64,000 nucleotides of DNA. It comes from Bacteroidaceae bacterium (lineage in GTDB: Archaea > Thermoplasmatota > Thermoplasmata > Methanomassiliicoccales > Methanomethylophilaceae). A program made the position numbers and the translations under genes. Shown here piece by piece: positions 1-64,000 of the stretch. The notes under the pieces were generated by a model. The model searched no databases. It saw only the letters and a program-made list of their open reading frames with translations, and was not told the DNA's origin. Where the stretch lies: NCBI GenBank assembly GCA_963656905.1, contig CAVKKO010000001.1, positions 4,476 through 68,475 of the forward strand, given 5' to 3'. Numbering within the stretch: the stretch's first letter is position 1; each line of letters starts with the position of its first letter.

Positions 1-2694
1 TGCCTTCCAAGACTTGCTCTTGGTCGCCTTGTACAGCGCCACGACGCCTTCCCATAGGATGTCGGACTCCACGATGAGCTTGCCGTCCTCGTAGAACGTG
101 TCGGGCCTTATCTGCCCCTCTCCGTCCACGAAGCACTGCACCAGATAGTCTGTGGCGTCCACCTCTATCTCCATGCGGTAGTGCGTGCCGTCGAACATGG
201 GCGTGTACTCCACGACCTTGGATGCCGCCTGCACGAACAGCTTCCCTGTCTGTTGCTCGGTGAACTCTATGGTCACAGGGGAATAGTCGGAGATGCTGTT
301 CTGTATGGCATCGCCCTCTATCTCCACGCCCTCGCTGTTGTACGCCTTCACATACAGCGGCGTTCCCGAATCTTGCGTCAGCTCCCAGACCGTGTCGGGA
401 GTGATGAAGTCGACGACTGTGGGGAACTCGGTCACAGTGGACGATGCCACGGTCTTCGCCTTGATGATGTTCACGCACAGCTTGTTCCTGCCGGGAGGCG
501 AGGGGAGCTGGACCCTCATCGTGTTGAGCGTGGGCGAAGCCACCATCGTGGGGTAGACGTACTGGTACGAGCCGTCGTTGCGCATGAAGCTGAACACCAG
601 GTTCCTGGACCTCAGGTTGTGCTCTATCGTGTACACCGTGTTCAAGTCGTCTCCGAACACGCCGATGAACGTGGCGGGCGTGATGCCGACTTCCTGCGTG
701 ACCGCGCCTCCGTGCACGGCGGCCCAGCAGACCTCGTCCGTAGGGTGGTGGTCGTTGTTGTCCACCTTGGAGATGTACAGGGCGTCGCCGTAGACCACGA
801 CATCCCCGGAGTTGTACATGTAGAGCCCGTTCTGCGTGACCCCTTTCCAGACGCTCACTCCCTCTCCGATGTTCGCCTTCTTGTCCAGCTCTGCGGCTAT
901 CGCCTTGTTCTGGACGGGGTTCGTGGAGGTGAGCGACAGGGTGGCGTCGACCTCCACGGGCGGAACGGTGGCGTTGAGCCTGCCGTCCTTGCCGAACTCC
1001 AGGTACGTGCCCAGGTAGAGCTTGTCCTGCTTGCCGTCCAGCGCTTGGGTCACCACCTTGTTCTGGACGGGGCTCTCGGAGGACTTGGACAGCTCCGAGT
1101 CCACTTTGACGTTCGGCCCTGTGTAGGACACTTTGCCGCCCTCTATCTTGATGTAGTCGCCGCCCGTGAGCGTGTCCTGCTTGTCTCCGAGGAGGCTGTT
1201 CACCTCGTCCTTGGTGTACCTCTTGGCGATGTTGGAGCTGGCCTCGCTCAACTGGTTGTACAGCTTCTGCACGTCGCTCTCATGCCTGCGTATCAGCCCG
1301 TCCTCGCCGTTGAGGGCGACGTCCAGAGCATCTATGCGCGTATCGAGCGCGACATCGGACTCCTCCAGCATGGAGCGCACGTCGTTAATCATGCTCTTCG
1401 TGGCAACGGACACGGGCTTGTTCGCGTCCGAAGTGTTGTCGACGTTCCCCAGCCCCACCTGCGCCTTCGTGACCCTGTGAGGGTTGTCCAGGTCGTCCTT
1501 GTGCCTGGCAAGATTATCTTCATCGTCCGCGATGCGCTTCAGGAACGCTGAGGACAAGGATATCCTGTATACCGTCGCGTCCTCGGAAGAGCCGGGAGAG
1601 ACCATCTCGATGGTGATATCCTCGCTCCCTTCGTACAGGTCCACAAGGTCATGCACGGGCACGATGAGGGGCTCCTCCGCGCCGTCGATCTCGAAGATCA
1701 GGGATTTGGATGCGGCATCGTAGTACGCCTTGGATATCATCTGCTCCAGGGGGAGGTCCACATGGCATATCTCCTGCCTGTTGCCGTCGAGCAAGCGCAG
1801 GAAGTGCGCTCCTGCCACGGAATCCATCTTCTTGACGTATTCCATGCTGGTGACGGACGCCATGGCGGTCATCAGCGCCGCAGGGTTCGCCTGCGCGGCT
1901 GTTGTTGAAGATGCCACAGCCTTGGCTACGAATCCTCCTGCGGTGCCGTCGTATACGATGGCATTGCCGTTGCCGACAGAGCTCTTGAGCAGAGGCACCT
2001 GGCCGTACTTGTTGCCCGTGGGCAGGGCGTCCATGCCCAGCTTGCCGTCGTCCGAGAGGGTGGGCACGTTGAGCCACATCTCCTGATATTCGCCTGAGAG
2101 CGATTTGAAGATGAGGTCCAGGCCCTGAGTGTTGCCCTCGTCGTTGATGTGCGCCATCTTCTCCACGGGCCTTATGATGGCTTTGGACCTCAGGAACTCC
2201 AGAGGGCCGGCCACCGTAGGGGCCAGCGTGGGATTGAATCCGGGATCCTTGCACCCGCATCCGGGCTTGGAGGGCTTGATGCACGACTGCCTGAACGCTA
2301 TGCCGTCCACCGCAGACAAGATGTACGTGGTGGTCAGCATGCCGTCGGGCATGCCGTTGAAGCTGTCCGCATACTCCGCGGCGACGAACCAGAGCTGGTA
2401 CTCCACGCGCAGGGAAGGCGCCTGGGAGGTTATCTCGTAGGGTATGGTGAACTCGTATCCCGAGAACGCGGGCGAGCTGTCCTGTCCGTAGACATAGGGG
2501 TTGCCGTTCGCGTCGAACACGTTGAACACGATGAACGGCCTGTAGCCCTCCGTCGTGAAATCCCAATCCTCGCCTTCGTTCTTGAGCGTGAACTTTATGC
2601 GGGTGCTGTTGGAGTCGAAGACCTGCCCTCCATACGCCTTCCTGTCGGAGGTGATGGAACGGGTCGCTTTGTCGAACGTCCTGTATATTTCCAT
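1..2694 (-). CDS. Tail fibre / baseplate upper protein (runs off left edge)
   Basis: Not in the ORF track. Hand translation from ATG 2694 gives MEIYRTFDKATRS... (BppU-like N-terminus), the fibre motif NPHRVTKAQVGLGNVDNTSDANKPVS, and two S-x-x-PVQNK repeats. TATA-like CTTATAAAC about 22 nt upstream. Confidence 0.85.
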   Translation of the reverse strand, partial: MEIYRTFDKATRSITSDRKAYGGQVFDSNSTRIKFTLKNEGEDWDFTTEGYRPFIVFNVFDANGNPYVYGQDSSPAFSGYEFTIPYEITSQAPSLRVEYQLWFVAAEYADSFNGMPDGMLTTTYILSAVDGIAFRQSCIKPSKPGCGCKDPGFNPTLAPTVAGPLEFLRSKAIIRPVEKMAHINDEGNTQGLDLIFKSLSGEYQEMWLNVPTLSDDGKLGMDALPTGNKYGQVPLLKSSVGNGNAIVYDGTAGGFVAKAVASSTTAAQANPAALMTAMASVTSMEYVKKMDSVAGAHFLRLLDGNRQEICHVDLPLEQMISKAYYDAASKSLIFEIDGAEEPLIVPVHDLVDLYEGSEDITIEMVSPGSSEDATVYRISLSSAFLKRIADDEDNLARHKDDLDNPHRVTKAQVGLGNVDNTSDANKPVSVATKSMINDVRSMLEESDVALDTRIDALDVALNGEDGLIRRHESDVQKLYNQLSEASSNIAKRYTKDEVNSLLGDKQDTLTGGDYIKIEGGKVSYTGPNVKVDSELSKSSESPVQNKVVTQALDGKQDKLYLGTYLEFGKDGRLNATVPPVEVDATLSLTSTNPVQNKAIAAELDKKANIGEGVSVWKGVTQNGLYMYNSGDVVVYGDALYISKVDNNDHHPTDEVCWAAVHGGAVTQEVGITPATFIGVFGDDLNTVYTIEHNLRSRNLVFSFMRNDGSYQYVYPTMVASPTLNTMRVQLPSPPGRNKLCVNIIKAKTVASSTVTEFPTVVDFITPDTVWELTQDSGTPLYVKAYNSEGVEIEGDAIQNSISDYSPVTIEFTEQQTGKLFVQAASKVVEYTPMFDGTHYRMEIEVDATDYLVQCFVDGEGQIRPDTFYEDGKLIVESDILWEGVVALYKATKSKSWKA

Positions 2695-2738
2695 GGACGT
2701 TAATCGACGGGTTGGTTTATAAGGGGTGTGCAAATGTC

Positions 2739-2954
2739 TTAATTCTTCCTGTGGACCTCGGATGCCCTGTCGCGGCGGTAGCATCCGCAGGACCGCGTCA
2801 GTCCGTTGATGAGGTTGAAGCTCTGCACCTGCGTGTAGTTCCCGCAGTCGCACAGGCACAGCCAGCGTGTCTTGCGGCCCTGGTTGGGCGCCCTCTCTAT
2901 GACGAGCAGGCGCCCGAACCTCTGCCCCGTAAGGTCGATGACAGCGCGCTTCAT
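2739..2954 (-). CDS. Stand-alone N-terminal domain of a phage HNH/AP2-type endonuclease (71 aa)
   Basis: IDLTGQRFGRLLVI...WLCLCDCGN...SCGC; ATG overlaps the upstream TGA. Confidence 0.75.
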   Translation of the reverse strand: MKRAVIDLTGQRFGRLLVIERAPNQGRKTRWLCLCDCGNYTQVQSFNLINGLTRSCGCYRRDRASEVHRKN

Positions 2955-4834
2955 TGGTTGATGTTGGAGAGTATCTTGCTGGTGCTGGACGACAGGTCCA
3001 TGGACGCAAGCACGCCCCAGGTGTACTCGGTGGTGCATTCGGGATAGTTGCGGGTGTAGGTCTTCAGGGCGAGCTTCTGAGGCTTCGTGCTCCCTGAGAT
3101 GTCCGACAGGTCGTTCACATGGACTTCGTCCACCTCGTCCGAGATAGACCTTATCTTAGACACGGGCTCAAAATAAGGCGTCCATGTCCCGATGGACCCT
3201 CCCGACCTCAGCTCTCTGAATGTGAATTGGATGGTCTGCTGTGATTCGGACAGGTAATTCATCAGATTCCTTGCGAACCGCCCCGCCTGGTCGTACTTCA
3301 CAGTCTCGCCTCCATTCTCTTCCATCACGGGATTGCCGTCCTCATCAATGACAGGGTTGCCCTCCTCATCCGTTTTCGCTTCCATCGCCATCCACTTGAC
3401 GCCGTCGGGCGACTGCTTCAAGGCAGATATAGAATACGTCCCTCCGTCGAAAGTCCCATAATAGTCTCTGCTTTTCTCATCATCGAACGAAGTGTCCTGG
3501 GTGGTATAGCTTATCGCCCCTGAGTCGTCTTTCGCATAAACGCCATCTTTCAGGACAGGAACCGAACATCTGATCTTCAAGGCGTTCACGATTGTGTCCG
3601 TCCCCTCATCCCCTAGGTCTACATTCCCTGTCAATGCGCCCCCGTAGAGCGACGATGCACTCCCTCTGAGATTCGCATCATCTAAAAGGTCACCGGACTG
3701 CGCATAATCTACCACATATGCCTTGTTCTGGGCGAAGAACACCCTCGCCCCGCATACCATCGCCGCGACCTGCAGGATGAACCACACGTTGGTGCCTTGG
3801 TCGAATGTGATGAGCAGGTCTTCCTTCACCTTATCCGTGTCTTCAGAGGATGGTGCTGTGTAATTCTCTACAAGGTCGGAACCTGTGAAATTGACCCCGT
3901 ATTCATTCTGAGAGAGGACGTGCCTTATCCATTCCTGCGGACTGAGGGTCGTTTGATTGTTCAGCACAGACCCCCTTATACGCTCTGCATCGCAATATGC
4001 CGTGAGGGTCAATGTGTTGCGGGACAGCTTCACCTTGGTCAGCGTCATGGATGATGTTCCTGTCATGGATATGGTCAGTTTGTTCTTTCCCGCCTTCAGG
4101 TCGTTCACAGTGCTGCTCAGAAGTTGGGGATACATGTTGGAGAACTCTTTTCTAGGAATCTCCACCACCGCATACTCGAACGGGGCTTCTGGGCCGCCTG
4201 TTATGGTCAGAGAATCGACCAGATTGACATTATCGGAGCTGTCTGACGCGCCCATGCTCAGCAAAACCACCGCATTGCGCCCTGATGAGTCTGTGAGAGT
4301 GATTGAGAAGCTCGATCTGGCGTATCCGGGCGTGCTCGGAGCCGTAGAAAGGACGTACATCGAGCCTACATGGAACTCGAAACTCCCTTGAATCGACTCT
4401 GGACGCCCTTTAACACATTTCAAGCTGAGGTTCTTCACATATCCAATCTCGGATGATGAGCCATCGGCTCCTCTGATGGGCGCAATGTACGGATTGTCGC
4501 TCGCGGGGACGTATGCGAGCCTGTAGCCGTTCGTTCTGGCCTGCCAACGGTCCAAAGACTTCATCAAGAGCTTCGTCCACGTCGGATTATCCCATTTCAC
4601 CGTGTCATTTGCCGTATTATTGACTGATTCGGGCTGTTTTCTCGTAAAAGAGACAGTAATTATCTTGTAAGTACGCGATTCTATGGGGAATGCAGATTGT
4701 TTTGGCTTAGTCACGATGGGCGTGACACTGCAGCTCTTCTGAAAAGTCTCCGAAATGCTCGTCACAGTGCCGAAATCGAAGAGATACCCTGTCGAGGGGT
4801 CCTCCAAACGCAGTTTTCCTGCATCATCGCTCAT
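2951..4834 (-). CDS. Tail tip / baseplate hub-like protein (627 aa)
   Basis: Position after the tape measure gene; beta-rich; DTIVNALKIR segment typical of hub proteins. Confidence 0.6.
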   Translation of the reverse strand: MSDDAGKLRLEDPSTGYLFDFGTVTSISETFQKSCSVTPIVTKPKQSAFPIESRTYKIITVSFTRKQPESVNNTANDTVKWDNPTWTKLLMKSLDRWQARTNGYRLAYVPASDNPYIAPIRGADGSSSEIGYVKNLSLKCVKGRPESIQGSFEFHVGSMYVLSTAPSTPGYARSSFSITLTDSSGRNAVVLLSMGASDSSDNVNLVDSLTITGGPEAPFEYAVVEIPRKEFSNMYPQLLSSTVNDLKAGKNKLTISMTGTSSMTLTKVKLSRNTLTLTAYCDAERIRGSVLNNQTTLSPQEWIRHVLSQNEYGVNFTGSDLVENYTAPSSEDTDKVKEDLLITFDQGTNVWFILQVAAMVCGARVFFAQNKAYVVDYAQSGDLLDDANLRGSASSLYGGALTGNVDLGDEGTDTIVNALKIRCSVPVLKDGVYAKDDSGAISYTTQDTSFDDEKSRDYYGTFDGGTYSISALKQSPDGVKWMAMEAKTDEEGNPVIDEDGNPVMEENGGETVKYDQAGRFARNLMNYLSESQQTIQFTFRELRSGGSIGTWTPYFEPVSKIRSISDEVDEVHVNDLSDISGSTKPQKLALKTYTRNYPECTTEYTWGVLASMDLSSSTSKILSNINQ

Positions 4835-6384
4835 TCGTTCACCTTGAAAAGAAGCACAAGGGCCGCTCCTCCGCCCCCATTGCCCTGATTATCGGGGTCC
4901 AGAAGCGAATCTCCCCTATCCCCGGAGCCTCCTCCGCCCCCATAATAGCCGTTCCCGGCAGGAACCTGCCTATCACTGCCCTCTACTGTCGAACCTGCGC
5001 CCCCCCTGGACTCATAATAGCCCGATTCGGGCCTCATTCCGGCCTCTGTGTCGAATCTATAGTAGAACGCGGCCGCGCCTCCGCCCCCTCCGCCCCTATA
5101 CAAGCGCGGATATGAGCCTGTCGTGTATGTCGTGCTGGCCTTCCCCGCCTTTCCAACGTTGCCTTCTATGTTCGGAGACGTGGTCTGGCCATCTTCTTCG
5201 GCGCTTCCACCCGAGCAATAGCTGGTTCCGGGGGCACCTCCTGTGCCGCTGTTGAGCACGGTGCCGAATCCGCCTGCTCCGCCCTCCGCACGAACGAATG
5301 AATTGCCATCTCTAAGGACTACAGTGGCCTTGCCCTGCCCTCCGTTGGTCCCGCTCCGCTTGGACGCAGGCCCCATGTTGGTTCCAGCCTTGCCTCCTTC
5401 GCCTATCGTGATGCTCAGCACAGAATTCTGAGAGACAGATGCGGAGCCCGTCTGCACTTCGCCAGACCCGCCTGCGCCTCCGGGCCACATTATGAATCTG
5501 TCTCCCGCGACACCGTCATTTATCGTCGTATGGCTCATCCCCCCTGCGCCGCCTCCGCCTCCAATGGCGTACACTTTGATGTAGTCCACGCCCGAAGGAA
5601 TGGTGTAATCCTGAGATGATGTGATGAACACCGCATCCAGAGGCCCTCTCCACCTCGCAGTGAGAGTCATAGCCGATGTATACGTGTGCACGCTCCCATC
5701 AGGAATATAGCCTCCGCTGTATTCCCAGCCCATGAAGACGTTGCCCTCTTTCACATCAGTCCATTCGTCGGGAAGGGGCACTGTAACCGGGAATCCCTGG
5801 AGCACTTCATATGTCGTGCTCAGGGTGCCCTGCGACGTGGTGTTCGTCTTCAACGTCAGCGTCACTTTGGATACTGCGCCTCCAGTCACCTTCATGCTCG
5901 CAAGCTGGAGAGGCAGGCTGAAAGAGAGCCTCTGCACGCTGTAGCTCATGTTCAACGAGCCTATCAGGAACACATTGCCCTCTATCGGAGCCACAAGCGT
6001 AGAATCTGCGGGGGTGAATCTCATCGTGCATCCTCCTGTCTTTTCTCCGTTTCCGTCGAGGCCGAAGTTCTGCCAGCGGTCGAAAAGGTCTTCAAGATGA
6101 CGGTACCATTTTCCGTTGGACCATTCGTCGGGGTCGAGAGAGAGGTCGTTGTAAGGGAACGGGTTGACTCTCTCGCACTTGAACGTTATCTTCTCTGTAG
6201 CCCCCAGATCCATACAGAAGTTGCTTCTGCATCCATAAATAATGGTCGGCAGCTCTGTGAGGTTCACGTTGACCGACCTCTCTACATCCGTGACTAGAGG
6301 TATATTAAGGGTCTTCTTCACAGCCCCTCTCCCTGCTTTAGCAGGATAATTGAATGCCAGCACTAAGTCTCCGTATCCCGCCAT
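4831..6384 (-). CDS. Distal tail / receptor-binding protein with InlB B-repeat-like and glycine-rich domains (517 aa)
   Basis: Start MAGYGDL coupled to the upstream stop; KEGNVFMGW...TLTARW repeat; VYAIGGGGGAGG glycine-rich C-terminus. Confidence 0.7.
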   Translation of the reverse strand: MAGYGDLVLAFNYPAKAGRGAVKKTLNIPLVTDVERSVNVNLTELPTIIYGCRSNFCMDLGATEKITFKCERVNPFPYNDLSLDPDEWSNGKWYRHLEDLFDRWQNFGLDGNGEKTGGCTMRFTPADSTLVAPIEGNVFLIGSLNMSYSVQRLSFSLPLQLASMKVTGGAVSKVTLTLKTNTTSQGTLSTTYEVLQGFPVTVPLPDEWTDVKEGNVFMGWEYSGGYIPDGSVHTYTSAMTLTARWRGPLDAVFITSSQDYTIPSGVDYIKVYAIGGGGGAGGMSHTTINDGVAGDRFIMWPGGAGGSGEVQTGSASVSQNSVLSITIGEGGKAGTNMGPASKRSGTNGGQGKATVVLRDGNSFVRAEGGAGGFGTVLNSGTGGAPGTSYCSGGSAEEDGQTTSPNIEGNVGKAGKASTTYTTGSYPRLYRGGGGGGAAAFYYRFDTEAGMRPESGYYESRGGAGSTVEGSDRQVPAGNGYYGGGGGSGDRGDSLLDPDNQGNGGGGAALVLLFKVNE

Positions 6385-7481
6385 CAGAAGGACCCCCTTA
6401 TCCTCGCCTGCGAGACCTGCTCGTTGACCGTGTCCTTGATGATTGTCTTGAGCTCGCTGTCCGTATAGCCATAGATGTTGTATGTCACGTTGCCACCGAA
6501 GGAGCCTATCTTGTCCTCGGGCACGACATACTCGCCTTTCCCGCCCTCTCCGAGGACTTTCAGCGAGCCTCCTGCCTTGGCGGGCACATAGCCCCCTTCG
6601 GCCATGCCCATGCCCGTCAGAGCGTCCCATGAGCCCATGCCCGCGCTTGCGGTCAGCAATATCGCCGTAGCTATGGCCGCAGGACCCACTTTCCCTCCGA
6701 TATCTCCGATTATGCCCATCGCCTGCATGGACATCTCTGCGACCTTCATCGCTATCCACAGCGAGATGAACTCCTTGATATGCGACAGGACGAAAGTGGT
6801 CACGGAGAGGATGCTCCTCAGAAGCGTAGCGCCGTTGTTCTCGATGAATCCGCCTATCCACTCCAGAAGGCGTCCGACCTCTTTCGCATACCCGCCCTGC
6901 TCGATGAGCAGCTTGCCGATGTTGTTGAAATACTCGCCGAAGAGCTTCACGCCCTGGTTGACGGCGATGGAGAACATCTCTCCCAACGTCTTGCCCTCGA
7001 AGGCGTCCCAGAGCTCCACCACCTTGTCCAACAGCTCTGTGGTAGTCGGAATGAGCACCTCGGCCAGCTTGTTGCCGAGGGGCATGAAGAACAGCGTCAT
7101 TGCAAGGTTGAACAGAGATTCGATGGTCTGAAGAAGCGGTGACGCCGCCTTCATACGGGCGTATATGTCCTTCACTATATCAAAGCCTTTTGTGATAGAT
7201 GTGGATATCGCCTTCTCCGCCTGCTGGACTCCCGCTGTGAGGAGCTTGCGCTTGTTGTCATCATCTTTGATGTAGTCCTTGAGCGCTTCCTTGATGGACT
7301 TCTCGCTGTCCTTGGCCTCATGCTCGGTGTCCTTGTCGTTGGTGTAGTCCAAGGCGATGTGCGCGTTGATGCCAGCATCGTTTATCATCCTCTGGATCTC
7401 TTCCAGAAGTTGCTTTATCTTCTCCTTGTCCACATCCGGGTCGAGGGTGACAGGCACGGAGAAGCCGCCGTCTGCCATCAA
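6384..7481 (-). CDS. Short tape measure protein (365 aa)
   Basis: Helical; follows the chaperones; C-terminal MAEGGYV...GEGGKGEYVVP motif. Confidence 0.75.
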   Translation of the reverse strand: MMADGGFSVPVTLDPDVDKEKIKQLLEEIQRMINDAGINAHIALDYTNDKDTEHEAKDSEKSIKEALKDYIKDDDNKRKLLTAGVQQAEKAISTSITKGFDIVKDIYARMKAASPLLQTIESLFNLAMTLFFMPLGNKLAEVLIPTTTELLDKVVELWDAFEGKTLGEMFSIAVNQGVKLFGEYFNNIGKLLIEQGGYAKEVGRLLEWIGGFIENNGATLLRSILSVTTFVLSHIKEFISLWIAMKVAEMSMQAMGIIGDIGGKVGPAAIATAILLTASAGMGSWDALTGMGMAEGGYVPAKAGGSLKVLGEGGKGEYVVPEDKIGSFGGNVTYNIYGYTDSELKTIIKDTVNEQVSQARIRGSF

Positions 7482-7753
7482 TCATCACCTTTGAAGAGCT
7501 TGGACAGCAAAGAGTTCGCCATCAGCTCCGCATCCATCTTGCGGAGCGCCATCTCGGTTGCGAGGAGTATCTGGATGTCCGTCATGTTCATCTCCATGAA
7601 CTGCTCAAGGGTGCCGCCTGCCCTCAGGTATATCCCGTAAGCCAATATCATCGCCATGTCGTCGGTGTCCACGTTGCCCTGGACGACAGCCTGGTCGAAC
7701 AATATCAGTCCGAGCTCTCTGTCGGGCTCCCCTGAGCAGAGCCGGGCAAAGGG
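7478..7753 (-). CDS. Tail assembly chaperone, -1 frameshift extension (gpGT-like)
   Basis: The -1 frame is open from slippery C CCT TTG (7753-7747) to the stop at 7478. Confidence 0.75.
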   Translation of the reverse strand, partial: PFARLCSGEPDRELGLILFDQAVVQGNVDTDDMAMILAYGIYLRAGGTLEQFMEMNMTDIQILLATEMALRKMDAELMANSLLSKLFKGDD

Positions 7754-8106
7754 TCTTCTCTGTCCTCCTGAAGACGTTTGATGTTCTCGGTCAGGTCCGT
7801 CCAGAAACGGGTCGCAGACCCGTACTCGTTGTCGTCCATCTTGTCGCAGTAGTCATAGAAGGCTTTGAGGTTGTTCAAATCGCGCGGGAACGGTGCGGAC
7901 TCCACGAACGTGAGCACAGTCAACGTCTCCACGTCTCCCAAGCTGGATTCGGTTACGTTGATGGTGTTCCCGTCCACCCTGGCAAGGCGCCCGATGGCAT
8001 TCTCAGCCTGCTTGCGCCTGGTCAGGCGGGGCTTGCGGAGCACCACGATGCCCTCCATCCCGTAATCTTTCATGTCCATGCTTATGGAGCCGTCTATTCC
8101 TGCCAT
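7705..8106 (-). CDS. Tail assembly chaperone (gpG-like, 133 aa)
   Basis: Lies between tail tube and tape measure; GAGGA upstream; slippery site near the 3' end. Confidence 0.75.
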   Translation of the reverse strand: MAGIDGSISMDMKDYGMEGIVVLRKPRLTRRKQAENAIGRLARVDGNTINVTESSLGDVETLTVLTFVESAPFPRDLNNLKAFYDYCDKMDDNEYGSATRFWTDLTENIKRLQEDREDPLPGSAQGSPTESSD

Positions 8107-8120
8107 GTCGATTCCTCTGC

Positions 8121-9188
8121 TCACTTCTGGTAGCCCAGGTCCGCCGAGCCGTTGACTATGGTCATGGTGAGCTTCCTGCACTTGGATGAGCTCATCTGGT
8201 CTATCAGCCTGGACCCGTCGCCTTTCTGCCTTGTGAACGAGTTCAGGATGACATCCTCCATCTTAAACGTCGCGGTGTTCTCCGATGCGGATATCGCCTT
8301 CTCGAACGACCCGTAGTTGTCACGGCATTCCGTGAACGCGGCGATGGTCACTTCGGGCACGGGAGCTTTGCGCTTGCACATGAACTTGTATTTGTTGCCG
8401 GACACGTTCGTTGTGGTCTTCCCTCCGCCGAGGACTCTTGCTCTGTATCTCTCGAAGTCGTTGGCATAGGTCGTCATCCCCAACTGGATGTCGCATTTGC
8501 CCGAGTAGAACCCTACGGGCATGGAACGGCAGACGGTGTAGTTGGCCGCTGAACCGATATCCAGGCCCATTGTGAGAGATTCCACATTGGCCACATAATT
8601 GTCCTCTAAAGCGTCTCCCCAGAACATGCAGGAGAACTCGATGAGCTGGCCATCGTAGTCTTTGTAGAGCGAGCTGTACGTCCCGAGCTCGGTCTCCTCG
8701 TCCACGTAGAATCCGGACATGGTGACTGTCATCCTCGACGCTCCCGATGAACGGGAGAGCCTGATGCTCTTGGCCACACAGCCTTTCAGGGTGAACCTCT
8801 CGTCCTTCCCTCCGTTGGACGTTATATTGTTCAGGACCACGCCCTGGATGACGAACGAGCCCACCCTTTTGTTGTTGGAGATGGAGAACACATGCTCGTA
8901 CTTGCCGTCTGCTAGGGTGTTCACCTCGACCGTGTCGAATATCATAGAGTACAGCCCCAGATGCTCATAGTCCATGGCGAACGACATCTCCCATGAGCCC
9001 GAGAACTGCCCGTAATCGACGGTGTCGAAGAACTTCGATCCCTCGGAGAAGAGCTCGGTCGTGGATATCGTAGGCGTCGCCTGCAAGAAGAAATTGGGCG
9101 GCAGGGCGAACCACCCGTCGGAATCGACAGTTCCCGAGCCGAAGCTCGACTCCTTGCCGACCTGTATGGATTGACGGACTCCTGTCAT
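8121..9188 (-). CDS. Major tail tube protein
   Basis: VGKESSFG N-terminal motif, YEHVFS, LKGCVAKSIRLS; gene position. Confidence 0.8.
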   Translation of the reverse strand: MTGVRQSIQVGKESSFGSGTVDSDGWFALPPNFFLQATPTISTTELFSEGSKFFDTVDYGQFSGSWEMSFAMDYEHLGLYSMIFDTVEVNTLADGKYEHVFSISNNKRVGSFVIQGVVLNNITSNGGKDERFTLKGCVAKSIRLSRSSGASRMTVTMSGFYVDEETELGTYSSLYKDYDGQLIEFSCMFWGDALEDNYVANVESLTMGLDIGSAANYTVCRSMPVGFYSGKCDIQLGMTTYANDFERYRARVLGGGKTTTNVSGNKYKFMCKRKAPVPEVTIAAFTECRDNYGSFEKAISASENTATFKMEDVILNSFTRQKGDGSRLIDQMSSSKCRKLTMTIVNGSADLGYQK

Positions 9189-9710
9189 TCAGAGCCCCCC
9201 TTGATTATCATCATGTTCCTGAGAACATCCCGCAGGTTTATAACCGCTACCATGGACGGGGATGTGGAATCCCGTGAGCTTGATGTCGAAATTGTACGAG
9301 TACCATCCGTCCGCGTTGTTGTCCGGGCGCTCGCTCGTCAGCTCCAGGAACGTGTACGGGCTGATGCGTCTCATAGACCTGCGATGCGCCAAGAGGATGG
9401 ATTCGATGATGCGCGCCCACGCGAACATGAGGTCACGGGACCTGCAAGACAGCTTGATTCCTAAGCGAGGCGACCTGTCCACCGTACGGTAGTCGGTGTC
9501 GGATATGGTCTTCTGCGATGACACGAGATAGACGAATATCGTTCCAAAACGAGCGTCCATCATATATGCCTCCCTCTCGTAAACGAACGTCGGACGGGCC
9601 TGCCCGGGCGTATCGGGCCATTCCCTGCTGAGCAGGTCGCAGATGAGCTTCGCGTCGTCTCCCACATATATGTCGGGATGCGACTCTGTTTCAGCTACGT
9701 GGTCGATCAT
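9189..9710 (-). CDS. Putative tail terminator / completion protein
   Basis: Size and position immediately upstream of the tail tube gene. Confidence 0.55.
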   Translation of the reverse strand: MIDHVAETESHPDIYVGDDAKLICDLLSREWPDTPGQARPTFVYEREAYMMDARFGTIFVYLVSSQKTISDTDYRTVDRSPRLGIKLSCRSRDLMFAWARIIESILLAHRRSMRRISPYTFLELTSERPDNNADGWYSYNFDIKLTGFHIPVHGSGYKPAGCSQEHDDNQGGL

Positions 9711-9711
9711 G

Positions 9712-10449
9712 TCAGCACCCGTACATCGACACGACGGACGATGCCCTCTGATACGAGCCCCATATCTGGTTGGCCTCTTCCTGCCATGACTTGACCATGT
9801 CCTGCCTGACGTTGCCTAGGTCTCCGCCCTGTCCGACCTTTATGAAGAAGGGCTGTGTCTGCAGTATCTGAACCATCGTCATCAGCGTGCAGAGCCTCTT
9901 GATGGCTTCGGGCGCGGGCTCCTCGCTTCCCCACCTGTACGTGAGCCTCAGCGCATCATAGCGGGGCTGGAACAGGTTGGAGCGTATCTTGAGCCTGCCT
10001 GCCTCGGAATCGGCCCAGAATCTAGGCGTGCAGTCTGCGGAGTCGGAATCGCTGGTGGGAAGGTCTGTCATGTCGCGCCATTGGCCCATGAACGTGCGGA
10101 ACTCTATCTTGTCTCCTTTAGCGGCATCGAAAGCGCGGAGGTCGCGCTCCAACTGTATGGTGTTCCCTCCGCGCAGATAGAAATCCCTCCGCCAGGTGTT
10201 CTCGTCCTTCTCGTACACGTCTATGGAGACGATGCGGTTGACCACGCGGTTCTCGCGCCAAGACCTCATGAGCCTGCGGTCGATTATCTCGCTGTTGGCG
10301 CGTATCATGCGTTCCACCTGCTCGTATGAGGGGTGGCTGGAATCGTCGAACATGAGGGTGCCGAACCCGTTGGACGGGTCGGGCAGGTCCATCGCCTGCG
10401 ACACATCGTCGGGCGAACAGTAAACTTCCGTGCCGCTGGAATCTATCAT
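9712..10449 (-). CDS. Head-tail adaptor
   Basis: YCSPDDV N-terminus and LTYRWGSEEPAPEAIKRLC motif; TATA-like CTTTTATAAA upstream. Confidence 0.7.
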   Translation of the reverse strand: MIDSSGTEVYCSPDDVSQAMDLPDPSNGFGTLMFDDSSHPSYEQVERMIRANSEIIDRRLMRSWRENRVVNRIVSIDVYEKDENTWRRDFYLRGGNTIQLERDLRAFDAAKGDKIEFRTFMGQWRDMTDLPTSDSDSADCTPRFWADSEAGRLKIRSNLFQPRYDALRLTYRWGSEEPAPEAIKRLCTLMTMVQILQTQPFFIKVGQGGDLGNVRQDMVKSWQEEANQIWGSYQRASSVVSMYGC

Positions 10450-10499
10450 ACAGCCATATAAGCGTGGGATTTATAAAAGGTAAGTCGTTTGGGCGCACA

Positions 10500-10703
10500 T
10501 CAATGAATAGCTGATGCGCCTTTGAGGGCGTTGTCGATGACCTCGCGGAACGAGTTGAAATCCTCCTCCGTGAAGGTGAATTCGTGATTCTTCTTCCCGC
10601 CGCCGAACGTCAGCTTGAAGCACTTGTTGCGCGGCTCCTGAGGGTCGATCAGCACACAGATGGTCACGGTGTCGGTGCAATCGCGCTTATTCCTTCCGAA
10701 CAT
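10500..10703 (-). CDS. Hypothetical protein
   Basis: Last gene of the replication operon; protein-like composition. Confidence 0.55.
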   Translation of the reverse strand: MFGRNKRDCTDTVTICVLIDPQEPRNKCFKLTFGGGKKNHEFTFTEEDFNSFREVIDNALKGASAIH

Positions 10704-10993
10704 CGCTCGTCATCCTCGCCTTCGTCATCCTCGTAGTCTTCGGGATGAAAATCCCTGTCGCCCGCCTCCCAGCCTTCTACGAAGACTGAATGGTCGAATA
10801 TGGCTCCCGCAAGACGCTTTGCATCTTCGGGCGTCATAGAGACGGTCAGCACGTTGCCCTCATCCCAGACGTCCCTTAGACACAGGATGTAGTGGCATGC
10901 CTTCTTTCCATTCCATCTCCACCCGCGCCTCGCTTCAAAAATCACGCCCAATTCGCCAAATTTATATTCGTCTGATGAAAATTCTGTGCTCAT
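10664..10993 (-). CDS. Hypothetical protein
   Basis: ATGA overlap with the upstream gene; GAGGTG RBS. Confidence 0.6.
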   Translation of the reverse strand: MSTEFSSDEYKFGELGVIFEARRGWRWNGKKACHYILCLRDVWDEGNVLTVSMTPEDAKRLAGAIFDHSVFVEGWEAGDRDFHPEDYEDDEGEDDERCSEGISAIAPTP

Positions 10994-11289
10994 ATCTTCA
11001 CCTCATTGTCTATCTTATCCAGCACCGCCATGGCATCATCCACAGACCTTACGACGGCGTATATCCCGCCTGCGGCCTCTATCTGCGTCCTACGGAGCTT
11101 CTGCACGTCGCTAAGCCTGCCGACAGGGGTTTTGCCCTCCATGCCGACGAACCTGCCCTTGTAGCAGATTATCATGTCGGGGTCGCCCGGCTTGGCGAAC
11201 GTGCCCTCAGGGACCAGCGACCAGAAGGCTCCGCGCTCCTTCAGGGCTTCACGGATAGCTTTCTTGATACTGGCCTCTGCCTGCGTCAA
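10990..11289 (-). CDS. VRR-NUC / Holliday junction resolvase-type nuclease
   Basis: E...GDPD...FVGMEGKTPVGRLSDVQ PD-(D/E)xK motif. Confidence 0.9.
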   Translation of the reverse strand: MTQAEASIKKAIREALKERGAFWSLVPEGTFAKPGDPDMIICYKGRFVGMEGKTPVGRLSDVQKLRRTQIEAAGGIYAVVRSVDDAMAVLDKIDNEVKI

Positions 11290-11615
11290 TCGTCACCCCC
11301 CATCATGGACATGATGTGCTTTGCCGTCTCTTCCTTGCTCATAGAGCGTATGACGATATCGAACAGGTCTTCGCATCTCTCATTCTGCTCAGACAGGTCC
11401 TTGATGATGCGCGACGGGATGTAGATGCAGACGGACTTGCTGCGACGGCACGTGCGCCTGATGATGGTGGTGTGCTTCTTCGTCCTGCGGTTCCTCAGGA
11501 AAACCCTGAAGTACTCGTTCTCCCCGACGCCCCATAGGTACGGGAGGGTCACATACGGCACGCCTGTCGTCAGGTATTTCACTGTAGTGTTCATGAAGAA
11601 CAGCTCGTAATCCAT
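11286..11615 (-). CDS. Hypothetical protein, possible AbrB-like fold
   Basis: GAGGTG RBS; YVTLP and CIYIP repeats. Confidence 0.5.
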   Translation of the reverse strand: MDYELFFMNTTVKYLTTGVPYVTLPYLWGVGENEYFRVFLRNRRTKKHTTIIRRTCRRSKSVCIYIPSRIIKDLSEQNERCEDLFDIVIRSMSKEETAKHIMSMMGGDD

Positions 11616-11655
11616 TTCGGCACCTCTTTGGATGAGGGGCATGCGCCCCTCGGTT

Positions 11656-12144
11656 TCACTCCTCTGCGGGCTCCTCGACGGCCTCTGCGGACTCGTCATC
11701 GGTCGCGTACTGCTCGATGGACCCGAAAGAGTCCACGATCTCTCTGGTCACAGGCTCGAACTTGTAGACGTTCGGGTAGGTCTTGCCGTTCTTGGCATCA
11801 CGGAGGGTGACCTCTGCCATGACCACGCCGCCGACGATATCTTCAGGGTTGGGGATGCCGATGCACTTTCCTGCGAGCGCGGTCCCCAGCGAGGCGACGG
11901 TTCCCATCTGCTTCCTGTTGGTGAGCTTCGGGGGGATGCTGTCGTCGTTCGCGTCCGCGAAGAAGAACATCAGCGAGAACTCCGCGTCGTTGCTGAGGGA
12001 GTGGAACCTCACCTTGTACCTCGCGTTGTTGCCGTCGTAGGAGGCGTCCAGTATCTGGAGGTACTGGAGGCCTTCCTCGGGCAGTTTGAATTCTCCTCCG
12101 ACGTCCACGTCGCTCAATTCCCATGTGTGCTGTACGAATGCCAT
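11656..12144 (-). CDS. Putative ssDNA-binding protein (DUF669-like)
   Basis: FKLPEEG.Y.L.I, KNGKTYPNV, acidic tail; recombination context. Confidence 0.65.
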   Translation of the reverse strand: MAFVQHTWELSDVDVGGEFKLPEEGLQYLQILDASYDGNNARYKVRFHSLSNDAEFSLMFFFADANDDSIPPKLTNRKQMGTVASLGTALAGKCIGIPNPEDIVGGVVMAEVTLRDAKNGKTYPNVYKFEPVTREIVDSFGSIEQYATDDESAEAVEEPAEE

Positions 12145-12150
12145 TTTTAT

Positions 12151-12516
12151 TCACTCTCCGTCGTTGTCATAAGCGGTTTTGTAGAGTTTGTCCGGAGCAT
12201 CGAGCCCCATGCGGTAAGTGTAGCAGTTGATGAAGTGCGGCTCCACGCCTTTAGGAAGACCTTCAGCCAGGTCTTGGCGGCTCTCGAAGCGGACAGAGTA
12301 GTAGTCTTGGTTGTCCCACCAGATGTGCTTGCCTTCAGCCCATTTCTTCTTATTTTCATGCACAGCCATATTCACCTGGCATGTATAGTGCCTGTCGAAG
12401 AACGAGTTCAAATCATCCGTGCTCTTGTCCATGCTCCACGGGCGGCCAAGATGAGAAGCAATCATTATCTCCTCCCCGCATACGTCGCACCTCATGAACA
12501 TCCTGTTGTTAGCCAT
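12151..12516 (-). CDS. Hypothetical CxxC protein
   Basis: MANNRMFMRCDVCGE...FFDRHYTC. Confidence 0.65.
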   Translation of the reverse strand: MANNRMFMRCDVCGEEIMIASHLGRPWSMDKSTDDLNSFFDRHYTCQVNMAVHENKKKWAEGKHIWWDNQDYYSVRFESRQDLAEGLPKGVEPHFINCYTYRMGLDAPDKLYKTAYDNDGE

Positions 12517-12517
12517 C

Positions 12518-13585
12518 TCAGTTACCCTTCAGCTTGAGGGATGCCACTACGGTCTCTTTGGTGTACTTGGACGGGTCGATGCCGTCCGCTTCCAGCAATG
12601 CCTTGTCGATGGTCCTCCTGACCGATGTGGACAGGCGAGCGGTGCAATTGGGAGCTTCCAGCGTGGACAGGTCGTGGAACTGCATGTACTCCTTGACCTG
12701 CGCCTGCATCGCATCCCTTGCCGACATGAGGTCGTTGTACGACGCTTCCGCGACCTTGACCTTGTAATCCATGTCCGCGAGCTTTGCCAGCTTGCCCTCC
12801 ATGTCCTCGATGGTCGAGGACAGGTTCTCCAAGTGGCTGTACAGCTCCACGTCTCCGGGGTTGTCGGGGTCCATAGGGGGCGTGACGTTGTTCAGGATGT
12901 ACTCGGCGTACCATTCCCTGACCTTGTCCATGCCCTCTCTGACCTCCTCTCTGTTGATTCCCATCTCGAACAGGCTCACGGTGCGCGAGCTGGGCACCCA
13001 CGACTGCGGGTTCGCGTATGTGTTCCGGTCCACGATGCCGAGCCCCACATACGCCATGTTGCGGCGTGTGAGGAACTCGTTGTACAGGGCGACCTGCCAG
13101 AAGTAGTATTCGGGCACGCCGTCTCTGTCGGCCTCTGCCCACGACTCGATGTTGGCGGATGTCTTTATCTCGAGGATGAACTCCTCTGCGGTGTCCCCGC
13201 GCTTGCGCATGACTATCCCATCAACGTGCCCTGCGAACACATCATCCTCGAAATCGGACACCCACGAGTCGTGGTCGCCCTCGCGCTTCTCGAACACCTG
13301 CTCGGCGGCGAGGAACAGCCCGTGCTCGGGGTAGGTCCTGTCCAGGTAGTCTATGACCACAGGCTCCAGGGCCTTCCCCGTCTCCACGGCGGGCTTTCCC
13401 GAGATGTCCTCCCTGCCCAAGCCGAGCAGGGCGCAAGCGACCTGGAAGGGCGAAGACCAGGGGGACAGGCCGAGTATGCCTGCCATGCTGGTCCCCGTGA
13501 CCTTGTTGTGCACCGTCCCATCCGTGCGGACAGCCCCGTCGGATATCTCATAAGAGCAGGTCGGCGCCAGGTACTTGCGTGCCAC
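12518..13585 (-). CDS. YqaJ-like (lambda-type) exonuclease
   Basis: GTSMAGILGLSPW, GKALEP, GHVDG, LEIKT, YYFWQVALY. Confidence 0.9.
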   Translation of the reverse strand: MARKYLAPTCSYEISDGAVRTDGTVHNKVTGTSMAGILGLSPWSSPFQVACALLGLGREDISGKPAVETGKALEPVVIDYLDRTYPEHGLFLAAEQVFEKREGDHDSWVSDFEDDVFAGHVDGIVMRKRGDTAEEFILEIKTSANIESWAEADRDGVPEYYFWQVALYNEFLTRRNMAYVGLGIVDRNTYANPQSWVPSSRTVSLFEMGINREEVREGMDKVREWYAEYILNNVTPPMDPDNPGDVELYSHLENLSSTIEDMEGKLAKLADMDYKVKVAEASYNDLMSARDAMQAQVKEYMQFHDLSTLEAPNCTARLSTSVRRTIDKALLEADGIDPSKYTKETVVASLKLKGN

Positions 13586-14485
13586 TCATACCACCTTGTC
13601 GAACTCGGCGATGAAGTCCACCGCCTGCGCGGAGGTGCCTACGGCGGCCCTGCGGGAGCTCATGTTGTTGTACGCTTCCGTGTCCACCTTGCCCTCCTCG
13701 AGGGCGGCATCCCATGCTTCGGTTATCTTCTTCATGGTGTTCATCTGGATAGGCGTGGGCTTCTTGTCCGTGGAATCCGATGCGACTGGCGCGACAGGCT
13801 TGACCGGGGCCGCAGGCTTCACAGGAGAGACGGGCTTGGCGGGCGCGGCAGGCGCTGCGGGCTTGACCCCCGCATCCAGCACCTTAGACCTCATCTCGAC
13901 CTCCTCTATGGGAGTCCTGGTGAATATCTTGGGCACATCGGGGAGCTCCTGGCTCGCATCGACTGCATCCGGGTCGAACCCCTCGCTGAGCAGGAACGTG
14001 GTGGACAGCCAGCTCTTGAGCGCATATCCCTGCGCCTTGGCGATGGCTTTGTCTCCCGAGTCTCCCGCCTCTCCGAACACCACATACTCCATGCTGGAGC
14101 CTGTGTCCACGTCTATGACGGACATGCACATCGTCAGCGTGACATGCTGCGACATGTTGCCGATGGCGGGCCTGAACTCCAGGTCGGTGAACTGAGGGGC
14201 GATCTCTAGGCCGTGCCTTGAGAACATCGACCCCATCTGCCCCTTCATCTTGTCAATGGACAGGTACGGGTACCACTTGTTCTTGTCCGTTCCTATCTTC
14301 ATGACCCTGTCAGGGGTCCAGTCCAGCTTGGCGACATCCACTCTGACCTTGTTGAGCTTCCTGAGCACGGGCACAGAGTCCATGCACAAGGGGCAGTCGG
14401 GACATCCGTCGCATTCGTCGCATCCGTTCAGCGTATCCAGGATTTCCTGGGCTTCTTCTGTCTTCGCAGTCTTCTTCTCTGCCAT
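13586..14485 (-). CDS. ERF-family ssDNA annealing protein
   Basis: YPYLS, HGL, GEAGDSGDKAIAKAQGYALK; GGAGGTG RBS; Pro/Ala linker. Confidence 0.85.
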   Translation of the reverse strand: MAEKKTAKTEEAQEILDTLNGCDECDGCPDCPLCMDSVPVLRKLNKVRVDVAKLDWTPDRVMKIGTDKNKWYPYLSIDKMKGQMGSMFSRHGLEIAPQFTDLEFRPAIGNMSQHVTLTMCMSVIDVDTGSSMEYVVFGEAGDSGDKAIAKAQGYALKSWLSTTFLLSEGFDPDAVDASQELPDVPKIFTRTPIEEVEMRSKVLDAGVKPAAPAAPAKPVSPVKPAAPVKPVAPVASDSTDKKPTPIQMNTMKKITEAWDAALEEGKVDTEAYNNMSSRRAAVGTSAQAVDFIAEFDKVV

Positions 14486-14551
14486 GAGTGACACCTCCTT
14501 TCGGTGTTGCACCTACATACATTTGATAGTATATATGCATTCCCACGATAA

Positions 14552-15925
14552 TCAGATTGAGTAATCTGCGAGCATCTGGGCGGTCACGTCTACCCCGTTC
14601 AGGACGTCGTGCCAAATCTTCTCTTCCGAGGCTTTCTCGGTGCTCAGGATGATATATCTCGCCTTCTCGGTCTGTCCTTTGCGGTAGATACGGGCACGGG
14701 CCTGCGTCAGCTTCACCACCTTCTGGCAGGGCTCGAACAGCACCATCGTGTGCGACGCGAACAGGTCCAGCCCTTCTCCGCCGGCTTGATACTGGAGGAC
14801 TATCGCATCTGCATCGCCGTACTGGAACTCCATCCAGGTCGGCTCGCCATGGCACCTCCCGTCGAATATGACCGTCTTCCTGCCCATCTCCTCGGCGATA
14901 CGGGCGCATCTGTTCACGGATGCGGTGAAATCGCAGAATATGACCACCTTGTCATCGGTGCCCGCCAGGATGTCCGCCAATGCCGCGTCCTTGGACGTCT
15001 TGAGGAGATGGACCTCCCCGTCGCTGTCCTTGTAATGCCCGGAGACGATCTGGCGGAGCTTTATGGCGAAGCTCCCCGCCACCAGAGGGTCCAGGTTGTA
15101 GTTCTGGACGACCCCCTTCTTGATATCGTCGTAGACCTTCTTCTCGACGAGCTCGCACGGGATGATGGTGTCGGTGAACCCGGGCATGTCCACACAGTCT
15201 TCCAGCCTGGCGAATATGCCGTACCTGCAGATGATGTCTTCGCATTCCTTCTCACGGTACGACTTGGGGTTATGCCACGGGTCCGTCTCCGTGACGAGCT
15301 GATGGCAGAAGTCCGTCCAGTTCCTCCACTGGTGCGGGTTCAGGAACTTTATCTGCCCGAACAGCTTCTGCCAGTCCTTCCCGGAGCCTTTGGCGGACCC
15401 GGACACGGGCGTGCCCGTCATGATGTAGCGGCGCTTAGCGAGCTCTGCCAGCTTCAGGCATGCCTTGGTCTGCCCGCTGCTGTGCCCGCCCAGCCCATGA
15501 GACTCGTCGATGATGATCGCGTCCCAGAACCTGTCGACGAACGGCGCAAGGGCCTTCACCGTCTTGGACTCCGTGGTGCCGTCCTTCTTCATCATGACGC
15601 TCTTCTCAGACTTCCACGTCTTACGGTACGATGTGACTGTGACCGCCTTCTCCAGCGCGGTCACGTCCTCTCTGGTCACATCCTCGAACTGAATCATCTT
15701 GCGTATGGCGGCGTTCCAGTTGCTCACCAGCGAAGCAGGGCATATCACGAGGATGTGTTTCACCTCTCCGCGCCTGAGGGCGCGTATGGCCCATGTGAGG
15801 GCTATAGCCGTCTTGCCCGTTCCCGCTTCGTAAAAGAGCGCCATCGCATCCGTGCTCTCCATGCATGCCACGGCGTACTTCTGATGCCGCATCAGAGGGA
15901 ACTTACTCGTACTCGTCATACTCAT
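14552..15925 (-). CDS. SNF2-like superfamily 2 helicase
   Basis: EAGTGKT, IIIDESH, MTGTP, AGGEGLDL, QARARIYRKGQ. Confidence 0.92.
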   Translation of the reverse strand: MSMTSTSKFPLMRHQKYAVACMESTDAMALFYEAGTGKTAIALTWAIRALRRGEVKHILVICPASLVSNWNAAIRKMIQFEDVTREDVTALEKAVTVTSYRKTWKSEKSVMMKKDGTTESKTVKALAPFVDRFWDAIIIDESHGLGGHSSGQTKACLKLAELAKRRYIMTGTPVSGSAKGSGKDWQKLFGQIKFLNPHQWRNWTDFCHQLVTETDPWHNPKSYREKECEDIICRYGIFARLEDCVDMPGFTDTIIPCELVEKKVYDDIKKGVVQNYNLDPLVAGSFAIKLRQIVSGHYKDSDGEVHLLKTSKDAALADILAGTDDKVVIFCDFTASVNRCARIAEEMGRKTVIFDGRCHGEPTWMEFQYGDADAIVLQYQAGGEGLDLFASHTMVLFEPCQKVVKLTQARARIYRKGQTEKARYIILSTEKASEEKIWHDVLNGVDVTAQMLADYSI

Positions 15926-17582
15926 CCGCGCTCCTGAGGTCCAGCATGCCGCTCTCATAAGCCTCGTCGCAGAACACCCTCGCAGATGTGTTGCCGACGC
16001 CTGTGCGGAACGATTTCTTGCGGGTGTTCAGCCCGAACTCGTTCCTCAGGTACTCGGTGAACTTGCGACGGGAGACGGGCTTGCCGCCCGACTCGCGCAC
16101 ATAGTCCGAGTACACGTAATATTCGTCGGACACCGCCCTGTCGCGCAGCTGCCTTCTGACCTCGGACGGCTCGATGGAGCCGTACATCGCCAGCAGGTAA
16201 TCGTCCATCGGGTCCTGCGCCCTGAACGCCGTGAGCTCCCTCTTCATCTGCTCGGAGGGCTTGAACATGTTGCCCCTCTGCAAGAAATCCAAGTACCCCT
16301 TGAGGGCGCGATTGACCAGCCATGCCTGCGCGTCCTCGGACGTGAGCTTGTCGTAGACCTGGTCGGTCCATTCCTGCTTGGACCTGCAGGGCATGATGTA
16401 CAGCCTTCTCAGCATACCGGAGGACGTGTCGTTGAAGTTGGGAGGGGTGTTGGTGACGAAGAGGAGCTTGGCGGTCGGTATCATGTCGAAGGGCTGGGAG
16501 TTCTTCCTCTGAACGGTTATCTTCTGCCCTTCGGCGAGCTTCTTGATGAGCTGCCCGTCGGCGACGTTCTGACCGAGCTTGACGCCCGCCCCCGTCTCCC
16601 CGCAGACGTTCAGCAGCTTGCCGCACATCTCCGCGGTCGTGAACGTGGCGGATATCTGCGCCAGGTCGAGGTTGGATATGTTGTCCACGCCCATGACCGC
16701 GGTGATAGCGGTCTGAAGCGCGGATTTCCCCGTGTTCCCGGGGCCGTAGATGACGAAGATGGCGGGGATGGTGATGCGCTCCGAGAAGAGCATGTACCCG
16801 ACCATCTCGAAGAAGAAGTCGCGCGTGTCGGGGTCGCGGATTATCCCGGCGTATGCCTTCTCCGCGACGGGGCAGGAATCGACCGACGGACGGTATTCTG
16901 TGCCCAAGATATGCGTGATGAAGAGATGGTGCGTGAACGGGAGGAGCAGGTCCTTGTCCACATTGTAGAGCCCGTTCCTGAACGGGATGAGCGTGCCCTC
17001 GTACCTGTCGTCCTCCAGGAAGGAGTCGGGGCATGGTATGTCATCGGCGGTGGCGTGCAGCTTGACCTGATGGACCAGGTCTCCCAATGCGGTGCGCGTC
17101 AGGAACGACGTTCCGCTCTGGCTTTCGACCGCGCTGTTGATGAGCCTCTGGACCTCCAGGTCGGTAGACTTGCGGTAGATGCATCCGTCGAAGATGTACG
17201 CCTGGTCTCCGTCGTAGACCACCCTTTGGGAGATGCAGTACCTTATGACCTCGCTGCGGTCGAGGACCTGCCCCTTCTCGGTCTCTTTGAAGAACTCGAA
17301 GTCTTCTGTCGTGAGCGTGCACGGCCCGACGTAATGCGCAGATTCATCGATATCCTTGCGCACCACGTCCCTGAGCCTCACATCGCCCTGTTCCAATGCC
17401 CCTTCGAAATCGCCGCGGAGCCTGTCGCACGTCTCCTCGTAAATCTGCTTGCGCTCCTCTTCGAAGCGCTCGAGCATCTCCTCGGGAGGGAACATGTCCA
17501 CGAGCCTGTCTGCGGACCACTTGGGGTCATTGAGGTCGACGGCTTCGCCGTAGGGCGGGATTGAGCTGGTTGTGTTCGTCAT
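15903..17582 (-). CDS. P4/D5-family SF3 helicase
   Basis: IPFRNGLYN (D5_N), Walker A GPGNTGKS, LLFVTN, RRLYI, C-terminal winged helix. Confidence 0.9.
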   Translation of the reverse strand: MTNTTSSIPPYGEAVDLNDPKWSADRLVDMFPPEEMLERFEEERKQIYEETCDRLRGDFEGALEQGDVRLRDVVRKDIDESAHYVGPCTLTTEDFEFFKETEKGQVLDRSEVIRYCISQRVVYDGDQAYIFDGCIYRKSTDLEVQRLINSAVESQSGTSFLTRTALGDLVHQVKLHATADDIPCPDSFLEDDRYEGTLIPFRNGLYNVDKDLLLPFTHHLFITHILGTEYRPSVDSCPVAEKAYAGIIRDPDTRDFFFEMVGYMLFSERITIPAIFVIYGPGNTGKSALQTAITAVMGVDNISNLDLAQISATFTTAEMCGKLLNVCGETGAGVKLGQNVADGQLIKKLAEGQKITVQRKNSQPFDMIPTAKLLFVTNTPPNFNDTSSGMLRRLYIMPCRSKQEWTDQVYDKLTSEDAQAWLVNRALKGYLDFLQRGNMFKPSEQMKRELTAFRAQDPMDDYLLAMYGSIEPSEVRRQLRDRAVSDEYYVYSDYVRESGGKPVSRRKFTEYLRNEFGLNTRKKSFRTGVGNTSARVFCDEAYESGMLDLRSADEYDEYE

Positions 17583-17711
17583 GGGATCACTGCACCTGCA
17601 ACACGCTTGACGATATATAACGATTGCGCGATTTTCGGATTTTGAAAGCCGGGCAGACCATTCTTCAACTGTGTGGTATTTTTGTGGTATCTATGTCTGA
17701 AAGTTCCTACC

Positions 17712-17999
17712 TACGTTTTGGCGACGAGAAGTTTATAATGATTCCGATAAAATCTGAATTGTTTATATTGAAAACAGCTTTGAAAAAATGTGGTACGTAA
17801 AAAATCCGCACTACGCGTAGCGCGCGCGTAATTATTAGGCGCGCGTAATAATACTCGCGTAATAGTACGTGCGTAATAGTTACCCGCGCATTGGCTCCTC
17901 AATAGGTTTTTTGTGTACCACATTTTTTTTAAACTGATTTTTATTTAAAGGACAAGGATTTTTACGAAAGTTATATAAGCAAATCGTTGCCAAAACGTA
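17712..17999. repeat. Degenerate ~95-bp inverted repeat around GCGTAAT iteron-like repeats; candidate replication origin
   Basis: TACGTTTTGGCGACGA...AAAAAATGTGGTAC pairs with GTACCACATTTTTT...TCGTTGCCAAAACGTA; AT-rich; next to the helicase gene. Confidence 0.6.
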
Positions 18000-18234
18000 T
18001 GCCAAAACAAAATGCACATTTTTGTACATTTTTTTTAGGGGTGTTTTTTATTTAAAGAATCGGAATCTTTGCGAAATCATTAAATAAACTTCGTGGTACG
18101 CTTTGATTTTAGGACTATATAGCTTAAAGGTATACCCCATGGGGTATATTTTGAAGAAAAATCAACAATTTCTCATCGATGCCCGATCGGGCCGAGAGCT
18201 AACGATATATATTGTCAGAGTATATCCCTATAGC

Positions 18235-18477
18235 ATGACCAGAGAATCCGCGTTCAGGAAGCTGAAGCACGACATCGACACCGGGGCTGTGAAGGACGGC
18301 TCCGCCCTGCCCCCGAGGTACACGTTCGAGGAGATCGCCTTCCTGTTCTACGAAGGCATCATCTACAGCACGGGCACGCAGTTCCGCGTCGCCACCGACA
18401 TCACGGGAGATTTCTCCAAAGCGGAGCTGCACAGGGGCTCCCTGTTCCCCCGGACCGAGCCCGGCGGCTCCATGTGA
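18235..18477 (+). CDS. Hypothetical protein (80 aa)
   Basis: GC-rich codon usage begins at ATG 18235, about 25 nt after a TATA-like box. Confidence 0.65.
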   Translation: MTRESAFRKLKHDIDTGAVKDGSALPPRYTFEEIAFLFYEGIIYSTGTQFRVATDITGDFSKAELHRGSLFPRTEPGGSM

Positions 18478-18606
18478 CCTTTAAATAGGTTTATATAGAG
18501 CTACCGCTATAGCTGAATGCAGTCGGCGATGGGGATCACTAATTTGTCGCCGACTCTTATCCATATGGCCGGGCCGAATCATGAGATTCCCAGCCTCCTC
18601 TTCTTC

Positions 18607-19227
18607 TCAATCCAGCTCTTTGACTGTGCATCCCTCCGATTCGAGCATCTCCCTCACCATGTCAGGGTCTCCGTCCACAGGCACTATGACCAAGAGCTTC
18701 GTTTCGCCGTTGAAGGCGCCTACGGGCGCGCCGGAGGCGACAGGAGGCTCGGCAGGTGTCTCAGCACCTTCCCACACGGGAAGCTCCTCCATGGGCTCGA
18801 TAGGGGCCAAAGGCTCGAATCCGTAGTTCTCCCAATCGGCGGTGAGACGGGTCATCTCCGTCCTGAGCTTGTCGATGTTCCAGAAGCTCGCCTCGGCTAT
18901 CTTGTTGTCGATGAGCCTGAACTCGTCTATCTGCTGCTGGCTCAATGTGTCGGCGATGATGCAGGGCACGAGGGGGGCCATCTTCTGCCCCTGCTCGCCC
19001 CACTTGCCGCAGTCGCCCTCTTCCAACAGTGCCAGCGCGGCTTTTGTGCGCGTGTGCCCCGCGACGATGACGCCGTCCTTGGAGATGATGACAGGCGACC
19101 AGAAGCCGAAGTCCTTGATGGAGTTCATCAGGTACGGCACGGCGTTATCGTTCTCTCTCGGGTTGTCTTCGTAGGGGACGAGCTCGGAAGGGTGCTTGTA
19201 CACCACCGTCTGCTTCATCTTTTCCAC
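18607..19227 (-). CDS. ParB/Srx N-terminal domain protein
   Basis: LVPYEDNPREN, SIKDFGF, IVAGHTR, FRLIDNK. Confidence 0.9.
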   Translation of the reverse strand: MEKMKQTVVYKHPSELVPYEDNPRENDNAVPYLMNSIKDFGFWSPVIISKDGVIVAGHTRTKAALALLEEGDCGKWGEQGQKMAPLVPCIIADTLSQQQIDEFRLIDNKIAEASFWNIDKLRTEMTRLTADWENYGFEPLAPIEPMEELPVWEGAETPAEPPVASGAPVGAFNGETKLLVIVPVDGDPDMVREMLESEGCTVKELD

Positions 19228-19321
19228 CTCGGAAGCTCAGATCCCTTTCCCTGTTCCGATATGTTGGCCATAGGCATCCTCTTTTCATGTTGCAAGACGT
19301 TCGTCGATTTTATAAGTTGCC

Positions 19322-22300
19322 TCATTGTCCACTCATCTCGTTTTCATAGTGGCTCTTCTCCTTGCCCTTCCTCTTTTCCTTAGTCCGCTTCATATTCTTT
19401 ATTGCTTTACGACCTTCGCTGATGGTTCTCAATTTAAGACCGGCCTCAGTCGGCGATTCTATCCCCGACTCATTGGAATATCTGTTGATGAGCTGATTCA
19501 CTAGGCCCATGTTGGATTGCAGGTCTTTTACACCATCGATCGCGCAATATATGTCCTCAAGAACCTCCATCCTGCTTTCTTTAGGCTCATCCTCCAAGTT
19601 GCGCAGCTTCTCCTCGACCTTCTTCCAAGACCATTTCTCGCCGTAACGTGTCCATGTCTTGGAGCTCCTCTTGGCGTCTCTGTCGCCGTTGGAGGGCTCA
19701 TCAGGGAGATTGCCGGGATCATCTGGACCCGATGTCGCCATGCCCTGAAGCTCGTTCTTCGCGGTCTCGTAATCTTGCCCCGTGAGCTCCTTATATGCAT
19801 TGGTGATAGCGCCCATAGCATTTGCACGACCTGTTCTTGAAGGCAGATTCACAAGGGTCTTGAACATGGCAGAGAGGGTCGCTTTCTTGTCTTCGAGCGG
19901 ATTCTCGCTGCCTGCTACCCTTTCTACAGCCTGTTCGAATGTATCGAATGTGTATTCCGTGCCGTCATGCGTGAACGAGAACGGTTCGTTTTTGCGGCCC
20001 TGCGGTTCCTTCTTGTTCTTCTTCGGCGGCTTGTACTGCTCCAAGTCATTCCATTTCTGACGCGCTTCATCGCTGTATGGACGGATTATGCGGCCCAGGT
20101 AATCTGTGAACGCTTCGGATGCCTTGAGCCCCGCATCCGTCCGGCCCAACTCGGGGAAATCGTATAACAGACCCTCATCCTTCAGTTTGCCCATCACATA
20201 AGTGCCTATTTTCTGAGCATCTTCGCGTTTAAGGTCCGTTTTTCTGTATTCTCTGCCGTCGATGACCTCCCCCAAGCCTTTGATGAACTCTTTGCACAGG
20301 GCTTCCGTCCTTTGGACGATGCCGGGCGAGACAGATTCCAATGCTTTGGCTCTGTCTTCAGGCGTCTTTTGCGGTTTTCCGGTATCGAAGAGGGCCTTGA
20401 GCTCTCTGACCCGCTCTTTCTGGTGCTCGACCAAGGGGGCATTGAGCTTTTTCAGTATCGTGCTCTTTATTCCTTTTACGTTCGCCCCGGAGTAGTCGAA
20501 CTTCTTGAGGTAATCGTCCAGGGCTTTCTCCTTGACCTCGTCAGGGTCGAACCCGTATTGGGCGTATTCCCCCTGAGGGGTCTCCACAAGGTACTCCTTC
20601 AGCTCGGCGATGGCTTCATCGCGGCTGTTGTCCAGCCTGTCGTAGAGGTCCTTTATCGGAGGCTTCGACTGCTTTGAAGCTATCTTGGCTTTGATGTTCT
20701 CTGCAAGCTCGGACAGCGCATGAGATGAGTTCGCATCTTTCAATATGCCGTCCAGCTTTTCGGTGTAGCCTTTCAGAGTGGATTCGGAAGACGCGGTCCA
20801 GGGCGCTTTCGTCCCCCTGAACAGGCCTCTGAGGGCCAGCACGGCTTTCATGCCCTCTTCCGTCTCGATGGCGCCTTCTGGCAGGAGGCCCTTGAACTCC
20901 CCGTCATGAAACCTGTCGAGGAGAGCGCTCGCGCTGTTGCGTGCATCTTTCCCCAGCGCCATATCCTTCAGGACCTTGCCCCTGGCCTCTACATAAGGAT
21001 CCTTGGACGGAGCCGCCTCCTCTTCGAGCAACTGTTTGTTCTTCTCGACGAACGCTCTGATATGCTCCATGGCAGCTTCATCTACAGTCCGGTCCTCCAT
21101 GAGCTCCCTGAGCTTGTCGCGCCTCGCAAGAGTGGGTTTCGCATTGAGCTTGTGCGTCTTGCCATCGGTGCCCAAGGCCTTGTTGAGGCGCATATACGCT
21201 ATCCCATAGGGCCGGATGTCCGCTGCCGTCGTATTCTCGTTCCATGCGCCGCCCATGTCCTCCATGAACGTCCGCAGGCCTTTGTTGAAGCTCTGATACC
21301 CTTTGGACTTGTGAGTGAGTTTGTTCAGGTCGGGGTCGTCGAACTCCATCATGCCATAGGAGAAGTAATCCCCGGTCCCGCTGTTCCAGTTCTCTCCCAG
21401 CACATTGGGACGTTCGTCCTCGTTGCCGGGGGGCGCACCGCCATCAGAGAGCGTCTCGTCCGGCTCGACAAGAGCCAGCAGCCTTCTGGCTGTCTCGCTG
21501 TCTTTGAGCATCCCCAAGCCCTCCGCCGCTTTCACCGGGTCGATGCCGCCATCGGCTCCTGCGAGGTCGGGCCTCTGGCCCACCGTCTGTTTATATACGT
21601 CCGCATAATCAGCTAGAGCCTCTTGGGAATAGTCGTTGCCGAACAGCTCTCTCGCCAGCTTCGGAAGCTCGGGGTTCGTATGGAAGATGCTGTACCATTT
21701 GTTCTTGTCCGCATCTATCAGGCCTTGCGCATAGCCTTCTTCATCATATTTCGCATAAGGCGCGGGCGGGGCGTCGCCCCTGCGATCTTCTTCCTCATCC
21801 CCCCGGGCCTCTTTCTCCCACTCATCATAATGGAACTCGTCCTCTCTGATGAAGTCATCGAGAGTCGTTTTGAATCTGGTCAGATACTCTATCTCGTCCT
21901 CAGACAGCCCTGCCTTCTCGGGGTCTGCAAGAGCCGATTCGATCTTATCGACTAAATCTTTCTTGGCCCAATACGCATCCTTCTTGTCCTGTGCGGTAGG
22001 ATATCTCTTATCCACGCCCGGGCGAAGGAGGATAGTGTCTGGCTCTTTATCATCATCGTCCAACTTGAGCAGCCCCTTGTCGGCAAGGCTCTGGATGACG
22101 GCTCTGTAGCGGGCTTCTTCGTCTCCTTCCTCGTCTTCTTCGATGACCTCTTCTTTCACAGGCTCTTCGGGCTCTTCGGTCTCCTCAGGCTCTTCAACAT
22201 GAGCGTCGCCCCCGTCCCCGTCGCCTCCGTCGGGCGGAACGTCAGAGACAGGGTCGGGCTCTCGGGGGCCTGAGGTTCCTAATCTTCTTTCCAGCAGAGC

Positions 22301-24838
22301 AACGGTCGGGGCATCGTTGTATTTTTTAGCATAATCCAATGCCTTCTCTAATTTGGCCCTCTGCGTCCCAGAGAGCTTGGCTGAAGATATGCCTCCCTTG
22401 GAGTTTTGGAATATCAGATTCCACATGGGCGCCAAAGACCTGATGGACCTTCTCACGCTGGGGACGTCGGCTATGCCCAGACTGGCCGCGATGGCCTTCG
22501 CGTGGTCATCCGAGCCCCATTTGGAATAATCGTATGTGTACGTGCCGTGCTGACGTTTCTTGCCCGTGCCTTTTCCGCCCGTCGCGCCAGCACCAGCACC
22601 GGCACCTGCACCGGTATACTGGCTCACGAGGCCGAGCATCTTGCGGTCGGTGGCGATCTGGGCATCGGCGTTGCCGTAGATGAACTGGAGAGTGCGCATC
22701 TTGTTCTCGAACGTCCTCAGCACATCGGCATAGTCGGGGTCGTTGGGGTCGAACGACGCTCCGCCGTCGGGGGCGGTCATGAAATGCTTGTTCCAAGAAT
22801 GCATGACGTCGAGGCAGCTCTTGGCGTAGGCCATCGAGTCGTTGTCATGGCCAGAGCTCGAGACTATGACGCTGGCCTCCTCCTCCATCTGCATCTGATT
22901 CATCAGGTACTCCTTGACAGAGTCTATCGTCGCTTTCTCGTCGTCCTGCATCGCCGACGTGTCTATATTGTCGAGCGCCATGTACTTGTCTCTGAGGAGC
23001 TCGAGCCTTCTCTTATGGGCTCTTATGCGCGAGTCGCGGACGCCGTTGTTCTTGATGACATTGTCGATGAACCTGAACGATTGCTGGTACATGTTGCTGG
23101 CGTTGATCGAGTTGTTGTACAGCGTGCCGATGGCGCGCGCCTGCGGGTCCGAGCTCCCCATCATGGCGGCGATGCGGTCCCTCATGTTGGCTGTCACCGT
23201 CCCGTTGGACCAGTAGCCGTTGTTGATTATCTCGGCCGCCACGCGCCCGTTGTTGTACGCGATGTAGGGATTGAGGCGCGACATCTCCGCCAGGAAGCGG
23301 TTGTCGCCCGTAGAGCCCATGACGGTGTTGTAGTTGCCCCCGGACACGATCTGCGACTTCCAATGGCCCAGCGCCTGTTGCTGCTTCTGCACCAGCGCTG
23401 TCTGCCTCTGCACCGCAGGGTCGTTCTGGTCCATGCCCGACAGCCTCTGGAGCTCTGCGTTGGCGGTCTTGATGAGCGTGTTGACCCCTTGCTCCGTCTT
23501 CGGGAACCCTGTCGCAGAGTCCACGTCGATGTTGAACGTAGGGGATGCGGAATGGAGCAGGTTCGATAAAGGGTTGGGCGAGCCGCCGTCCAGCATGTCG
23601 TAGGATTGCCTGCGGAGCTCCATGTTCCTGAACTTCTCCGCACGGGCGTCCCTGCCCGCCTGGTAGTTCCTGTCGGCGGCCTGCTTGGCGATGTCGCGCA
23701 TATAGCCCGCCAGATGGTCTGCCTGCTTGCCGATGAGCTTGCGCTGGCCCGGCTTCAGCGACGGGTCGTCCAGGCTCTGCCTGAGCCTCTGCTCCTCCGC
23801 CCTCATGTCCCCGACGTGCCTGCCGAGCTGCTCGGAGGTCATCTGCGATATGTCTCCGCCGTTCCTTGCCAGCGACTCGGATATCGCCCTGAACGTGTTG
23901 CCGACGACCGCCTGCCCATTGTCTCTCTCCTGCTTGTACAGCCTGTACCTGAGCGTGTCCTTGATGAGCGCAGGGTCGGCGTTCACATCTATCCCGTACC
24001 TCTGCGCGGCCCTCGACGCCATGTCGGACGCCGTCTCCATGCCCGTGATGGCGTTGGATATGAACCTGGACGACGATGATATCGCCCCGGAGTCGGTCAG
24101 TGTCATCTTGACCAGGTTCTGCGCCATGCCCCAGCCCTTGGCCGCCGCGTCGCCCCAATTCTCTATGGCGACCTCGCCTGCGGACCGCAGGAACTTCTTG
24201 GCATGCCTCAGGTTCACGCCCGCGTTCAGCGCGGCCTGCTCGTCTGCGTCGCCCGCTTGCCGCGCCGCTCCATCTTCGGGCGAGGCATCCTCATCGGCCG
24301 CGCCCGCGTCCGCCCCTGCATCTGCATCTGGGGCAGGCTCCTCCCTCGAAGCCTCGTGAGGCTCTACGGGGGTCCTGCCCTCATACTGCCCCTCGCCCTT
24401 GTTCTCCTCAGCCCATCTCTCCTTGGCCTCGTTCTCTTTCCGTATCTCGGCCATATGGTCGTCGAGGGGGACCCCCGCAGGCTCCTCGGCTCCCGGCTCT
24501 TCCGCATCGGCCCCGGGAGGCTGCCCCGGGGCGCCTTCAGGCTGTTCAGGCTCCTCCGTCTCGGGCTGTTCAGGCTCCCCGGCGGCTTCCCTTTTGCCGA
24601 GCACTCTCTTGGCCTTGTCTTTGACATTGCCGAACAGCCCGGCCTTCTCCTCCGTCTGCTCCCCCGAAGTCCCGAAAGAGTCTTCAGATGCGCCCGCGTC
24701 GCCTGATGCCTCCTTGTCGCCGAAGGCCTGGTCCTCCTTGCCCTTCTTGTCGAATATGCCGAGCGCCTTCGCCACGCGCTCGTCTTCTGATAAGAAACCG
24801 TCATAGGGCGACCCGCCGTCGCCGTTATCGTCTGCCAT
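19322..24838 (-). CDS. Giant hypothetical protein (1838 aa)
   Basis: Long ORF with TATA-like CCTTATATAT about 20 nt upstream; no recognisable catalytic motif. Confidence 0.85.
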   Translation of the reverse strand: MADDNGDGGSPYDGFLSEDERVAKALGIFDKKGKEDQAFGDKEASGDAGASEDSFGTSGEQTEEKAGLFGNVKDKAKRVLGKREAAGEPEQPETEEPEQPEGAPGQPPGADAEEPGAEEPAGVPLDDHMAEIRKENEAKERWAEENKGEGQYEGRTPVEPHEASREEPAPDADAGADAGAADEDASPEDGAARQAGDADEQAALNAGVNLRHAKKFLRSAGEVAIENWGDAAAKGWGMAQNLVKMTLTDSGAISSSSRFISNAITGMETASDMASRAAQRYGIDVNADPALIKDTLRYRLYKQERDNGQAVVGNTFRAISESLARNGGDISQMTSEQLGRHVGDMRAEEQRLRQSLDDPSLKPGQRKLIGKQADHLAGYMRDIAKQAADRNYQAGRDARAEKFRNMELRRQSYDMLDGGSPNPLSNLLHSASPTFNIDVDSATGFPKTEQGVNTLIKTANAELQRLSGMDQNDPAVQRQTALVQKQQQALGHWKSQIVSGGNYNTVMGSTGDNRFLAEMSRLNPYIAYNNGRVAAEIINNGYWSNGTVTANMRDRIAAMMGSSDPQARAIGTLYNNSINASNMYQQSFRFIDNVIKNNGVRDSRIRAHKRRLELLRDKYMALDNIDTSAMQDDEKATIDSVKEYLMNQMQMEEEASVIVSSSGHDNDSMAYAKSCLDVMHSWNKHFMTAPDGGASFDPNDPDYADVLRTFENKMRTLQFIYGNADAQIATDRKMLGLVSQYTGAGAGAGAGATGGKGTGKKRQHGTYTYDYSKWGSDDHAKAIAASLGIADVPSVRRSIRSLAPMWNLIFQNSKGGISSAKLSGTQRAKLEKALDYAKKYNDAPTVALLERRLGTSGPREPDPVSDVPPDGGDGDGGDAHVEEPEETEEPEEPVKEEVIEEDEEGDEEARYRAVIQSLADKGLLKLDDDDKEPDTILLRPGVDKRYPTAQDKKDAYWAKKDLVDKIESALADPEKAGLSEDEIEYLTRFKTTLDDFIREDEFHYDEWEKEARGDEEEDRRGDAPPAPYAKYDEEGYAQGLIDADKNKWYSIFHTNPELPKLARELFGNDYSQEALADYADVYKQTVGQRPDLAGADGGIDPVKAAEGLGMLKDSETARRLLALVEPDETLSDGGAPPGNEDERPNVLGENWNSGTGDYFSYGMMEFDDPDLNKLTHKSKGYQSFNKGLRTFMEDMGGAWNENTTAADIRPYGIAYMRLNKALGTDGKTHKLNAKPTLARRDKLRELMEDRTVDEAAMEHIRAFVEKNKQLLEEEAAPSKDPYVEARGKVLKDMALGKDARNSASALLDRFHDGEFKGLLPEGAIETEEGMKAVLALRGLFRGTKAPWTASSESTLKGYTEKLDGILKDANSSHALSELAENIKAKIASKQSKPPIKDLYDRLDNSRDEAIAELKEYLVETPQGEYAQYGFDPDEVKEKALDDYLKKFDYSGANVKGIKSTILKKLNAPLVEHQKERVRELKALFDTGKPQKTPEDRAKALESVSPGIVQRTEALCKEFIKGLGEVIDGREYRKTDLKREDAQKIGTYVMGKLKDEGLLYDFPELGRTDAGLKASEAFTDYLGRIIRPYSDEARQKWNDLEQYKPPKKNKKEPQGRKNEPFSFTHDGTEYTFDTFEQAVERVAGSENPLEDKKATLSAMFKTLVNLPSRTGRANAMGAITNAYKELTGQDYETAKNELQGMATSGPDDPGNLPDEPSNGDRDAKRSSKTWTRYGEKWSWKKVEEKLRNLEDEPKESRMEVLEDIYCAIDGVKDLQSNMGLVNQLINRYSNESGIESPTEAGLKLRTISEGRKAIKNMKRTKEKRKGKEKSHYENEMSGQ

Positions 24839-24910
24839 GCACAGGCATGGTCGGGAAAGATATATAAGGTGCCCCCCTCCCAGCCGTCCCGCAGGAAGGG
24901 GGAAGGCGTT

Positions 24911-25336
24911 TCATTCCAGCTTGTACGGGGATGCTATGCGCATGATGCGCGCAGGGTACTGGCCCATGAGCTCCAGCAGGGCCGAGACGAAGCCCTCCTG
25001 GTCCCTGGAGCCGCAACGGCTGCACCAGATGCCCCAGAGCTTGGCCACGTCGTCGCTGTCGAGCTCGATGAGCGCGTTGCGAGGGACGCCCGACCGCTGG
25101 TCGAACTGGAGCAGCGTGGGCCTGCACGAGCCTTTGACGGCGTTGCGCAGGACGGCCTTCATCTCCTGCCTGACGTCGGGAGCCTCTGCGGGTGCCTCGA
25201 CGGGGGCAGGCGCCTCTGCGACAGGCTCCGCGACCGGAGCTTCCGCGACGGGCTCTTCTGCGGGAGCCTCCGTCGCAGGCTCCGTCGCAGGCTCGTAGAC
25301 CTCGATGCCCATCGCAGGCCTCTTCTGCTTGGCCAT
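24911..25336 (-). CDS. Hypothetical protein with E/P/A repeats
   Basis: GGGAGG RBS before MAKQKRP. Confidence 0.65.
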   Translation of the reverse strand: MAKQKRPAMGIEVYEPATEPATEAPAEEPVAEAPVAEPVAEAPAPVEAPAEAPDVRQEMKAVLRNAVKGSCRPTLLQFDQRSGVPRNALIELDSDDVAKLWGIWCSRCGSRDQEGFVSALLELMGQYPARIMRIASPYKLE

Positions 25337-25650
25337 CGCAGGCGCCTCCCGTGGTCCTCGATCATCTCGGCATCCGTCATGGCGGGCACCGTGCACGGGG
25401 CCTCTGCGGACGACGTGACGAACACCTGCGCCTCCTCGTCGGACGCGACGGCGGGAGCCTCATGCCCCGGCAGAGCCTCCACGGCATCCTCCAGAGGGCC
25501 TTTCAATATCTCGCTCATCTCCCTCAGGGCCTCGAGCCCTTTCAAGACGTCGCATATCTCGAACGCCATGGCGATGTCGAGGGGCGTGCCGTCTATCATG
25601 TGCCTCTTCACCCTCTCGATGAGGGCGATGGCGTCGTCGACGGCTGTCAT
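25159..25650 (-). CDS. Hypothetical protein
   Basis: ATGA coupling, GAGGAGG RBS; 3' end overlaps the next gene by 178 nt. Confidence 0.5.
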   Translation of the reverse strand: MTAVDDAIALIERVKRHMIDGTPLDIAMAFEICDVLKGLEALREMSEILKGPLEDAVEALPGHEAPAVASDEEAQVFVTSSAEAPCTVPAMTDAEMIEDHGRRLRWPSRRGLRWASRSTSLRRSLRRRLPQKSPSRKLRSRSLSQRRLPPSRHPQRLPTSGRR

Positions 25651-26117
25651 GAGGACCTCCTCATGCGGCGGACGGGAGCGTCGAGGACCTCCTCGCCCGC
25701 CTCGGCCCCGTCGGGACCTATGCCCTCTCCGCCCGAGGCGCCGGCCCCTCCCTGCAGGACCGCCTCCGAGATGTCGTAGACGTCGTACCTGCTCTCCAGC
25801 CTGTCGAGCGCGTGCAGGAGCACCGCCAGGCCCATGCCCTCGGGATGCTCCCTGGCGGCGGCGACCAGCCTGGCCGCCATCCTCTCGGGGCCCGCGTTGC
25901 CGTTGACCGACCACATGTCGCACTTGTTCAATGCGTTCTTCCCTGTAGCGGCGTTGCCGTCGGGGCAGTCGACGAACAGCACCTGGGATATGCTCTTGTT
26001 GCACGCCTGCCCGCCGTACAGCTCCGCGAAGGCCTCGAACAGGCCCTGCTGCACCGCTATGCGCGTCCCTTCCCCGGCGGACGCCCTCCCTTTCGTTATG
26101 ACGACAGCTCTCATCAT
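25647..26117 (-). CDS. Hypothetical protein
   Basis: Coupled gene in the operon. Confidence 0.6.
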   Translation of the reverse strand: MMRAVVITKGRASAGEGTRIAVQQGLFEAFAELYGGQACNKSISQVLFVDCPDGNAATGKNALNKCDMWSVNGNAGPERMAARLVAAAREHPEGMGLAVLLHALDRLESRYDVYDISEAVLQGGAGASGGEGIGPDGAEAGEEVLDAPVRRMRRSS

Positions 26118-26338
26118 CTCATCCTCACCAGCCTTTTAGATTCAAGGGTCCAGTCTCCGTTGCACAGCTCCCATACCGCGACGGTCACGCCGTCGAGGGG
26201 GAGGCCGTCCAGCACGCCTCCGTCCGCTTCAAGGGACTCGGCGAACGCCGCCGCGCTCTTCGCGTCCGGTTGGAACTCCCTCACGAGGAGCTCTCCGCCG
26301 TATGTGCTGACCTCTACTTTGTAACGATCCATGCTCAT
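26114..26338 (-). CDS. Hypothetical protein
   Basis: Coupled; GGAGG RBS. Confidence 0.6.
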   Translation of the reverse strand: MSMDRYKVEVSTYGGELLVREFQPDAKSAAAFAESLEADGGVLDGLPLDGVTVAVWELCNGDWTLESKRLVRMR

Positions 26339-26757
26339 GCCTCCGTCTCGTCTGTCGGCGAGAGCTCTTCATCCAAGCTCGCTCTCGCTTCCGGCCCGTC
26401 TCCCGGGACCGTGTCCCGTATCGACGAGTCCAAGCTCTCCCGAGCTTCGCGCTCGAGCGCCTTCCTCGCCTCGATGGACAGGGCCAGGGGCCTTGCCTTG
26501 GGGGGCTCCGCGGACACCGCCCTGACCCTCGTGTAGAAGGCGTAGGGCGAGTTGCATCCGGGACAGGTCCCGGGTATCTTGCGGACGTCCTTCGGCTCCC
26601 ATTCGTGCCCGCAGCGGCAGCATTTGAACACCCTGATGGGCGACCCGCACTTGGGACAGAACGGCTTCCAGCCTCCGGGGGCCTTGAACCAGACTGCGCA
26701 TTGGGCGCACCAGACGATGCGGTCTCCCTGATGCCTGTGCTCCTTCTTTTCCGCCAT
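26335..26757 (-). CDS. Double zinc-ribbon protein
   Basis: CAQC, CPKC, CCRC, CPGC; first gene after a TATA-like box at about 26793-26800. Confidence 0.75.
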   Translation of the reverse strand: MAEKKEHRHQGDRIVWCAQCAVWFKAPGGWKPFCPKCGSPIRVFKCCRCGHEWEPKDVRKIPGTCPGCNSPYAFYTRVRAVSAEPPKARPLALSIEARKALEREARESLDSSIRDTVPGDGPEARASLDEELSPTDETEA

Positions 26758-27030
26758 ATTCGGCTCTCCTTATAAGGAGATATGGTCGGAACTATATATA
26801 GGTTAGGTCAGAGCGGCGAGAAAAATAACGGAGGGAGCTTGATTTTTAGCGGGAGACGGGGGAGGGGAAGGAGATCGGGATGGGACGGGACGGACGGGAT
26901 GAGGCGGATGGCATATGAGGAGATGTGCGGGAAAATGTGTATGGAAACATATGTGGCGATATAGTGGGAGATATGCAGAGAGGCATGTAGGGAGATATGT
27001 GAGACGATATTGGTGGATGATATTGGCTGG

Positions 27031-27104
27031 CGATATATAGGGCACGGAGATATGTAAGACGATATATAGGGCATGGAGATGTGTAAGACGATATATAGGG
27101 CACG
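27031..27104. repeat. 29-bp tandem repeat, about 2.5 copies
   Basis: CGATATATAGGGCAYGGAGATRTGTAAGA at 27031, 27060 and 27089 (partial). Confidence 0.9.
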
Positions 27105-27239
27105 AAAAAATGGAAAAAATCGTGTGTTCAACTACCTTTTCCCCGGAGATTTTTCGCCCGTATCGCGGAGATATTTTGTTACTCTCGGAGTAACAAACTA
27201 TATATTCTAGTTAAACCTACACAGTATTAGTAAGTGTGT

Positions 27240-27555
27240 AAGGCGAATGTCCTTCAATTACTATCATTCGAATGTCCTCATCCCCTTAGGGGATGGGTGG
27301 GGGCTCATTGCCCCCGTGGGTCATCCTCATGATGCTCGAATGCGGTTGCCCGATTCATTGGGCGGTCGATAGCCCGCACGCGCTTAAGGTTCCGATGGCT
27401 CAATGTCCTACGATGCAAATGTGAATCGTTTGACCCGTCAGTACGGCTCAACAGCGACTGACAAATAAGCTGGCTCGAATGAGCCAGCACATTTCATAAA
27501 GTCGGACGGGCTGGAATCAATCCCCTTCGATGGGGATGCCAGCACCGCCGACGTG
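27240..27555 (+). ncRNA. Candidate structured RNA / 5' leader
   Basis: At least seven stems including nested ones; downstream of TATA-like CTATATA at about 27198. Confidence 0.45.
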
Positions 27556-27574
27556 AACACGGAGGACTGAAATA

Positions 27575-27916
27575 ATGGACGATGTGAGGGAAGCGATTCA
27601 TGCAATCCAGCACGCCACCAAGCCAATCGACAAGGCACGCGCCGAAGCGTGGCTCATAGCCACCGCCGAGGGTGGGAAGACCCAAATCGACATGGTGGAA
27701 GATGACAAGCTACATGGGTTGGTTGCCAGAATGCAGGATTATGGCATGAAGAACGACTTCAATTTCCCCACAATGGCGGATGGCGACGACTACATTGAAA
27801 TGATGTATCAGGTCGCCGACGGCTCGATTGAGAACTACTTCTATCAATTTGACGACCTCGATGCCGAGGGGTGGGCATTGTATAAGGATATACGTGCCTA
27901 CTCATTCGGTCATTGA
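27575..27916 (+). CDS. Early hypothetical protein, acidic
   Basis: GGAGG RBS. Confidence 0.75.
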   Translation: MDDVREAIHAIQHATKPIDKARAEAWLIATAEGGKTQIDMVEDDKLHGLVARMQDYGMKNDFNFPTMADGDDYIEMMYQVADGSIENYFYQFDDLDAEGWALYKDIRAYSFGH

Positions 27917-27967
27917 GTCCGCTGAAAACGTCTTCGAAACCGCTTAGAAATTTTGGAGGAATGCAAA

Positions 27968-28156
27968 ATGACATCAAGATGCTTCATGTGCGGACGCTAC
28001 CACGACGACAAGACCCCCCTGTGCAACTCATGCACCGAGTGGGTCAAGACGAACACACGCGAGCCGACAGCCGAGGACAGGCGCGACCACTTGAAGGAGT
28101 GGACGTTCAAGGGCTACGACGAGGACGATGGAAGCGAGATATACCGCTACGAGTGA
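27968..28156 (+). CDS. Small CxxC protein
   Basis: GGAGG RBS; CFMC...CNSC. Confidence 0.7.
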   Translation: MTSRCFMCGRYHDDKTPLCNSCTEWVKTNTREPTAEDRRDHLKEWTFKGYDEDDGSEIYRYE

Positions 28157-28269
28157 AGCGCTCGGCTCGCCCGCCCCGCAGTCATGCCCGACAGGGACAA
28201 TCGGATGCGAATCCGACCTGCCGAGCATGGCGCGGAATGGCAGAAATGCCAGCCAAAGGAGGTACTGAA

Positions 28270-28665
28270 ATGACAGCAAATGTTGTTAAGGATGCCCAGC
28301 CCAAGACCATCGCCAGCGTCGCGCTGGACATGGTCAGAACCGACCGCGCCATCAAGGCGCTGGAAGCCCGCCGTGACGGGCTCAAGTCCCAGCTCATCGA
28401 AATGGGCGGGCTCGACACGACCCACACCACGACCAACTTCGTGGTCCGCATCGGAAAGGACCATGAGGTCCGCCTCGACTGCGCCAAGCTTCAGGCGCAG
28501 TACCCCGAAGCCTATGAGAGGGCTCAGCTCATCAAGGCTCAGACCCTCAGGCTCACGGCCAAGGATGCCAAGGAGACCATCGCCAGCGACGTGGTCGCAG
28601 AGTACTGCATAGAGGTGCCCTGCACCGTCAAGGTGACGGTCACGCCCAAGGAGGTGAAGGAATGA
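28270..28665 (+). CDS. Hypothetical protein resembling the C-terminal domain of YqaJ-like proteins
   Basis: GGAGGT RBS; coiled coil followed by VRLDCAKLQAQYPEAY. Confidence 0.7.
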   Translation: MTANVVKDAQPKTIASVALDMVRTDRAIKALEARRDGLKSQLIEMGGLDTTHTTTNFVVRIGKDHEVRLDCAKLQAQYPEAYERAQLIKAQTLRLTAKDAKETIASDVVAEYCIEVPCTVKVTVTPKEVKE

Positions 28666-29042
28666 GCACCTTCGTCGTCGGAAAGGAGGAGTTCAACGAG
28701 TCCCTCGACGCCGCCAAGGCGATGCTCAACCACGACAAGGCGGACGAGATGTCCGCCGAGCTCCTCAACTGGAAGTGCCTTGAGCTCCCCGCCAGCCAGA
28801 TGTTCAACTGGCTCGCCGAGACGTTCAACGACGACCCCGAGCCCTGCTGGACATACGCCGCCATCCTCGATGAGATGGCGAGCGGTTGCACAAAGACGAC
28901 CCTGCTCGGAGACGACCCCGACGCGCTTGTCGGCATCCTCGCCGACGATTGGTACGAGGAATACGCCGAGACCGCCGAGGCGCTCGGGTCCCCCGACGCC
29001 GAGCCGATGACCCTTGAGGTCACGGTGAGAATCACTATCTGA
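28662..29042 (+). CDS. Highly acidic hypothetical protein
   Basis: ATGA coupling; D/E-rich. Confidence 0.75.
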   Translation: MSTFVVGKEEFNESLDAAKAMLNHDKADEMSAELLNWKCLELPASQMFNWLAETFNDDPEPCWTYAAILDEMASGCTKTTLLGDDPDALVGILADDWYEEYAETAEALGSPDAEPMTLEVTVRITI

Positions 29043-29114
29043 CGCTCACAACCAACCGATTAAACCTTTTAGAAACCTCTTAGAAACCTTTTGAACGACA
29101 AAGAGGTGCCAAAT

Positions 29115-29462
29115 ATGAAGACTGGTGCAGGAAAGGATGTGCAGGACGTGGCAAACGTCATCACCGCGATCGAGAGCGAGACCGTTCTGAAGAACGGCGA
29201 GCACATGACCATCAAGTCGGTGTATCTCACAACCACCGTCGGGCTGGAAGCCATCGCCTACAAGACCTGGACAAGGCCCAGCGGAGAGCTCGGCCAGGAA
29301 TGGGTCATCGGGCACGGCTTCAGGGCCGAGCGCGACGAGGACGGACAGCTCCAAGTATGGTGGGGCAACGGCAGCTACGGCTACGAGACCGAGGAAGCCG
29401 CCACGGAGCGCCTCAAGAAGGAAGGCGTGGCCTGCAGGGTCTGGAAGGAGGGGATGGAATGA
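29115..29462 (+). CDS. Hypothetical protein
   Basis: GAGGTG RBS. Confidence 0.75.
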   Translation: MKTGAGKDVQDVANVITAIESETVLKNGEHMTIKSVYLTTTVGLEAIAYKTWTRPSGELGQEWVIGHGFRAERDEDGQLQVWWGNGSYGYETEEAATERLKKEGVACRVWKEGME

Positions 29463-29851
29463 ACTCCAAGCCCGTCTACTCCATCCAGTACTGGCCTGCG
29501 CTCGGCGGAGACAGGCAGTACAAGAGCTGGAAGACCGCCAAGACTGCCATCAAGCACATCAAGGCGGTCAAGGAGGAGTTCAAGCAGATATACGGGGAGG
29601 AGTGCACCATCACGTGCGAGCACATCCCCGCACACCTGTCTTGGCACACGGGCCCTGAGTTCGTCTTCAGGCCGAGCTGGGACGAATGCGCCACGACCCC
29701 CGGCTTCCAGAAGACCGAGAGTTTCACAATGGTCGACGGCCAGCAGTGTGTCAAGGTCTACAGGAACTGCAGACATGGAAGCGACTACTACGGTATCCGC
29801 ATCGCCTCTAAGGAGGAATGGGGGCGCGTCGCTCCCTCAGCGCGCGACTGA
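29459..29851 (+). CDS. Hypothetical protein
   Basis: ATGA coupling. Confidence 0.7.
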   Translation: MNSKPVYSIQYWPALGGDRQYKSWKTAKTAIKHIKAVKEEFKQIYGEECTITCEHIPAHLSWHTGPEFVFRPSWDECATTPGFQKTESFTMVDGQQCVKVYRNCRHGSDYYGIRIASKEEWGRVAPSARD

Positions 29852-29916
29852 CGCTAGCAACCATCACTGAAACGCCTTATCAAACCTCTTCCAGAAGCAA
29901 AAAGGAGAGTACCAAA

Positions 29917-30348
29917 ATGGGAAACAGAGCAGTCATCACGACAAGAGAGAACTACGAGAACAACGGCGTGGGCATTTATGTCCACTGGAACGGAGGCATG
30001 GACTCCGTCAGGGCGTTCCTGAAGTATGCCCAGCTCCGCGGGTTCAGAGCCGGGGACTACGGATGGGCCAGGCTCGTCCAGACCATCGCCAACTTCTTCG
30101 GCGGGAACCTCAGCATCGGCATCGACACGGTCGACAAGCTCGACTGCGACAACTACGACAACGGCGTCTACCTCATCGACGATGAGTTCAACATCGTCGG
30201 ACGCCTGTTCGGCCCCGAAGAAGAGCAGGACGAGCACGACATGGCCTCGATGCTGATGGGCATCGACAAGGCCCAGCCCGAGCGCGACCGCATCCTCAAG
30301 GATGACGGAACCGTCGACGAGGACAAGGTCCAGAACATGGCCCTCTGA
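29917..30348 (+). CDS. Phage-type hypothetical protein
   Basis: MGNRAVI...IYVHWNGG...DNGVYLI motifs; AGGAG RBS. Confidence 0.8.
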   Translation: MGNRAVITTRENYENNGVGIYVHWNGGMDSVRAFLKYAQLRGFRAGDYGWARLVQTIANFFGGNLSIGIDTVDKLDCDNYDNGVYLIDDEFNIVGRLFGPEEEQDEHDMASMLMGIDKAQPERDRILKDDGTVDEDKVQNMAL

Positions 30349-30443
30349 CATCAGGCTCACAACCAACAGGTGTTTATACTCTCAAAGTATACGCCAATCA
30401 AACCCCTTCGAAACCGTTTCAAAAGACCAAGGAGGAATCATAC

Positions 30444-30665
30444 ATGGATATGAACGACAGAGAGAAGCTCATGAGAACGATTTACCTGGCACGCAGGCGC
30501 CAGGCGGACAAGCTGGAGGCGCTCGGATCCCCCGCGCGCAACCGCGAGTTCATGAACGGGTACGAGGAGGCGCTGGACGACATATGCCGCGCCTACGGCC
30601 TCGTCTACGAGTCGGTCATCGACCCGGAGGCGTGGGAGGATGCAGGCGAGGAGGTGCCGGAATGA
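30444..30665 (+). CDS. Hypothetical protein
   Basis: GGAGG RBS. Confidence 0.7.
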   Translation: MDMNDREKLMRTIYLARRRQADKLEALGSPARNREFMNGYEEALDDICRAYGLVYESVIDPEAWEDAGEEVPE

Positions 30666-30988
30666 GCAAGGCCTGGGAGTACCTCGCAGGGGGCCGCGTC
30701 TTCGAGACCAAGGAGGATGCGGCTCTGTTCCTCGTGAACACCGAGGTCCCGATGGCCGCCTGGGCCGCCATGAAGGCCCTGGGCATCGACGGATCGGACA
30801 GGCTCGCAGCCATGCGCCTGTCCGATGTCCTGGACAAGCACATGGACAAGACGGGCAAGCACGAGCTGTTCCTGGAGGCCTACACGGCGCTAGGCGGACA
30901 CGCGATATTCACCCGCCTGGAGGACCTGCCCAAGGAGGACGATGGCGTGCTGGGCACCCGCATGGTCGGGGTCCGCATCCTCAAGTGA
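30662..30988 (+). CDS. Hypothetical protein
   Basis: ATGA coupling. Confidence 0.7.
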   Translation: MSKAWEYLAGGRVFETKEDAALFLVNTEVPMAAWAAMKALGIDGSDRLAAMRLSDVLDKHMDKTGKHELFLEAYTALGGHAIFTRLEDLPKEDDGVLGTRMVGVRILK

Positions 30989-31065
30989 CGCTAGCAACCA
31001 TCCTCGGCGCGCATACGCGCGCCCTAAACCCTTTCGAAACAGCTTAGACCAACGGAGGTAACACA

Positions 31066-31737
31066 ATGAGTTACAGGCAAGTTCTAGGAAACAGCACAAA
31101 GATGAAGATGACCGAGGCCCAGCACCCCGGCAACATCTTCAGGAACTTCAGCATCTCGGCCCAGCCGGGAGTGTGCAGGTTCTGCACGTTCTGCGACGCA
31201 TGCTACACCAGGTCGGGGCGCATGGCCCTGGACACGGCCCAGCAGTCCTACCGCGAGAACCTGGAGATGGCCCGCGACGGGTCGCTCTGGGAGCGCCTGG
31301 AGCCGGAGCTTCAGGCTCTGGAGCGCAAGGCCGCCAGAGAAGGCAAGCAGGTGCGCATCAGGGTCCACGACACAGGGGACTACTTCAGCAAGGCCTATCT
31401 CAAGGCATGGCTGGACACCGCCGAGGCGCACCCGTCCGTCACATTCTACAGCTACACCAAGGCCGTAGGATGGGTCAAGCAGGCCCAGGATGCCGGGGAG
31501 GTCCCGGAGAACCATCGGTTCGTGTTCAGCATGGGCACGACCCAGGAGCTTCTGATAGACCCGTCCGACAGGGTCGCGGCGATATTCGGGGCAGAGCGCG
31601 CCGTTCCGCCCGGCTGGAGCGACGGCAGCCACGATGACTATTGGGCCAGCGAGCCTGCGGGGAATGTGCTCCTCAGATACCACGGCCCCAAGGCCAAGGC
31701 GTTCGAGGCCCTCCCGTCCTGGATGGTGATGGCATGA
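31066..31737 (+). CDS. GP88-like protein (radical-SAM-like Cys motif)
   Basis: CRFCTFCDACY, RIRVHDTGDYFS, FYSYTK. Confidence 0.75.
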   Translation: MSYRQVLGNSTKMKMTEAQHPGNIFRNFSISAQPGVCRFCTFCDACYTRSGRMALDTAQQSYRENLEMARDGSLWERLEPELQALERKAAREGKQVRIRVHDTGDYFSKAYLKAWLDTAEAHPSVTFYSYTKAVGWVKQAQDAGEVPENHRFVFSMGTTQELLIDPSDRVAAIFGAERAVPPGWSDGSHDDYWASEPAGNVLLRYHGPKAKAFEALPSWMVMA

Positions 31738-32249
31738 CCGCCAGCATCACCTCCAGGCTCATGGCCGTCCATCTGGACCTCGACCCTAGAGATCCCCATG
31801 TCAGATGCATCGGGGATGCGGTCATCGTCCAGAAGGACCGCATGGACGCGGACGTGTACACGCTGAACGCCGAAGGCGGCATCAGCCATCAGCACGTCGC
31901 AGGCGATGCCTACGCGATGCTGGAGCATCTCGACCCGGCAGGGGAGAGGGAGGTCAGGACCGCCGAGCAGGTATGCCTGTACGGCCCGGACATGCTCATG
32001 GGCTGGGACACGTTCAGATGGGCCGTCTACGGCCTGTACTGCGAGGACTACTTCAGGACGCACGAGGACGGCATGGCTCCGGCGTGCTTCAGCGAGTTCC
32101 TGAGCAACGACTACCTGGACTACGACGCCATGCACGACCTGTTCAGTCTGCCCGGGCACTCCCTGTATTTCGAGTGCTGGGAGGATGACCCGGAGGTCCT
32201 GCTGGCCGATTGGGATGTGTACATGGAGACACGCACCTGGGAGGACTGA
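31734..32249 (+). CDS. Acidic hypothetical protein
   Basis: ATGA coupling. Confidence 0.7.
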   Translation: MTASITSRLMAVHLDLDPRDPHVRCIGDAVIVQKDRMDADVYTLNAEGGISHQHVAGDAYAMLEHLDPAGEREVRTAEQVCLYGPDMLMGWDTFRWAVYGLYCEDYFRTHEDGMAPACFSEFLSNDYLDYDAMHDLFSLPGHSLYFECWEDDPEVLLADWDVYMETRTWED

Positions 32250-32341
32250 CGCTACTACCGACAAGTAATATATACTCCGAGAGTATATACTACTCCAAAC
32301 ACCTTTCCTAAACCTTTTCGAAACCAAAGGAGAAATCGAAA

Positions 32342-33058
32342 ATGTCAGCAAATCTGATATCAAACGAGCAGCTTGAAGAAATCGTCAAAGCCGAAGCCGC
32401 CAAGCACGGCTTCACAGATGCGGATGCACGCTTCGTGTCCATCGCAGAGTTCAAGGTCAGGTGGACCAGGAGCGACAAATGGATATCCATGGACTTCAGC
32501 GACTACCTGCGCGTCATCTCGCTCACGGCCCTCAAGGACCTGGTCGCAGAGACCCTCCGGGGCATCAAGACCGGAGGCAAGCCTCAGTACGGCGCGGCGC
32601 TCCGCCGCTCTGTCGGGGCCAAGAAGTTCCTGAAGGCCAACCAGGACAAGCACCTGACCAGGCTCAAGCTGTGCCACCACACCGAATACGAGAACGTGCC
32701 GAGCCTCTACGAAGCCTACCGCAGGGTCATCGACAAGGGCCTTCTGGAGCATGACCCGGACTTCAGGATGGCCTGGAAGGCCTGGCCTGTGGCCGAGATG
32801 CCTTTCAAGGCCAGCGGAGTGTTCAAGACCGCCGTCTTCAACACCAGCCTGTTCATGGATGCGGAGGGCGGCCCCGTGAAGACGGACGATGACTGCCTGG
32901 ACTACCTGGTCTACTGCGCCGCCCTCCAGGCGGGCCGCCTGCTCCCGACCGAGGAGGAGGTCGAGGAGATGAAGGTCCTGGCAGAATCCTACCCGGGCAG
33001 GGGCGCCATCCTGGCGAAGCTCGACGCGATGGGAATCAATGGGAGGGTGTTCGAATGA
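32342..33058 (+). CDS. YgjP/DUF45-like protein lacking HExxH
   Basis: EFKVRWTRSDKWISMDFSDYL, YRRVIDKGLLEHDPD, LDYLVYCAALQ. Confidence 0.65.
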   Translation: MSANLISNEQLEEIVKAEAAKHGFTDADARFVSIAEFKVRWTRSDKWISMDFSDYLRVISLTALKDLVAETLRGIKTGGKPQYGAALRRSVGAKKFLKANQDKHLTRLKLCHHTEYENVPSLYEAYRRVIDKGLLEHDPDFRMAWKAWPVAEMPFKASGVFKTAVFNTSLFMDAEGGPVKTDDDCLDYLVYCAALQAGRLLPTEEEVEEMKVLAESYPGRGAILAKLDAMGINGRVFE

Positions 33059-33357
33059 AGTACATCGTCAACGGCAGGACCCGCAACCAGGCCCAGGACG
33101 CGGCATTCGCGTTCCTGGACCTCCCGGAGAGGATGCGCCACGACATCGTCAGGGAGGTGCTGGAATGGGCCGGGGTCACCTCCTCCCCCCTGGCAGGAGA
33201 CGCTCCGATCGAGTGGCTGGTAGAGCTGCTCACCTGCTCGGACTGCGGCGAGGATTTCATCCTGGCCGCGCTCGGCAGGATGGAGGCGGCCGCCAAGAAG
33301 ACAGGCAAGGACACAGGCACAGGCGGGCTCTTCGTCCGCCCGGAGGGAGACGAATGA
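33055..33357 (+). CDS. Hypothetical protein
   Basis: ATGA coupling. Confidence 0.7.
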   Translation: MKYIVNGRTRNQAQDAAFAFLDLPERMRHDIVREVLEWAGVTSSPLAGDAPIEWLVELLTCSDCGEDFILAALGRMEAAAKKTGKDTGTGGLFVRPEGDE

Positions 33358-33731
33358 CTGACGTGCCGAACACCGGGATGCTCATATCCATCTGCATCCT
33401 GGGGACCCGCCTCTGCAGGACCGCCGAGCCGTCCGACTACTTCGAGATGGATGACTGCGTGGTGGTCCGTCGCAAGGCCCACACGCCCCCGGTCTTCGAC
33501 ATCTTCATGATGGACGAGGAGTCGAACATCTATGAGGCGTCCTACTCCCCCGCCAGCAAGGAGATCGCAGAAACCTGTGGCAAGCTCCTCCTGATGGGCC
33601 TCTCGCCCGTCGGCTGCTGGCTGGACGAGGGCGGCGTCCCAGTGTCCATCGGGAACGCGTACCCGGTCATGCACGCTGACGAGGTCCTGCGTGCCATAGG
33701 CCCCGGATACACCGTCGGATGGCACGACTGA
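33354..33731 (+). CDS. Hypothetical protein
   Basis: ATGA coupling. Confidence 0.65.
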   Translation: MTDVPNTGMLISICILGTRLCRTAEPSDYFEMDDCVVVRRKAHTPPVFDIFMMDEESNIYEASYSPASKEIAETCGKLLLMGLSPVGCWLDEGGVPVSIGNAYPVMHADEVLRAIGPGYTVGWHD

Positions 33732-33816
33732 ACCTATGGGGATATATACTCTCGGTGTATATCCATGCATAAACACCCTTCCCAAACCTTTTCGAAACCA
33801 AAAGGAGACAAGAGAT

Positions 33817-34434
33817 ATGTACAAGCTCATCACGAAGGACAAGAAGACCGCACGCTGGACCGCCGTCAAGGCCGTCGAGTCCGATATCATCGGCCAGCAC
33901 CTCTACAACTACATCGCCGCCCAGCCGCTCAGGCTGAGGGGCGCGATGCTGCAGAGCATCGCCAAGGACTACATCCAGATGCGCAAGGAGAGCGGCGAGG
34001 GCCGGGAGGACGCCGAGGGCGAGCTGATGGCCCGCCTGCCCGTGGACGTCATCGCCGACGTGCTGGACTGGAGATTGGAGAACCCCGGGGGCGATGAGCC
34101 TGAGGGGCTGCCCCTGCGCCTGCTCGCCGCGTTCAGGGCCCACCCCTCCCCTGCGTTCAGGCTCGTCTGGACAGACGACCATTGCCCCCACGAGCACATG
34201 ACCCTGGACGTCATCAAGGAGGACGGCTCCGGGCTGGAGCAGATGACCTTCTGCCTGCCGACCATAGCTCTCGGCTGCGAGAACGTGGCCGAAGCCATCT
34301 CCGACTACGACAAGGTCTACGGGACGTATCTGGGCAGGCTCGCCTTCAGGTCCCTGTACATCGCCAAGGCGCACGCAGGGGCGTTCATCGACGCGGCGGA
34401 CATACTGAACCTGGAGCTGGAGGACAGGCTCTGA
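33817..34434 (+). CDS. Hypothetical protein
   Basis: AGGAG RBS. Confidence 0.75.
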   Translation: MYKLITKDKKTARWTAVKAVESDIIGQHLYNYIAAQPLRLRGAMLQSIAKDYIQMRKESGEGREDAEGELMARLPVDVIADVLDWRLENPGGDEPEGLPLRLLAAFRAHPSPAFRLVWTDDHCPHEHMTLDVIKEDGSGLEQMTFCLPTIALGCENVAEAISDYDKVYGTYLGRLAFRSLYIAKAHAGAFIDAADILNLELEDRL

Positions 34435-34484
34435 AACCATTCATGCCCGGGATCCCGGGCATATCCTTCAAAGAGGTGTCAAGA

Positions 34485-34982
34485 ATGTATCAGATAATAC
34501 TATGCAAGACAGACGGGAACATAGAGAACCCCTTCTTCTACGACCTGTACGCGGATGCGAAGGCGAAGGGGCAGGAGATGTGGGATGCCATCGTCAAGGG
34601 CCGCGACCTCAGGTACTCAGGGGCGCACGTCATCTGCGACGGCAAGACGCTCTGCTCCTGGACCCTCGGCTCCGAGACCGCCCGCGAGCTCAAGTTCTTC
34701 GATACCCGCACCGGGTACCGCTACGACCGCGAGACCGCCTCCGGGCTGCTCGCCCACAGGTACTCGCGCTGGCAGTTCAGGGTGGACCTCTCCGAGGAGT
34801 TCGGCTCCATCAAGCTGGGCCGCCTCGGCCTGGAGTTCTCCGCAGGCACCGTCCTCTGGGCGTTCCCGGAGGAGTTCGAGTACGCCTACAAGAGCGAGCT
34901 GCTCAGGATGATGGAGGAGATCGAGAAGGACGGCGCGGAATACTGCAACATCACCCTGGCAGAGGAATGGTGGGACCAATGA
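34485..34982 (+). CDS. Hypothetical protein
   Basis: GAGGTG RBS. Confidence 0.75.
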   Translation: MYQIILCKTDGNIENPFFYDLYADAKAKGQEMWDAIVKGRDLRYSGAHVICDGKTLCSWTLGSETARELKFFDTRTGYRYDRETASGLLAHRYSRWQFRVDLSEEFGSIKLGRLGLEFSAGTVLWAFPEEFEYAYKSELLRMMEEIEKDGAEYCNITLAEEWWDQ

Positions 34983-35272
34983 AGGCGAGAGTCAGAGGGG
35001 CAAGGAACGTGGCCACGGAGATGCGCCATGTCCCCAGAGGATTCCATGTCGAAGTCTGGTCGTACAAGGACGAGAAGGGAGATGTGCAGCTCTACACGAG
35101 CGAGTACCTCTCGCAGAACTCCTGGACCATCAACCACCCAGAGGGCGAGCGCAGGCTGGACGAGCACATCTATGATGTGCGCGTCGAGTACGCCTACGAC
35201 CACGTGACCCTGGAGCGCATCCTCAAGGAGGCGGCGCACAGGGCATGGCCCGAGGTGGAGTTCACGGCCTGA
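34979..35272 (+). CDS. Hypothetical protein
   Basis: ATGA coupling. Confidence 0.7.
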   Translation: MKARVRGARNVATEMRHVPRGFHVEVWSYKDEKGDVQLYTSEYLSQNSWTINHPEGERRLDEHIYDVRVEYAYDHVTLERILKEAAHRAWPEVEFTA

Positions 35273-35348
35273 ACCCCACGAAGGGATGCCCCCTAGGGGC
35301 GCCCCGGCAAACCCTTTATACATTCAGAGTATACACAGGAGAGATACA

Positions 35349-35657
35349 ATGGGTATCAACGGAGAGATGCAAGAGATGAGAGCAGAGCAGGCCGCCAAGG
35401 AGAAGGAGGCCATGGAGCAGGCGCGCATCGAACGCCATGCGGAGCGCATCGCACGCGAGCAGGCCAAGGCCTTCATCGTGGAGGCGATGGTGCACGAGTG
35501 CAGGGACAGAGGGCCTTCGGAGCCAGAGGAGTACGACAAGGGGTTCCACGACGGCTACACCTCCTGCCTGATGGACCTGGCGAGAGAGAACGGCTTGAGC
35601 TGGGCGAAGCTGGCGGATGATGCGCTCCGGGAGCTGGGGCTGTACAGATGCCCGTGA
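35349..35657 (+). CDS. Hypothetical protein
   Basis: AGGAG RBS. Confidence 0.7.
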   Translation: MGINGEMQEMRAEQAAKEKEAMEQARIERHAERIAREQAKAFIVEAMVHECRDRGPSEPEEYDKGFHDGYTSCLMDLARENGLSWAKLADDALRELGLYRCP

Positions 35658-35848
35658 AACTGACACCCAAAGAGGTCCTGGACCTCACGCGGATAGGCGC
35701 AGGCGCAGAGCTGCTCATGACAGGCGACGTGAGCAAGGAGACGGCGGACAGGTACTGGACAGCATACCGCCGGTGGCTGGAAGAAGCCGGGCTGGACGCA
35801 GACGAATGGATGCGGATGCTCGCAGACCCTTGGCGGCTCTTGAGGTGA
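35648..35848 (+). CDS. Hypothetical protein
   Basis: Overlapping last gene of the block. Confidence 0.65.
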   Translation: MPVKLTPKEVLDLTRIGAGAELLMTGDVSKETADRYWTAYRRWLEEAGLDADEWMRMLADPWRLLR

Positions 35849-35880
35849 GCCGCCGCCAAACCTCTTCCCCTTTCTCGACC

Positions 35881-36022
35881 TACCAAGAAATTTGTCATCT
35901 ACAACTTTTTTGGTAGGTCGATCATCTACCACAAAACAAGTAACCTACCAATTTTTTGGTAGGTCGGCTCCGGGGCACGACTTACCACAAAACAAGTAAC
36001 CTACCAATTTTTTGGTAGGTCG
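35881..36022. repeat. Three 40-bp direct repeats containing the palindrome CCTACCAA-TTTT-TTGGTAGG
   Basis: Identical copies at 35927-35966 and 35983-36022; degenerate copy at 35881-35920. Confidence 0.9.
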
Positions 36023-38058
36023 ATCGCGGGGGAACGGCGGAACGCCGAGTGAACGGCGCTCCAAAGGGGCCTTTTGACCGTTTTTCCCGTCCTCTCCCCC
36101 TCTCCCGCCCCTCTCCCCCTGCCTCCGGACCCTGTCGTTCCCAGGGTGGGGTTGAACAGGATTTGAACAAGAAGGTAGGTGTGCACCGTGCTAACACGTA
36201 GCATACATCCAACGGTGGCGGGTGAGTCAGTTCTTCTATATGAAAACAGGTGGTATTTTGAGTGTTTTTGTTCTTTTTCAGACAAAAATACTTGAATGCC
36301 CGGTAAAAGTGTCATCTTAACACGAATGTGAAAATTCGTGCTATTTTTAAACGACATTACGGCACAACGGGTGACATAATGCGCTTTAAAATGTCCGATA
36401 TCAGACTGTTAATAAGAATCCGACAAATAAAAAGTAATACATTTCGAAAGATTGTCGGAAAATGTATATAAACGCCGATTATTTTTTCAGCAAGTATTAA
36501 ATACCAACCTTAAGTTGCATCCAACCGTTTCTCGTAGGATTTCTACGAATTTCGAAATCGGTAATCAGCATACCAAAATCTTACCTATTTAGGAGAGCCT
36601 ATATTGCAGTTCTGCAATCATCCAACTCGCAGGAAACGCACAGAATCGGCGAAAAACGGGCGATTCGCGGCATTCTGCGACGACCGAGGCGGCGCCGGGA
36701 TCCGTTCGAAGAGACGCACGGAAACGGCTCTAGAATCGACGAAGGCGCATCGAGAGGTGCCGGGACAGCTACCATACCTGCAGAATCGCTTCTACGGGGC
36801 TTCTAGACGGCAAGAATCGCATTTCCCCTCATCGCAGTCGGGGAGCTGCCGCCTACGCGTCACACGTACTATTACGCGCGCGTAATTATTACGCGAGCAC
36901 GAGCGGCGCCGTTTTTCGACCGATATATCGTGTGGTACTGTGGTCACTTCTCCCTTATTCCACGCCAGAAAACATGGTGTACATACATATTCAGCTCTAC
37001 GTTTCTTAAATTGCTCGTTGGTCGATTGATTTTTATACTAGTGGTTTTTCCCTCCCAAAATAGTTAGATTTGTCTAACTTTTTTTCCGGAATGACAACTC
37101 TTTTGGTAGCTACCAATTTTTTGGTAGGTCACATCCATACATACCGACATTACCCCGCATATTCCTACCACATCCCCATCTCCCCCCTTCTCTATTTCAA
37201 AAAACCCCCTTTCTTTCTAAAATAATGTATATACATCCCCATCCGAAACATACTCGCCCATACATATTCACCTTAATATCAAAACGCTCTCAATGCACAA
37301 ATATGTCCACCAAAAAAATTGTAGCTACCAAAAAACTGGTAGCTCCTCGACCCCTTCTATCTCCCCGATCTCTCCGTTTTCTCCCCTTGTTTTCCCCTTC
37401 CTGAGGGAATTTTTAATCATCCAACCTCTCCCCTCTTTTTGACCCTCTGTCTAACTCCGACGTTCTATCTCACATACCGGACGGGGTATGGTCGGAATAT
37501 GTAGGTGCCACTTTTGGGTACCACATTTTTCGGCTTCTGATATTAACCGTTTGCGAAAATCTGTCACAAATCACTCTAAGTTTTTTAGACCTCGTTTATT
37601 TATAACTTTCGCAAAAATCCAACTCGTTTAAATACTCCGCTTTCGGTAATATTTGCCCGAAATATTACCTAGCCCTTTTCCCTCCCTCCCCCTCGCCATC
37701 CTCGGAATCCGCCCTCAGACCGCCCCGATACGCCAAGAAACACCCTCCATCCCCATCCGAAACGCAGGAAAACCGCCCGAATCTGCTCAGCGGCGCCAGC
37801 CTCGTCGACGGGAGACGCAGTCCCCGGAGACGATGCGCCAGCCGCTGCATGGATGATATCCGGTGATTTCTATCCATTGTCTTCCCTCCCTCCATCAGAC
37901 CCATCCAACTCGAACCATACCCCCGGGGGGTATCCTTTCAGCCTCTTCTCCCTCCATGCAGGCCGGGCGTCCGATCGGGCATGCTCGATATCCCGTTCTC
38001 CCCTACCTGCATACTCTCAAAGTAAATCTATATATAGCTCCCCGTCTATCTCCTCATC

Positions 38059-38571
38059 ATGGACCAAAGAGAGTCTATCGGCTCGCCGAGAGGCGAGGAC
38101 ACTAGAGGAGCGAAGACGATGTGCGCCCTTTGCGGGGAGCAGCCCGTCGCAGGAGGCCCCGACGCCCTCCTGGGCGAGCCCCTGTGCAGGGGCCCCGTCT
38201 GCAGATGGTGCTACGAGACGAGAGTGGAGCCTGCGCGCAGGCATGCCGACGGCGGGAGCTGGGCGGCGCACGGCGCATGGGCCCTCAGGACGCCCGAGGG
38301 CAGGCTGGTCATCGGCGCCACGGCGGACGAGCTCGTCATGGGCATGATGGACAACGGGTACTTCGGGACGGCCCCGGCGTCGTCGGACGAGGGGGCGGAG
38401 GCGGACATCGACGCCGTAGAGAGATGCATAAAGGCCGCGGAGACGTCGCCTCGGGGCAGGCCCATCGAGGTCGGGGCGTTCGGCAGGCGGTACGTCATAC
38501 CATGGTACGGCCCTGCGCTGCTGTCGGGGCCGAGAGGCGTGGTGCAGACGGTGGAGAGGGTGATGCCATGA
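38059..38571 (+). CDS. CxxC hypothetical protein, first gene of the middle operon
   Basis: TATA-like CTATATATAG about 25 nt upstream; CALC...CRWC. Confidence 0.65.
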   Translation: MDQRESIGSPRGEDTRGAKTMCALCGEQPVAGGPDALLGEPLCRGPVCRWCYETRVEPARRHADGGSWAAHGAWALRTPEGRLVIGATADELVMGMMDNGYFGTAPASSDEGAEADIDAVERCIKAAETSPRGRPIEVGAFGRRYVIPWYGPALLSGPRGVVQTVERVMP

Positions 38572-39059
38572 GCTACAGGCCCGGAGACCCCGTCCGCGCC
38601 GCGGGGAGCAGCGCCGCCGGCGCGGCGATGGACGCGTGCGAGTCCGCCCAGAAGCTCTGCCTGATGGGCCATCCGCGCAGCGCCCTGGTCTGGTCCCACG
38701 TGGCCCGTGCGGCCCTGGACGAGCTGGACGCCGTGCTGGAGGGCCTCGTCGGGGAGGATGACGGGGAGAGCTCAGAGCCCGAGCGTCCCTCGAAGAGCCC
38801 CTTCGAGGACCCTGCGAGGGACCCTCTGGACAAGGTCATGAGCCATCCCGAGGACCTGCCCGGCAGGCTCGTGCAGGACGTGGAAGAGCAGTATGGCGTC
38901 GCGTTCTACGTGCTGAAGAAGTCCGCCGAGAACGTCAAAGAGAACGACCTGCATATCGGCTTCCAGAGAGCAATCCTGCGCAGCCTTGCCAGGCATATAG
39001 AGGGCACTCTGGAGAGGACCGACGCGAAGATGCTCGAAGAGATAGGAAAGGAGGAATGA
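38568..39059 (+). CDS. Hypothetical protein
   Basis: ATGA coupling; C-terminal half is similar to the next gene. Confidence 0.7.
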   Translation: MSYRPGDPVRAAGSSAAGAAMDACESAQKLCLMGHPRSALVWSHVARAALDELDAVLEGLVGEDDGESSEPERPSKSPFEDPARDPLDKVMSHPEDLPGRLVQDVEEQYGVAFYVLKKSAENVKENDLHIGFQRAILRSLARHIEGTLERTDAKMLEEIGKEE

Positions 39060-39385
39060 GGATGACGAAGAAGAACAATGGAAAGAACGCTGCAGATGGG
39101 CTTTTGGAGGACATCGCCGAGGGCCTGGACCCTGTGTCCAAAATCATGATGCTCTGCCCGGACAGGCTGTCCGACGAGCTCGTGAGGAAGCTGGATGCGA
39201 AGTACGGTGCCACGCTCTTCATGATGGAGTCCTGCGTCAGGGACGTCAAGGCCCGCGATGGGAAGGATGACCCCTACGCCATAGGCGCCACGAGGGCCAT
39301 GCTGCGCTTCCTCGCCAAGCACATAGAGGTCGTCCTGAAGGAGACGGATGCGATGGTCCTTGCCGAGACGGAGGAGGGGGAATGA
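39056..39385 (+). CDS. Hypothetical protein
   Basis: ATGA coupling. Confidence 0.75.
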   Translation: MRMTKKNNGKNAADGLLEDIAEGLDPVSKIMMLCPDRLSDELVRKLDAKYGATLFMMESCVRDVKARDGKDDPYAIGATRAMLRFLAKHIEVVLKETDAMVLAETEEGE

Positions 39386-40137
39386 CCGTCCTCCCGTCGT
39401 TCGGCAACAGGCTCACGCCCGGAGTGAAGAATTCCCTGTCGTTTTGCCCCATGGTCAGATGCGACAGGTGCGGGAAGGAGGTCCCTATCCCCAGAGGCCC
39501 GCTCTTTGACAAGTGCGACGCAGACAGGTACAAGGAGTACCTCGTCAGGAGGGATTCGTCCGAGAGGGGCTGGCTCGACCAGCCTGCTCTCACCGACGAG
39601 TACATCATCAACGAGCTCAACCTGGAGATGTGGTGCGGCCGCGACCCGCACCCGATGCTCAGAGAGGCCCTGGGGCCTCTGGGCTTCGTCCTGGACGGGG
39701 ACTATAAGCGCACCGTGTGCGGAGAGTGCAGGGCGGCGCTGGAGCCGAAGTATAAGAGATACTTCGCGCAGCGGGAGCTGCTGGGGAAGCACATCGGGTA
39801 CCCTGTCGTCTGGCTGTGGCCCGAGGACGACGTCCCGGAGCCGATGGAGTACCAGAGGGGGGCCGAGACGATGGCGTCCTATCTCGATAGGAGGGCGGAG
39901 CGCAAGGCGCTGAAGGACGCGGGCAAGGACCCCGACGCAACGCCCAGGTACAGGCTCGTCTACGAAGGGAACGCCCCGCAGTTCGGGAGCCGCAACCTCA
40001 TATGCGAGGAGCTGTCCGACGATTGGGAGGAGAGCGTGTGGATGGCGAAAGCATGCGGCCCGTTCCGCATCGGCTCAGCATGCTTCATCGCGGACATGGC
40101 CGAGATGAAGAGGATTCGGAGAGAGGAATGGGAATGA
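39382..40137 (+). CDS. Zinc-ribbon protein
   Basis: CDRC...CGEC. Confidence 0.75.
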   Translation: MTVLPSFGNRLTPGVKNSLSFCPMVRCDRCGKEVPIPRGPLFDKCDADRYKEYLVRRDSSERGWLDQPALTDEYIINELNLEMWCGRDPHPMLREALGPLGFVLDGDYKRTVCGECRAALEPKYKRYFAQRELLGKHIGYPVVWLWPEDDVPEPMEYQRGAETMASYLDRRAERKALKDAGKDPDATPRYRLVYEGNAPQFGSRNLICEELSDDWEESVWMAKACGPFRIGSACFIADMAEMKRIRREEWE

Positions 40138-40346
40138 CACCGTACTACGACTTCGCCAGAGGCGACTGCGCCGTGGTGTACAAGTGCCTGCTCGCTCACA
40201 GAGACGGCATCTCGGTGACGGATATGAGCAGGGAGACGGGCATCGACATGGGCAGGGTCAGAGGCTGCGTCATGCGCCTGTCCAATTCGGGCAAGGCTGA
40301 AGCGATTGATAAGAAAGGGAACGGCAAGAGGTGGAGAGCGATATGA
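40134..40346 (+). CDS. Winged-helix DNA-binding protein
   Basis: GISVTDMSRETGIDMGRVRGCVMRL. Confidence 0.75.
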   Translation: MTPYYDFARGDCAVVYKCLLAHRDGISVTDMSRETGIDMGRVRGCVMRLSNSGKAEAIDKKGNGKRWRAI

Positions 40347-40474
40347 CAGACAGCGCGATAGAAGAGATGAAGAAGATGCTGAGGGCAGGGAAGAGCTGCG
40401 TCCTCGGCTGGGATAAGGATGAAGGGAAGATGGCCGTGAAAGAGATATCCTTGGGGGAAGAGCATGCCCTTTGA
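40343..40474 (+). CDS. Small protein (43 aa)
   Basis: Hand translation MTDSAIEEMKKML...; fills an operon gap. Confidence 0.55.
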   Translation: MTDSAIEEMKKMLRAGKSCVLGWDKDEGKMAVKEISLGEEHAL

Positions 40475-40754
40475 CCCGTGGCGGGGCCCCTACAGGGGCA
40501 TGTCGGAGCAGTATGATTGGCCTGCCGGCCTGTCTTGGATGCACGACCCGAGATGGTTCTCTCACGCGAGCGAACCGCAAGAAGAAGAGGAAGAGCCCGA
40601 AGAGGCTGAGACTATGACAGAGATGGGAGAGCTGCGCGAGGCCATCCGCGCACTGGACAAGAGCATGGAGGAGCTGAACAAGAAGCTGGAGATGCTGGAT
40701 AAGAGCGTGGAAAGGCTGAACAAGAATATGAAGAAGCATGAAGGGAGACGATGA
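40464..40754 (+). CDS. Coiled-coil hypothetical protein
   Basis: Heptad pattern in the C-terminus. Confidence 0.65.
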   Translation: MPFDPWRGPYRGMSEQYDWPAGLSWMHDPRWFSHASEPQEEEEEPEEAETMTEMGELREAIRALDKSMEELNKKLEMLDKSVERLNKNMKKHEGRR

Positions 40755-40773
40755 AGGCAAGGAGGAATGAAAG

Positions 40774-41346
40774 ATGAAGGGATACAGAGCGATAATGAAC
40801 AAGTGCGGGGCACCGGAGTGGACTGCGACAGAGCGGCCCATCGACGCAGGCTCCGATGAAGAAGCGATGGACATCGCGCAGAAGATGTACGACGAGGCCC
40901 GCATATCAGAGAGGCTGGACGACGGGCGCAACTGGGACGAGGACAGATGCTTCAAGGGCGCATGGCCGATATTCTTCCTCATGGACGGGAGCAGGCTGGT
41001 CAAAGACTACGCCTATAACGACATCGAGAGGAAGATGGACGAGGGGATGCGCATCCATCAGGTCCGCTACGGCTGCAGGGTGACGCATTTCATCAGCATG
41101 CCCGATGTCTCCGACATCACGGACATCCCCGTGCACCTGCTGGGGCGCCCTCTTTCAAGCGAATGTGTGGCCATGGCAGAGGGCATCGGATTCGCGCTGG
41201 ACGATATGGAGAGGAAATGGAATGCCATGACCGACGAGCAGAAAGACAGGTTCGTGTCCGACGGAGGGCGCTTCGAAGTCTGCGCGGAAGGCGTGCTGGT
41301 GCGCGACTTCGTGCAGGAGCGCATCGACAGCAAGAAGGGGGAATGA
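40774..41346 (+). CDS. Hypothetical protein
   Basis: GGAGG RBS. Confidence 0.7.
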   Translation: MKGYRAIMNKCGAPEWTATERPIDAGSDEEAMDIAQKMYDEARISERLDDGRNWDEDRCFKGAWPIFFLMDGSRLVKDYAYNDIERKMDEGMRIHQVRYGCRVTHFISMPDVSDITDIPVHLLGRPLSSECVAMAEGIGFALDDMERKWNAMTDEQKDRFVSDGGRFEVCAEGVLVRDFVQERIDSKKGE

Positions 41347-41993
41347 GAAAGATGGACAAGATTGTAAAAAATGCGCTGAGGGGCGTAGCGGACATCCCAG
41401 ACACGGGGAGCGACGACATCTCGCTGAACGAGCTGATCGGCATGAAGAACAGGCTGGAGAAGATTCTGATGAAAGACACGGAGACCGTGACAGTCAGATG
41501 CAATTGCTGCGGCAAAACGCTGGACCTGAGAGTCATCCCCGATTCATGCATCGCCAAATCGGGCGCGGCGCTGAAGCAGGGGTGGATATGCTGCCCGTCG
41601 CTCGAGTCCCGTGACGCCGACGTATGCTGGTGCCCGGACTGCGAGGAGAAGACCACGCTGGCGGAGCTGATGGGGCTGGAGGATTTCGATGGCTCTGTGG
41701 CGAAAGCGGTCATGCTGGAGCTGGACAGCTTCGGCATGGACAGCGCCCGCAAGATGGTCGAGCTCATGCTGGAGAAGCTGGACGAAGGCTTGGTCTGCAA
41801 GTGGCTGGACAAGAAAGACTGCAGGATAACGTTCAAGGCGGCGCTGGGGATGAGGCCTGTGTACGCGGAGAACGAAATATACAAGGCGATGTGCGAGGGC
41901 ACGCTCATGAGGATTCTCGGCAAGGTCGCGGGGGATGCCCTCATCGACATGGCCGAGGACGAAGTGGAGAAGGACAGGGAGGAAGACGAATGA
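41343..41993 (+). CDS. Zinc-ribbon protein, paralog of 43348-43878
   Basis: ALRGVADIPD, CNCC...CPDC. Confidence 0.8.
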   Translation: MRKMDKIVKNALRGVADIPDTGSDDISLNELIGMKNRLEKILMKDTETVTVRCNCCGKTLDLRVIPDSCIAKSGAALKQGWICCPSLESRDADVCWCPDCEEKTTLAELMGLEDFDGSVAKAVMLELDSFGMDSARKMVELMLEKLDEGLVCKWLDKKDCRITFKAALGMRPVYAENEIYKAMCEGTLMRILGKVAGDALIDMAEDEVEKDREEDE

Positions 41994-42871
41994 TTTTCAA
42001 GAAGAAAGAGGTCATCCTGACTTCGGACGGCCAGAGCCTAGGTGCTCTGTTGGACAGCGCCAAGCTCGCCGCTCAAACGGCGGAAGAGCTGAATGAAAAG
42101 GGCGACTTCGATGGCTGCAGATGGTATATCAGGGCGGCTAAGGAGAACCTGAGCTGGGCTCTGAAGAAAGTCCCTTACAACAGCTATTCCGCCCCAGATT
42201 ACAAGGAGCTGTGCCTGGAGAACATCGATGACAGGGTCAGAGCCGCTGCGGATTCCTGCACCGAGGATGAGATCGAGAGATATCTCGGCTCAGCCAGGAC
42301 CTCTTTGGACGTGATAGAGCGCAGTCTGCTCAAGGCGATAAGCAAAGAGCACAACTATGCTCTCTGCGACGGCTTCCCCGGAGCCCCTGCGCAGGTCACC
42401 TGGTTCGGCCTGAGGAAGGACGCTCTGAAGGCAGGGCAGGAGAGATGGGACAGCCTGAGCGACGAGGTCAAGAGATATGCATGGGAGGGCGTGTCCTTCG
42501 CGGTCGTCGATGCTATGAGCAATGTCGTGAAGGACTGGTCCGCCGAAGAGATGGACAGGGCGTTCAACGAGCAGGGCGAAGCCGCGAGGGCGGAGCTGCG
42601 CGAGAAGGTCGCCAACGAAGAGGACGGCTATACCAAGGTCCCCGCATGGAGGATGGCGTTCCATCTGCCGTGGGAGCGTTCGGGCTTCTATGCCGACAAG
42701 TGGGTCCGCGACCCCGAGACCGCCGTCGTAGTATCCGGCGGCGGCGAGTACCCCGAAGGCATCAGCGTCGACCTCATGAGCATCCTGGAGGCATCGCCTC
42801 TGGAAGAGGACAAGGTCCTGCTTGAGGACATGAAGAATAAGAAAGGAGACGATGAAGACAAGGAGGAATGA
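41990..42871 (+). CDS. Hypothetical protein
   Basis: ATGA coupling. Confidence 0.75.
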   Translation: MIFKKKEVILTSDGQSLGALLDSAKLAAQTAEELNEKGDFDGCRWYIRAAKENLSWALKKVPYNSYSAPDYKELCLENIDDRVRAAADSCTEDEIERYLGSARTSLDVIERSLLKAISKEHNYALCDGFPGAPAQVTWFGLRKDALKAGQERWDSLSDEVKRYAWEGVSFAVVDAMSNVVKDWSAEEMDRAFNEQGEAARAELREKVANEEDGYTKVPAWRMAFHLPWERSGFYADKWVRDPETAVVVSGGGEYPEGISVDLMSILEASPLEEDKVLLEDMKNKKGDDEDKEE

Positions 42872-43344
42872 GAGAGATGGATGATGAAACATATGAATCT
42901 GACCTGAGAGCCTTGCGCCACAGGCTGGAGAACGTCACGGACAGGCTGTTTGTCGCCAAGAGGATGAAATACCGCGCCAGTCCCGAGTTCGAGGGCTGTG
43001 TCAGGAACGCGCTGGATGACTTGAACAAACTGGATGTGGTCTTGTGCGAGATGCAGAAGGAGGCGCTTGCACGGATTGAAGCTTCCAAGTACCCGATTGA
43101 CACCAAAGTGTATGCGGTCACCAAATCCAAGCACAAGCTCTTGCTGAATGGAGACAATCTGCGCCAGGCATGCAAGAACTCGATATACAAGCTGGACCAT
43201 GCGGGGCTGGTCGTAGAGGGCACGCACCCTATGACCAACACCGCGCCTTTCGGCAAGATGATTATCCCCTTCGGAAAGATATAGTGCATCACCGAAGTCC
43301 AGGAAAGAAGGAAGTGCGAAGAGAACGAATCTAAGGAGGGATGA
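42868..43344 (+). CDS. Hypothetical protein with in-frame TAG at 43282-43284 (ends at 43284 if TAG is a stop)
   Basis: The frame stays open 19 codons past TAG to a TGA 3 nt before the next ATG. Confidence 0.55.
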
Positions 43345-43347
43345 GAA

Positions 43348-43878
43348 ATGGATGAAAATGTGAGAGATGCACTGAGGGGCGTCGCGGACATACCCGACTA
43401 TTGCACAGTCGCATGCGAGCGTTGCGGCAAAACGCTCGACGTGAAGTCCACAAAGGACGACCTTGACTTTCACAATGCGCTGATGGCAAAAGGCTGGGTC
43501 GACTTCTCCGACACAACAGACAATTCCCTGCACATCTATTGCAGGGAATGCGAAGAGAGCACCTCGCTGGCAGACATGATGGGTTTGGAGGGCTTCGAAG
43601 GCTCTTCGGCAGAGGCTGTCAGGATAATGATGGACAGGTTCGGCATGGACTATGCCCGCAGGCTGATCGAGCTCATGATAGAGAAGCTCGGTGAGGATGA
43701 GGTCTCCGAGGTGTTGAACTACAGGGAAATCAGGCTCGCTTTCAAATCCTCCCTCTGTTTGGGGGAGATAGTCAGATTCAACACGCTTGCGAAATCCCAG
43801 GCGGAGAACACACTCATGGACACCTTGTACACCGTTGCGAAACTGGTGTTCTCCTCCATGTTGAGGGCGGAGAGATGA
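43348..43878 (+). CDS. Zinc-ribbon protein
   Basis: ALRGVADIPD, CERC...CREC. Confidence 0.8.
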   Translation: MDENVRDALRGVADIPDYCTVACERCGKTLDVKSTKDDLDFHNALMAKGWVDFSDTTDNSLHIYCRECEESTSLADMMGLEGFEGSSAEAVRIMMDRFGMDYARRLIELMIEKLGEDEVSEVLNYREIRLAFKSSLCLGEIVRFNTLAKSQAENTLMDTLYTVAKLVFSSMLRAER

Positions 43879-44120
43879 CAGTCATCATGAACATCCCCGC
43901 CACGCTCATATGCGACAAATGCAACAAGAGCGTTGAGACGTGCATCCCTGTCAGCAACAGCGGAGGATATCCCCTTGGCATCATAACCATGTGCAAAAAC
44001 GGATATTTCTGCAAGTACGACCTTGGCAGATGCCCTGCCGTCGGAGAAGGATGGCACGTCAAGCTCGATTATGGGCCCTGGAAAGCTCTCTGCCCGGACT
44101 GCAAAGAGGCGGACGAATGA
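43875..44120 (+). CDS. Small zinc-ribbon protein
   Basis: CDKC...GW...CPDC. Confidence 0.7.
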   Translation: MTVIMNIPATLICDKCNKSVETCIPVSNSGGYPLGIITMCKNGYFCKYDLGRCPAVGEGWHVKLDYGPWKALCPDCKEADE

Positions 44121-44344
44121 CCTGCATAGAGCTGCGCACCATGTACAAAGGAGGCCTCTTCAGCGAGGGGGCGTTCGATATACGCCCGGCTCTGACGGCA
44201 TCCTGCCTTGCCCATATGAGGCTCATCGACGAGGACGGCAACGCAGCGTATCTGTGCGTGGACAAGACGGGCATCGCAAAGATGATAGATGCTCTGCAGG
44301 AACAGCTCAGAATCATGGAGACCGCCGAATCTAAGACGGACTGA
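44117..44344 (+). CDS. Hypothetical protein
   Basis: ATGA coupling. Confidence 0.65.
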   Translation: MTCIELRTMYKGGLFSEGAFDIRPALTASCLAHMRLIDEDGNAAYLCVDKTGIAKMIDALQEQLRIMETAESKTD

Positions 44345-44470
44345 CGCCTGGAAACCCCTTTCAACAAACCCTTTACCCATATGATTATATACTCTGAGCG
44401 TATACAGAATCATGACGAGGTCGGTGTCCTCTCGGGCGCCGAGATATCATCCTCGCCAGGATTTGAGTAC

Positions 44471-46219
44471 ATGGAGAATGGAAAGAAATTGAAGGTCGTC
44501 GAGCTGTTCAGCGGCATCGGCGCACAGGCACAGGGGCTGAAGGATGCAGGCATAGGCTTCGAATCGGTCTGTTGCGAGATAGACGCGAAGGCTCACAAGA
44601 GCTACTGCGCCATACACGGCGACACGCCGAACCTCGGCGATATCACCAAGCTGCAGAGGCTTCCCGAGGCGGACCTGGTGACGTGGTCGTTCCCATGCCT
44701 CCGCGGAGATATGAGGGTCCAGACCTCGAACGGCCCTGTGCCTATCAAGGATGTGAAGGTCGGCGACATGGTACAGACCCACACGAACACATACTCCCCC
44801 GTCACAGCTCACGCCATGACCGGAATCAAGAAGGTCATCATGGTCAAGACGATGGAGGGGCATAAAATCGTATGCACGCCCGACCACAGGTTCCTGACCA
44901 TCTGCGCCCATTCATGGGGCGCAGCAGGAGAGGGAGACATCGAATATGAATGGGTCCCTGCGAAAGACCTGCTGGGCAGGGTCGTCCTTCAGCCTAATGA
45001 ATACTGGACTGTCCATCAGATGTACCATCCTGATGCAGTAGTCGGTATATCGGAGCTGCCTTATGAAGAGGAGGTCTATGACATCTGCGTTGAAGACGCG
45101 CATTCTTTCGTCGCAGAAGGCATAGTAGTTCATAATTGCACTGACCTCAGCATCGCATCGGGCACCCAGAAGGGCTTCGTAGAGGGCTCGGGCACACGTT
45201 CCGCCCTGGCTTGGGAGGTCATAAGGCTCCTCGAGACCGCGAAGGACGAGGGCGCCCTCCCCGAGTATCTGCTCATGGAGAACGTTCCCGCCATCCTCAA
45301 CAAGAGGAACCTGACCGAGTTCAAGAGGCTCGTCGGCATATTGAACGATTTGGGATACACCTCATCGTACGATGTCCTCAACGCCAAGGACTACGGCGTG
45401 CCCCAGAACCGCAAGAGATGCTTCATGGTCTCCACGTTGCACCACGGCAAGTTCAGGTTCCCCGAGCCCTGCCCCGACGGGCGCGTGCTGAAGGACGTGC
45501 TGGAGCCTGCTGAGGATGTGCCCGACAAGCTCTGGCTGTCCAAGGAGAAGATAGCACGCTACGAGGAGCACTGCCAGCGCAACATGGCGAAGGGCAACAA
45601 CTTCGGCTGGAAGCCCACAGACGGCGACTGCATCGCAGGCTCCGTCACCACCAAGGCTGACAGGCAGTACAGCAATTACATCATACAGGCGGGCAAGCTC
45701 AACATGCCGGGCTGGAAGGAGAGCATCTGCAGGGTCTACGACGCTGATGGCGTGTCGCCGACCATCACCACCCCTGGCGGAGGGGGGCACATGCCCAAGA
45801 TAAAGTGGCCCTCGGGCACCCAGAAGGGGTGGATGGAGGCAGGCGACGGGGATGGGCTCGTCATGGCAAGGCCCCTGACTGCGCGCGGAACAGTCCAGCC
45901 CCAGCAGGCACCGACGGTCACGTGCGGCAACACCACAGGGGTGTGCGTCAACGACCCCAGGGGGGCCGTGCAGGAAGCTCTGGAGGGCAAGCTGAGGATA
46001 AGGTACCTAACCACAAAAGAGGCATGGCGTCTGCAAGGCTTCTCCGACGAGGCGTTCTACGCCGCCAAGGCGGTGCCCACCAGCGACACCCAGCTCTACA
46101 AGCAGGCTGGCAACTCCATCGCCGTCCCGTGCCTGAAGGCTATCTTCAAGGGCATGTTCGTCGACGAGACATGGGAGAGCGTCAAGGCGCCCAAGGCATT
46201 GGACGCATATCTTGACTGA
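44471..46219 (+). CDS. DNA cytosine-5 methyltransferase containing an intein
   Basis: ELFSGIG, GDI, SFP/C, MENV, PQNRKR, QAGNS motifs. Confidence 0.95.
   Translation: MENGKKLKVVELFSGIGAQAQGLKDAGIGFESVCCEIDAKAHKSYCAIHGDTPNLGDITKLQRLPEADLVTWSFPCLRGDMRVQTSNGPVPIKDVKVGDMVQTHTNTYSPVTAHAMTGIKKVIMVKTMEGHKIVCTPDHRFLTICAHSWGAAGEGDIEYEWVPAKDLLGRVVLQPNEYWTVHQMYHPDAVVGISELPYEEEVYDICVEDAHSFVAEGIVVHNCTDLSIASGTQKGFVEGSGTRSALAWEVIRLLETAKDEGALPEYLLMENVPAILNKRNLTEFKRLVGILNDLGYTSSYDVLNAKDYGVPQNRKRCFMVSTLHHGKFRFPEPCPDGRVLKDVLEPAEDVPDKLWLSKEKIARYEEHCQRNMAKGNNFGWKPTDGDCIAGSVTTKADRQYSNYIIQAGKLNMPGWKESICRVYDADGVSPTITTPGGGGHMPKIKWPSGTQKGWMEAGDGDGLVMARPLTARGTVQPQQAPTVTCGNTTGVCVNDPRGAVQEALEGKLRIRYLTTKEAWRLQGFSDEAFYAAKAVPTSDTQLYKQAGNSIAVPCLKAIFKGMFVDETWESVKAPKALDAYLD
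44696..45136 (+). mobile_element. Mini-intein (147 aa, no homing endonuclease)
   Basis: Starts CLRGDMRV, block B TPDHRF, ends VYDICVEDAHSFVAEGIVVHN followed by Cys. Confidence 0.93.
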
Positions 46220-46230
46220 GAGGAAGCGAG

Positions 46231-46938
46231 ATGACAGACATAAGAGTGGTAAAGACGAACGACAAGGGCAAGAATCACGAAGAACTCCTGGACGCATGCA
46301 AGGACTGCAGGTTCTATGTAGGGCACTGCCTATGCGCGATAGGGGCAGAGATCGACAGAGAGTACGAGAAAGGGTTCCCGGAGGGGTGCCCTCTTCCCGA
46401 GTTCGAGGTGCCTGCCCTCGGCCCCTGCCCCGTGTGCGGGAGGGAGGGGCGCTTCATATTCGATAAGAAGAGGCATCCTCTCGACTATGACAAAGAGGTG
46501 CGTTGCGACGGTTGCGGATTCGAGCGCAACTATAGCGGGTTCACCATAGACTACTGCGTCCGGGACTGGCAGAAAGCCCATGCCCGTGCAGAGAGCATAA
46601 GGGCAGAGACGGGCGCGGCTCTCGGAGAAGGATGCAACACCTGCGAATACCTCATAGACAGGGGCGAAGGCAGACATCCTTGCTGTAAGCTGGCCCCCAG
46701 CTGCTCTCTGCCCGACGTAATGATATGCGACATGTATGTGAAGAAGGGAGAAAAGGAGCTCAAGGGCAAGGACGACCACGGTTGCCTCCCCTGCCCCTTG
46801 TGCAAGAGCACGAGCCTTGGCTATCTGTTTGACAAAGAGGGCTACATGATAGAGGATATCCGCTGCAAGAGGTGCGGGTTCGAGACGGGCATACACTACT
46901 GGAACAAGCTGGCCATGAAGTGCAGGAAGGGGGAATGA
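46231..46938 (+). CDS. Multi-zinc-finger protein with Lar-like domains
   Basis: PCPVCG...VRCDGCG and PCPLCK...IRCKRCG...WN. Confidence 0.65.
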   Translation: MTDIRVVKTNDKGKNHEELLDACKDCRFYVGHCLCAIGAEIDREYEKGFPEGCPLPEFEVPALGPCPVCGREGRFIFDKKRHPLDYDKEVRCDGCGFERNYSGFTIDYCVRDWQKAHARAESIRAETGAALGEGCNTCEYLIDRGEGRHPCCKLAPSCSLPDVMICDMYVKKGEKELKGKDDHGCLPCPLCKSTSLGYLFDKEGYMIEDIRCKRCGFETGIHYWNKLAMKCRKGE

Positions 46939-47126
46939 AGGTGGATGACCATCTCTATATCAGAGTGCCTGCCGACAGGGTGGAGCACAGCTCTGTGAAT
47001 GACACGTACATGGTGGACCTGGGCCTTGCAGAGGACGTCGTCAAGATGGTGCTCGGCGCCATGGTCCATCCCGGCATGGCGGTCATGATGGACAAAGGAG
47101 AAGATGAAGAGGAGGAAGGGGAATGA
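46935..47126 (+). CDS. Hypothetical protein
   Basis: ATGA coupling. Confidence 0.6.
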   Translation: MKVDDHLYIRVPADRVEHSSVNDTYMVDLGLAEDVVKMVLGAMVHPGMAVMMDKGEDEEEEGE

Positions 47127-47488
47127 CGCTCAGATTCGATGACAATGCTATCCCTTGCCGGGTCGTCTGTGACAGGTGCGGCAAGGAACAGGCCACGACC
47201 CTGACAGTCATATCGTCAGGCATACCACGGGTATTTGATGATGCGACTTGTGACGAATCAACCATCTATGCGAGGCTCGATGTGGCGGGTCTTGTCAAAA
47301 TAGGTTGGCGCACTATGCTCAGACCTGATGCCTCAGAGAGGATCGCAGAGTCCAGGCATGCTGACTTGGATTGGCTCGTTTGCCCAGAATGCAAAGACAT
47401 ATGCTTGAGAGAAGCAAGGCAGAGATATGAAAAAAAATTCAAATGCTTTGGATTTAGAGCGACTGAAGACAAGGAGGATAAGCAATGA
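47123..47488 (+). CDS. Zinc-ribbon protein
   Basis: CDRC...GW...CPEC. Confidence 0.7.
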   Translation: MTLRFDDNAIPCRVVCDRCGKEQATTLTVISSGIPRVFDDATCDESTIYARLDVAGLVKIGWRTMLRPDASERIAESRHADLDWLVCPECKDICLREARQRYEKKFKCFGFRATEDKEDKQ

Positions 47489-47682
47489 CGGTGGTAGACT
47501 GGAAGACAAGATACGAGCTGCTAGAGCGTGAGAGCAGGGGCTATGGAGAGGGCACGACCTCTCCCCTCTGCGATATCTTGATAGCAAAGAACATCGTGAT
47601 AAGGGATTTGAAAGATGAAGTCCAAGACCTGAAGGAGCAGGTAAAGAGACTGAACGACGAGCTGAAGAAGGTGAAAGGATGA
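47485..47682 (+). CDS. Coiled-coil protein
   Basis: ATGA coupling. Confidence 0.65.
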   Translation: MTVVDWKTRYELLERESRGYGEGTTSPLCDILIAKNIVIRDLKDEVQDLKEQVKRLNDELKKVKG

Positions 47683-48080
47683 CAGAGACAGTTAAGACTG
47701 CAAAAGAGAAGATGGAAGCCCTGCTCGCAGGGAAGGAGGTGTGGCAAGACAATCTCGGCTTCAGGCTCTCTGAAGATGGCGAGATGCAGGTGAGTTCCGA
47801 AGACTGCATCGGATGGGAGAACACCGATGGCGGAGGACTGTCCATGACCCAGAATGCAGTAGCATGCATGCCCTCGGCCAAGTACACGTTCTGCCAGGCC
47901 ATCGGCTTGATGGCTCAAGGCAAGACCATGCGCCCCGTAGGGTCCAGAGACAAGTACATCATACACCCGGAGATGGGGCTTGTATCTCATTCATACGGTT
48001 GCGGGCCGGACGGCACGTGGTCGGAGCCTCCTCTGTTCGCTGAGGAGACAGAGGGCATGTGGGTGGAGGCAGACGAATGA
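47679..48080 (+). CDS. Hypothetical protein, possible DUF2829-like
   Basis: TFCQAIGLMAQGK...MWVE. Confidence 0.6.
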   Translation: MTETVKTAKEKMEALLAGKEVWQDNLGFRLSEDGEMQVSSEDCIGWENTDGGGLSMTQNAVACMPSAKYTFCQAIGLMAQGKTMRPVGSRDKYIIHPEMGLVSHSYGCGPDGTWSEPPLFAEETEGMWVEADE

Positions 48081-48778
48081 ACGTGGTGCTGCTGAATATG
48101 ACTCCCCCGTGGGTCGCGGACATGGCCGCGAGATGCTGCATGTCCGCGGAGATGCCTGAGATGACCTCGGCCACAAGGGCCATGGAAGCCGCGTGCCTCT
48201 CCGGGCACCTCTCCATACTGGAGCACATGACTGTCAGCTTCTCTATCGAGGGCATAAGCAGAGCATGCTCGCACCAGCTCGTCAGGCATCGCCTCATGAC
48301 AGTCAGCCAGCAGAGCCAGCGCTATGTGGCGATGGACGGCTTCGCCTACGTCACGCCCGACTCGGTGCGCCTGAGCGAAGATGGCCATGCCGAAGAGGTC
48401 TTCGACACGTACATGTCGCAGACCGCCGAGCTGTACGAAGCTATGACGAAGCTCCGGGACATCCCGCAGGAAGATGCCAGAGCAGTGCTGCCCAACGCAT
48501 GCTGCACCAACATGGTCGTCACCATGAACCTGAGGGAAGCGGCGCACATCTGCCAGTTGAGGACGTGCTCCCGCGCTCAGGCAGAGGCGAGGGCGGTCGC
48601 TAATGACATGAGTGATCAGATAAAAGACAAGCTCCATCGCTACGGCATCTACACGCTGGACAAGCTCTTCGGCCCCCAATGCGAAGCTCTGGGCTATTGC
48701 CCGGAGAAGAAGACCTGCGGGAAGGAGCCGACGCTGAAAGAGCTGCGCGACGCATACGAGGGCGCAGGCAACCTGTGA
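48077..48778 (+). CDS. thyX: FAD-dependent thymidylate synthase
   Basis: GHLSILEH, SRACSHQLVRHR...SQQSQRYV, EDARAVLP, MNLRE, AQAEAR. Confidence 0.95.
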   Translation: MNVVLLNMTPPWVADMAARCCMSAEMPEMTSATRAMEAACLSGHLSILEHMTVSFSIEGISRACSHQLVRHRLMTVSQQSQRYVAMDGFAYVTPDSVRLSEDGHAEEVFDTYMSQTAELYEAMTKLRDIPQEDARAVLPNACCTNMVVTMNLREAAHICQLRTCSRAQAEARAVANDMSDQIKDKLHRYGIYTLDKLFGPQCEALGYCPEKKTCGKEPTLKELRDAYEGAGNL

Positions 48779-48827
48779 GAGACAATGAAAGCTGAACAAA
48801 GCTGAATCAGCATACAAAGGCGATACT

Positions 48828-49214
48828 ATGCAAGACACTGTGATAGACTTGAGCAAGGCTGTGCTCTGGGACCCTGACGATGACAAGGTGCGCATAGAAG
48901 GGGATGCGCTGAAAGGGCACGTCTTCATCCCTGCCGAGAGGTACGGGAAGAGGACAAGAGTAATCATCGCGTCGCGCACAGACTGCGAGGTGCGCACAAT
49001 GCGCATGACAACGCAATGCCTGATCGACGTGTGCGGCAAGGCGCTCAGAACATACGATTTCACCGCATCCACGGGAGAAGTGCTGACCGCAATCAACGGC
49101 ACCGAAAGGAACCTGCTGATGGGCAAGGGCGCCGTCTCCGTGTCCAAGGAAGCGGTAAGGCGCATGAAGAAGACCGTCAAGAACGCCGACTTCAGACTGA
49201 TGGTGCTCATATGA
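48828..49214 (+). CDS. DUF2080/AbrB-like protein
   Basis: GHVFIPAERYGKRTRVII. Confidence 0.5.
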   Translation: MQDTVIDLSKAVLWDPDDDKVRIEGDALKGHVFIPAERYGKRTRVIIASRTDCEVRTMRMTTQCLIDVCGKALRTYDFTASTGEVLTAINGTERNLLMGKGAVSVSKEAVRRMKKTVKNADFRLMVLI

Positions 49215-49573
49215 CATTGGAAGAATCCGTCGGCATGGAAACGTTCGACCCTCGCCTGCTCTCCGACACGGCATTGCCATTGGACAGCCTGGACATGGAC
49301 CAGGCAAGAGAGGCATTGGCGTGGTGCGACGAGCAGCTTGCGATGTGGAAGAGCGCCACAGAGGTCTTGAAGGAGTGCTGGGGCAAGGCGCAGGCTGTCG
49401 GAGACGCTATGTCGCGCGTCTCCGCAGGCTATCCCGACCCGTGCTGGACGCTGGCGATGATGTTGCACAGCACAGCGCATCAGCATGCCTGCGCGCATGA
49501 CATAGCCGCCAAGCGCGTCAAAGAGCTCGAACATATGAGAGCGTCTCTCGCCGAGAGCATCGGGATGCAATAA
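49211..49573 (+). CDS. Hypothetical protein
   Basis: ATGA coupling. Confidence 0.65.
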   Translation: MTLEESVGMETFDPRLLSDTALPLDSLDMDQAREALAWCDEQLAMWKSATEVLKECWGKAQAVGDAMSRVSAGYPDPCWTLAMMLHSTAHQHACAHDIAAKRVKELEHMRASLAESIGMQ

Positions 49574-49625
49574 ACTATATATAGACATGAATGATACTGA
49601 ATATTGGCAATCTAACCGGATTGTG

Positions 49626-49706
49626 TATCTCTTTGGTCTTCGTCCGATGACCCCGGAGCGAGTCTGACATTTCCTCGCTCCGGGCGAGGACCGACCAAGA
49701 GGGATA
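49626..49706 (+). ncRNA. Kink-turn hairpin (5' UTR or small RNA)
   Basis: GUCC-[GAU]-GA-C-11 bp stem-C-GA-GGAC. Confidence 0.6.
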
Positions 49707-49716
49707 GGACCGAGAG

Positions 49717-50322
49717 GTGAATGAAGATGAAGAACATCGAGATAGCAGGGGCGGTAGATTGATCTATCGCTCGACGAAGAGCAGCACGGGACGTAACTTC
49801 GTTTCAGAGGAGGACGTCATGGCTGCAGTGGAAGAGAGCCCGGGCGCCAGTTATCGGGACATCGCGCGCCGTCTGGATGTGTGCATGACCACTATCAGGC
49901 GCCATATGCGCATTCTGATAGCTCAAGGGAAGGTAGAGGTGAGGAGGGCTCCCGACTCATCTCACATGTACTTGGTGTACAGCAACATCTATGACGCTGC
50001 AGAGGATGCGACGATGCGCGCCGTGAGGGCGTTCTTCGCAAGGGCGTCGCCATATGCCCGTAACCCGGGGCAGGTCGTCACGTACACAGAGAGCGTAGCC
50101 GTTGTCAGGATAATCCAGCACAGAGGACTGTTCACGCTGAACGTGCTGTGCGAGGGAGAGAGCCGTTCGAAGACCCTGAGCTTCGACCTGTGCGTAGACG
50201 GCGTCAGAAGGCTGCATGGCGGCATGCCCCTGCCGATGATGGGGCTCAAGAGGACGGAGGCCCCGGAGGGCACCGTCATCTATTCCAAAGACATGTCCAT
50301 CGTGACTGAGGTGAGCATATGA
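49717..50322 (+). CDS. HTH transcription regulator (start may be TTG 49759)
   Basis: SPGASYRDIARRLDVCMTTIRRHMRILIAQGKV. Confidence 0.8.
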   Translation: MNEDEEHRDSRGGRLIYRSTKSSTGRNFVSEEDVMAAVEESPGASYRDIARRLDVCMTTIRRHMRILIAQGKVEVRRAPDSSHMYLVYSNIYDAAEDATMRAVRAFFARASPYARNPGQVVTYTESVAVVRIIQHRGLFTLNVLCEGESRSKTLSFDLCVDGVRRLHGGMPLPMMGLKRTEAPEGTVIYSKDMSIVTEVSI

Positions 50323-50462
50323 GCGTTCGCGCAGAGCTGTGGTCCTCAAAGGGCCGCCTCGTCATGTCGCAGGTCTATTGCGGCGACAAAGAGTGGATAA
50401 AGGAGCAGATCGCGACGCAGAACGAGCTGGTATTCCTGCGTCCCTGCGGAGGTGAAGAATGA
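50319..50462 (+). CDS. Small protein (47 aa)
   Basis: Hand translation MSVRAELWSSK...; coupled on both sides. Confidence 0.6.
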   Translation: MSVRAELWSSKGRLVMSQVYCGDKEWIKEQIATQNELVFLRPCGGEE

Positions 50463-50824
50463 CAACGCATCAAGAGCTGTTGGACAAATGGAGCAAAGAA
50501 TACGGGCTGGACCCCTCCAAGACGACGTTCGTGGGGTTCGAGGACCTAGGGGGGTCCCTCCACGAGGGGTTCACCATGGGGGTCTGCAGATGGGGCAACG
50601 GCAAGGCAGAGGTGGCCCTGGGCAACAGGTTCGACGGGAAGCTGGGGTGGCTGGAGACATCTGTGCTGTGGCACGAGATGTGCCATGCCATCGCCTATCT
50701 GGAGGACCTGAAAGGCAACGGGCACGATGCCCGGTGGAGAGAGCTGAGGAATTCGAAGAAAGCGTACATGATAGGCGATTGGGTCGCTAAAATCGCCTAC
50801 GTGTTCTGGAAGGTGAAGCAATGA
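50459..50824 (+). CDS. SprT-like zinc metalloprotease
   Basis: VLWHEMCH...GHDARW. Confidence 0.85.
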   Translation: MTTHQELLDKWSKEYGLDPSKTTFVGFEDLGGSLHEGFTMGVCRWGNGKAEVALGNRFDGKLGWLETSVLWHEMCHAIAYLEDLKGNGHDARWRELRNSKKAYMIGDWVAKIAYVFWKVKQ

Positions 50825-51186
50825 ACGAGAGATCGGAGAAAGCATACGACAGGCGGACCATCCGCACAAAAGCGGATTTCCTGATGGAGCAGTCTTGGGC
50901 ATTCATGAGACTGGCCAAGAAAGCATTCGAGTGCGGAGAACTGTCCTTTGGAGATTACAAATATCTCAGGAACAGGGGAGAGAGCGCAAGGCATCAGTTC
51001 CAGAAAGCCATCAACGCGATGGATGCGCCGACGTCCTGTGAGACGTGCGCCCACTGGCACGACGAGGATTGCAACGCGATGGAGAGAATGTCCTCTTATG
51101 ACGTGGCCATGAGCAACGAAGGGCACTGCCCCCGCTGGCTGAGGATAGAAGAAGAGGAAGAAGAAACCATGGAGGAGTCCGAGTGA
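50821..51186 (+). CDS. Cys-containing hypothetical protein
   Basis: CETCAHW...C...CPRW. Confidence 0.65.
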   Translation: MNERSEKAYDRRTIRTKADFLMEQSWAFMRLAKKAFECGELSFGDYKYLRNRGESARHQFQKAINAMDAPTSCETCAHWHDEDCNAMERMSSYDVAMSNEGHCPRWLRIEEEEEETMEESE

Positions 51187-51246
51187 CCTGGTGCGGCCAC
51201 GACCCGGACGGAGAAAGACCTTAGACCGAAGAGGAGATGAGAGAAG

Positions 51247-51750
51247 ATGAGTGTGAAGAGATGTCCGAAGAGAGAATGCCACGACTGCAAGCACGTCGTA
51301 GATATAGAGGAAGATATAACGGGCAGAGACCTGATCACCTGCGAGCTGGACGCATGCAAGTACGAATCCTGCATAAAGCAGGTCGAGTCTGTGTTCAGGC
51401 CCTGCCCGCTGTGCGGGCGCAGGCTCATGGCAGACGACCTGGCGTTCGTAGACGATGAAGGAATGCCCTTCGAAGAGATGTCGCATATAGTCGATTTCGA
51501 TAACGTCGCGGATGTGAAGAAGAACGCCATGTGCAAGTCCGACCGTATCGCTGCGAATAGGCGCAAGGACAAGAGGTGGATGGCAGAGGCAGAAGAGGTG
51601 TATGAGTATGCTGTAAGCCACGTGGAATACCTGGTCCTGAGCTGCAAATGCGGCTTCCACTTCAGTTTGTACGCTGAGGACGTGCGCTTCCCTGAGAAGG
51701 GCTGGCTGAACAGATATTGCGAGAAGGCGAACAGGAGGGCGACAGAATGA
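51247..51750 (+). CDS. Zinc-finger protein (Lar-like)
   Basis: RPCPLCG...CKCG...ANRRA. Confidence 0.65.
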   Translation: MSVKRCPKRECHDCKHVVDIEEDITGRDLITCELDACKYESCIKQVESVFRPCPLCGRRLMADDLAFVDDEGMPFEEMSHIVDFDNVADVKKNAMCKSDRIAANRRKDKRWMAEAEEVYEYAVSHVEYLVLSCKCGFHFSLYAEDVRFPEKGWLNRYCEKANRRATE

Positions 51751-51935
51751 ACAGGAGATACTGCGACAGATGCGGCAAGGAGATACACCCCGGCGTCTGT
51801 AAGAACCACAGGTTGCATCACGCATGTCCATACTTCCCCGAGATAAATGGCGCAGACTCTTACGAGGACTACAACTACAGCCTCTGTATGGATTGCGCAG
51901 AGGCGTTCAAGCTTTGGATGGGTGGTGCGGAATGA
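51747..51935 (+). CDS. Small zinc-ribbon protein
   Basis: YCDRCGKEI...LCMDC. Confidence 0.7.
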   Translation: MNRRYCDRCGKEIHPGVCKNHRLHHACPYFPEINGADSYEDYNYSLCMDCAEAFKLWMGGAE

Positions 51936-52015
51936 CCTCGACAACGGTCACTACCTGCAACAGACTGGGAACTGTTCAGATGAAGAGAAATGACGAGATG
52001 TGAAGAGTTGATAGA

Positions 52016-52420
52016 ATGGATATGAACATAACTCTCGAAGACGGATTGAGGCTGAGCGAGCTGAAAGGACAGCTCGCACAGCTCCAATATAACCTTGACC
52101 ACATCGACATAACCATGTTGCCTACCGAAATATGGATATGTCTGCTCATAGGTCTCCTTATCGGGGTGTTGTCTAGCGCGCTGTATTCGATATACATCCC
52201 CGACGAGGGGTGGTATGGCAAGCACGGAGAAGAGTTCGTCAGGAAGCGCAAGAGACAGAAATGCGTATGGCTGATAGCTACCGTGGCTATCGCTATGGCC
52301 CTATGCTTCATGGCATGCCATTGCGCGGAGCTCATCACCATCAATTCTATTCAGTCGGATATGGCGGGCGTACAGGCGCAGATAGACGGGATTCTGTCGA
52401 AATACGAGGTGCGAGCATGA
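52016..52420 (+). CDS. Membrane protein (two predicted TM segments)
   Basis: Two hydrophobic stretches. Confidence 0.7.
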   Translation: MDMNITLEDGLRLSELKGQLAQLQYNLDHIDITMLPTEIWICLLIGLLIGVLSSALYSIYIPDEGWYGKHGEEFVRKRKRQKCVWLIATVAIAMALCFMACHCAELITINSIQSDMAGVQAQIDGILSKYEVRA

Positions 52421-52683
52421 GCGGCGGAACGTTGGAATGGACATACCTGATAGGCGATTGGCTCTATGCTCTCAGAAGGGACGAGAACAAGCTTGTCAAC
52501 ACGCAGGTCGCAGGGCTCGCCAAGGAGTTCAGGGACCTCATAGAGGAAGCGGACCTGTACCTCTCCGGGGATACGGGAGAGGAGAGAATGCAGAAGGCGT
52601 GGAAGCGCTTCTGCGAGAACACGGGCATGCCCGAAGACGCATGCAATATATCCTGGGAAGAGGATTACGACTTGGAGGAATGA
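52417..52683 (+). CDS. Phage-type hypothetical protein
   Basis: MSGGTLEW...ADLYLSGDTGEE. Confidence 0.7.
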   Translation: MSGGTLEWTYLIGDWLYALRRDENKLVNTQVAGLAKEFRDLIEEADLYLSGDTGEERMQKAWKRFCENTGMPEDACNISWEEDYDLEE

Positions 52684-52916
52684 GAATGGAACCGCAAGAT
52701 ATGGCACTGATATGCGGAGTCCTCGGACTGATCATGGGGTTCGCCCTGGGACTGCTCGGAGTGATTCTCGCCGTGATAGTGGGCCTCGTGATGGTCGTCG
52801 TCTATAAGGACGATGAGAACAACGCAGGGCTCGGAGCGATGGCATCATCGCTCGTGGGCGGCATATTCGGATGGATGATATACGCCGTGCTGCTGAAAGC
52901 GGCATGGGGCTTCTGA
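52680..52916 (+). CDS. Small membrane protein
   Basis: Hydrophobic and Gly-rich. Confidence 0.7.
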   Translation: MRMEPQDMALICGVLGLIMGFALGLLGVILAVIVGLVMVVVYKDDENNAGLGAMASSLVGGIFGWMIYAVLLKAAWGF

Positions 52917-52928
52917 CGAGGCGAGACC

Positions 52929-53087
52929 ATGACCGACGCTATGGATTCATTCGTCAACGGCCCCTTGAGCGTCTTCGCAGATGCGCTGGCGCATTGCAAG
53001 ACGAGGGGGGGCTATACCGTGCGCGAGAGCGCGATGCTGGACATACTGGACAAGGCATTGTCCCAAATGCCCAAGCCGGGCGAATGA
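52929..53087 (+). CDS. Small protein (52 aa)
   Basis: GAGG RBS; MTDAMDSFVNG.... Confidence 0.55.
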   Translation: MTDAMDSFVNGPLSVFADALAHCKTRGGYTVRESAMLDILDKALSQMPKPGE

Positions 53088-53110
53088 CATCCTCTGAAAC
53101 CTCTTACCCT

Positions 53111-53183
53111 AGTCCTGTGGCGCAACGGTCAATCGCTCCTGACTTTGAATCAGGCGACCTCGGTTCGAATCCGAGCAGGACTG
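53111..53183 (+). tRNA. trnQ: tRNA-Gln(TTG), CCA not encoded
   Basis: Acceptor AGTCCTG/CAGGACT; anticodon arm CCTGA-CT-TTG-AA-TCAGG; T arm CTCGG-TTCGAAT-CCGAG. Confidence 0.95.
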
Positions 53184-53190
53184 CTCTCTA

Positions 53191-53227
53191 AAAAAGTAAT
53201 ACATTTTTATATCAAAAAGTAATACAT
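53191..53227 (+). promoter_or_regulatory. TATA box flanked by the direct repeat AAAAAGTAATACAT
   Basis: Copies at 53191 and 53214 around TTTTTATA; ATG at 53237. Confidence 0.65.
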
Positions 53228-53236
53228 CTTCTTGCT

Positions 53237-53848
53237 ATGACTCAAAGCACAGCAGTGAAGACAGTCACACGCCAGGGCAACTCCCTGGTCGTGATGATCT
53301 CTAAAGAAGCAAAGCAGATGGGCATCAAAGACGGCGACAAGGTGGAGATCTCCATCTCTCCTGCGAACATGCCCGCAGAGAACAGGTTCTTTGGCTTGCA
53401 GGCGCTCAGGCTCTTGCTGGACGGGCATATGCTCAAGTCCATCGACAGCCCCGTCGCAAGGAGCGAGGACGACGTCATCTATGCGATACTGGACCCTCTC
53501 GGGCTCTGCGGCGAAGGACAGCCCAAGACCAGCGCAGATATCTGGCTGGCGTTCGGCGAGCCCGCAGGAAACAGGCCTGCGAGGACATGGGTATCCAGAT
53601 GCAACGATGTGCTCGCTCTCGTCACCGCAATGAACTGGTCTGTCGAATCCTGCAAAGATGCCGACGAGATGACTCTCAACACCAAGGCCTACCTGGCAAT
53701 AATCCAAGATGCCAAAGAGGTGCTCGCCGCGAAAGGCATCGAGATAACCGAGGAAGAAGTCGACAAGATGATAATGAAACTCAACGACATCGGATGGGAC
53801 TACGACAAGAAGGAGAACAAGGGGGTCTACGATGGCAACAGGCTCTGA
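53237..53848 (+). CDS. AbrB/SpoVT-domain protein
   Basis: VTRQGNSLVVMISKEAKQMGIKDGDKVEISI. Confidence 0.8.
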   Translation: MTQSTAVKTVTRQGNSLVVMISKEAKQMGIKDGDKVEISISPANMPAENRFFGLQALRLLLDGHMLKSIDSPVARSEDDVIYAILDPLGLCGEGQPKTSADIWLAFGEPAGNRPARTWVSRCNDVLALVTAMNWSVESCKDADEMTLNTKAYLAIIQDAKEVLAAKGIEITEEEVDKMIMKLNDIGWDYDKKENKGVYDGNRL

Positions 53849-54062
53849 GGCCCTGAAGCTCTTCGAAGAGGGCAAAGTTCTGGAGTCGGACATGGGGGGA
53901 GGCGTCAAATTACGCTACAACCCCATGACCCGTAAAATGGAGGCTCTGCACGAGGGGCAGATTCCGGTCAGCCCCGAATACGAGAACCAGTGGGTCGAGG
54001 TCGGCGCAGATATAGCCATGCTGTTCAAGTACGACTGGAAGGAAGTGGAGGAGTTGGAATGA
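53832..54062 (+). CDS. Hypothetical protein, possible DUF2829-like
   Basis: EALKLFEEGK...MLFKYDWKEVE. Confidence 0.6.
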   Translation: MATGSEALKLFEEGKVLESDMGGGVKLRYNPMTRKMEALHEGQIPVSPEYENQWVEVGADIAMLFKYDWKEVEELE

Positions 54063-54559
54063 AGGCCCTCGGCGACGTCAAGATGCCCCGCAGGAGCACC
54101 AAGCAGAGCGCCTGCTACGATTTCTTCGCTCCTGACGACATCCACCTGTCTAAAGGCAATTGGACCGAGGTCGACTCGCTCATCGCATTGGACGGCAAGG
54201 AAACCCCTGAGCTGTCTCTGACCAGGCACAATGCGCATACCGGATTCGACGAAGATTTCACGGTCAAGGCGACAAGATGGGCCCTCTTTCTGTACCCTCG
54301 CTCCGGGCAGGGATTCAAGCACAAAGTCAGGTTCGCCAATACCGTCGGAGTGATCGACCAGGACTACAGAGGCAACATCAAGTGCATGCTGACTGCCGAG
54401 GAAGACGTCATCATCCCTAAGGGCACCGCATTCATGCAAGGGCTTTTCGTGCCGTTCCTGACCCTCCCAGATGAGATTCCCGTGGAGGTCGTGCGTAACG
54501 GCGGCTTCGGCTCGACCGATGCGCCCGCCCCGAAGCGTCGCAAGAAGGGGAGCCAATGA
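54059..54559 (+). CDS. dut: Trimeric dUTPase
   Basis: SACYD, PRSG, GVIDQDYRGNI, QG, RNGGFGST. Confidence 0.95.
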   Translation: MKALGDVKMPRRSTKQSACYDFFAPDDIHLSKGNWTEVDSLIALDGKETPELSLTRHNAHTGFDEDFTVKATRWALFLYPRSGQGFKHKVRFANTVGVIDQDYRGNIKCMLTAEEDVIIPKGTAFMQGLFVPFLTLPDEIPVEVVRNGGFGSTDAPAPKRRKKGSQ

Positions 54560-54825
54560 GGACGTCCCCCAGGGTCAATGTCACAGGGCAATGCCCCAGG
54601 TGCAAATCCTATGACGTGGAAAAAACGAGCTTTCCATTCCCAAGCATAGGCATCCTTGTCCAGACAAGGTGCGCCACATGCGGGTTCTGGGTCGGGAACT
54701 GCTCCTTCGACAACGGCAAGGGAACGATAGAGCACAGGGGCTTCATGGAAGGCGGGGCATTGCCCCCCGATCTCCCTATGCCGATAAAGAGGACGGTGAT
54801 GGAATGGCGAGGATATCAGAAGTGA
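54556..54825 (+). CDS. Zinc-ribbon protein
   Basis: CPRC...CATC. Confidence 0.65.
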   Translation: MRTSPRVNVTGQCPRCKSYDVEKTSFPFPSIGILVQTRCATCGFWVGNCSFDNGKGTIEHRGFMEGGALPPDLPMPIKRTVMEWRGYQK

Positions 54826-55544
54826 AGGCGCGCTGGAGCGAGATGTGCCCCTACATGAACGATGTGGAGTTCGTCTTCCTGGACACGCCTATGATGTCCC
54901 TGGCTCCTGCCATCTCCACCGAGCTGGTCGACAACAGGGCAGTGTGCTACGTCACCGCCCCTCAGCTCGTCACCTATCTGAACGACGAGGCCCTCGATGA
55001 ATGGCTAGGGGGGGTCAAGGAATACCTGGAGGGTGGGGTCGACAAACCGAGGGTGGTGGGCCCTGCCGTGCGCTCATCGCTGGCATCCCAGCAGTTCAAG
55101 CACAATCTGGACAAGAAGGTGCTCCAGTTCCACGGGTGGTCCCCGTCGAAGCAGTTCCGCCATTCTCTGGACAGCCGTTTCGCATCCCAGGTCATCGCCG
55201 TCAGAGAGCGTGTTCCCGTTGCCAACAAGAACCTGAAGGGGCTGCACATCTACCCCAGGCCGTGCAAGGCCGACCCTGTCGAAGACTCGCCTGTGAGCGT
55301 GTCGTACCTGGCAGGGCTGATGCTGGTGGACGGCCCCGCGCTCGCTTCCGACAAGGACCTGGTGACGTTCATCGTCGGCTTCTACCTGTTCAGGATGGGA
55401 GCGATGCAGCTCCTGGACACGGGCGAGATAGCTGTGCCGGGGCTGGACGAGTACCTGGAGGCGATGCCCAACAGGACGACCAACGAACGCCTGGTGAAAC
55501 AATTGAGAGAGAGGAAGTGGATAGTCCCAGGGGTGACGGTATGA
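54804..55544 (+). CDS. Hypothetical protein, possible divergent YgjP-like
   Basis: Size and motif layout resemble 32342-33058. Confidence 0.6.
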   Translation: MARISEVKARWSEMCPYMNDVEFVFLDTPMMSLAPAISTELVDNRAVCYVTAPQLVTYLNDEALDEWLGGVKEYLEGGVDKPRVVGPAVRSSLASQQFKHNLDKKVLQFHGWSPSKQFRHSLDSRFASQVIAVRERVPVANKNLKGLHIYPRPCKADPVEDSPVSVSYLAGLMLVDGPALASDKDLVTFIVGFYLFRMGAMQLLDTGEIAVPGLDEYLEAMPNRTTNERLVKQLRERKWIVPGVTV

Positions 55545-56152
55545 GCGAGGATATAGACATAGGCGTGTTCACGCCTACCGATGTGACCGCAGAGATTCTG
55601 AACATCAGGAACCTGCTCTACGCGAAGCGCATGCTGGACTACTGCGGCATCGTGGAGGCGGAAGACCCCGACCTCAGCTACACGAGGGCCGTGGTCAAGC
55701 TGGTGACCCTCGCGCGCGTGTCGTCGGATGTGCTGACTGTGAGGGGGCTGTGCGACATACGTCCCGACGTGAGGGCAGACATGTCCCCTGCGGAGAGGCT
55801 CCAATGGAGAGTCTGCCTGACTATCGGTGCAGACGAGCACACCCGCATGATGCTCGAGTCCATAGTGTTCGAGAACACCAAGGCTATACTCAAATCAAAG
55901 GGGCTCAGGCTGGAGCTCAGGTTCGACACGGACCTGGAATCGCTGTACGGCGTCTTCGCGGCACGCACGGCAGGGCCGCTGGATGCCGACAAGCCCTGGA
56001 CGTTCATGCCTGAGCTGGACGAGGCGCATGTATATGTGCCTGCTCCATTGGGCATGAGCGCCGCATGGAGGCAATTGCGCAAGGAGGACCGCAGATGGGA
56101 GATAAAGAAGTCTGGAAAGGGGAAGGGTCGGATTGGGCCAGGCTCAGAATGA
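55541..56152 (+). CDS. Hypothetical protein
   Basis: ATGA coupling. Confidence 0.65.
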   Translation: MSEDIDIGVFTPTDVTAEILNIRNLLYAKRMLDYCGIVEAEDPDLSYTRAVVKLVTLARVSSDVLTVRGLCDIRPDVRADMSPAERLQWRVCLTIGADEHTRMMLESIVFENTKAILKSKGLRLELRFDTDLESLYGVFAARTAGPLDADKPWTFMPELDEAHVYVPAPLGMSAAWRQLRKEDRRWEIKKSGKGKGRIGPGSE

Positions 56153-56541
56153 TCTGGAGAGGGATGCGCAAGCGCGTAGAGAACCCCGCCTGCAAGGACT
56201 ATCGGCACTACAAGGAGCTGGGGGTCTATATCTGCGACGAATGGCACGATTTCGAGAACTTCTACAATTGGGCCATGACGCACGGCTACCGCGACGGGCT
56301 GACCCTCGACAGGGTCAGGAACGCCAACGGCCCCTATGCGCCCTGGAACTGCGTCTGGAAGTCGCGCAAGGCCCAGGCGTATAACCGCACCACCAACCAT
56401 CCTCTGAGGGCATCCAACGGCAAGATACGCACAGTAGTGCAATGGTCTGCTGAGACGGGGATACCCGAGTCCACCATACGCAAAAGACTATCTCTCGGGT
56501 GGACGGTCGATGAAGCTGTGGGATTGAAGAAAAGAGAGTGA
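56095..56541 (+). CDS. HNH-like endonuclease lacking its usual N-terminal domain
   Basis: IWRGMRKR.ENP...ICDEW.DF..F..WA...TLDRV...YAPWNCVW; C-terminal HTH. Confidence 0.8.
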   Translation: MGDKEVWKGEGSDWARLRMIWRGMRKRVENPACKDYRHYKELGVYICDEWHDFENFYNWAMTHGYRDGLTLDRVRNANGPYAPWNCVWKSRKAQAYNRTTNHPLRASNGKIRTVVQWSAETGIPESTIRKRLSLGWTVDEAVGLKKRE

Positions 56542-56603
56542 CCCCCTCTCCTCCGAGAGGGGGCAGGAGCAGTGTATGAACTGAAGGAGGGGCTTGCGCC
56601 CCT
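56542..56603. terminator. Two hairpins between convergent operons
   Basis: CCCCCTCTC/GAGAGGGGG and AGGGGC/GCCCCT. Confidence 0.5.
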
Positions 56604-56609
56604 GTTTCA

Positions 56610-57926
56610 TCAAGCGCCGACAGACACGTTGGTGATACGCCCGTGTCCGATGAACTTGTCGATACGGGTCTCCATCCTTGCGTGGATGACAGACTTCTCG
56701 AGAAGCTGGCGGGTGATGGCGATGTTGTCGACGGTGTAGACGCTGACAGGGGTCAGCATTCCCATCCAGATGTGGTTGGTGTCGAGCAGGTACAGGTCTC
56801 CCATCTCGGTCGAGAGGGGGCGCTGAGTGGCCCAATTGTACGCTATGTCGTAATCGGGCATGAGCGGGATGTTGAGGTAGGAGTTCATGAGGATTCCTCC
56901 CTCCCTTCCGGGGAAGGTCTTGACACCGGCGAAGGTCCTCTGCACACTGACAGAATCGAGGTACAGGTTCCTTGCCCTGAACTGAGCGGCTATCTTCTGC
57001 TCGGCGAGCTGAGAGATGGCCCACATCTTGTTGTTGACGTTGCCCATGTCATCCCATCCGGGGACACAGAGCCTCCAGAGGCTGTCGAGATAGTCGAGGT
57101 CCATGGTTCCGCCATCGGCATCGACGAGGTTCCCGTCGAAGCTAGTCGTCTTGGTGGACCTGAAGTCGTACAGGTCTCCTTTCTTTCCTCCATAGGGAGA
57201 GACCATGTCGTCGGTGATAGTCACTCCGCGGTTGGTCTTGCCGACCTCCTCGTACGAAGAGATCATCCTGGCAAGTCCCTGCAGAGACGTCTCGACGGTG
57301 GCCCCTGCAGGAGTCATATCGCTCTTGCTGGACCAGTCTCCGTTCCTGACGGCGGTAGGCTGTTTGCAGCCGATAGGCCTGAGGATGGCGAGATTGATGT
57401 TGTGAGCATAGGTCTCCGCAATCATCTTGGCGTACTGCTTGTGGCTGGAGACATCGTCCTTGCCTTCGACGGCCATCAGGCCGAGACCGTAGTCCCACGA
57501 GAACGGGACCTCTTTGTAAGGCTCGGCCAGCTCGAAGACGGGCATGAACTTGGACTCGGGAATCTTTCCGTCCTGGACGGTCTGGTATCCGATACCCTGG
57601 AAGTTGCCGTTCTCATCGAGTCCGACGTCGGCATGCTCGGGCGCGATACGGACACCGATGTGGTCGTAAGGCCTGGAGCCGATGGCAGTGTATGTGTTTT
57701 TGCACTGCATCATGCCTGCCATGATGTCGGCGCCGTATATCTCGTTGAAGTAGCCGTTGTCTCCATAGGATGCGACTCCGTCAGACCTCCTGATGGCGCT
57801 GCCTGCGAAGATCTGCCAGCCGCCGTTGTAGAAGTCGTCGTACAAGTCCATCATGGCCTCGGGGGTAGGAGAGTACGTGCTCCCGTACTGAGACCCGTGC
57901 CTGTAGAATTCACCTGCTTCTGACAT
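56610..57926 (-). CDS. Major capsid protein (probable HK97 fold)
   Basis: 438 aa; downstream of portal, protease and scaffold genes; DLYLLD and HGRITN C-terminal motifs; own TATA box and AGGT RBS. Confidence 0.85.
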   Translation of the reverse strand: MSEAGEFYRHGSQYGSTYSPTPEAMMDLYDDFYNGGWQIFAGSAIRRSDGVASYGDNGYFNEIYGADIMAGMMQCKNTYTAIGSRPYDHIGVRIAPEHADVGLDENGNFQGIGYQTVQDGKIPESKFMPVFELAEPYKEVPFSWDYGLGLMAVEGKDDVSSHKQYAKMIAETYAHNINLAILRPIGCKQPTAVRNGDWSSKSDMTPAGATVETSLQGLARMISSYEEVGKTNRGVTITDDMVSPYGGKKGDLYDFRSTKTTSFDGNLVDADGGTMDLDYLDSLWRLCVPGWDDMGNVNNKMWAISQLAEQKIAAQFRARNLYLDSVSVQRTFAGVKTFPGREGGILMNSYLNIPLMPDYDIAYNWATQRPLSTEMGDLYLLDTNHIWMGMLTPVSVYTVDNIAITRQLLEKSVIHARMETRIDKFIGHGRITNVSVGA

Positions 57927-57983
57927 GGTAATTACCTTTGTTCCTTTTATCGTCTGTTTGGTTTATAAAGCATACTGAAAAAA

Positions 57984-59552
57984 TCAAGCCGCTTTCCTTA
58001 TCCTGAGGCCCGTCGTGAGCCTGTTCATCTGCTTGGCCATCTCGTCAGGCTCGCCGTCGCCCTCTGTGGGAGCGAACGATTTCCTGAGGTTGTTGAGCGA
58101 ATCCGAGAGCTGCCTGTCCTGCATCGCCTCGTCTCCCCTGCTCCTGTAGTCGCCCATGGCGGACATCGCCGCGGGACGAGATGAGGACTTGATGCATCCG
58201 CCTTCCGCGAACACCTTCCTGACATCGAGGTCGGACGTCCTCTGATAAGAGGGCATCTCTGACCTCCTGAGAGGCATGAAGGCGTCCTGAGGGACCTCCT
58301 TCTCGTTCATGACGGCCTCCATGACGTTCATCCTGTCTCCGAAGAAGCTCTTCTTGACGCCTGTCTCGCCGGGCTTGATGTCCGTCACCCCGGTCGCCTT
58401 GTCGACGGCATCGTCGGTGACAGCATCGGAGGCTTCCTCGGCAGGCGTGTCTCCGCCCGCGTCGTCGGCCTTCTCAACGTCTTCCTCGTCCTCGGACTTG
58501 TCGCATCCCTCGGACTTCTTGACCTTGTCGTCGTCCTTGTCCTCTTCTGCGGACTTCTCCTTCTCCGCCTCGTCCTCGGTCTGCCCCTCTTTCGGGCCGT
58601 CGTCTGCGGGCTCGCCACCTGCGGGCTCTCCTCCCGTCTCAGGGGGCATGTCACCGGGCATGTCGGAAACGCCGCCCTCCGCAGGGGGCATCTCGGGCGC
58701 GGGAGCCTCCGCAGGGGGCATTCCTCCCATGTCGGGCGCACCGCCCATCGCCTCTGCAGGCATGGCGGATATCTGCGCAGGGTCGGGCTCAGCGGGAAGC
58801 GGCGCAGCTCCGAACGTCTGGGCCCAGAGAGCCTGGACGCCTTCGATGAACTGCGTTATCTTGGCGACCTCCTCCATGTCGCCCTGGTCCAGGGCGTTGT
58901 GGGCCTCGCTGGTCATGCCTGCGAGCATATCGGAGAAGACATCGTCTTTGGTGTAGGCGAACTGAGAGTAGTCGGGCATGCCGCCCATGTCCTCCCCCAT
59001 CGGAGGCATTTCTTCCATGCCGGGGGCTCCAGCATCCATGCCGGGTGCTCCTGCATCCATCGGAGGCGCACCGCCCATGTCAGGGGCTCCTGTGTCCATC
59101 GGAGGCATCCCCCCCATATCTCCTCCCACATCGGGAGCCGGGGGCACGCCTGCGCCCATGTCAGGCGCAGGGGGCATGTCCATAGGCGGGGCATCCATAG
59201 GGGGCGCACCGCCCATATCGGGTGCGGGGGCGCCCATGTCAGGGGCCCCGGCGTCCACAGGGGACATTCCTCCTGCATCTTCCCCCATGCCGGGGTCGGC
59301 GGGAGGCATCTCTCCGGGCGCGCCCATAGGGGGTGCTCCCCCGAGGGCGGCCGCCTGGTCATTGGCCGCGTCGATGGCCCCCTGGTCTCCTGCGAGCTGG
59401 GGGATGACTGTCTCAGCGGTACGGGAAGTGTCGTTGCCGACGTCCGCGAGAAGGTTCGCAAGGACATCGAGCTTGCTCGAAACGGTGGCGTCGGATTTCT
59501 TGACGCCGTCAATCTGGTCTTGGAACTCATCCCAAGCTTGATCCGCATTCAT
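57984..59552 (-). CDS. Scaffold-like low-complexity protein
   Basis: Directly upstream of the capsid gene; P/M/G/A/D repeats; acidic. Confidence 0.7.
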   Translation of the reverse strand: MNADQAWDEFQDQIDGVKKSDATVSSKLDVLANLLADVGNDTSRTAETVIPQLAGDQGAIDAANDQAAALGGAPPMGAPGEMPPADPGMGEDAGGMSPVDAGAPDMGAPAPDMGGAPPMDAPPMDMPPAPDMGAGVPPAPDVGGDMGGMPPMDTGAPDMGGAPPMDAGAPGMDAGAPGMEEMPPMGEDMGGMPDYSQFAYTKDDVFSDMLAGMTSEAHNALDQGDMEEVAKITQFIEGVQALWAQTFGAAPLPAEPDPAQISAMPAEAMGGAPDMGGMPPAEAPAPEMPPAEGGVSDMPGDMPPETGGEPAGGEPADDGPKEGQTEDEAEKEKSAEEDKDDDKVKKSEGCDKSEDEEDVEKADDAGGDTPAEEASDAVTDDAVDKATGVTDIKPGETGVKKSFFGDRMNVMEAVMNEKEVPQDAFMPLRRSEMPSYQRTSDLDVRKVFAEGGCIKSSSRPAAMSAMGDYRSRGDEAMQDRQLSDSLNNLRKSFAPTEGDGEPDEMAKQMNRLTTGLRIRKAA

Positions 59553-59614
59553 GTCGTAAGAATATATGTTGTGGTATAAAAAGAGGTTTCATGGTAAAAG
59601 GTTTTTCCGATGCC

Positions 59615-60271
59615 TCAGCACATCTGCCCGATGGATTGGAGCATCTGCAGGGCCTTCAGGACGAGCGCGGGGTCGATAGCCGCGACCTGCTGCATCTGCG
59701 GACCTGCCATGAGCGCCCTCATATCGACGGCGGAAGCCGCGGGGGCCTCGATAGGCATCTCGGCCGCTTCGACAGGGGCATCGGGAAGCTCCTCGGGAAC
59801 CTCTTCGACAGCGATATCGACCTCGGGCTCATCGTCGCCTTCGGGGATGTCAGAGGCCTCCTTGTCCTTGGGGGCATCCTCCTTGTCGTCGTCCTTGCCC
59901 TTCTCGGACTCCTTGTCATCCTCTTCGTCTTTATCATCCTTGGAAGCTTTCTCCAGCCTGTCGCAGAACATAGCCAACACATCGGAGATGCGCTTGATGC
60001 CTGTGTTCATGCCCTCGATGTCCTTGCTGGTGATGGCCTTGCAGACATTGTCGATGCCCTCCAGCATGTAGGGGTCCATGCCGCCCTTCCTGAGGTCGGT
60101 CATAGCCTGCACCGCGGCGTTGGCCACGTCGAAATCAGTCTTCTTCATCCCCATCATGGAGTAGTACATCTCCTGCGCATCGGTGCCTGTGCCGTTGACC
60201 AAGCGCATGAGCCTCATGGGAGAGGGCATGTCCCTCTGCTCCCATTTGCCGTAAGGGTTGTATGATGCCAT
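59615..60271 (-). CDS. Acidic head-module hypothetical protein
   Basis: Position in the head module; GGAG RBS. Confidence 0.7.
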   Translation of the reverse strand: MASYNPYGKWEQRDMPSPMRLMRLVNGTGTDAQEMYYSMMGMKKTDFDVANAAVQAMTDLRKGGMDPYMLEGIDNVCKAITSKDIEGMNTGIKRISDVLAMFCDRLEKASKDDKDEEDDKESEKGKDDDKEDAPKDKEASDIPEGDDEPEVDIAVEEVPEELPDAPVEAAEMPIEAPAASAVDMRALMAGPQMQQVAAIDPALVLKALQMLQSIGQMC

Positions 60272-60293
60272 AATCTGTCATCTCCTATTTGAT

Positions 60294-61316
60294 TTAAATA
60301 CTGCTCGCAAACCAGAACCCGTCGTCACGGGCCTCTATCATGCCCAGAGTGTAAAGGTCCTTGAACCTGCTCTCAGGCATCCAGAGCACCTCTCCGTCAC
60401 GGGTTATCTCCCCGTAGCGGTATGATTTCTTGAACTCCGCCTCCAGCACCTTCTCGGGAGAAGGTATCAGGACGCCGCCCTCGCAGGGCTCCGCACGGTA
60501 GCCTGCCTCGGCTATGCTGGCGCAGTCCTCGGCGCTCAGCCCGGGGATGAACACGCCCTCTTTCCTGGCGTGCGCCTCTATGCCCGACTTGCGAAGCCTG
60601 TTGCGCATGAGCATTATGGGGCAGTCCTCTTCCGAGCGATGGAGCATGACCTCCTTCAGGTCGAGGACCGCAGCAGGCTCGCCGATGCTCTTGTCCGATT
60701 TTGCCAGCGCGGCATCGTTCTGCCATATCAGGGTAGCGTACTTGTTGATGGGATGCGGGGTGACCGCGATCTCCATGAGCTGCCTCATCTTCCTCCTCAC
60801 GTAGCACCCGTGGTCGCTGTCGCAGGTCCTGTCCTCCTTGGATGCGTCGCCTGCGACGGAGAGCTTGTTGGCGCCTTTGGAGAACGCCTTCCTGGCCGTC
60901 TTGTACACAGGCTCGTCGCCTTTGAACAGGTTGCCCCATACGGATATCCCGGGGCCGTTCTCGGTCTCGATGGGCTCCCAGCCCCAGACCGTGCCGATGA
61001 TGTAGTTGGAATGGTCCCAGCTCATTGGCCCCGAATGGGCTATGTAGTCATCCATCAGGTCTTTGACGGAATCCAGGTCCACTAGCTCCCTCTGCTTGTC
61101 CACCGTCTCGACTGTCGCTTTAGCACAGAATGAATACGATGAGGGAGAATCTTTCACGCTGTACCAGGCGTTCCTGCGGGCCGCCAGCACATCGCTCTCG
61201 CTGGGGTCGTCTATGCCGTCTATAGATTCGTTGTACTTGTCCATCCAGGCACGGGCATCCGTGTCGCTCAGAGCCGACCTCACCTGTGTCGGAAGCTCCT
61301 TGATATTTTGATACAT
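60294..61316 (-). CDS. ChaB domain fused to a prohead protease
   Basis: YQNIKELP.QVR...AWYSVK; ATVETVDKQRE, WDHSN, KLSVAG, EIAVTPHPINKYA. Confidence 0.8.
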   Translation of the reverse strand: MYQNIKELPTQVRSALSDTDARAWMDKYNESIDGIDDPSESDVLAARRNAWYSVKDSPSSYSFCAKATVETVDKQRELVDLDSVKDLMDDYIAHSGPMSWDHSNYIIGTVWGWEPIETENGPGISVWGNLFKGDEPVYKTARKAFSKGANKLSVAGDASKEDRTCDSDHGCYVRRKMRQLMEIAVTPHPINKYATLIWQNDAALAKSDKSIGEPAAVLDLKEVMLHRSEEDCPIMLMRNRLRKSGIEAHARKEGVFIPGLSAEDCASIAEAGYRAEPCEGGVLIPSPEKVLEAEFKKSYRYGEITRDGEVLWMPESRFKDLYTLGMIEARDDGFWFASSI

Positions 61317-61749
61317 GATAATCACCTATCCTATGGCACATCATCTGCTTTTTGGTCCCTTTGACGTCTATTCCATCCATCCACCCTATGCATCTGACCA
61401 CATCGGCATGGAGCATGCCCATTTCCGACGCCAGGTCCCTTACAGATATCCACCCTGCATAGGGGATATGGGATTCCAGGATACCATATATGTCGTCGCA
61501 ATGGTAGCGCCAGTACATAAGATGCGCCCAGATGCGCCTGGCCTCGGCATCGTCGGCGTTGAGCCTCACGGACCTCCCCCACTCTTCCGAATCGGATTCC
61601 ACGTCCGCACCCGGTATCTGCGACAGTATGGCGGATATCTGACGGGGCGTGGCCTCTGTGAGATAGGATATCTCGGTGACGCTCACCCACCTGTTGCGCA
61701 TGTCCAGCACGGTGGAGCCGACCAGGGCGCGCAGGTTGTCGCGTCTCAT
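61120..61749 (-). CDS. Tandem winged-helix protein
   Basis: WVSVTEISYLT and WISVRDLASEMG; long 3' overlap with the next gene. Confidence 0.55.
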   Translation of the reverse strand: MRRDNLRALVGSTVLDMRNRWVSVTEISYLTEATPRQISAILSQIPGADVESDSEEWGRSVRLNADDAEARRIWAHLMYWRYHCDDIYGILESHIPYAGWISVRDLASEMGMLHADVVRCIGWMDGIDVKGTKKQMMCHRIGDYHVSKYQGASDTGEVGSERHGCPCLDGQVQRIYRRHRRPQRERCAGGPQERLVQRERFSLIVFILC

Positions 61750-62375
61750 ATCGGCCCCCTGACCTCGGAATGGATGTCCTTCTCCCAATCTATGCTGTTG
61801 CCGACAGGCCCGTCCGCTTCAGTCACATAGATAGAGTTCTTCAGAACCCCCAGGTCGCTGTCGGGAGCACGGAGCCCCTCGACGTCCTGTCCGTTGATGT
61901 TGTCCTTTATCTTATCGGCCAGGATGTGCGCAAGGCCCTCTATGGGGTCGTCGTAGTCCTCCGAAGCCTGTTTCATGTACTCTTCGATATGGTCTTCCAC
62001 ATCATGCAGGGCGGGACGGATGAACGGGTGGGGCGCAAGCCCGTTCTTGATCACATTGTGATAGGTCGCAGAGGCGAGCCTGAATGCATCTTTAAGGTCG
62101 CCTGTGTGCCGTGTGGCCCATAAGTACAGTGAATAAAACGTATCGGTCACCCAGCGCTCTGTGACGTTCCCATCCGAATCATAGAATATCTTGCGTGTCT
62201 TGGACCCTTTGGATTCGGCGCCCTTGGTCCCGAACTCCAGAGAGAGGGCATAGGGCGCGTCGATGACCACGCTCCAGCTCTTCATCTTCTCCTTCATCTG
62301 CTTTTCGATAGAATCTGCCAGCGCGTCGACATCTATAGACGCATTCACCGGGACTTCGATGCCTTTGTCTGCCAT
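61746..62375 (-). CDS. HK97 gp10-like neck/tail component
   Basis: YALSLEFGT, PHPFIRPAL, LKNSI. Confidence 0.75.
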   Translation of the reverse strand: MADKGIEVPVNASIDVDALADSIEKQMKEKMKSWSVVIDAPYALSLEFGTKGAESKGSKTRKIFYDSDGNVTERWVTDTFYSLYLWATRHTGDLKDAFRLASATYHNVIKNGLAPHPFIRPALHDVEDHIEEYMKQASEDYDDPIEGLAHILADKIKDNINGQDVEGLRAPDSDLGVLKNSIYVTEADGPVGNSIDWEKDIHSEVRGPI

Positions 62376-62376
62376 C

Positions 62377-64000
62377 TCATATCTCCGCCGCGTCATCGGC
62401 CTCGCGCTGGGTCAGCTCTTCCTCGTTCTTGACCTCGTCGATGTCATGGTCCTCCCTCCTGGCGGTGCCGTTCTCGGGCGGCCCCTCGCCGTCTCCGGGC
62501 AGGATGCCCTCATCGGGAGCGATGGGGCTCGCGCCCCCGCCCGCCCTGGATTCTCCGGGGCGCAGGAGGCCCTGCCTTCTGAGCTCTGCCTCCTGCATCA
62601 TCTGCTCCATGGGGATCTCGCCGTACCTGAACTTGCCGTCGATGAATCCGTAGGGGATGCCGAGCTGCTGCATGCCCTCTGTGACTTGGATGTTGTCGAC
62701 CATCTGCTTGACATCGGTGTATGCCTTGGACGGCCTGCCGAGGACGAGCTCCCAATCGGTTATCTTGGTGGATATCTTCCTCTGGATCCATTTGAGCGCA
62801 TTGTCTATCTTGTTGTAGCGGCCGAGGATATACCTGTCGAAGATGGTTATCTGCTGAGACTCGTTGTTCATCCCGCCCGATGCCTCCACATCGCCTGCCA
62901 GGATGTTCGGCAGGCACCCGTGGGCGCATATCTTCGCAGTTATGTCGTCGCGTATCATCATGAGGTCCTGCGACGATTCCACGCCCAGGTCCAGCACCTG
63001 CGCGTCCATCTGAGGCACGCCGGGCACGGGCATGGGCGTGCAGACGATGGGGATTGAGTTGGTGTTCTTGCTCAGCACGTCAGCGATGCCCTTGGAGATG
63101 TTCTTCCCCTCGCCCTCGTTGAATCCGGGGAGGACGAGTATCTTCCTGACGTAGCCGAACTTGTACTTCTTGAGGTTGTGCTTGTTCTGATAGTGGTAGA
63201 TGAGTAGCTCGTCTTCCATGTCCAGCCAGGACGGCCTCCCGTAGATGAGCGCAGGGGAGTCCCAGCAGTCCTTGAACAGCTCGTCCGCGCCGTATACCAG
63301 ATAGTTGCCGTTTCCGCCGTATTGCGAGCCTATCTGCCAGATGGCGGGAACGAGAGCTTTGCCCTCCCTGGTGGCGATGTTGAGCGCTTCGGGGTCCTGG
63401 TCGAGGTCCAGGAGGATGTCGCGGTCTTCATAGGTGAACGCGAACCTGCGCCCGGGCATCCCCGTCTCGTCGTAAAGGTACTTGACGTACTTGGGGTCCT
63501 GGGAGACGAACTCCAGAGGCACCTGGCGCTTCATGTTGCCATCTTCATCTACAATGTCTCCCGTGACGCACAGAATGTAGCCCTGATTGTAAAGGAGCTC
63601 GGATTCGGCGAAGGACCATAGCACGTCCAAGAGGGTCTGGCCGTTGTTGTTCGCTTCCTCGATGAAGCTGACTCTCCTCCCTGCGGCGTTGTAATGGTCC
63701 AAGTACTTCTTCTGAGATTCGTCGGGACGGCGGAGGCGGACGCTTCCGCATTGGGAGCATTCCTTCACATAGTATTGGGTCTCATGCCCGCATTCCTCAC
63801 ATTTGTAGGCGAACTTGGGCTTGATGTCTATCTCGTACCTGAACAGCTCCATGCACGTGCGCTTGATGACTGTCGCGAGGATGGGGACATTGGTCCGATA
63901 CCAGTCCATGAGCGTGTACATGTACCAGTACTGGTTCTCATACTGGAGCTCGTAGCGCTGGTTGGACGGACGCCTGGCGCCTTCGATGGTCGCGGGGACC
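62377..64000 (-). CDS. Portal protein (5' end beyond the window)
   Basis: Frame is open to the window edge; YGRPS; MMIRDDITAKICAHGCLPNILAG; position at the start of the head module. Confidence 0.85.
   Translation of the reverse strand, partial: VPATIEGARRPSNQRYELQYENQYWYMYTLMDWYRTNVPILATVIKRTCMELFRYEIDIKPKFAYKCEECGHETQYYVKECSQCGSVRLRRPDESQKKYLDHYNAAGRRVSFIEEANNNGQTLLDVLWSFAESELLYNQGYILCVTGDIVDEDGNMKRQVPLEFVSQDPKYVKYLYDETGMPGRRFAFTYEDRDILLDLDQDPEALNIATREGKALVPAIWQIGSQYGGNGNYLVYGADELFKDCWDSPALIYGRPSWLDMEDELLIYHYQNKHNLKKYKFGYVRKILVLPGFNEGEGKNISKGIADVLSKNTNSIPIVCTPMPVPGVPQMDAQVLDLGVESSQDLMMIRDDITAKICAHGCLPNILAGDVEASGGMNNESQQITIFDRYILGRYNKIDNALKWIQRKISTKITDWELVLGRPSKAYTDVKQMVDNIQVTEGMQQLGIPYGFIDGKFRYGEIPMEQMMQEAELRRQGLLRPGESRAGGGASPIAPDEGILPGDGEGPPENGTARREDHDIDEVKNEEELTQREADDAAEI

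Follow-up and report, generated by a model that had tools for sequence, protein, structure and literature searches.

A hypervariable, likely early gene array with composite intergenic spacers in a tailed virus of methanogenic archaea

Results

Organization of the array

The window, i.e. the whole 64,000-nucleotide stretch of DNA analysed here, comprises most of a tailed virus of ~84 kb located within a methanogen genome bin, and McrA is present in the bin carrying the viral contig. The virus has the same layout as vir335 (NC_134205, Caudoviricetes sp.; 83,070 bp, host Methanomassiliicoccales), with the capsid being 64% identical and the core proteins mostly 50-78% identical. Genes for a YqaJ-like exonuclease and an Erf-like annealing protein (a phrog_155 match) lie on the reverse strand at 12518..14485 and are the putative engine of gene exchange. 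No viral contig in the five bins searched matched the PF00589 integrase family, nor is an integrase among the annotations of the complete vir335 genome, and a 1838-aa protein considered as virion RNA polymerase gave no Pfam match.

The array consists of 19 small same-strand genes in units of 1-3, from g1 at 27575 to the end of g19 at 35848; it is read, like its upstream elements, on the forward strand. It is preceded by a purine-rich tract with three GATATATAGGG repeats of 29-bp period (27032..27100), similar tracts being found in relatives, and by the conserved site CCGTATCGCGG (27158..27168). This site varies at one base across 5/5 aligned viruses and also occurs in L276, L284 and L285; it is absent from G094 and G128, and matches in G109:C19, L271, L272, L275 and L277-L280 were judged chance. 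We infer that it is a genome-end or packaging site. Just downstream, a palindrome with a TACTC-N3-GAGTA core followed by a TATA box (27175..27204; PWM score 7.3, weak) is the predicted main early promoter, and a hairpin-rich predicted leader (27225..27574; z = -4.65) separates it from g1. Rfam gave no match at E<=1 across 26700-38200.

g1 (27575..27916) encodes an acidic 113-aa protein without family and g2 (27968..28156) a 62-aa CxxC zinc ribbon-like protein (PF18912 below cut-off). g3 and g4 (28270..29042) are coupled by a GGAGG..GAATGA sequence at 28650; the g3 product (131 aa) weakly matches a RecE-like C-terminal part and has a homologue in vir335, and that of g4 has 126 aa and a pI of 4.05. 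g5 and g6 (29115..29851) are joined by the same junction repeat at 29447, with a g5 homologue residing in the G129 array. The family of g7 (29917..30348; 143 aa) is widespread in viruses and host genomic islands, and no fold match was obtained (best Z 3.2). g8 and g9 (30444..30988; junction repeat at 30650) are followed by g10 (GP88, PF17338) and the acidic g11 (31066..32249) and by g12, g13 and g14 (32342..33731; junction repeats at 33042 and 33342), g12 having homologues in the G127 array and on one host contig. g15 (33817..34434; 205 aa) is without family, g16 and g17 (34485..35272) have four unnamed homologues and homologues in G129, G124, vir335, L284 and L285, respectively, and g18 and g19 (35349..35848) end the array, with AAACCTCTT next at 35858. 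The initial annotation had overlooked g1 (27575), the 116-bp spacer that starts at 28154 and the genes up to 35848.

GP88 is the sole family found in all 11 arrays identified. The model of g10 (pLDDT 94) had no Foldseek match at E<=0.001, and its top 15 VIA matches were all radical SAM enzymes (best match: Z 7.7, with 174 residues aligned at an rmsd of 4.8); g10 has a predicted radical-SAM-like fold and is a candidate member of that superfamily, which is characterized by a partial TIM barrel with a three-cysteine motif. Searches of the array proteins against Pfam, PHROGs and NCBIfam matched none to anti-defence or host-takeover families; the host-takeover or anti-defence role that the initial annotation had given them is putative. 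The G129 and vir335 arrays both encode DNA methyltransferases.

Spacers are assembled from shared parts

The spacers combine four parts: a stop-anchored motif, TGACGCT..CAACC, of which 14 bp are identical in two distant viruses; a hairpin or a TATA-overlapping palindrome; two or three AAACCYYT units; and an RBS. The spacer at 27914..27967 has AAAC units and an RBS but no TATA box, and the 116-bp spacer (28154..28269) is hairpin-rich. Three AAACCYYT units (AAACC at 29062, 29073 and 29084) and an RBS, again without TATA box, follow TGACGCTCACAACC at 29040..29114, where the first 14 bp are identical in G094:C112 and G114:C10. At 29849..29916 TGACGCTAGCAACCATC precedes two AAAC units and an RBS, and at 30986..31065 the identical TGACGCTAGCAACCATC, which occurs nowhere else, precedes a GC-rich hairpin, AAAC units and an RBS. 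The spacer at 30346..30443 carries GCTCACAACCAAC, shared with the 29040 spacer and present only at 29044 and 30355, a TATA box at 30373 with a palindrome (30375-30391), AAAC units and an RBS. A near-identical 37-bp stretch including the RBS (32297-32333 and 33771-33808) is common to two spacers, one starting with TGACGCT and having a TATA box at 32269 with a palindrome at 32271-32287 (32247..32341), the other with the corresponding elements at 33743 and 33745-33761 (33729..33816). AAACC, a GC-rich hairpin and an RBS make up 34432..34484, and a hairpin, AAACC, a TATA box at 35315 with a palindrome (35317-35333) and an RBS make up 35270..35348. The nine spacers of the initial annotation all start where it had placed them, and the shared stretches that it had reported are present; palindromes or hairpins occur in 6/9, with none in those at 27917, 29040 and 29849.

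These parts are enriched far above chance relative to other intergenic DNA. AAACCYYT is found in 7/10 array spacers, 3/38 other viral upstream regions and 21/937 host upstream regions; the respective figures are 5/10, 0/38 and 1/937 for TTCGAAAC, with 5/5 of its copies on the contig inside spacers, and 4/10, 0/38 and 0/937 for TATAC-N7-GTATA. CGCT directly follows TGA in 4/19 array genes, compared with 1/81 other viral and 4/1494 host genes. In unrelated genes (four here, three in G094, one in G114), identity of the stop-anchored motif sets in with the TGA itself; host post-stop regions do not contain this motif, and matches in G050, G120 and G153 were judged chance. Exact shared words of >=13 bp occur in 3/45 spacer pairs versus 2/4000 host pairs, resulting in patchwork identities of 13-19 bp, the longest perfect identity being 19 bp. 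By sequence test, a TATA box is present in 4/10 spacers; as candidate terminator parts, the host post-stop motif described below occurs in 7/10 and hairpins in 6/9.

A palindrome marks a putative viral regulon

The 17-bp palindrome occurs in seven copies in the virus, on or beside TATA boxes and always intergenic or at promoters. Scanning with a matrix built from the four array sites yielded three further sites at 18.5-25.3 bits, the next best match scoring 9.5, and the host rate is 0.04 per 83.7 kb. One site (18208..18224; 20.8 bits) is found where a TATA-like box precedes a small gene, another (38010..38026; 18.5 bits) directly ahead of the TATA box (38029) of a second block of small genes. 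The third belongs to the spacer-type element that had been noted before a methyltransferase, encoding a C5 enzyme (44342..44404, forward strand), and this element has two AAACC units and, at 44388, a TATA box and a palindrome (25.3 bits). The palindrome is likely an operator. A host regulon was rejected, as 61 other genomes of the genus contained 0-2 matches, like a reversed control. A search for the regulator gene found none, and an 80-aa gene at 18235 gained no support as a candidate.

The host places AAACCYYT behind stop codons

In the host we scored the motif, as defined in the virus, in the first 45 nt after stop codons. AAACCYYT was found in 26/561 regions in sense versus 2 in antisense orientation (p=2e-6), in 6/172 regions between convergent genes, in 1/232 windows upstream of divergent genes and in 0/221 ends of long tandem gaps. 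Because the host places it just after stops with a sense-strand bias, AAACCYYT is likely a 3'-end signal, whereas a role of the AAACC units as BRE-TATA promoters was rejected since the host does not put the motif upstream of divergent genes. Codon scores are higher in the 38 host genes followed by it than in the other 523 (p=3e-4). The motif also precedes tRNA or genes without an intervening TATA box, such a box being present in 6/27 tandem cases. In 200-kb samples of two other genomes the post-stop bias was weak (3 vs 0 of 76; 3 vs 2 of 40). Spacing of the units is variable (11 nt in 9/25 and 13 nt in 7/25 intervals), which weakens the idea of strictly phased DNA-binding repeats, and the G fraction of the unit tracts is 0.03-0.19. 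The few U runs of the motif distinguish it from the U4 tracts described for M. maripaludis terminators in the available text of PMC8716108.

Gene content varies, and breakpoints in close virus pairs map to gene junctions

Direct matches at E<=1e-3 to the 19 array genes numbered four in vir335, three in G129, two in G127, one each in G094 and G128, and none in G114, i.e. 0-4 genes are common to complete or near-complete relatives, and their order has changed; g7, for instance, precedes GP88 in the window virus and follows it in vir335. Spacer number and neighbouring genes also vary among these distant relatives. In G094 alternating near-duplicate spacers flank unrelated genes, and the spacer-poor vir335, G129 and L284 shuffle genes as much. 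The G107 array lies off its contig, and next to the zinc-finger gene of L283 and L286 there is no array. No close relative of the window virus was recovered: the spacer-pattern search of viral contigs gave 0 matches, capsid and g17 queries gave none, and the GP88 profile search gave distant matches only (<=38% identity). The changed content and order support the earlier description of a variable, cassette-like region.

Three close virus pairs provided nine gene gains, losses or swaps, of which 0/9 lay between two long spacers; these viruses are spacer-poor, and the test is therefore indirect for the spacer-rich window virus. In 3/9 cases, indels had RBS(-ATGA) repeats at both ends, one indel being bounded by a perfect 16-bp GGAGGAAGAGGAATGA; 4/9 ended at a start or stop junction on one side, and 2/9 were allele swaps ending 15-30 nt inside a gene. 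One endpoint of a single indel coincides with the TGA of a hairpin spacer. For the G129/G124 pair, a C-terminal difference of 75 bp and the ends that did not align were excluded from the count; for L284/L285, the count does not extend to allele swaps within the first collinear block. The GGAGG..GAATGA junctions constitute a second repeat family that had escaped the initial annotation: GGAGG-N4-6-GAATGA is found at 5/7 ATGA overlaps in the array, 12/29 on the contig and 11/134 in the host. Where exchange took place at RBS-plus-ATGA junctions of 15-16 bp, signals for translational coupling also serve as substrates for recombination.

Discussion

We consider it reasonably probable that the array is the hypervariable, likely early block of a tailed virus infecting a Methanomassiliicoccales-type methanogen and that its spacers are composite signals for transcription, not sites dedicated to recombination. 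Promoters, 3' ends and the timing of expression are putative throughout. Host RNA polymerase would start at the TATA box at 27199 and at the four internal ones, and the predicted start of the new transcript falls on the first unit, 27-28 nt after TATA, in three spacers. One viral dimeric regulator may bind the palindromes and control the methyltransferase, the array and the second block of small genes jointly. As leaky 3'-end signals of the host type, through aCPSF1-type termination or processing, the AAACCYYT tracts would split the block into unit mRNAs. Against this role stand the weak post-stop bias in the two other genomes, the scarcity of U runs and the host copies ahead of a tRNA or of genes that have no TATA box in the interval. 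Gain and loss of genes would proceed mainly through annealing by Erf/YqaJ, at RBS-plus-ATGA junctions of ~15 bp and at gene ends that are conserved; a spacer copied together with the gene behind it would make the incoming gene expressible and account for the patchwork identities.

The initial annotation had the repeats drive expression and offer homology for Erf/YqaJ exchange. Enrichment of the motifs and their resemblance to expression signals favour the former, but the AAACC units, placed behind stops in the host, are not promoter-like there and TATA boxes are confined to 4/10 spacers. As to the latter, the recombination genes are present, but none of the nine rearrangements used two long spacers. 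This bears on the possibility that long spacers are the crossover sites, with a spacer-plus-gene circle being excised and re-entering at another spacer. Motif identity that sets in precisely with the TGA codons of unrelated genes, the 13-19 bp patchwork, the alternating near-duplicates of G094, the indel ending at a hairpin-spacer TGA and the presence of Erf and YqaJ all suit such a platform, which we nevertheless regard as unlikely given the 0/9 count, the equal shuffling in spacer-poor viruses and perfect identities of <=19 bp.

The AAAC units could alternatively serve translation or stability of one long early transcript that does not terminate, as a G-poor unstructured standby site or protein-binding site 5' of the RBS. 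Their low G fraction, their variable spacing and, for three spacers, their placement within the predicted 5' leader are in line with this, as is the lack of a promoter to restart transcription in 6/10 spacers; the host, however, ties the motif to the upstream stop and not to the downstream start (no copies at long tandem gap ends) and has it between convergent genes, making an RNA-level role very unlikely. A terminator role leaves TGACGCT..CAACC unexplained, since that motif is absent behind host stops and common to distant viruses before or behind unrelated genes. If the tracts were real terminators, the motif just before them, mostly in TATA-less spacers, might load a viral read-through factor, and its conservation across distant viruses together with its absence from host post-stop regions would fit. 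Several TATA-less spacers lack the motif, though, many relatives lack it altogether and there is no candidate factor, so that antitermination appears highly improbable. In a bolder version, which we rate a long shot, AAACCYYT would be an undescribed termination signal of the lineage and TGACGCT..CAACC a nut-like site for loading a viral antiterminator, doubling as an integrase-free crossover point at which distant viruses exchange cassettes; this would make the array an operon of an archaeal virus that is controlled by antitermination.

On the favoured reading of composite transcription signals, the array marks the location of the most rapidly changing genes in viruses of these methanogens and provides a short list for anti-defence and host-takeover screens, with GP88 as the one constant family. 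AAACCYYT is a testable candidate 3'-end signal for the host lineage, and the palindrome sites form a seven-site candidate viral regulon. We found no published description of these spacers or of the host motif; literature on vir335 may bear on both.

In vir335 the array occupies the same place, has four genes in common and is preceded by the CCGTATCGCGG site, but it contains few long spacers and neither the palindrome nor the TGACGCT motif. Integron cassette arrays likewise consist of 1-3-gene units separated by related elements that start at stop codons; unlike integrons, the viral contigs carry no integrase, and exchange maps to gene junctions. The T7 early region, the T5 pre-early region and the SPO1 terminal repeat are early or host-takeover regions at genome ends. 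They resemble the array in small same-strand genes, strong RBSs, a non-coding leader and adjoining short repeats, and differ in that the genome end and timing of the array are putative.

The halovirus HF2, also an archaeal tailed virus, has block-built intergenic repeats of 56-58 bp among early/middle genes of unknown function. According to the available parts of PMC8707807 and PMC7230728, all nine class I repeats tested were promoters, binding of viral regulators was proposed, and the repeats are conserved, with their positions kept, in related viruses. In the array, blocks are similarly confined to the repeats (TTCGAAAC, palindrome), but most spacers lack a TATA box, flanking genes change and positions are not kept among the (distant) relatives; the HF2 motifs given in the accessible text of PMC8707807 do not recur in the array.

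PeSL cassettes of the T4-like phages RB49/phi1, as presented in the available sections of PMC2839356 and PMC4122927, consist of ~100-bp promoter-terminator-RBS spacers that separate small orphan genes within a hypervariable region and are linked to excised mini-circles, and the array likewise lies between non-core orphan genes in such a region. An archaeal TATA box and the host post-stop tract take the place of the sigma-70 promoter and the stem-loop terminator. Judged by sequence, a promoter is present in only 4/10 spacers and not in each element, and the palindrome overlaps it. Conversion of element-gene-element to one element, as in PeSL indels, accounted for 0/9 events among array relatives, in spacer-poor pairs only, whereas 10/14 differential genes lay beside a PeSL; like the spacers proposed here, PeSLs have been proposed to supply incoming genes with their own signals (PMC2839356, PMC4122927).

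Identification of the virus

The window spans positions 4476-68475 of an 83,739-bp viral contig (G000:C1), which codes for head, primase, SNF2 helicase, Erf-like and YqaJ proteins; the same bin holds McrA. In its capsid protein the contig is 64% identical to vir335 (NC_134205), a complete 83,070-bp virus with the same gene order whose record gives Methanomassiliicoccales as host; of 173 other genomes of the family, 9 contain a capsid homologue. The gene content, the match to vir335 in capsid and order and the presence of McrA in the bin thus identify the contig as a nearly whole tailed virus of a methanogen.

A candidate diversity-generating retroelement lies just left of the window (contig 204-1870), comprising a gene at contig 851-1870 that we take to be RT-like, a template repeat near 593 and a variable repeat near 300, with all 9 mismatches of the best 60-nt window falling on adenines. 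Both G107:C199 and host contig C2 carry a gene homologous to that of the element; vir335 gave no match. Window 19322-24838 encodes an 1838-aa protein without a Pfam match; the gene at the same place in relatives encodes 1292-3722 aa, and homology is confined to part of the protein. A second small-gene block contains paralogous gene pairs (window 38571-39385 and 41343-43878; 37% identity each).

Composition of the array spacers

The array consists of 19 genes (g1-g19, window 27575-35848), all on the plus strand and every one terminated by TGA, with a non-coding stretch on either side. We found all sequence identities quoted in the initial annotation for the long spacers between its units, and enrichment of the motifs over other intergenic DNA was borne out as well: AAACCYYT is present in 7 of 10 array spacers versus 3 of 38 other viral and 21 of 937 host upstream regions, and TTCGAAAC in 5/10 versus 0/38 and 1/937, respectively. 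Words of at least 13 bp are shared by 3 of 45 spacer pairs as compared with 2 of 4000 host pairs, and the longest perfect identity between spacers is 19 bp. The spacers are a patchwork and not copies of each other, their parts being, in order, TGACGCT(CA/AG)CAACC, a hairpin or palindrome, AAACCYYT units and the RBS.

The first part starts at the stop codon of genes unrelated to one another, and CGCT directly follows TGA in 4/19 array genes versus 4/1494 host genes. Across 174 genomes the 14-bp stop-anchored pattern matched 9 times, with 3 matches in this virus, 2 and 1 in the arrays of G094 and G114, respectively, and 3 elsewhere; its reversed control matched 4 times. Capsid identity to this virus is 47% for the G094 bin and 40% for the G114 bin.

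A hairpin or palindrome is found in 6 of the 9 spacers listed initially. In four spacers it is a TATACTCT-N-AGAGTATA palindrome overlapping a TATA box, and a matrix built from these four yielded three further sites on the contig, at 44388 (25.3 bits), 18208 (20.8 bits) and 38010 (18.5 bits), all of them at or next to a TATA-like box; the next best site scored 9.5. Sites reaching that level occur in the host at 0.04 per 83.7 kb. In the 61 other genomes of the genus the pattern stays at background, and G129 has two similar sites, both outside its array. From these sequences we infer that the palindrome is a virus-specific operator of one regulator; a search for its gene identified none.

A AAACCTCTT unit without TATA box precedes the viral tRNA-Gln (window ~53110-53185), after which two AAAAAGTAATACAT repeats flank a TATA box ahead of the gene at 53237. 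At the array start of G094:C112 (L231:4227-6420) two spacer types alternate, each three times, around unrelated genes, one being a hairpin with T8 (a bacterial-style terminator) immediately before the RBS, the other A/C-rich.

AAACCYYT as a probable host post-stop signal

On the host contigs AAACCYYT lies within the first 45 nt after the stop codon in 26 of 561 regions in sense versus 2 in antisense orientation (p=2e-6), and it is more frequent after genes with high codon scores. Of 232 regions upstream of divergent genes one contains it, and of 221 long tandem gaps none does at the far end. Tandem units resembling the viral ones occur after some host genes, which, judging from the N-termini, presumably encode ribosomal protein S2, nucleoside diphosphate kinase and proteasome beta; one case on host contig C96 lies between what we take to be the proteasome beta and aCPSF1 genes. 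AAACCYYT is thus a strand-specific post-stop motif of the host that the viral spacers have borrowed. In two complete genomes, sampled over 200 kb each, the bias was replicated weakly (3 versus 0 of 76; 3 versus 2 of 40), and a TATA box follows AAACCYYT in just 6 of 27 tandem host cases, so that the motif may act either in leaky termination or in processing. In three viral spacers the first unit begins 27-28 nt after the TATA box, i.e. at the predicted transcript start. In archaea aCPSF1 terminates transcription at U tracts (PMC8716108).

Gene content and exchange among relatives

Arrays are located at the same place in G129:C3, G094:C112, G114:C10 and G128:C2 (contigs of other bins), in vir335 and in the loci L276, L284 and L285, and the fragments G124:C75 and G127:C64 also bear one. 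Direct sharing of the 19 genes (E<=1e-3) is limited to 4 in vir335, 3 in G129, 2 each in G127 and G124, 1 each in G094 and G128 and 0 in G114. GP88 (PF17338; g10 here) is the only family common to all 11 arrays, being distant in G114 and G128, and g7 precedes GP88 in this array and follows it in vir335. The block is hypervariable: content and order both differ across the relatives, contrary to the constancy that would have spoken against the platform proposed in the initial annotation. Homologues of g7 were also found within small host islands, where 7 of 8 examined loci have a nearby 315-410-aa protein in common, by reading a putative integrase, and the G114 array contains a neighbour gene of these islands. 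The islands L120-L126 of several host genomes hold the g7 family in a run of 3-4 small genes that is conserved between them, and the genes next to it, which vary, resemble restriction-modification genes by eye.

We mapped the breakpoints of nine events in three close pairs, G129/G124 (77% nucleotide identity), vir335/L276 (mostly 95-100%) and L284/L285 (91-95%). In G129/G124 a 305-bp gene has GGAGGTG..GAATGA at both ends and a 263-bp gene spans from an RBS up to the TGA at which a hairpin spacer starts. In vir335/L276 the perfect repeat GGAGGAAGAGGAATGA flanks a 475-bp indel, the homologues of g3 and g7 have swapped alleles with breakpoints 15-30 nt within the genes, and an exchange of the methyltransferase together with the last gene stops at the final TGA. 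In L284/L285 an insertion of ~870 bp lies between two RBS, a 924/373-bp replacement ends at a start codon and a difference of ~420 bp starts at a GGAGG..GAATGA junction.

None of the nine events, mapped in pairs having few long spacers, lies between two long spacers, and the proposal that the spacer repeats provide the breakpoints thus found no support in these spacer-poor pairs. Crossover between long spacers may nevertheless occur in this virus, since the mapped pairs are spacer-poor and our search for a close relative of any spacer-rich virus found none; that identity starts exactly at TGA speaks in its favour. The mapped exchange points instead to RBS-ATGA junctions: the junction word GGAGG-N4-6-GAATGA accompanies 5/7 ATGA overlaps of the array, compared with 12/29 for the contig and 11/134 for the host. 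Overlaps of this type act in translational coupling (PMC6728339). In five bins the viral contigs encode no PF00589 integrase, so exchange would proceed via homeologous annealing by Erf/YqaJ.

Upstream region and gene functions

Upstream of the array short purine-rich repeats are followed by CCGTAT(C/A)GCGG, a TATA box and a hairpin-rich leader of 350 nt (folding z -4.65), a region without Rfam match. CCGTAT(C/A)GCGG is present in 8 of 10 arrays with an assembled upstream end and in two copies on the host contigs. This layout resembles a genome end, which would make the genes behind it candidates for entering first. On the other side, window 35880-37340 is non-coding, contains four TACC..TTTTTTGGTAGGTC-type repeats and is likely a replication origin; relatives have different repeats at its place, beside the primase gene in G129 and vir335.

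Among the array proteins g10 alone passed a family cut-off (GP88), and its predicted model resembles radical SAM enzymes with a middling Z of 7.7; the g7 model is confident, and a fold search with it gave no match. Three array proteins are strongly acidic, the median net charge per residue (-0.055) differing little from that of other small viral proteins (-0.029). The arrays of relatives contain DNA methyltransferases, compatible with a possible anti-restriction role, and position and turnover make host takeover a plausible function. The C5 cytosine methyltransferase at window 44381-46219 carries an intein (Hint domain); its homologues in relatives have no intein insertion and lie at other positions, sometimes at the array end.

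Comparison with known systems

The array spacers appear to work in a manner like the PeSL cassettes of T4 (PMC2839356, PMC4122927) and, in halovirus HF2, the class I repeats (PMC8707807, PMC7230728). However, the array fails or does not settle the traits that define these elements there, namely a promoter per element, a fixed position and spacer-bounded indels. We regard the spacers as a variant of the PeSL/HF2 kind, to which they add four new points: the host-borrowed post-stop motif in viral spacers, the set of seven palindrome sites, the stop-anchored motif common to distant viruses and the mapped exchange at RBS-ATGA junctions.
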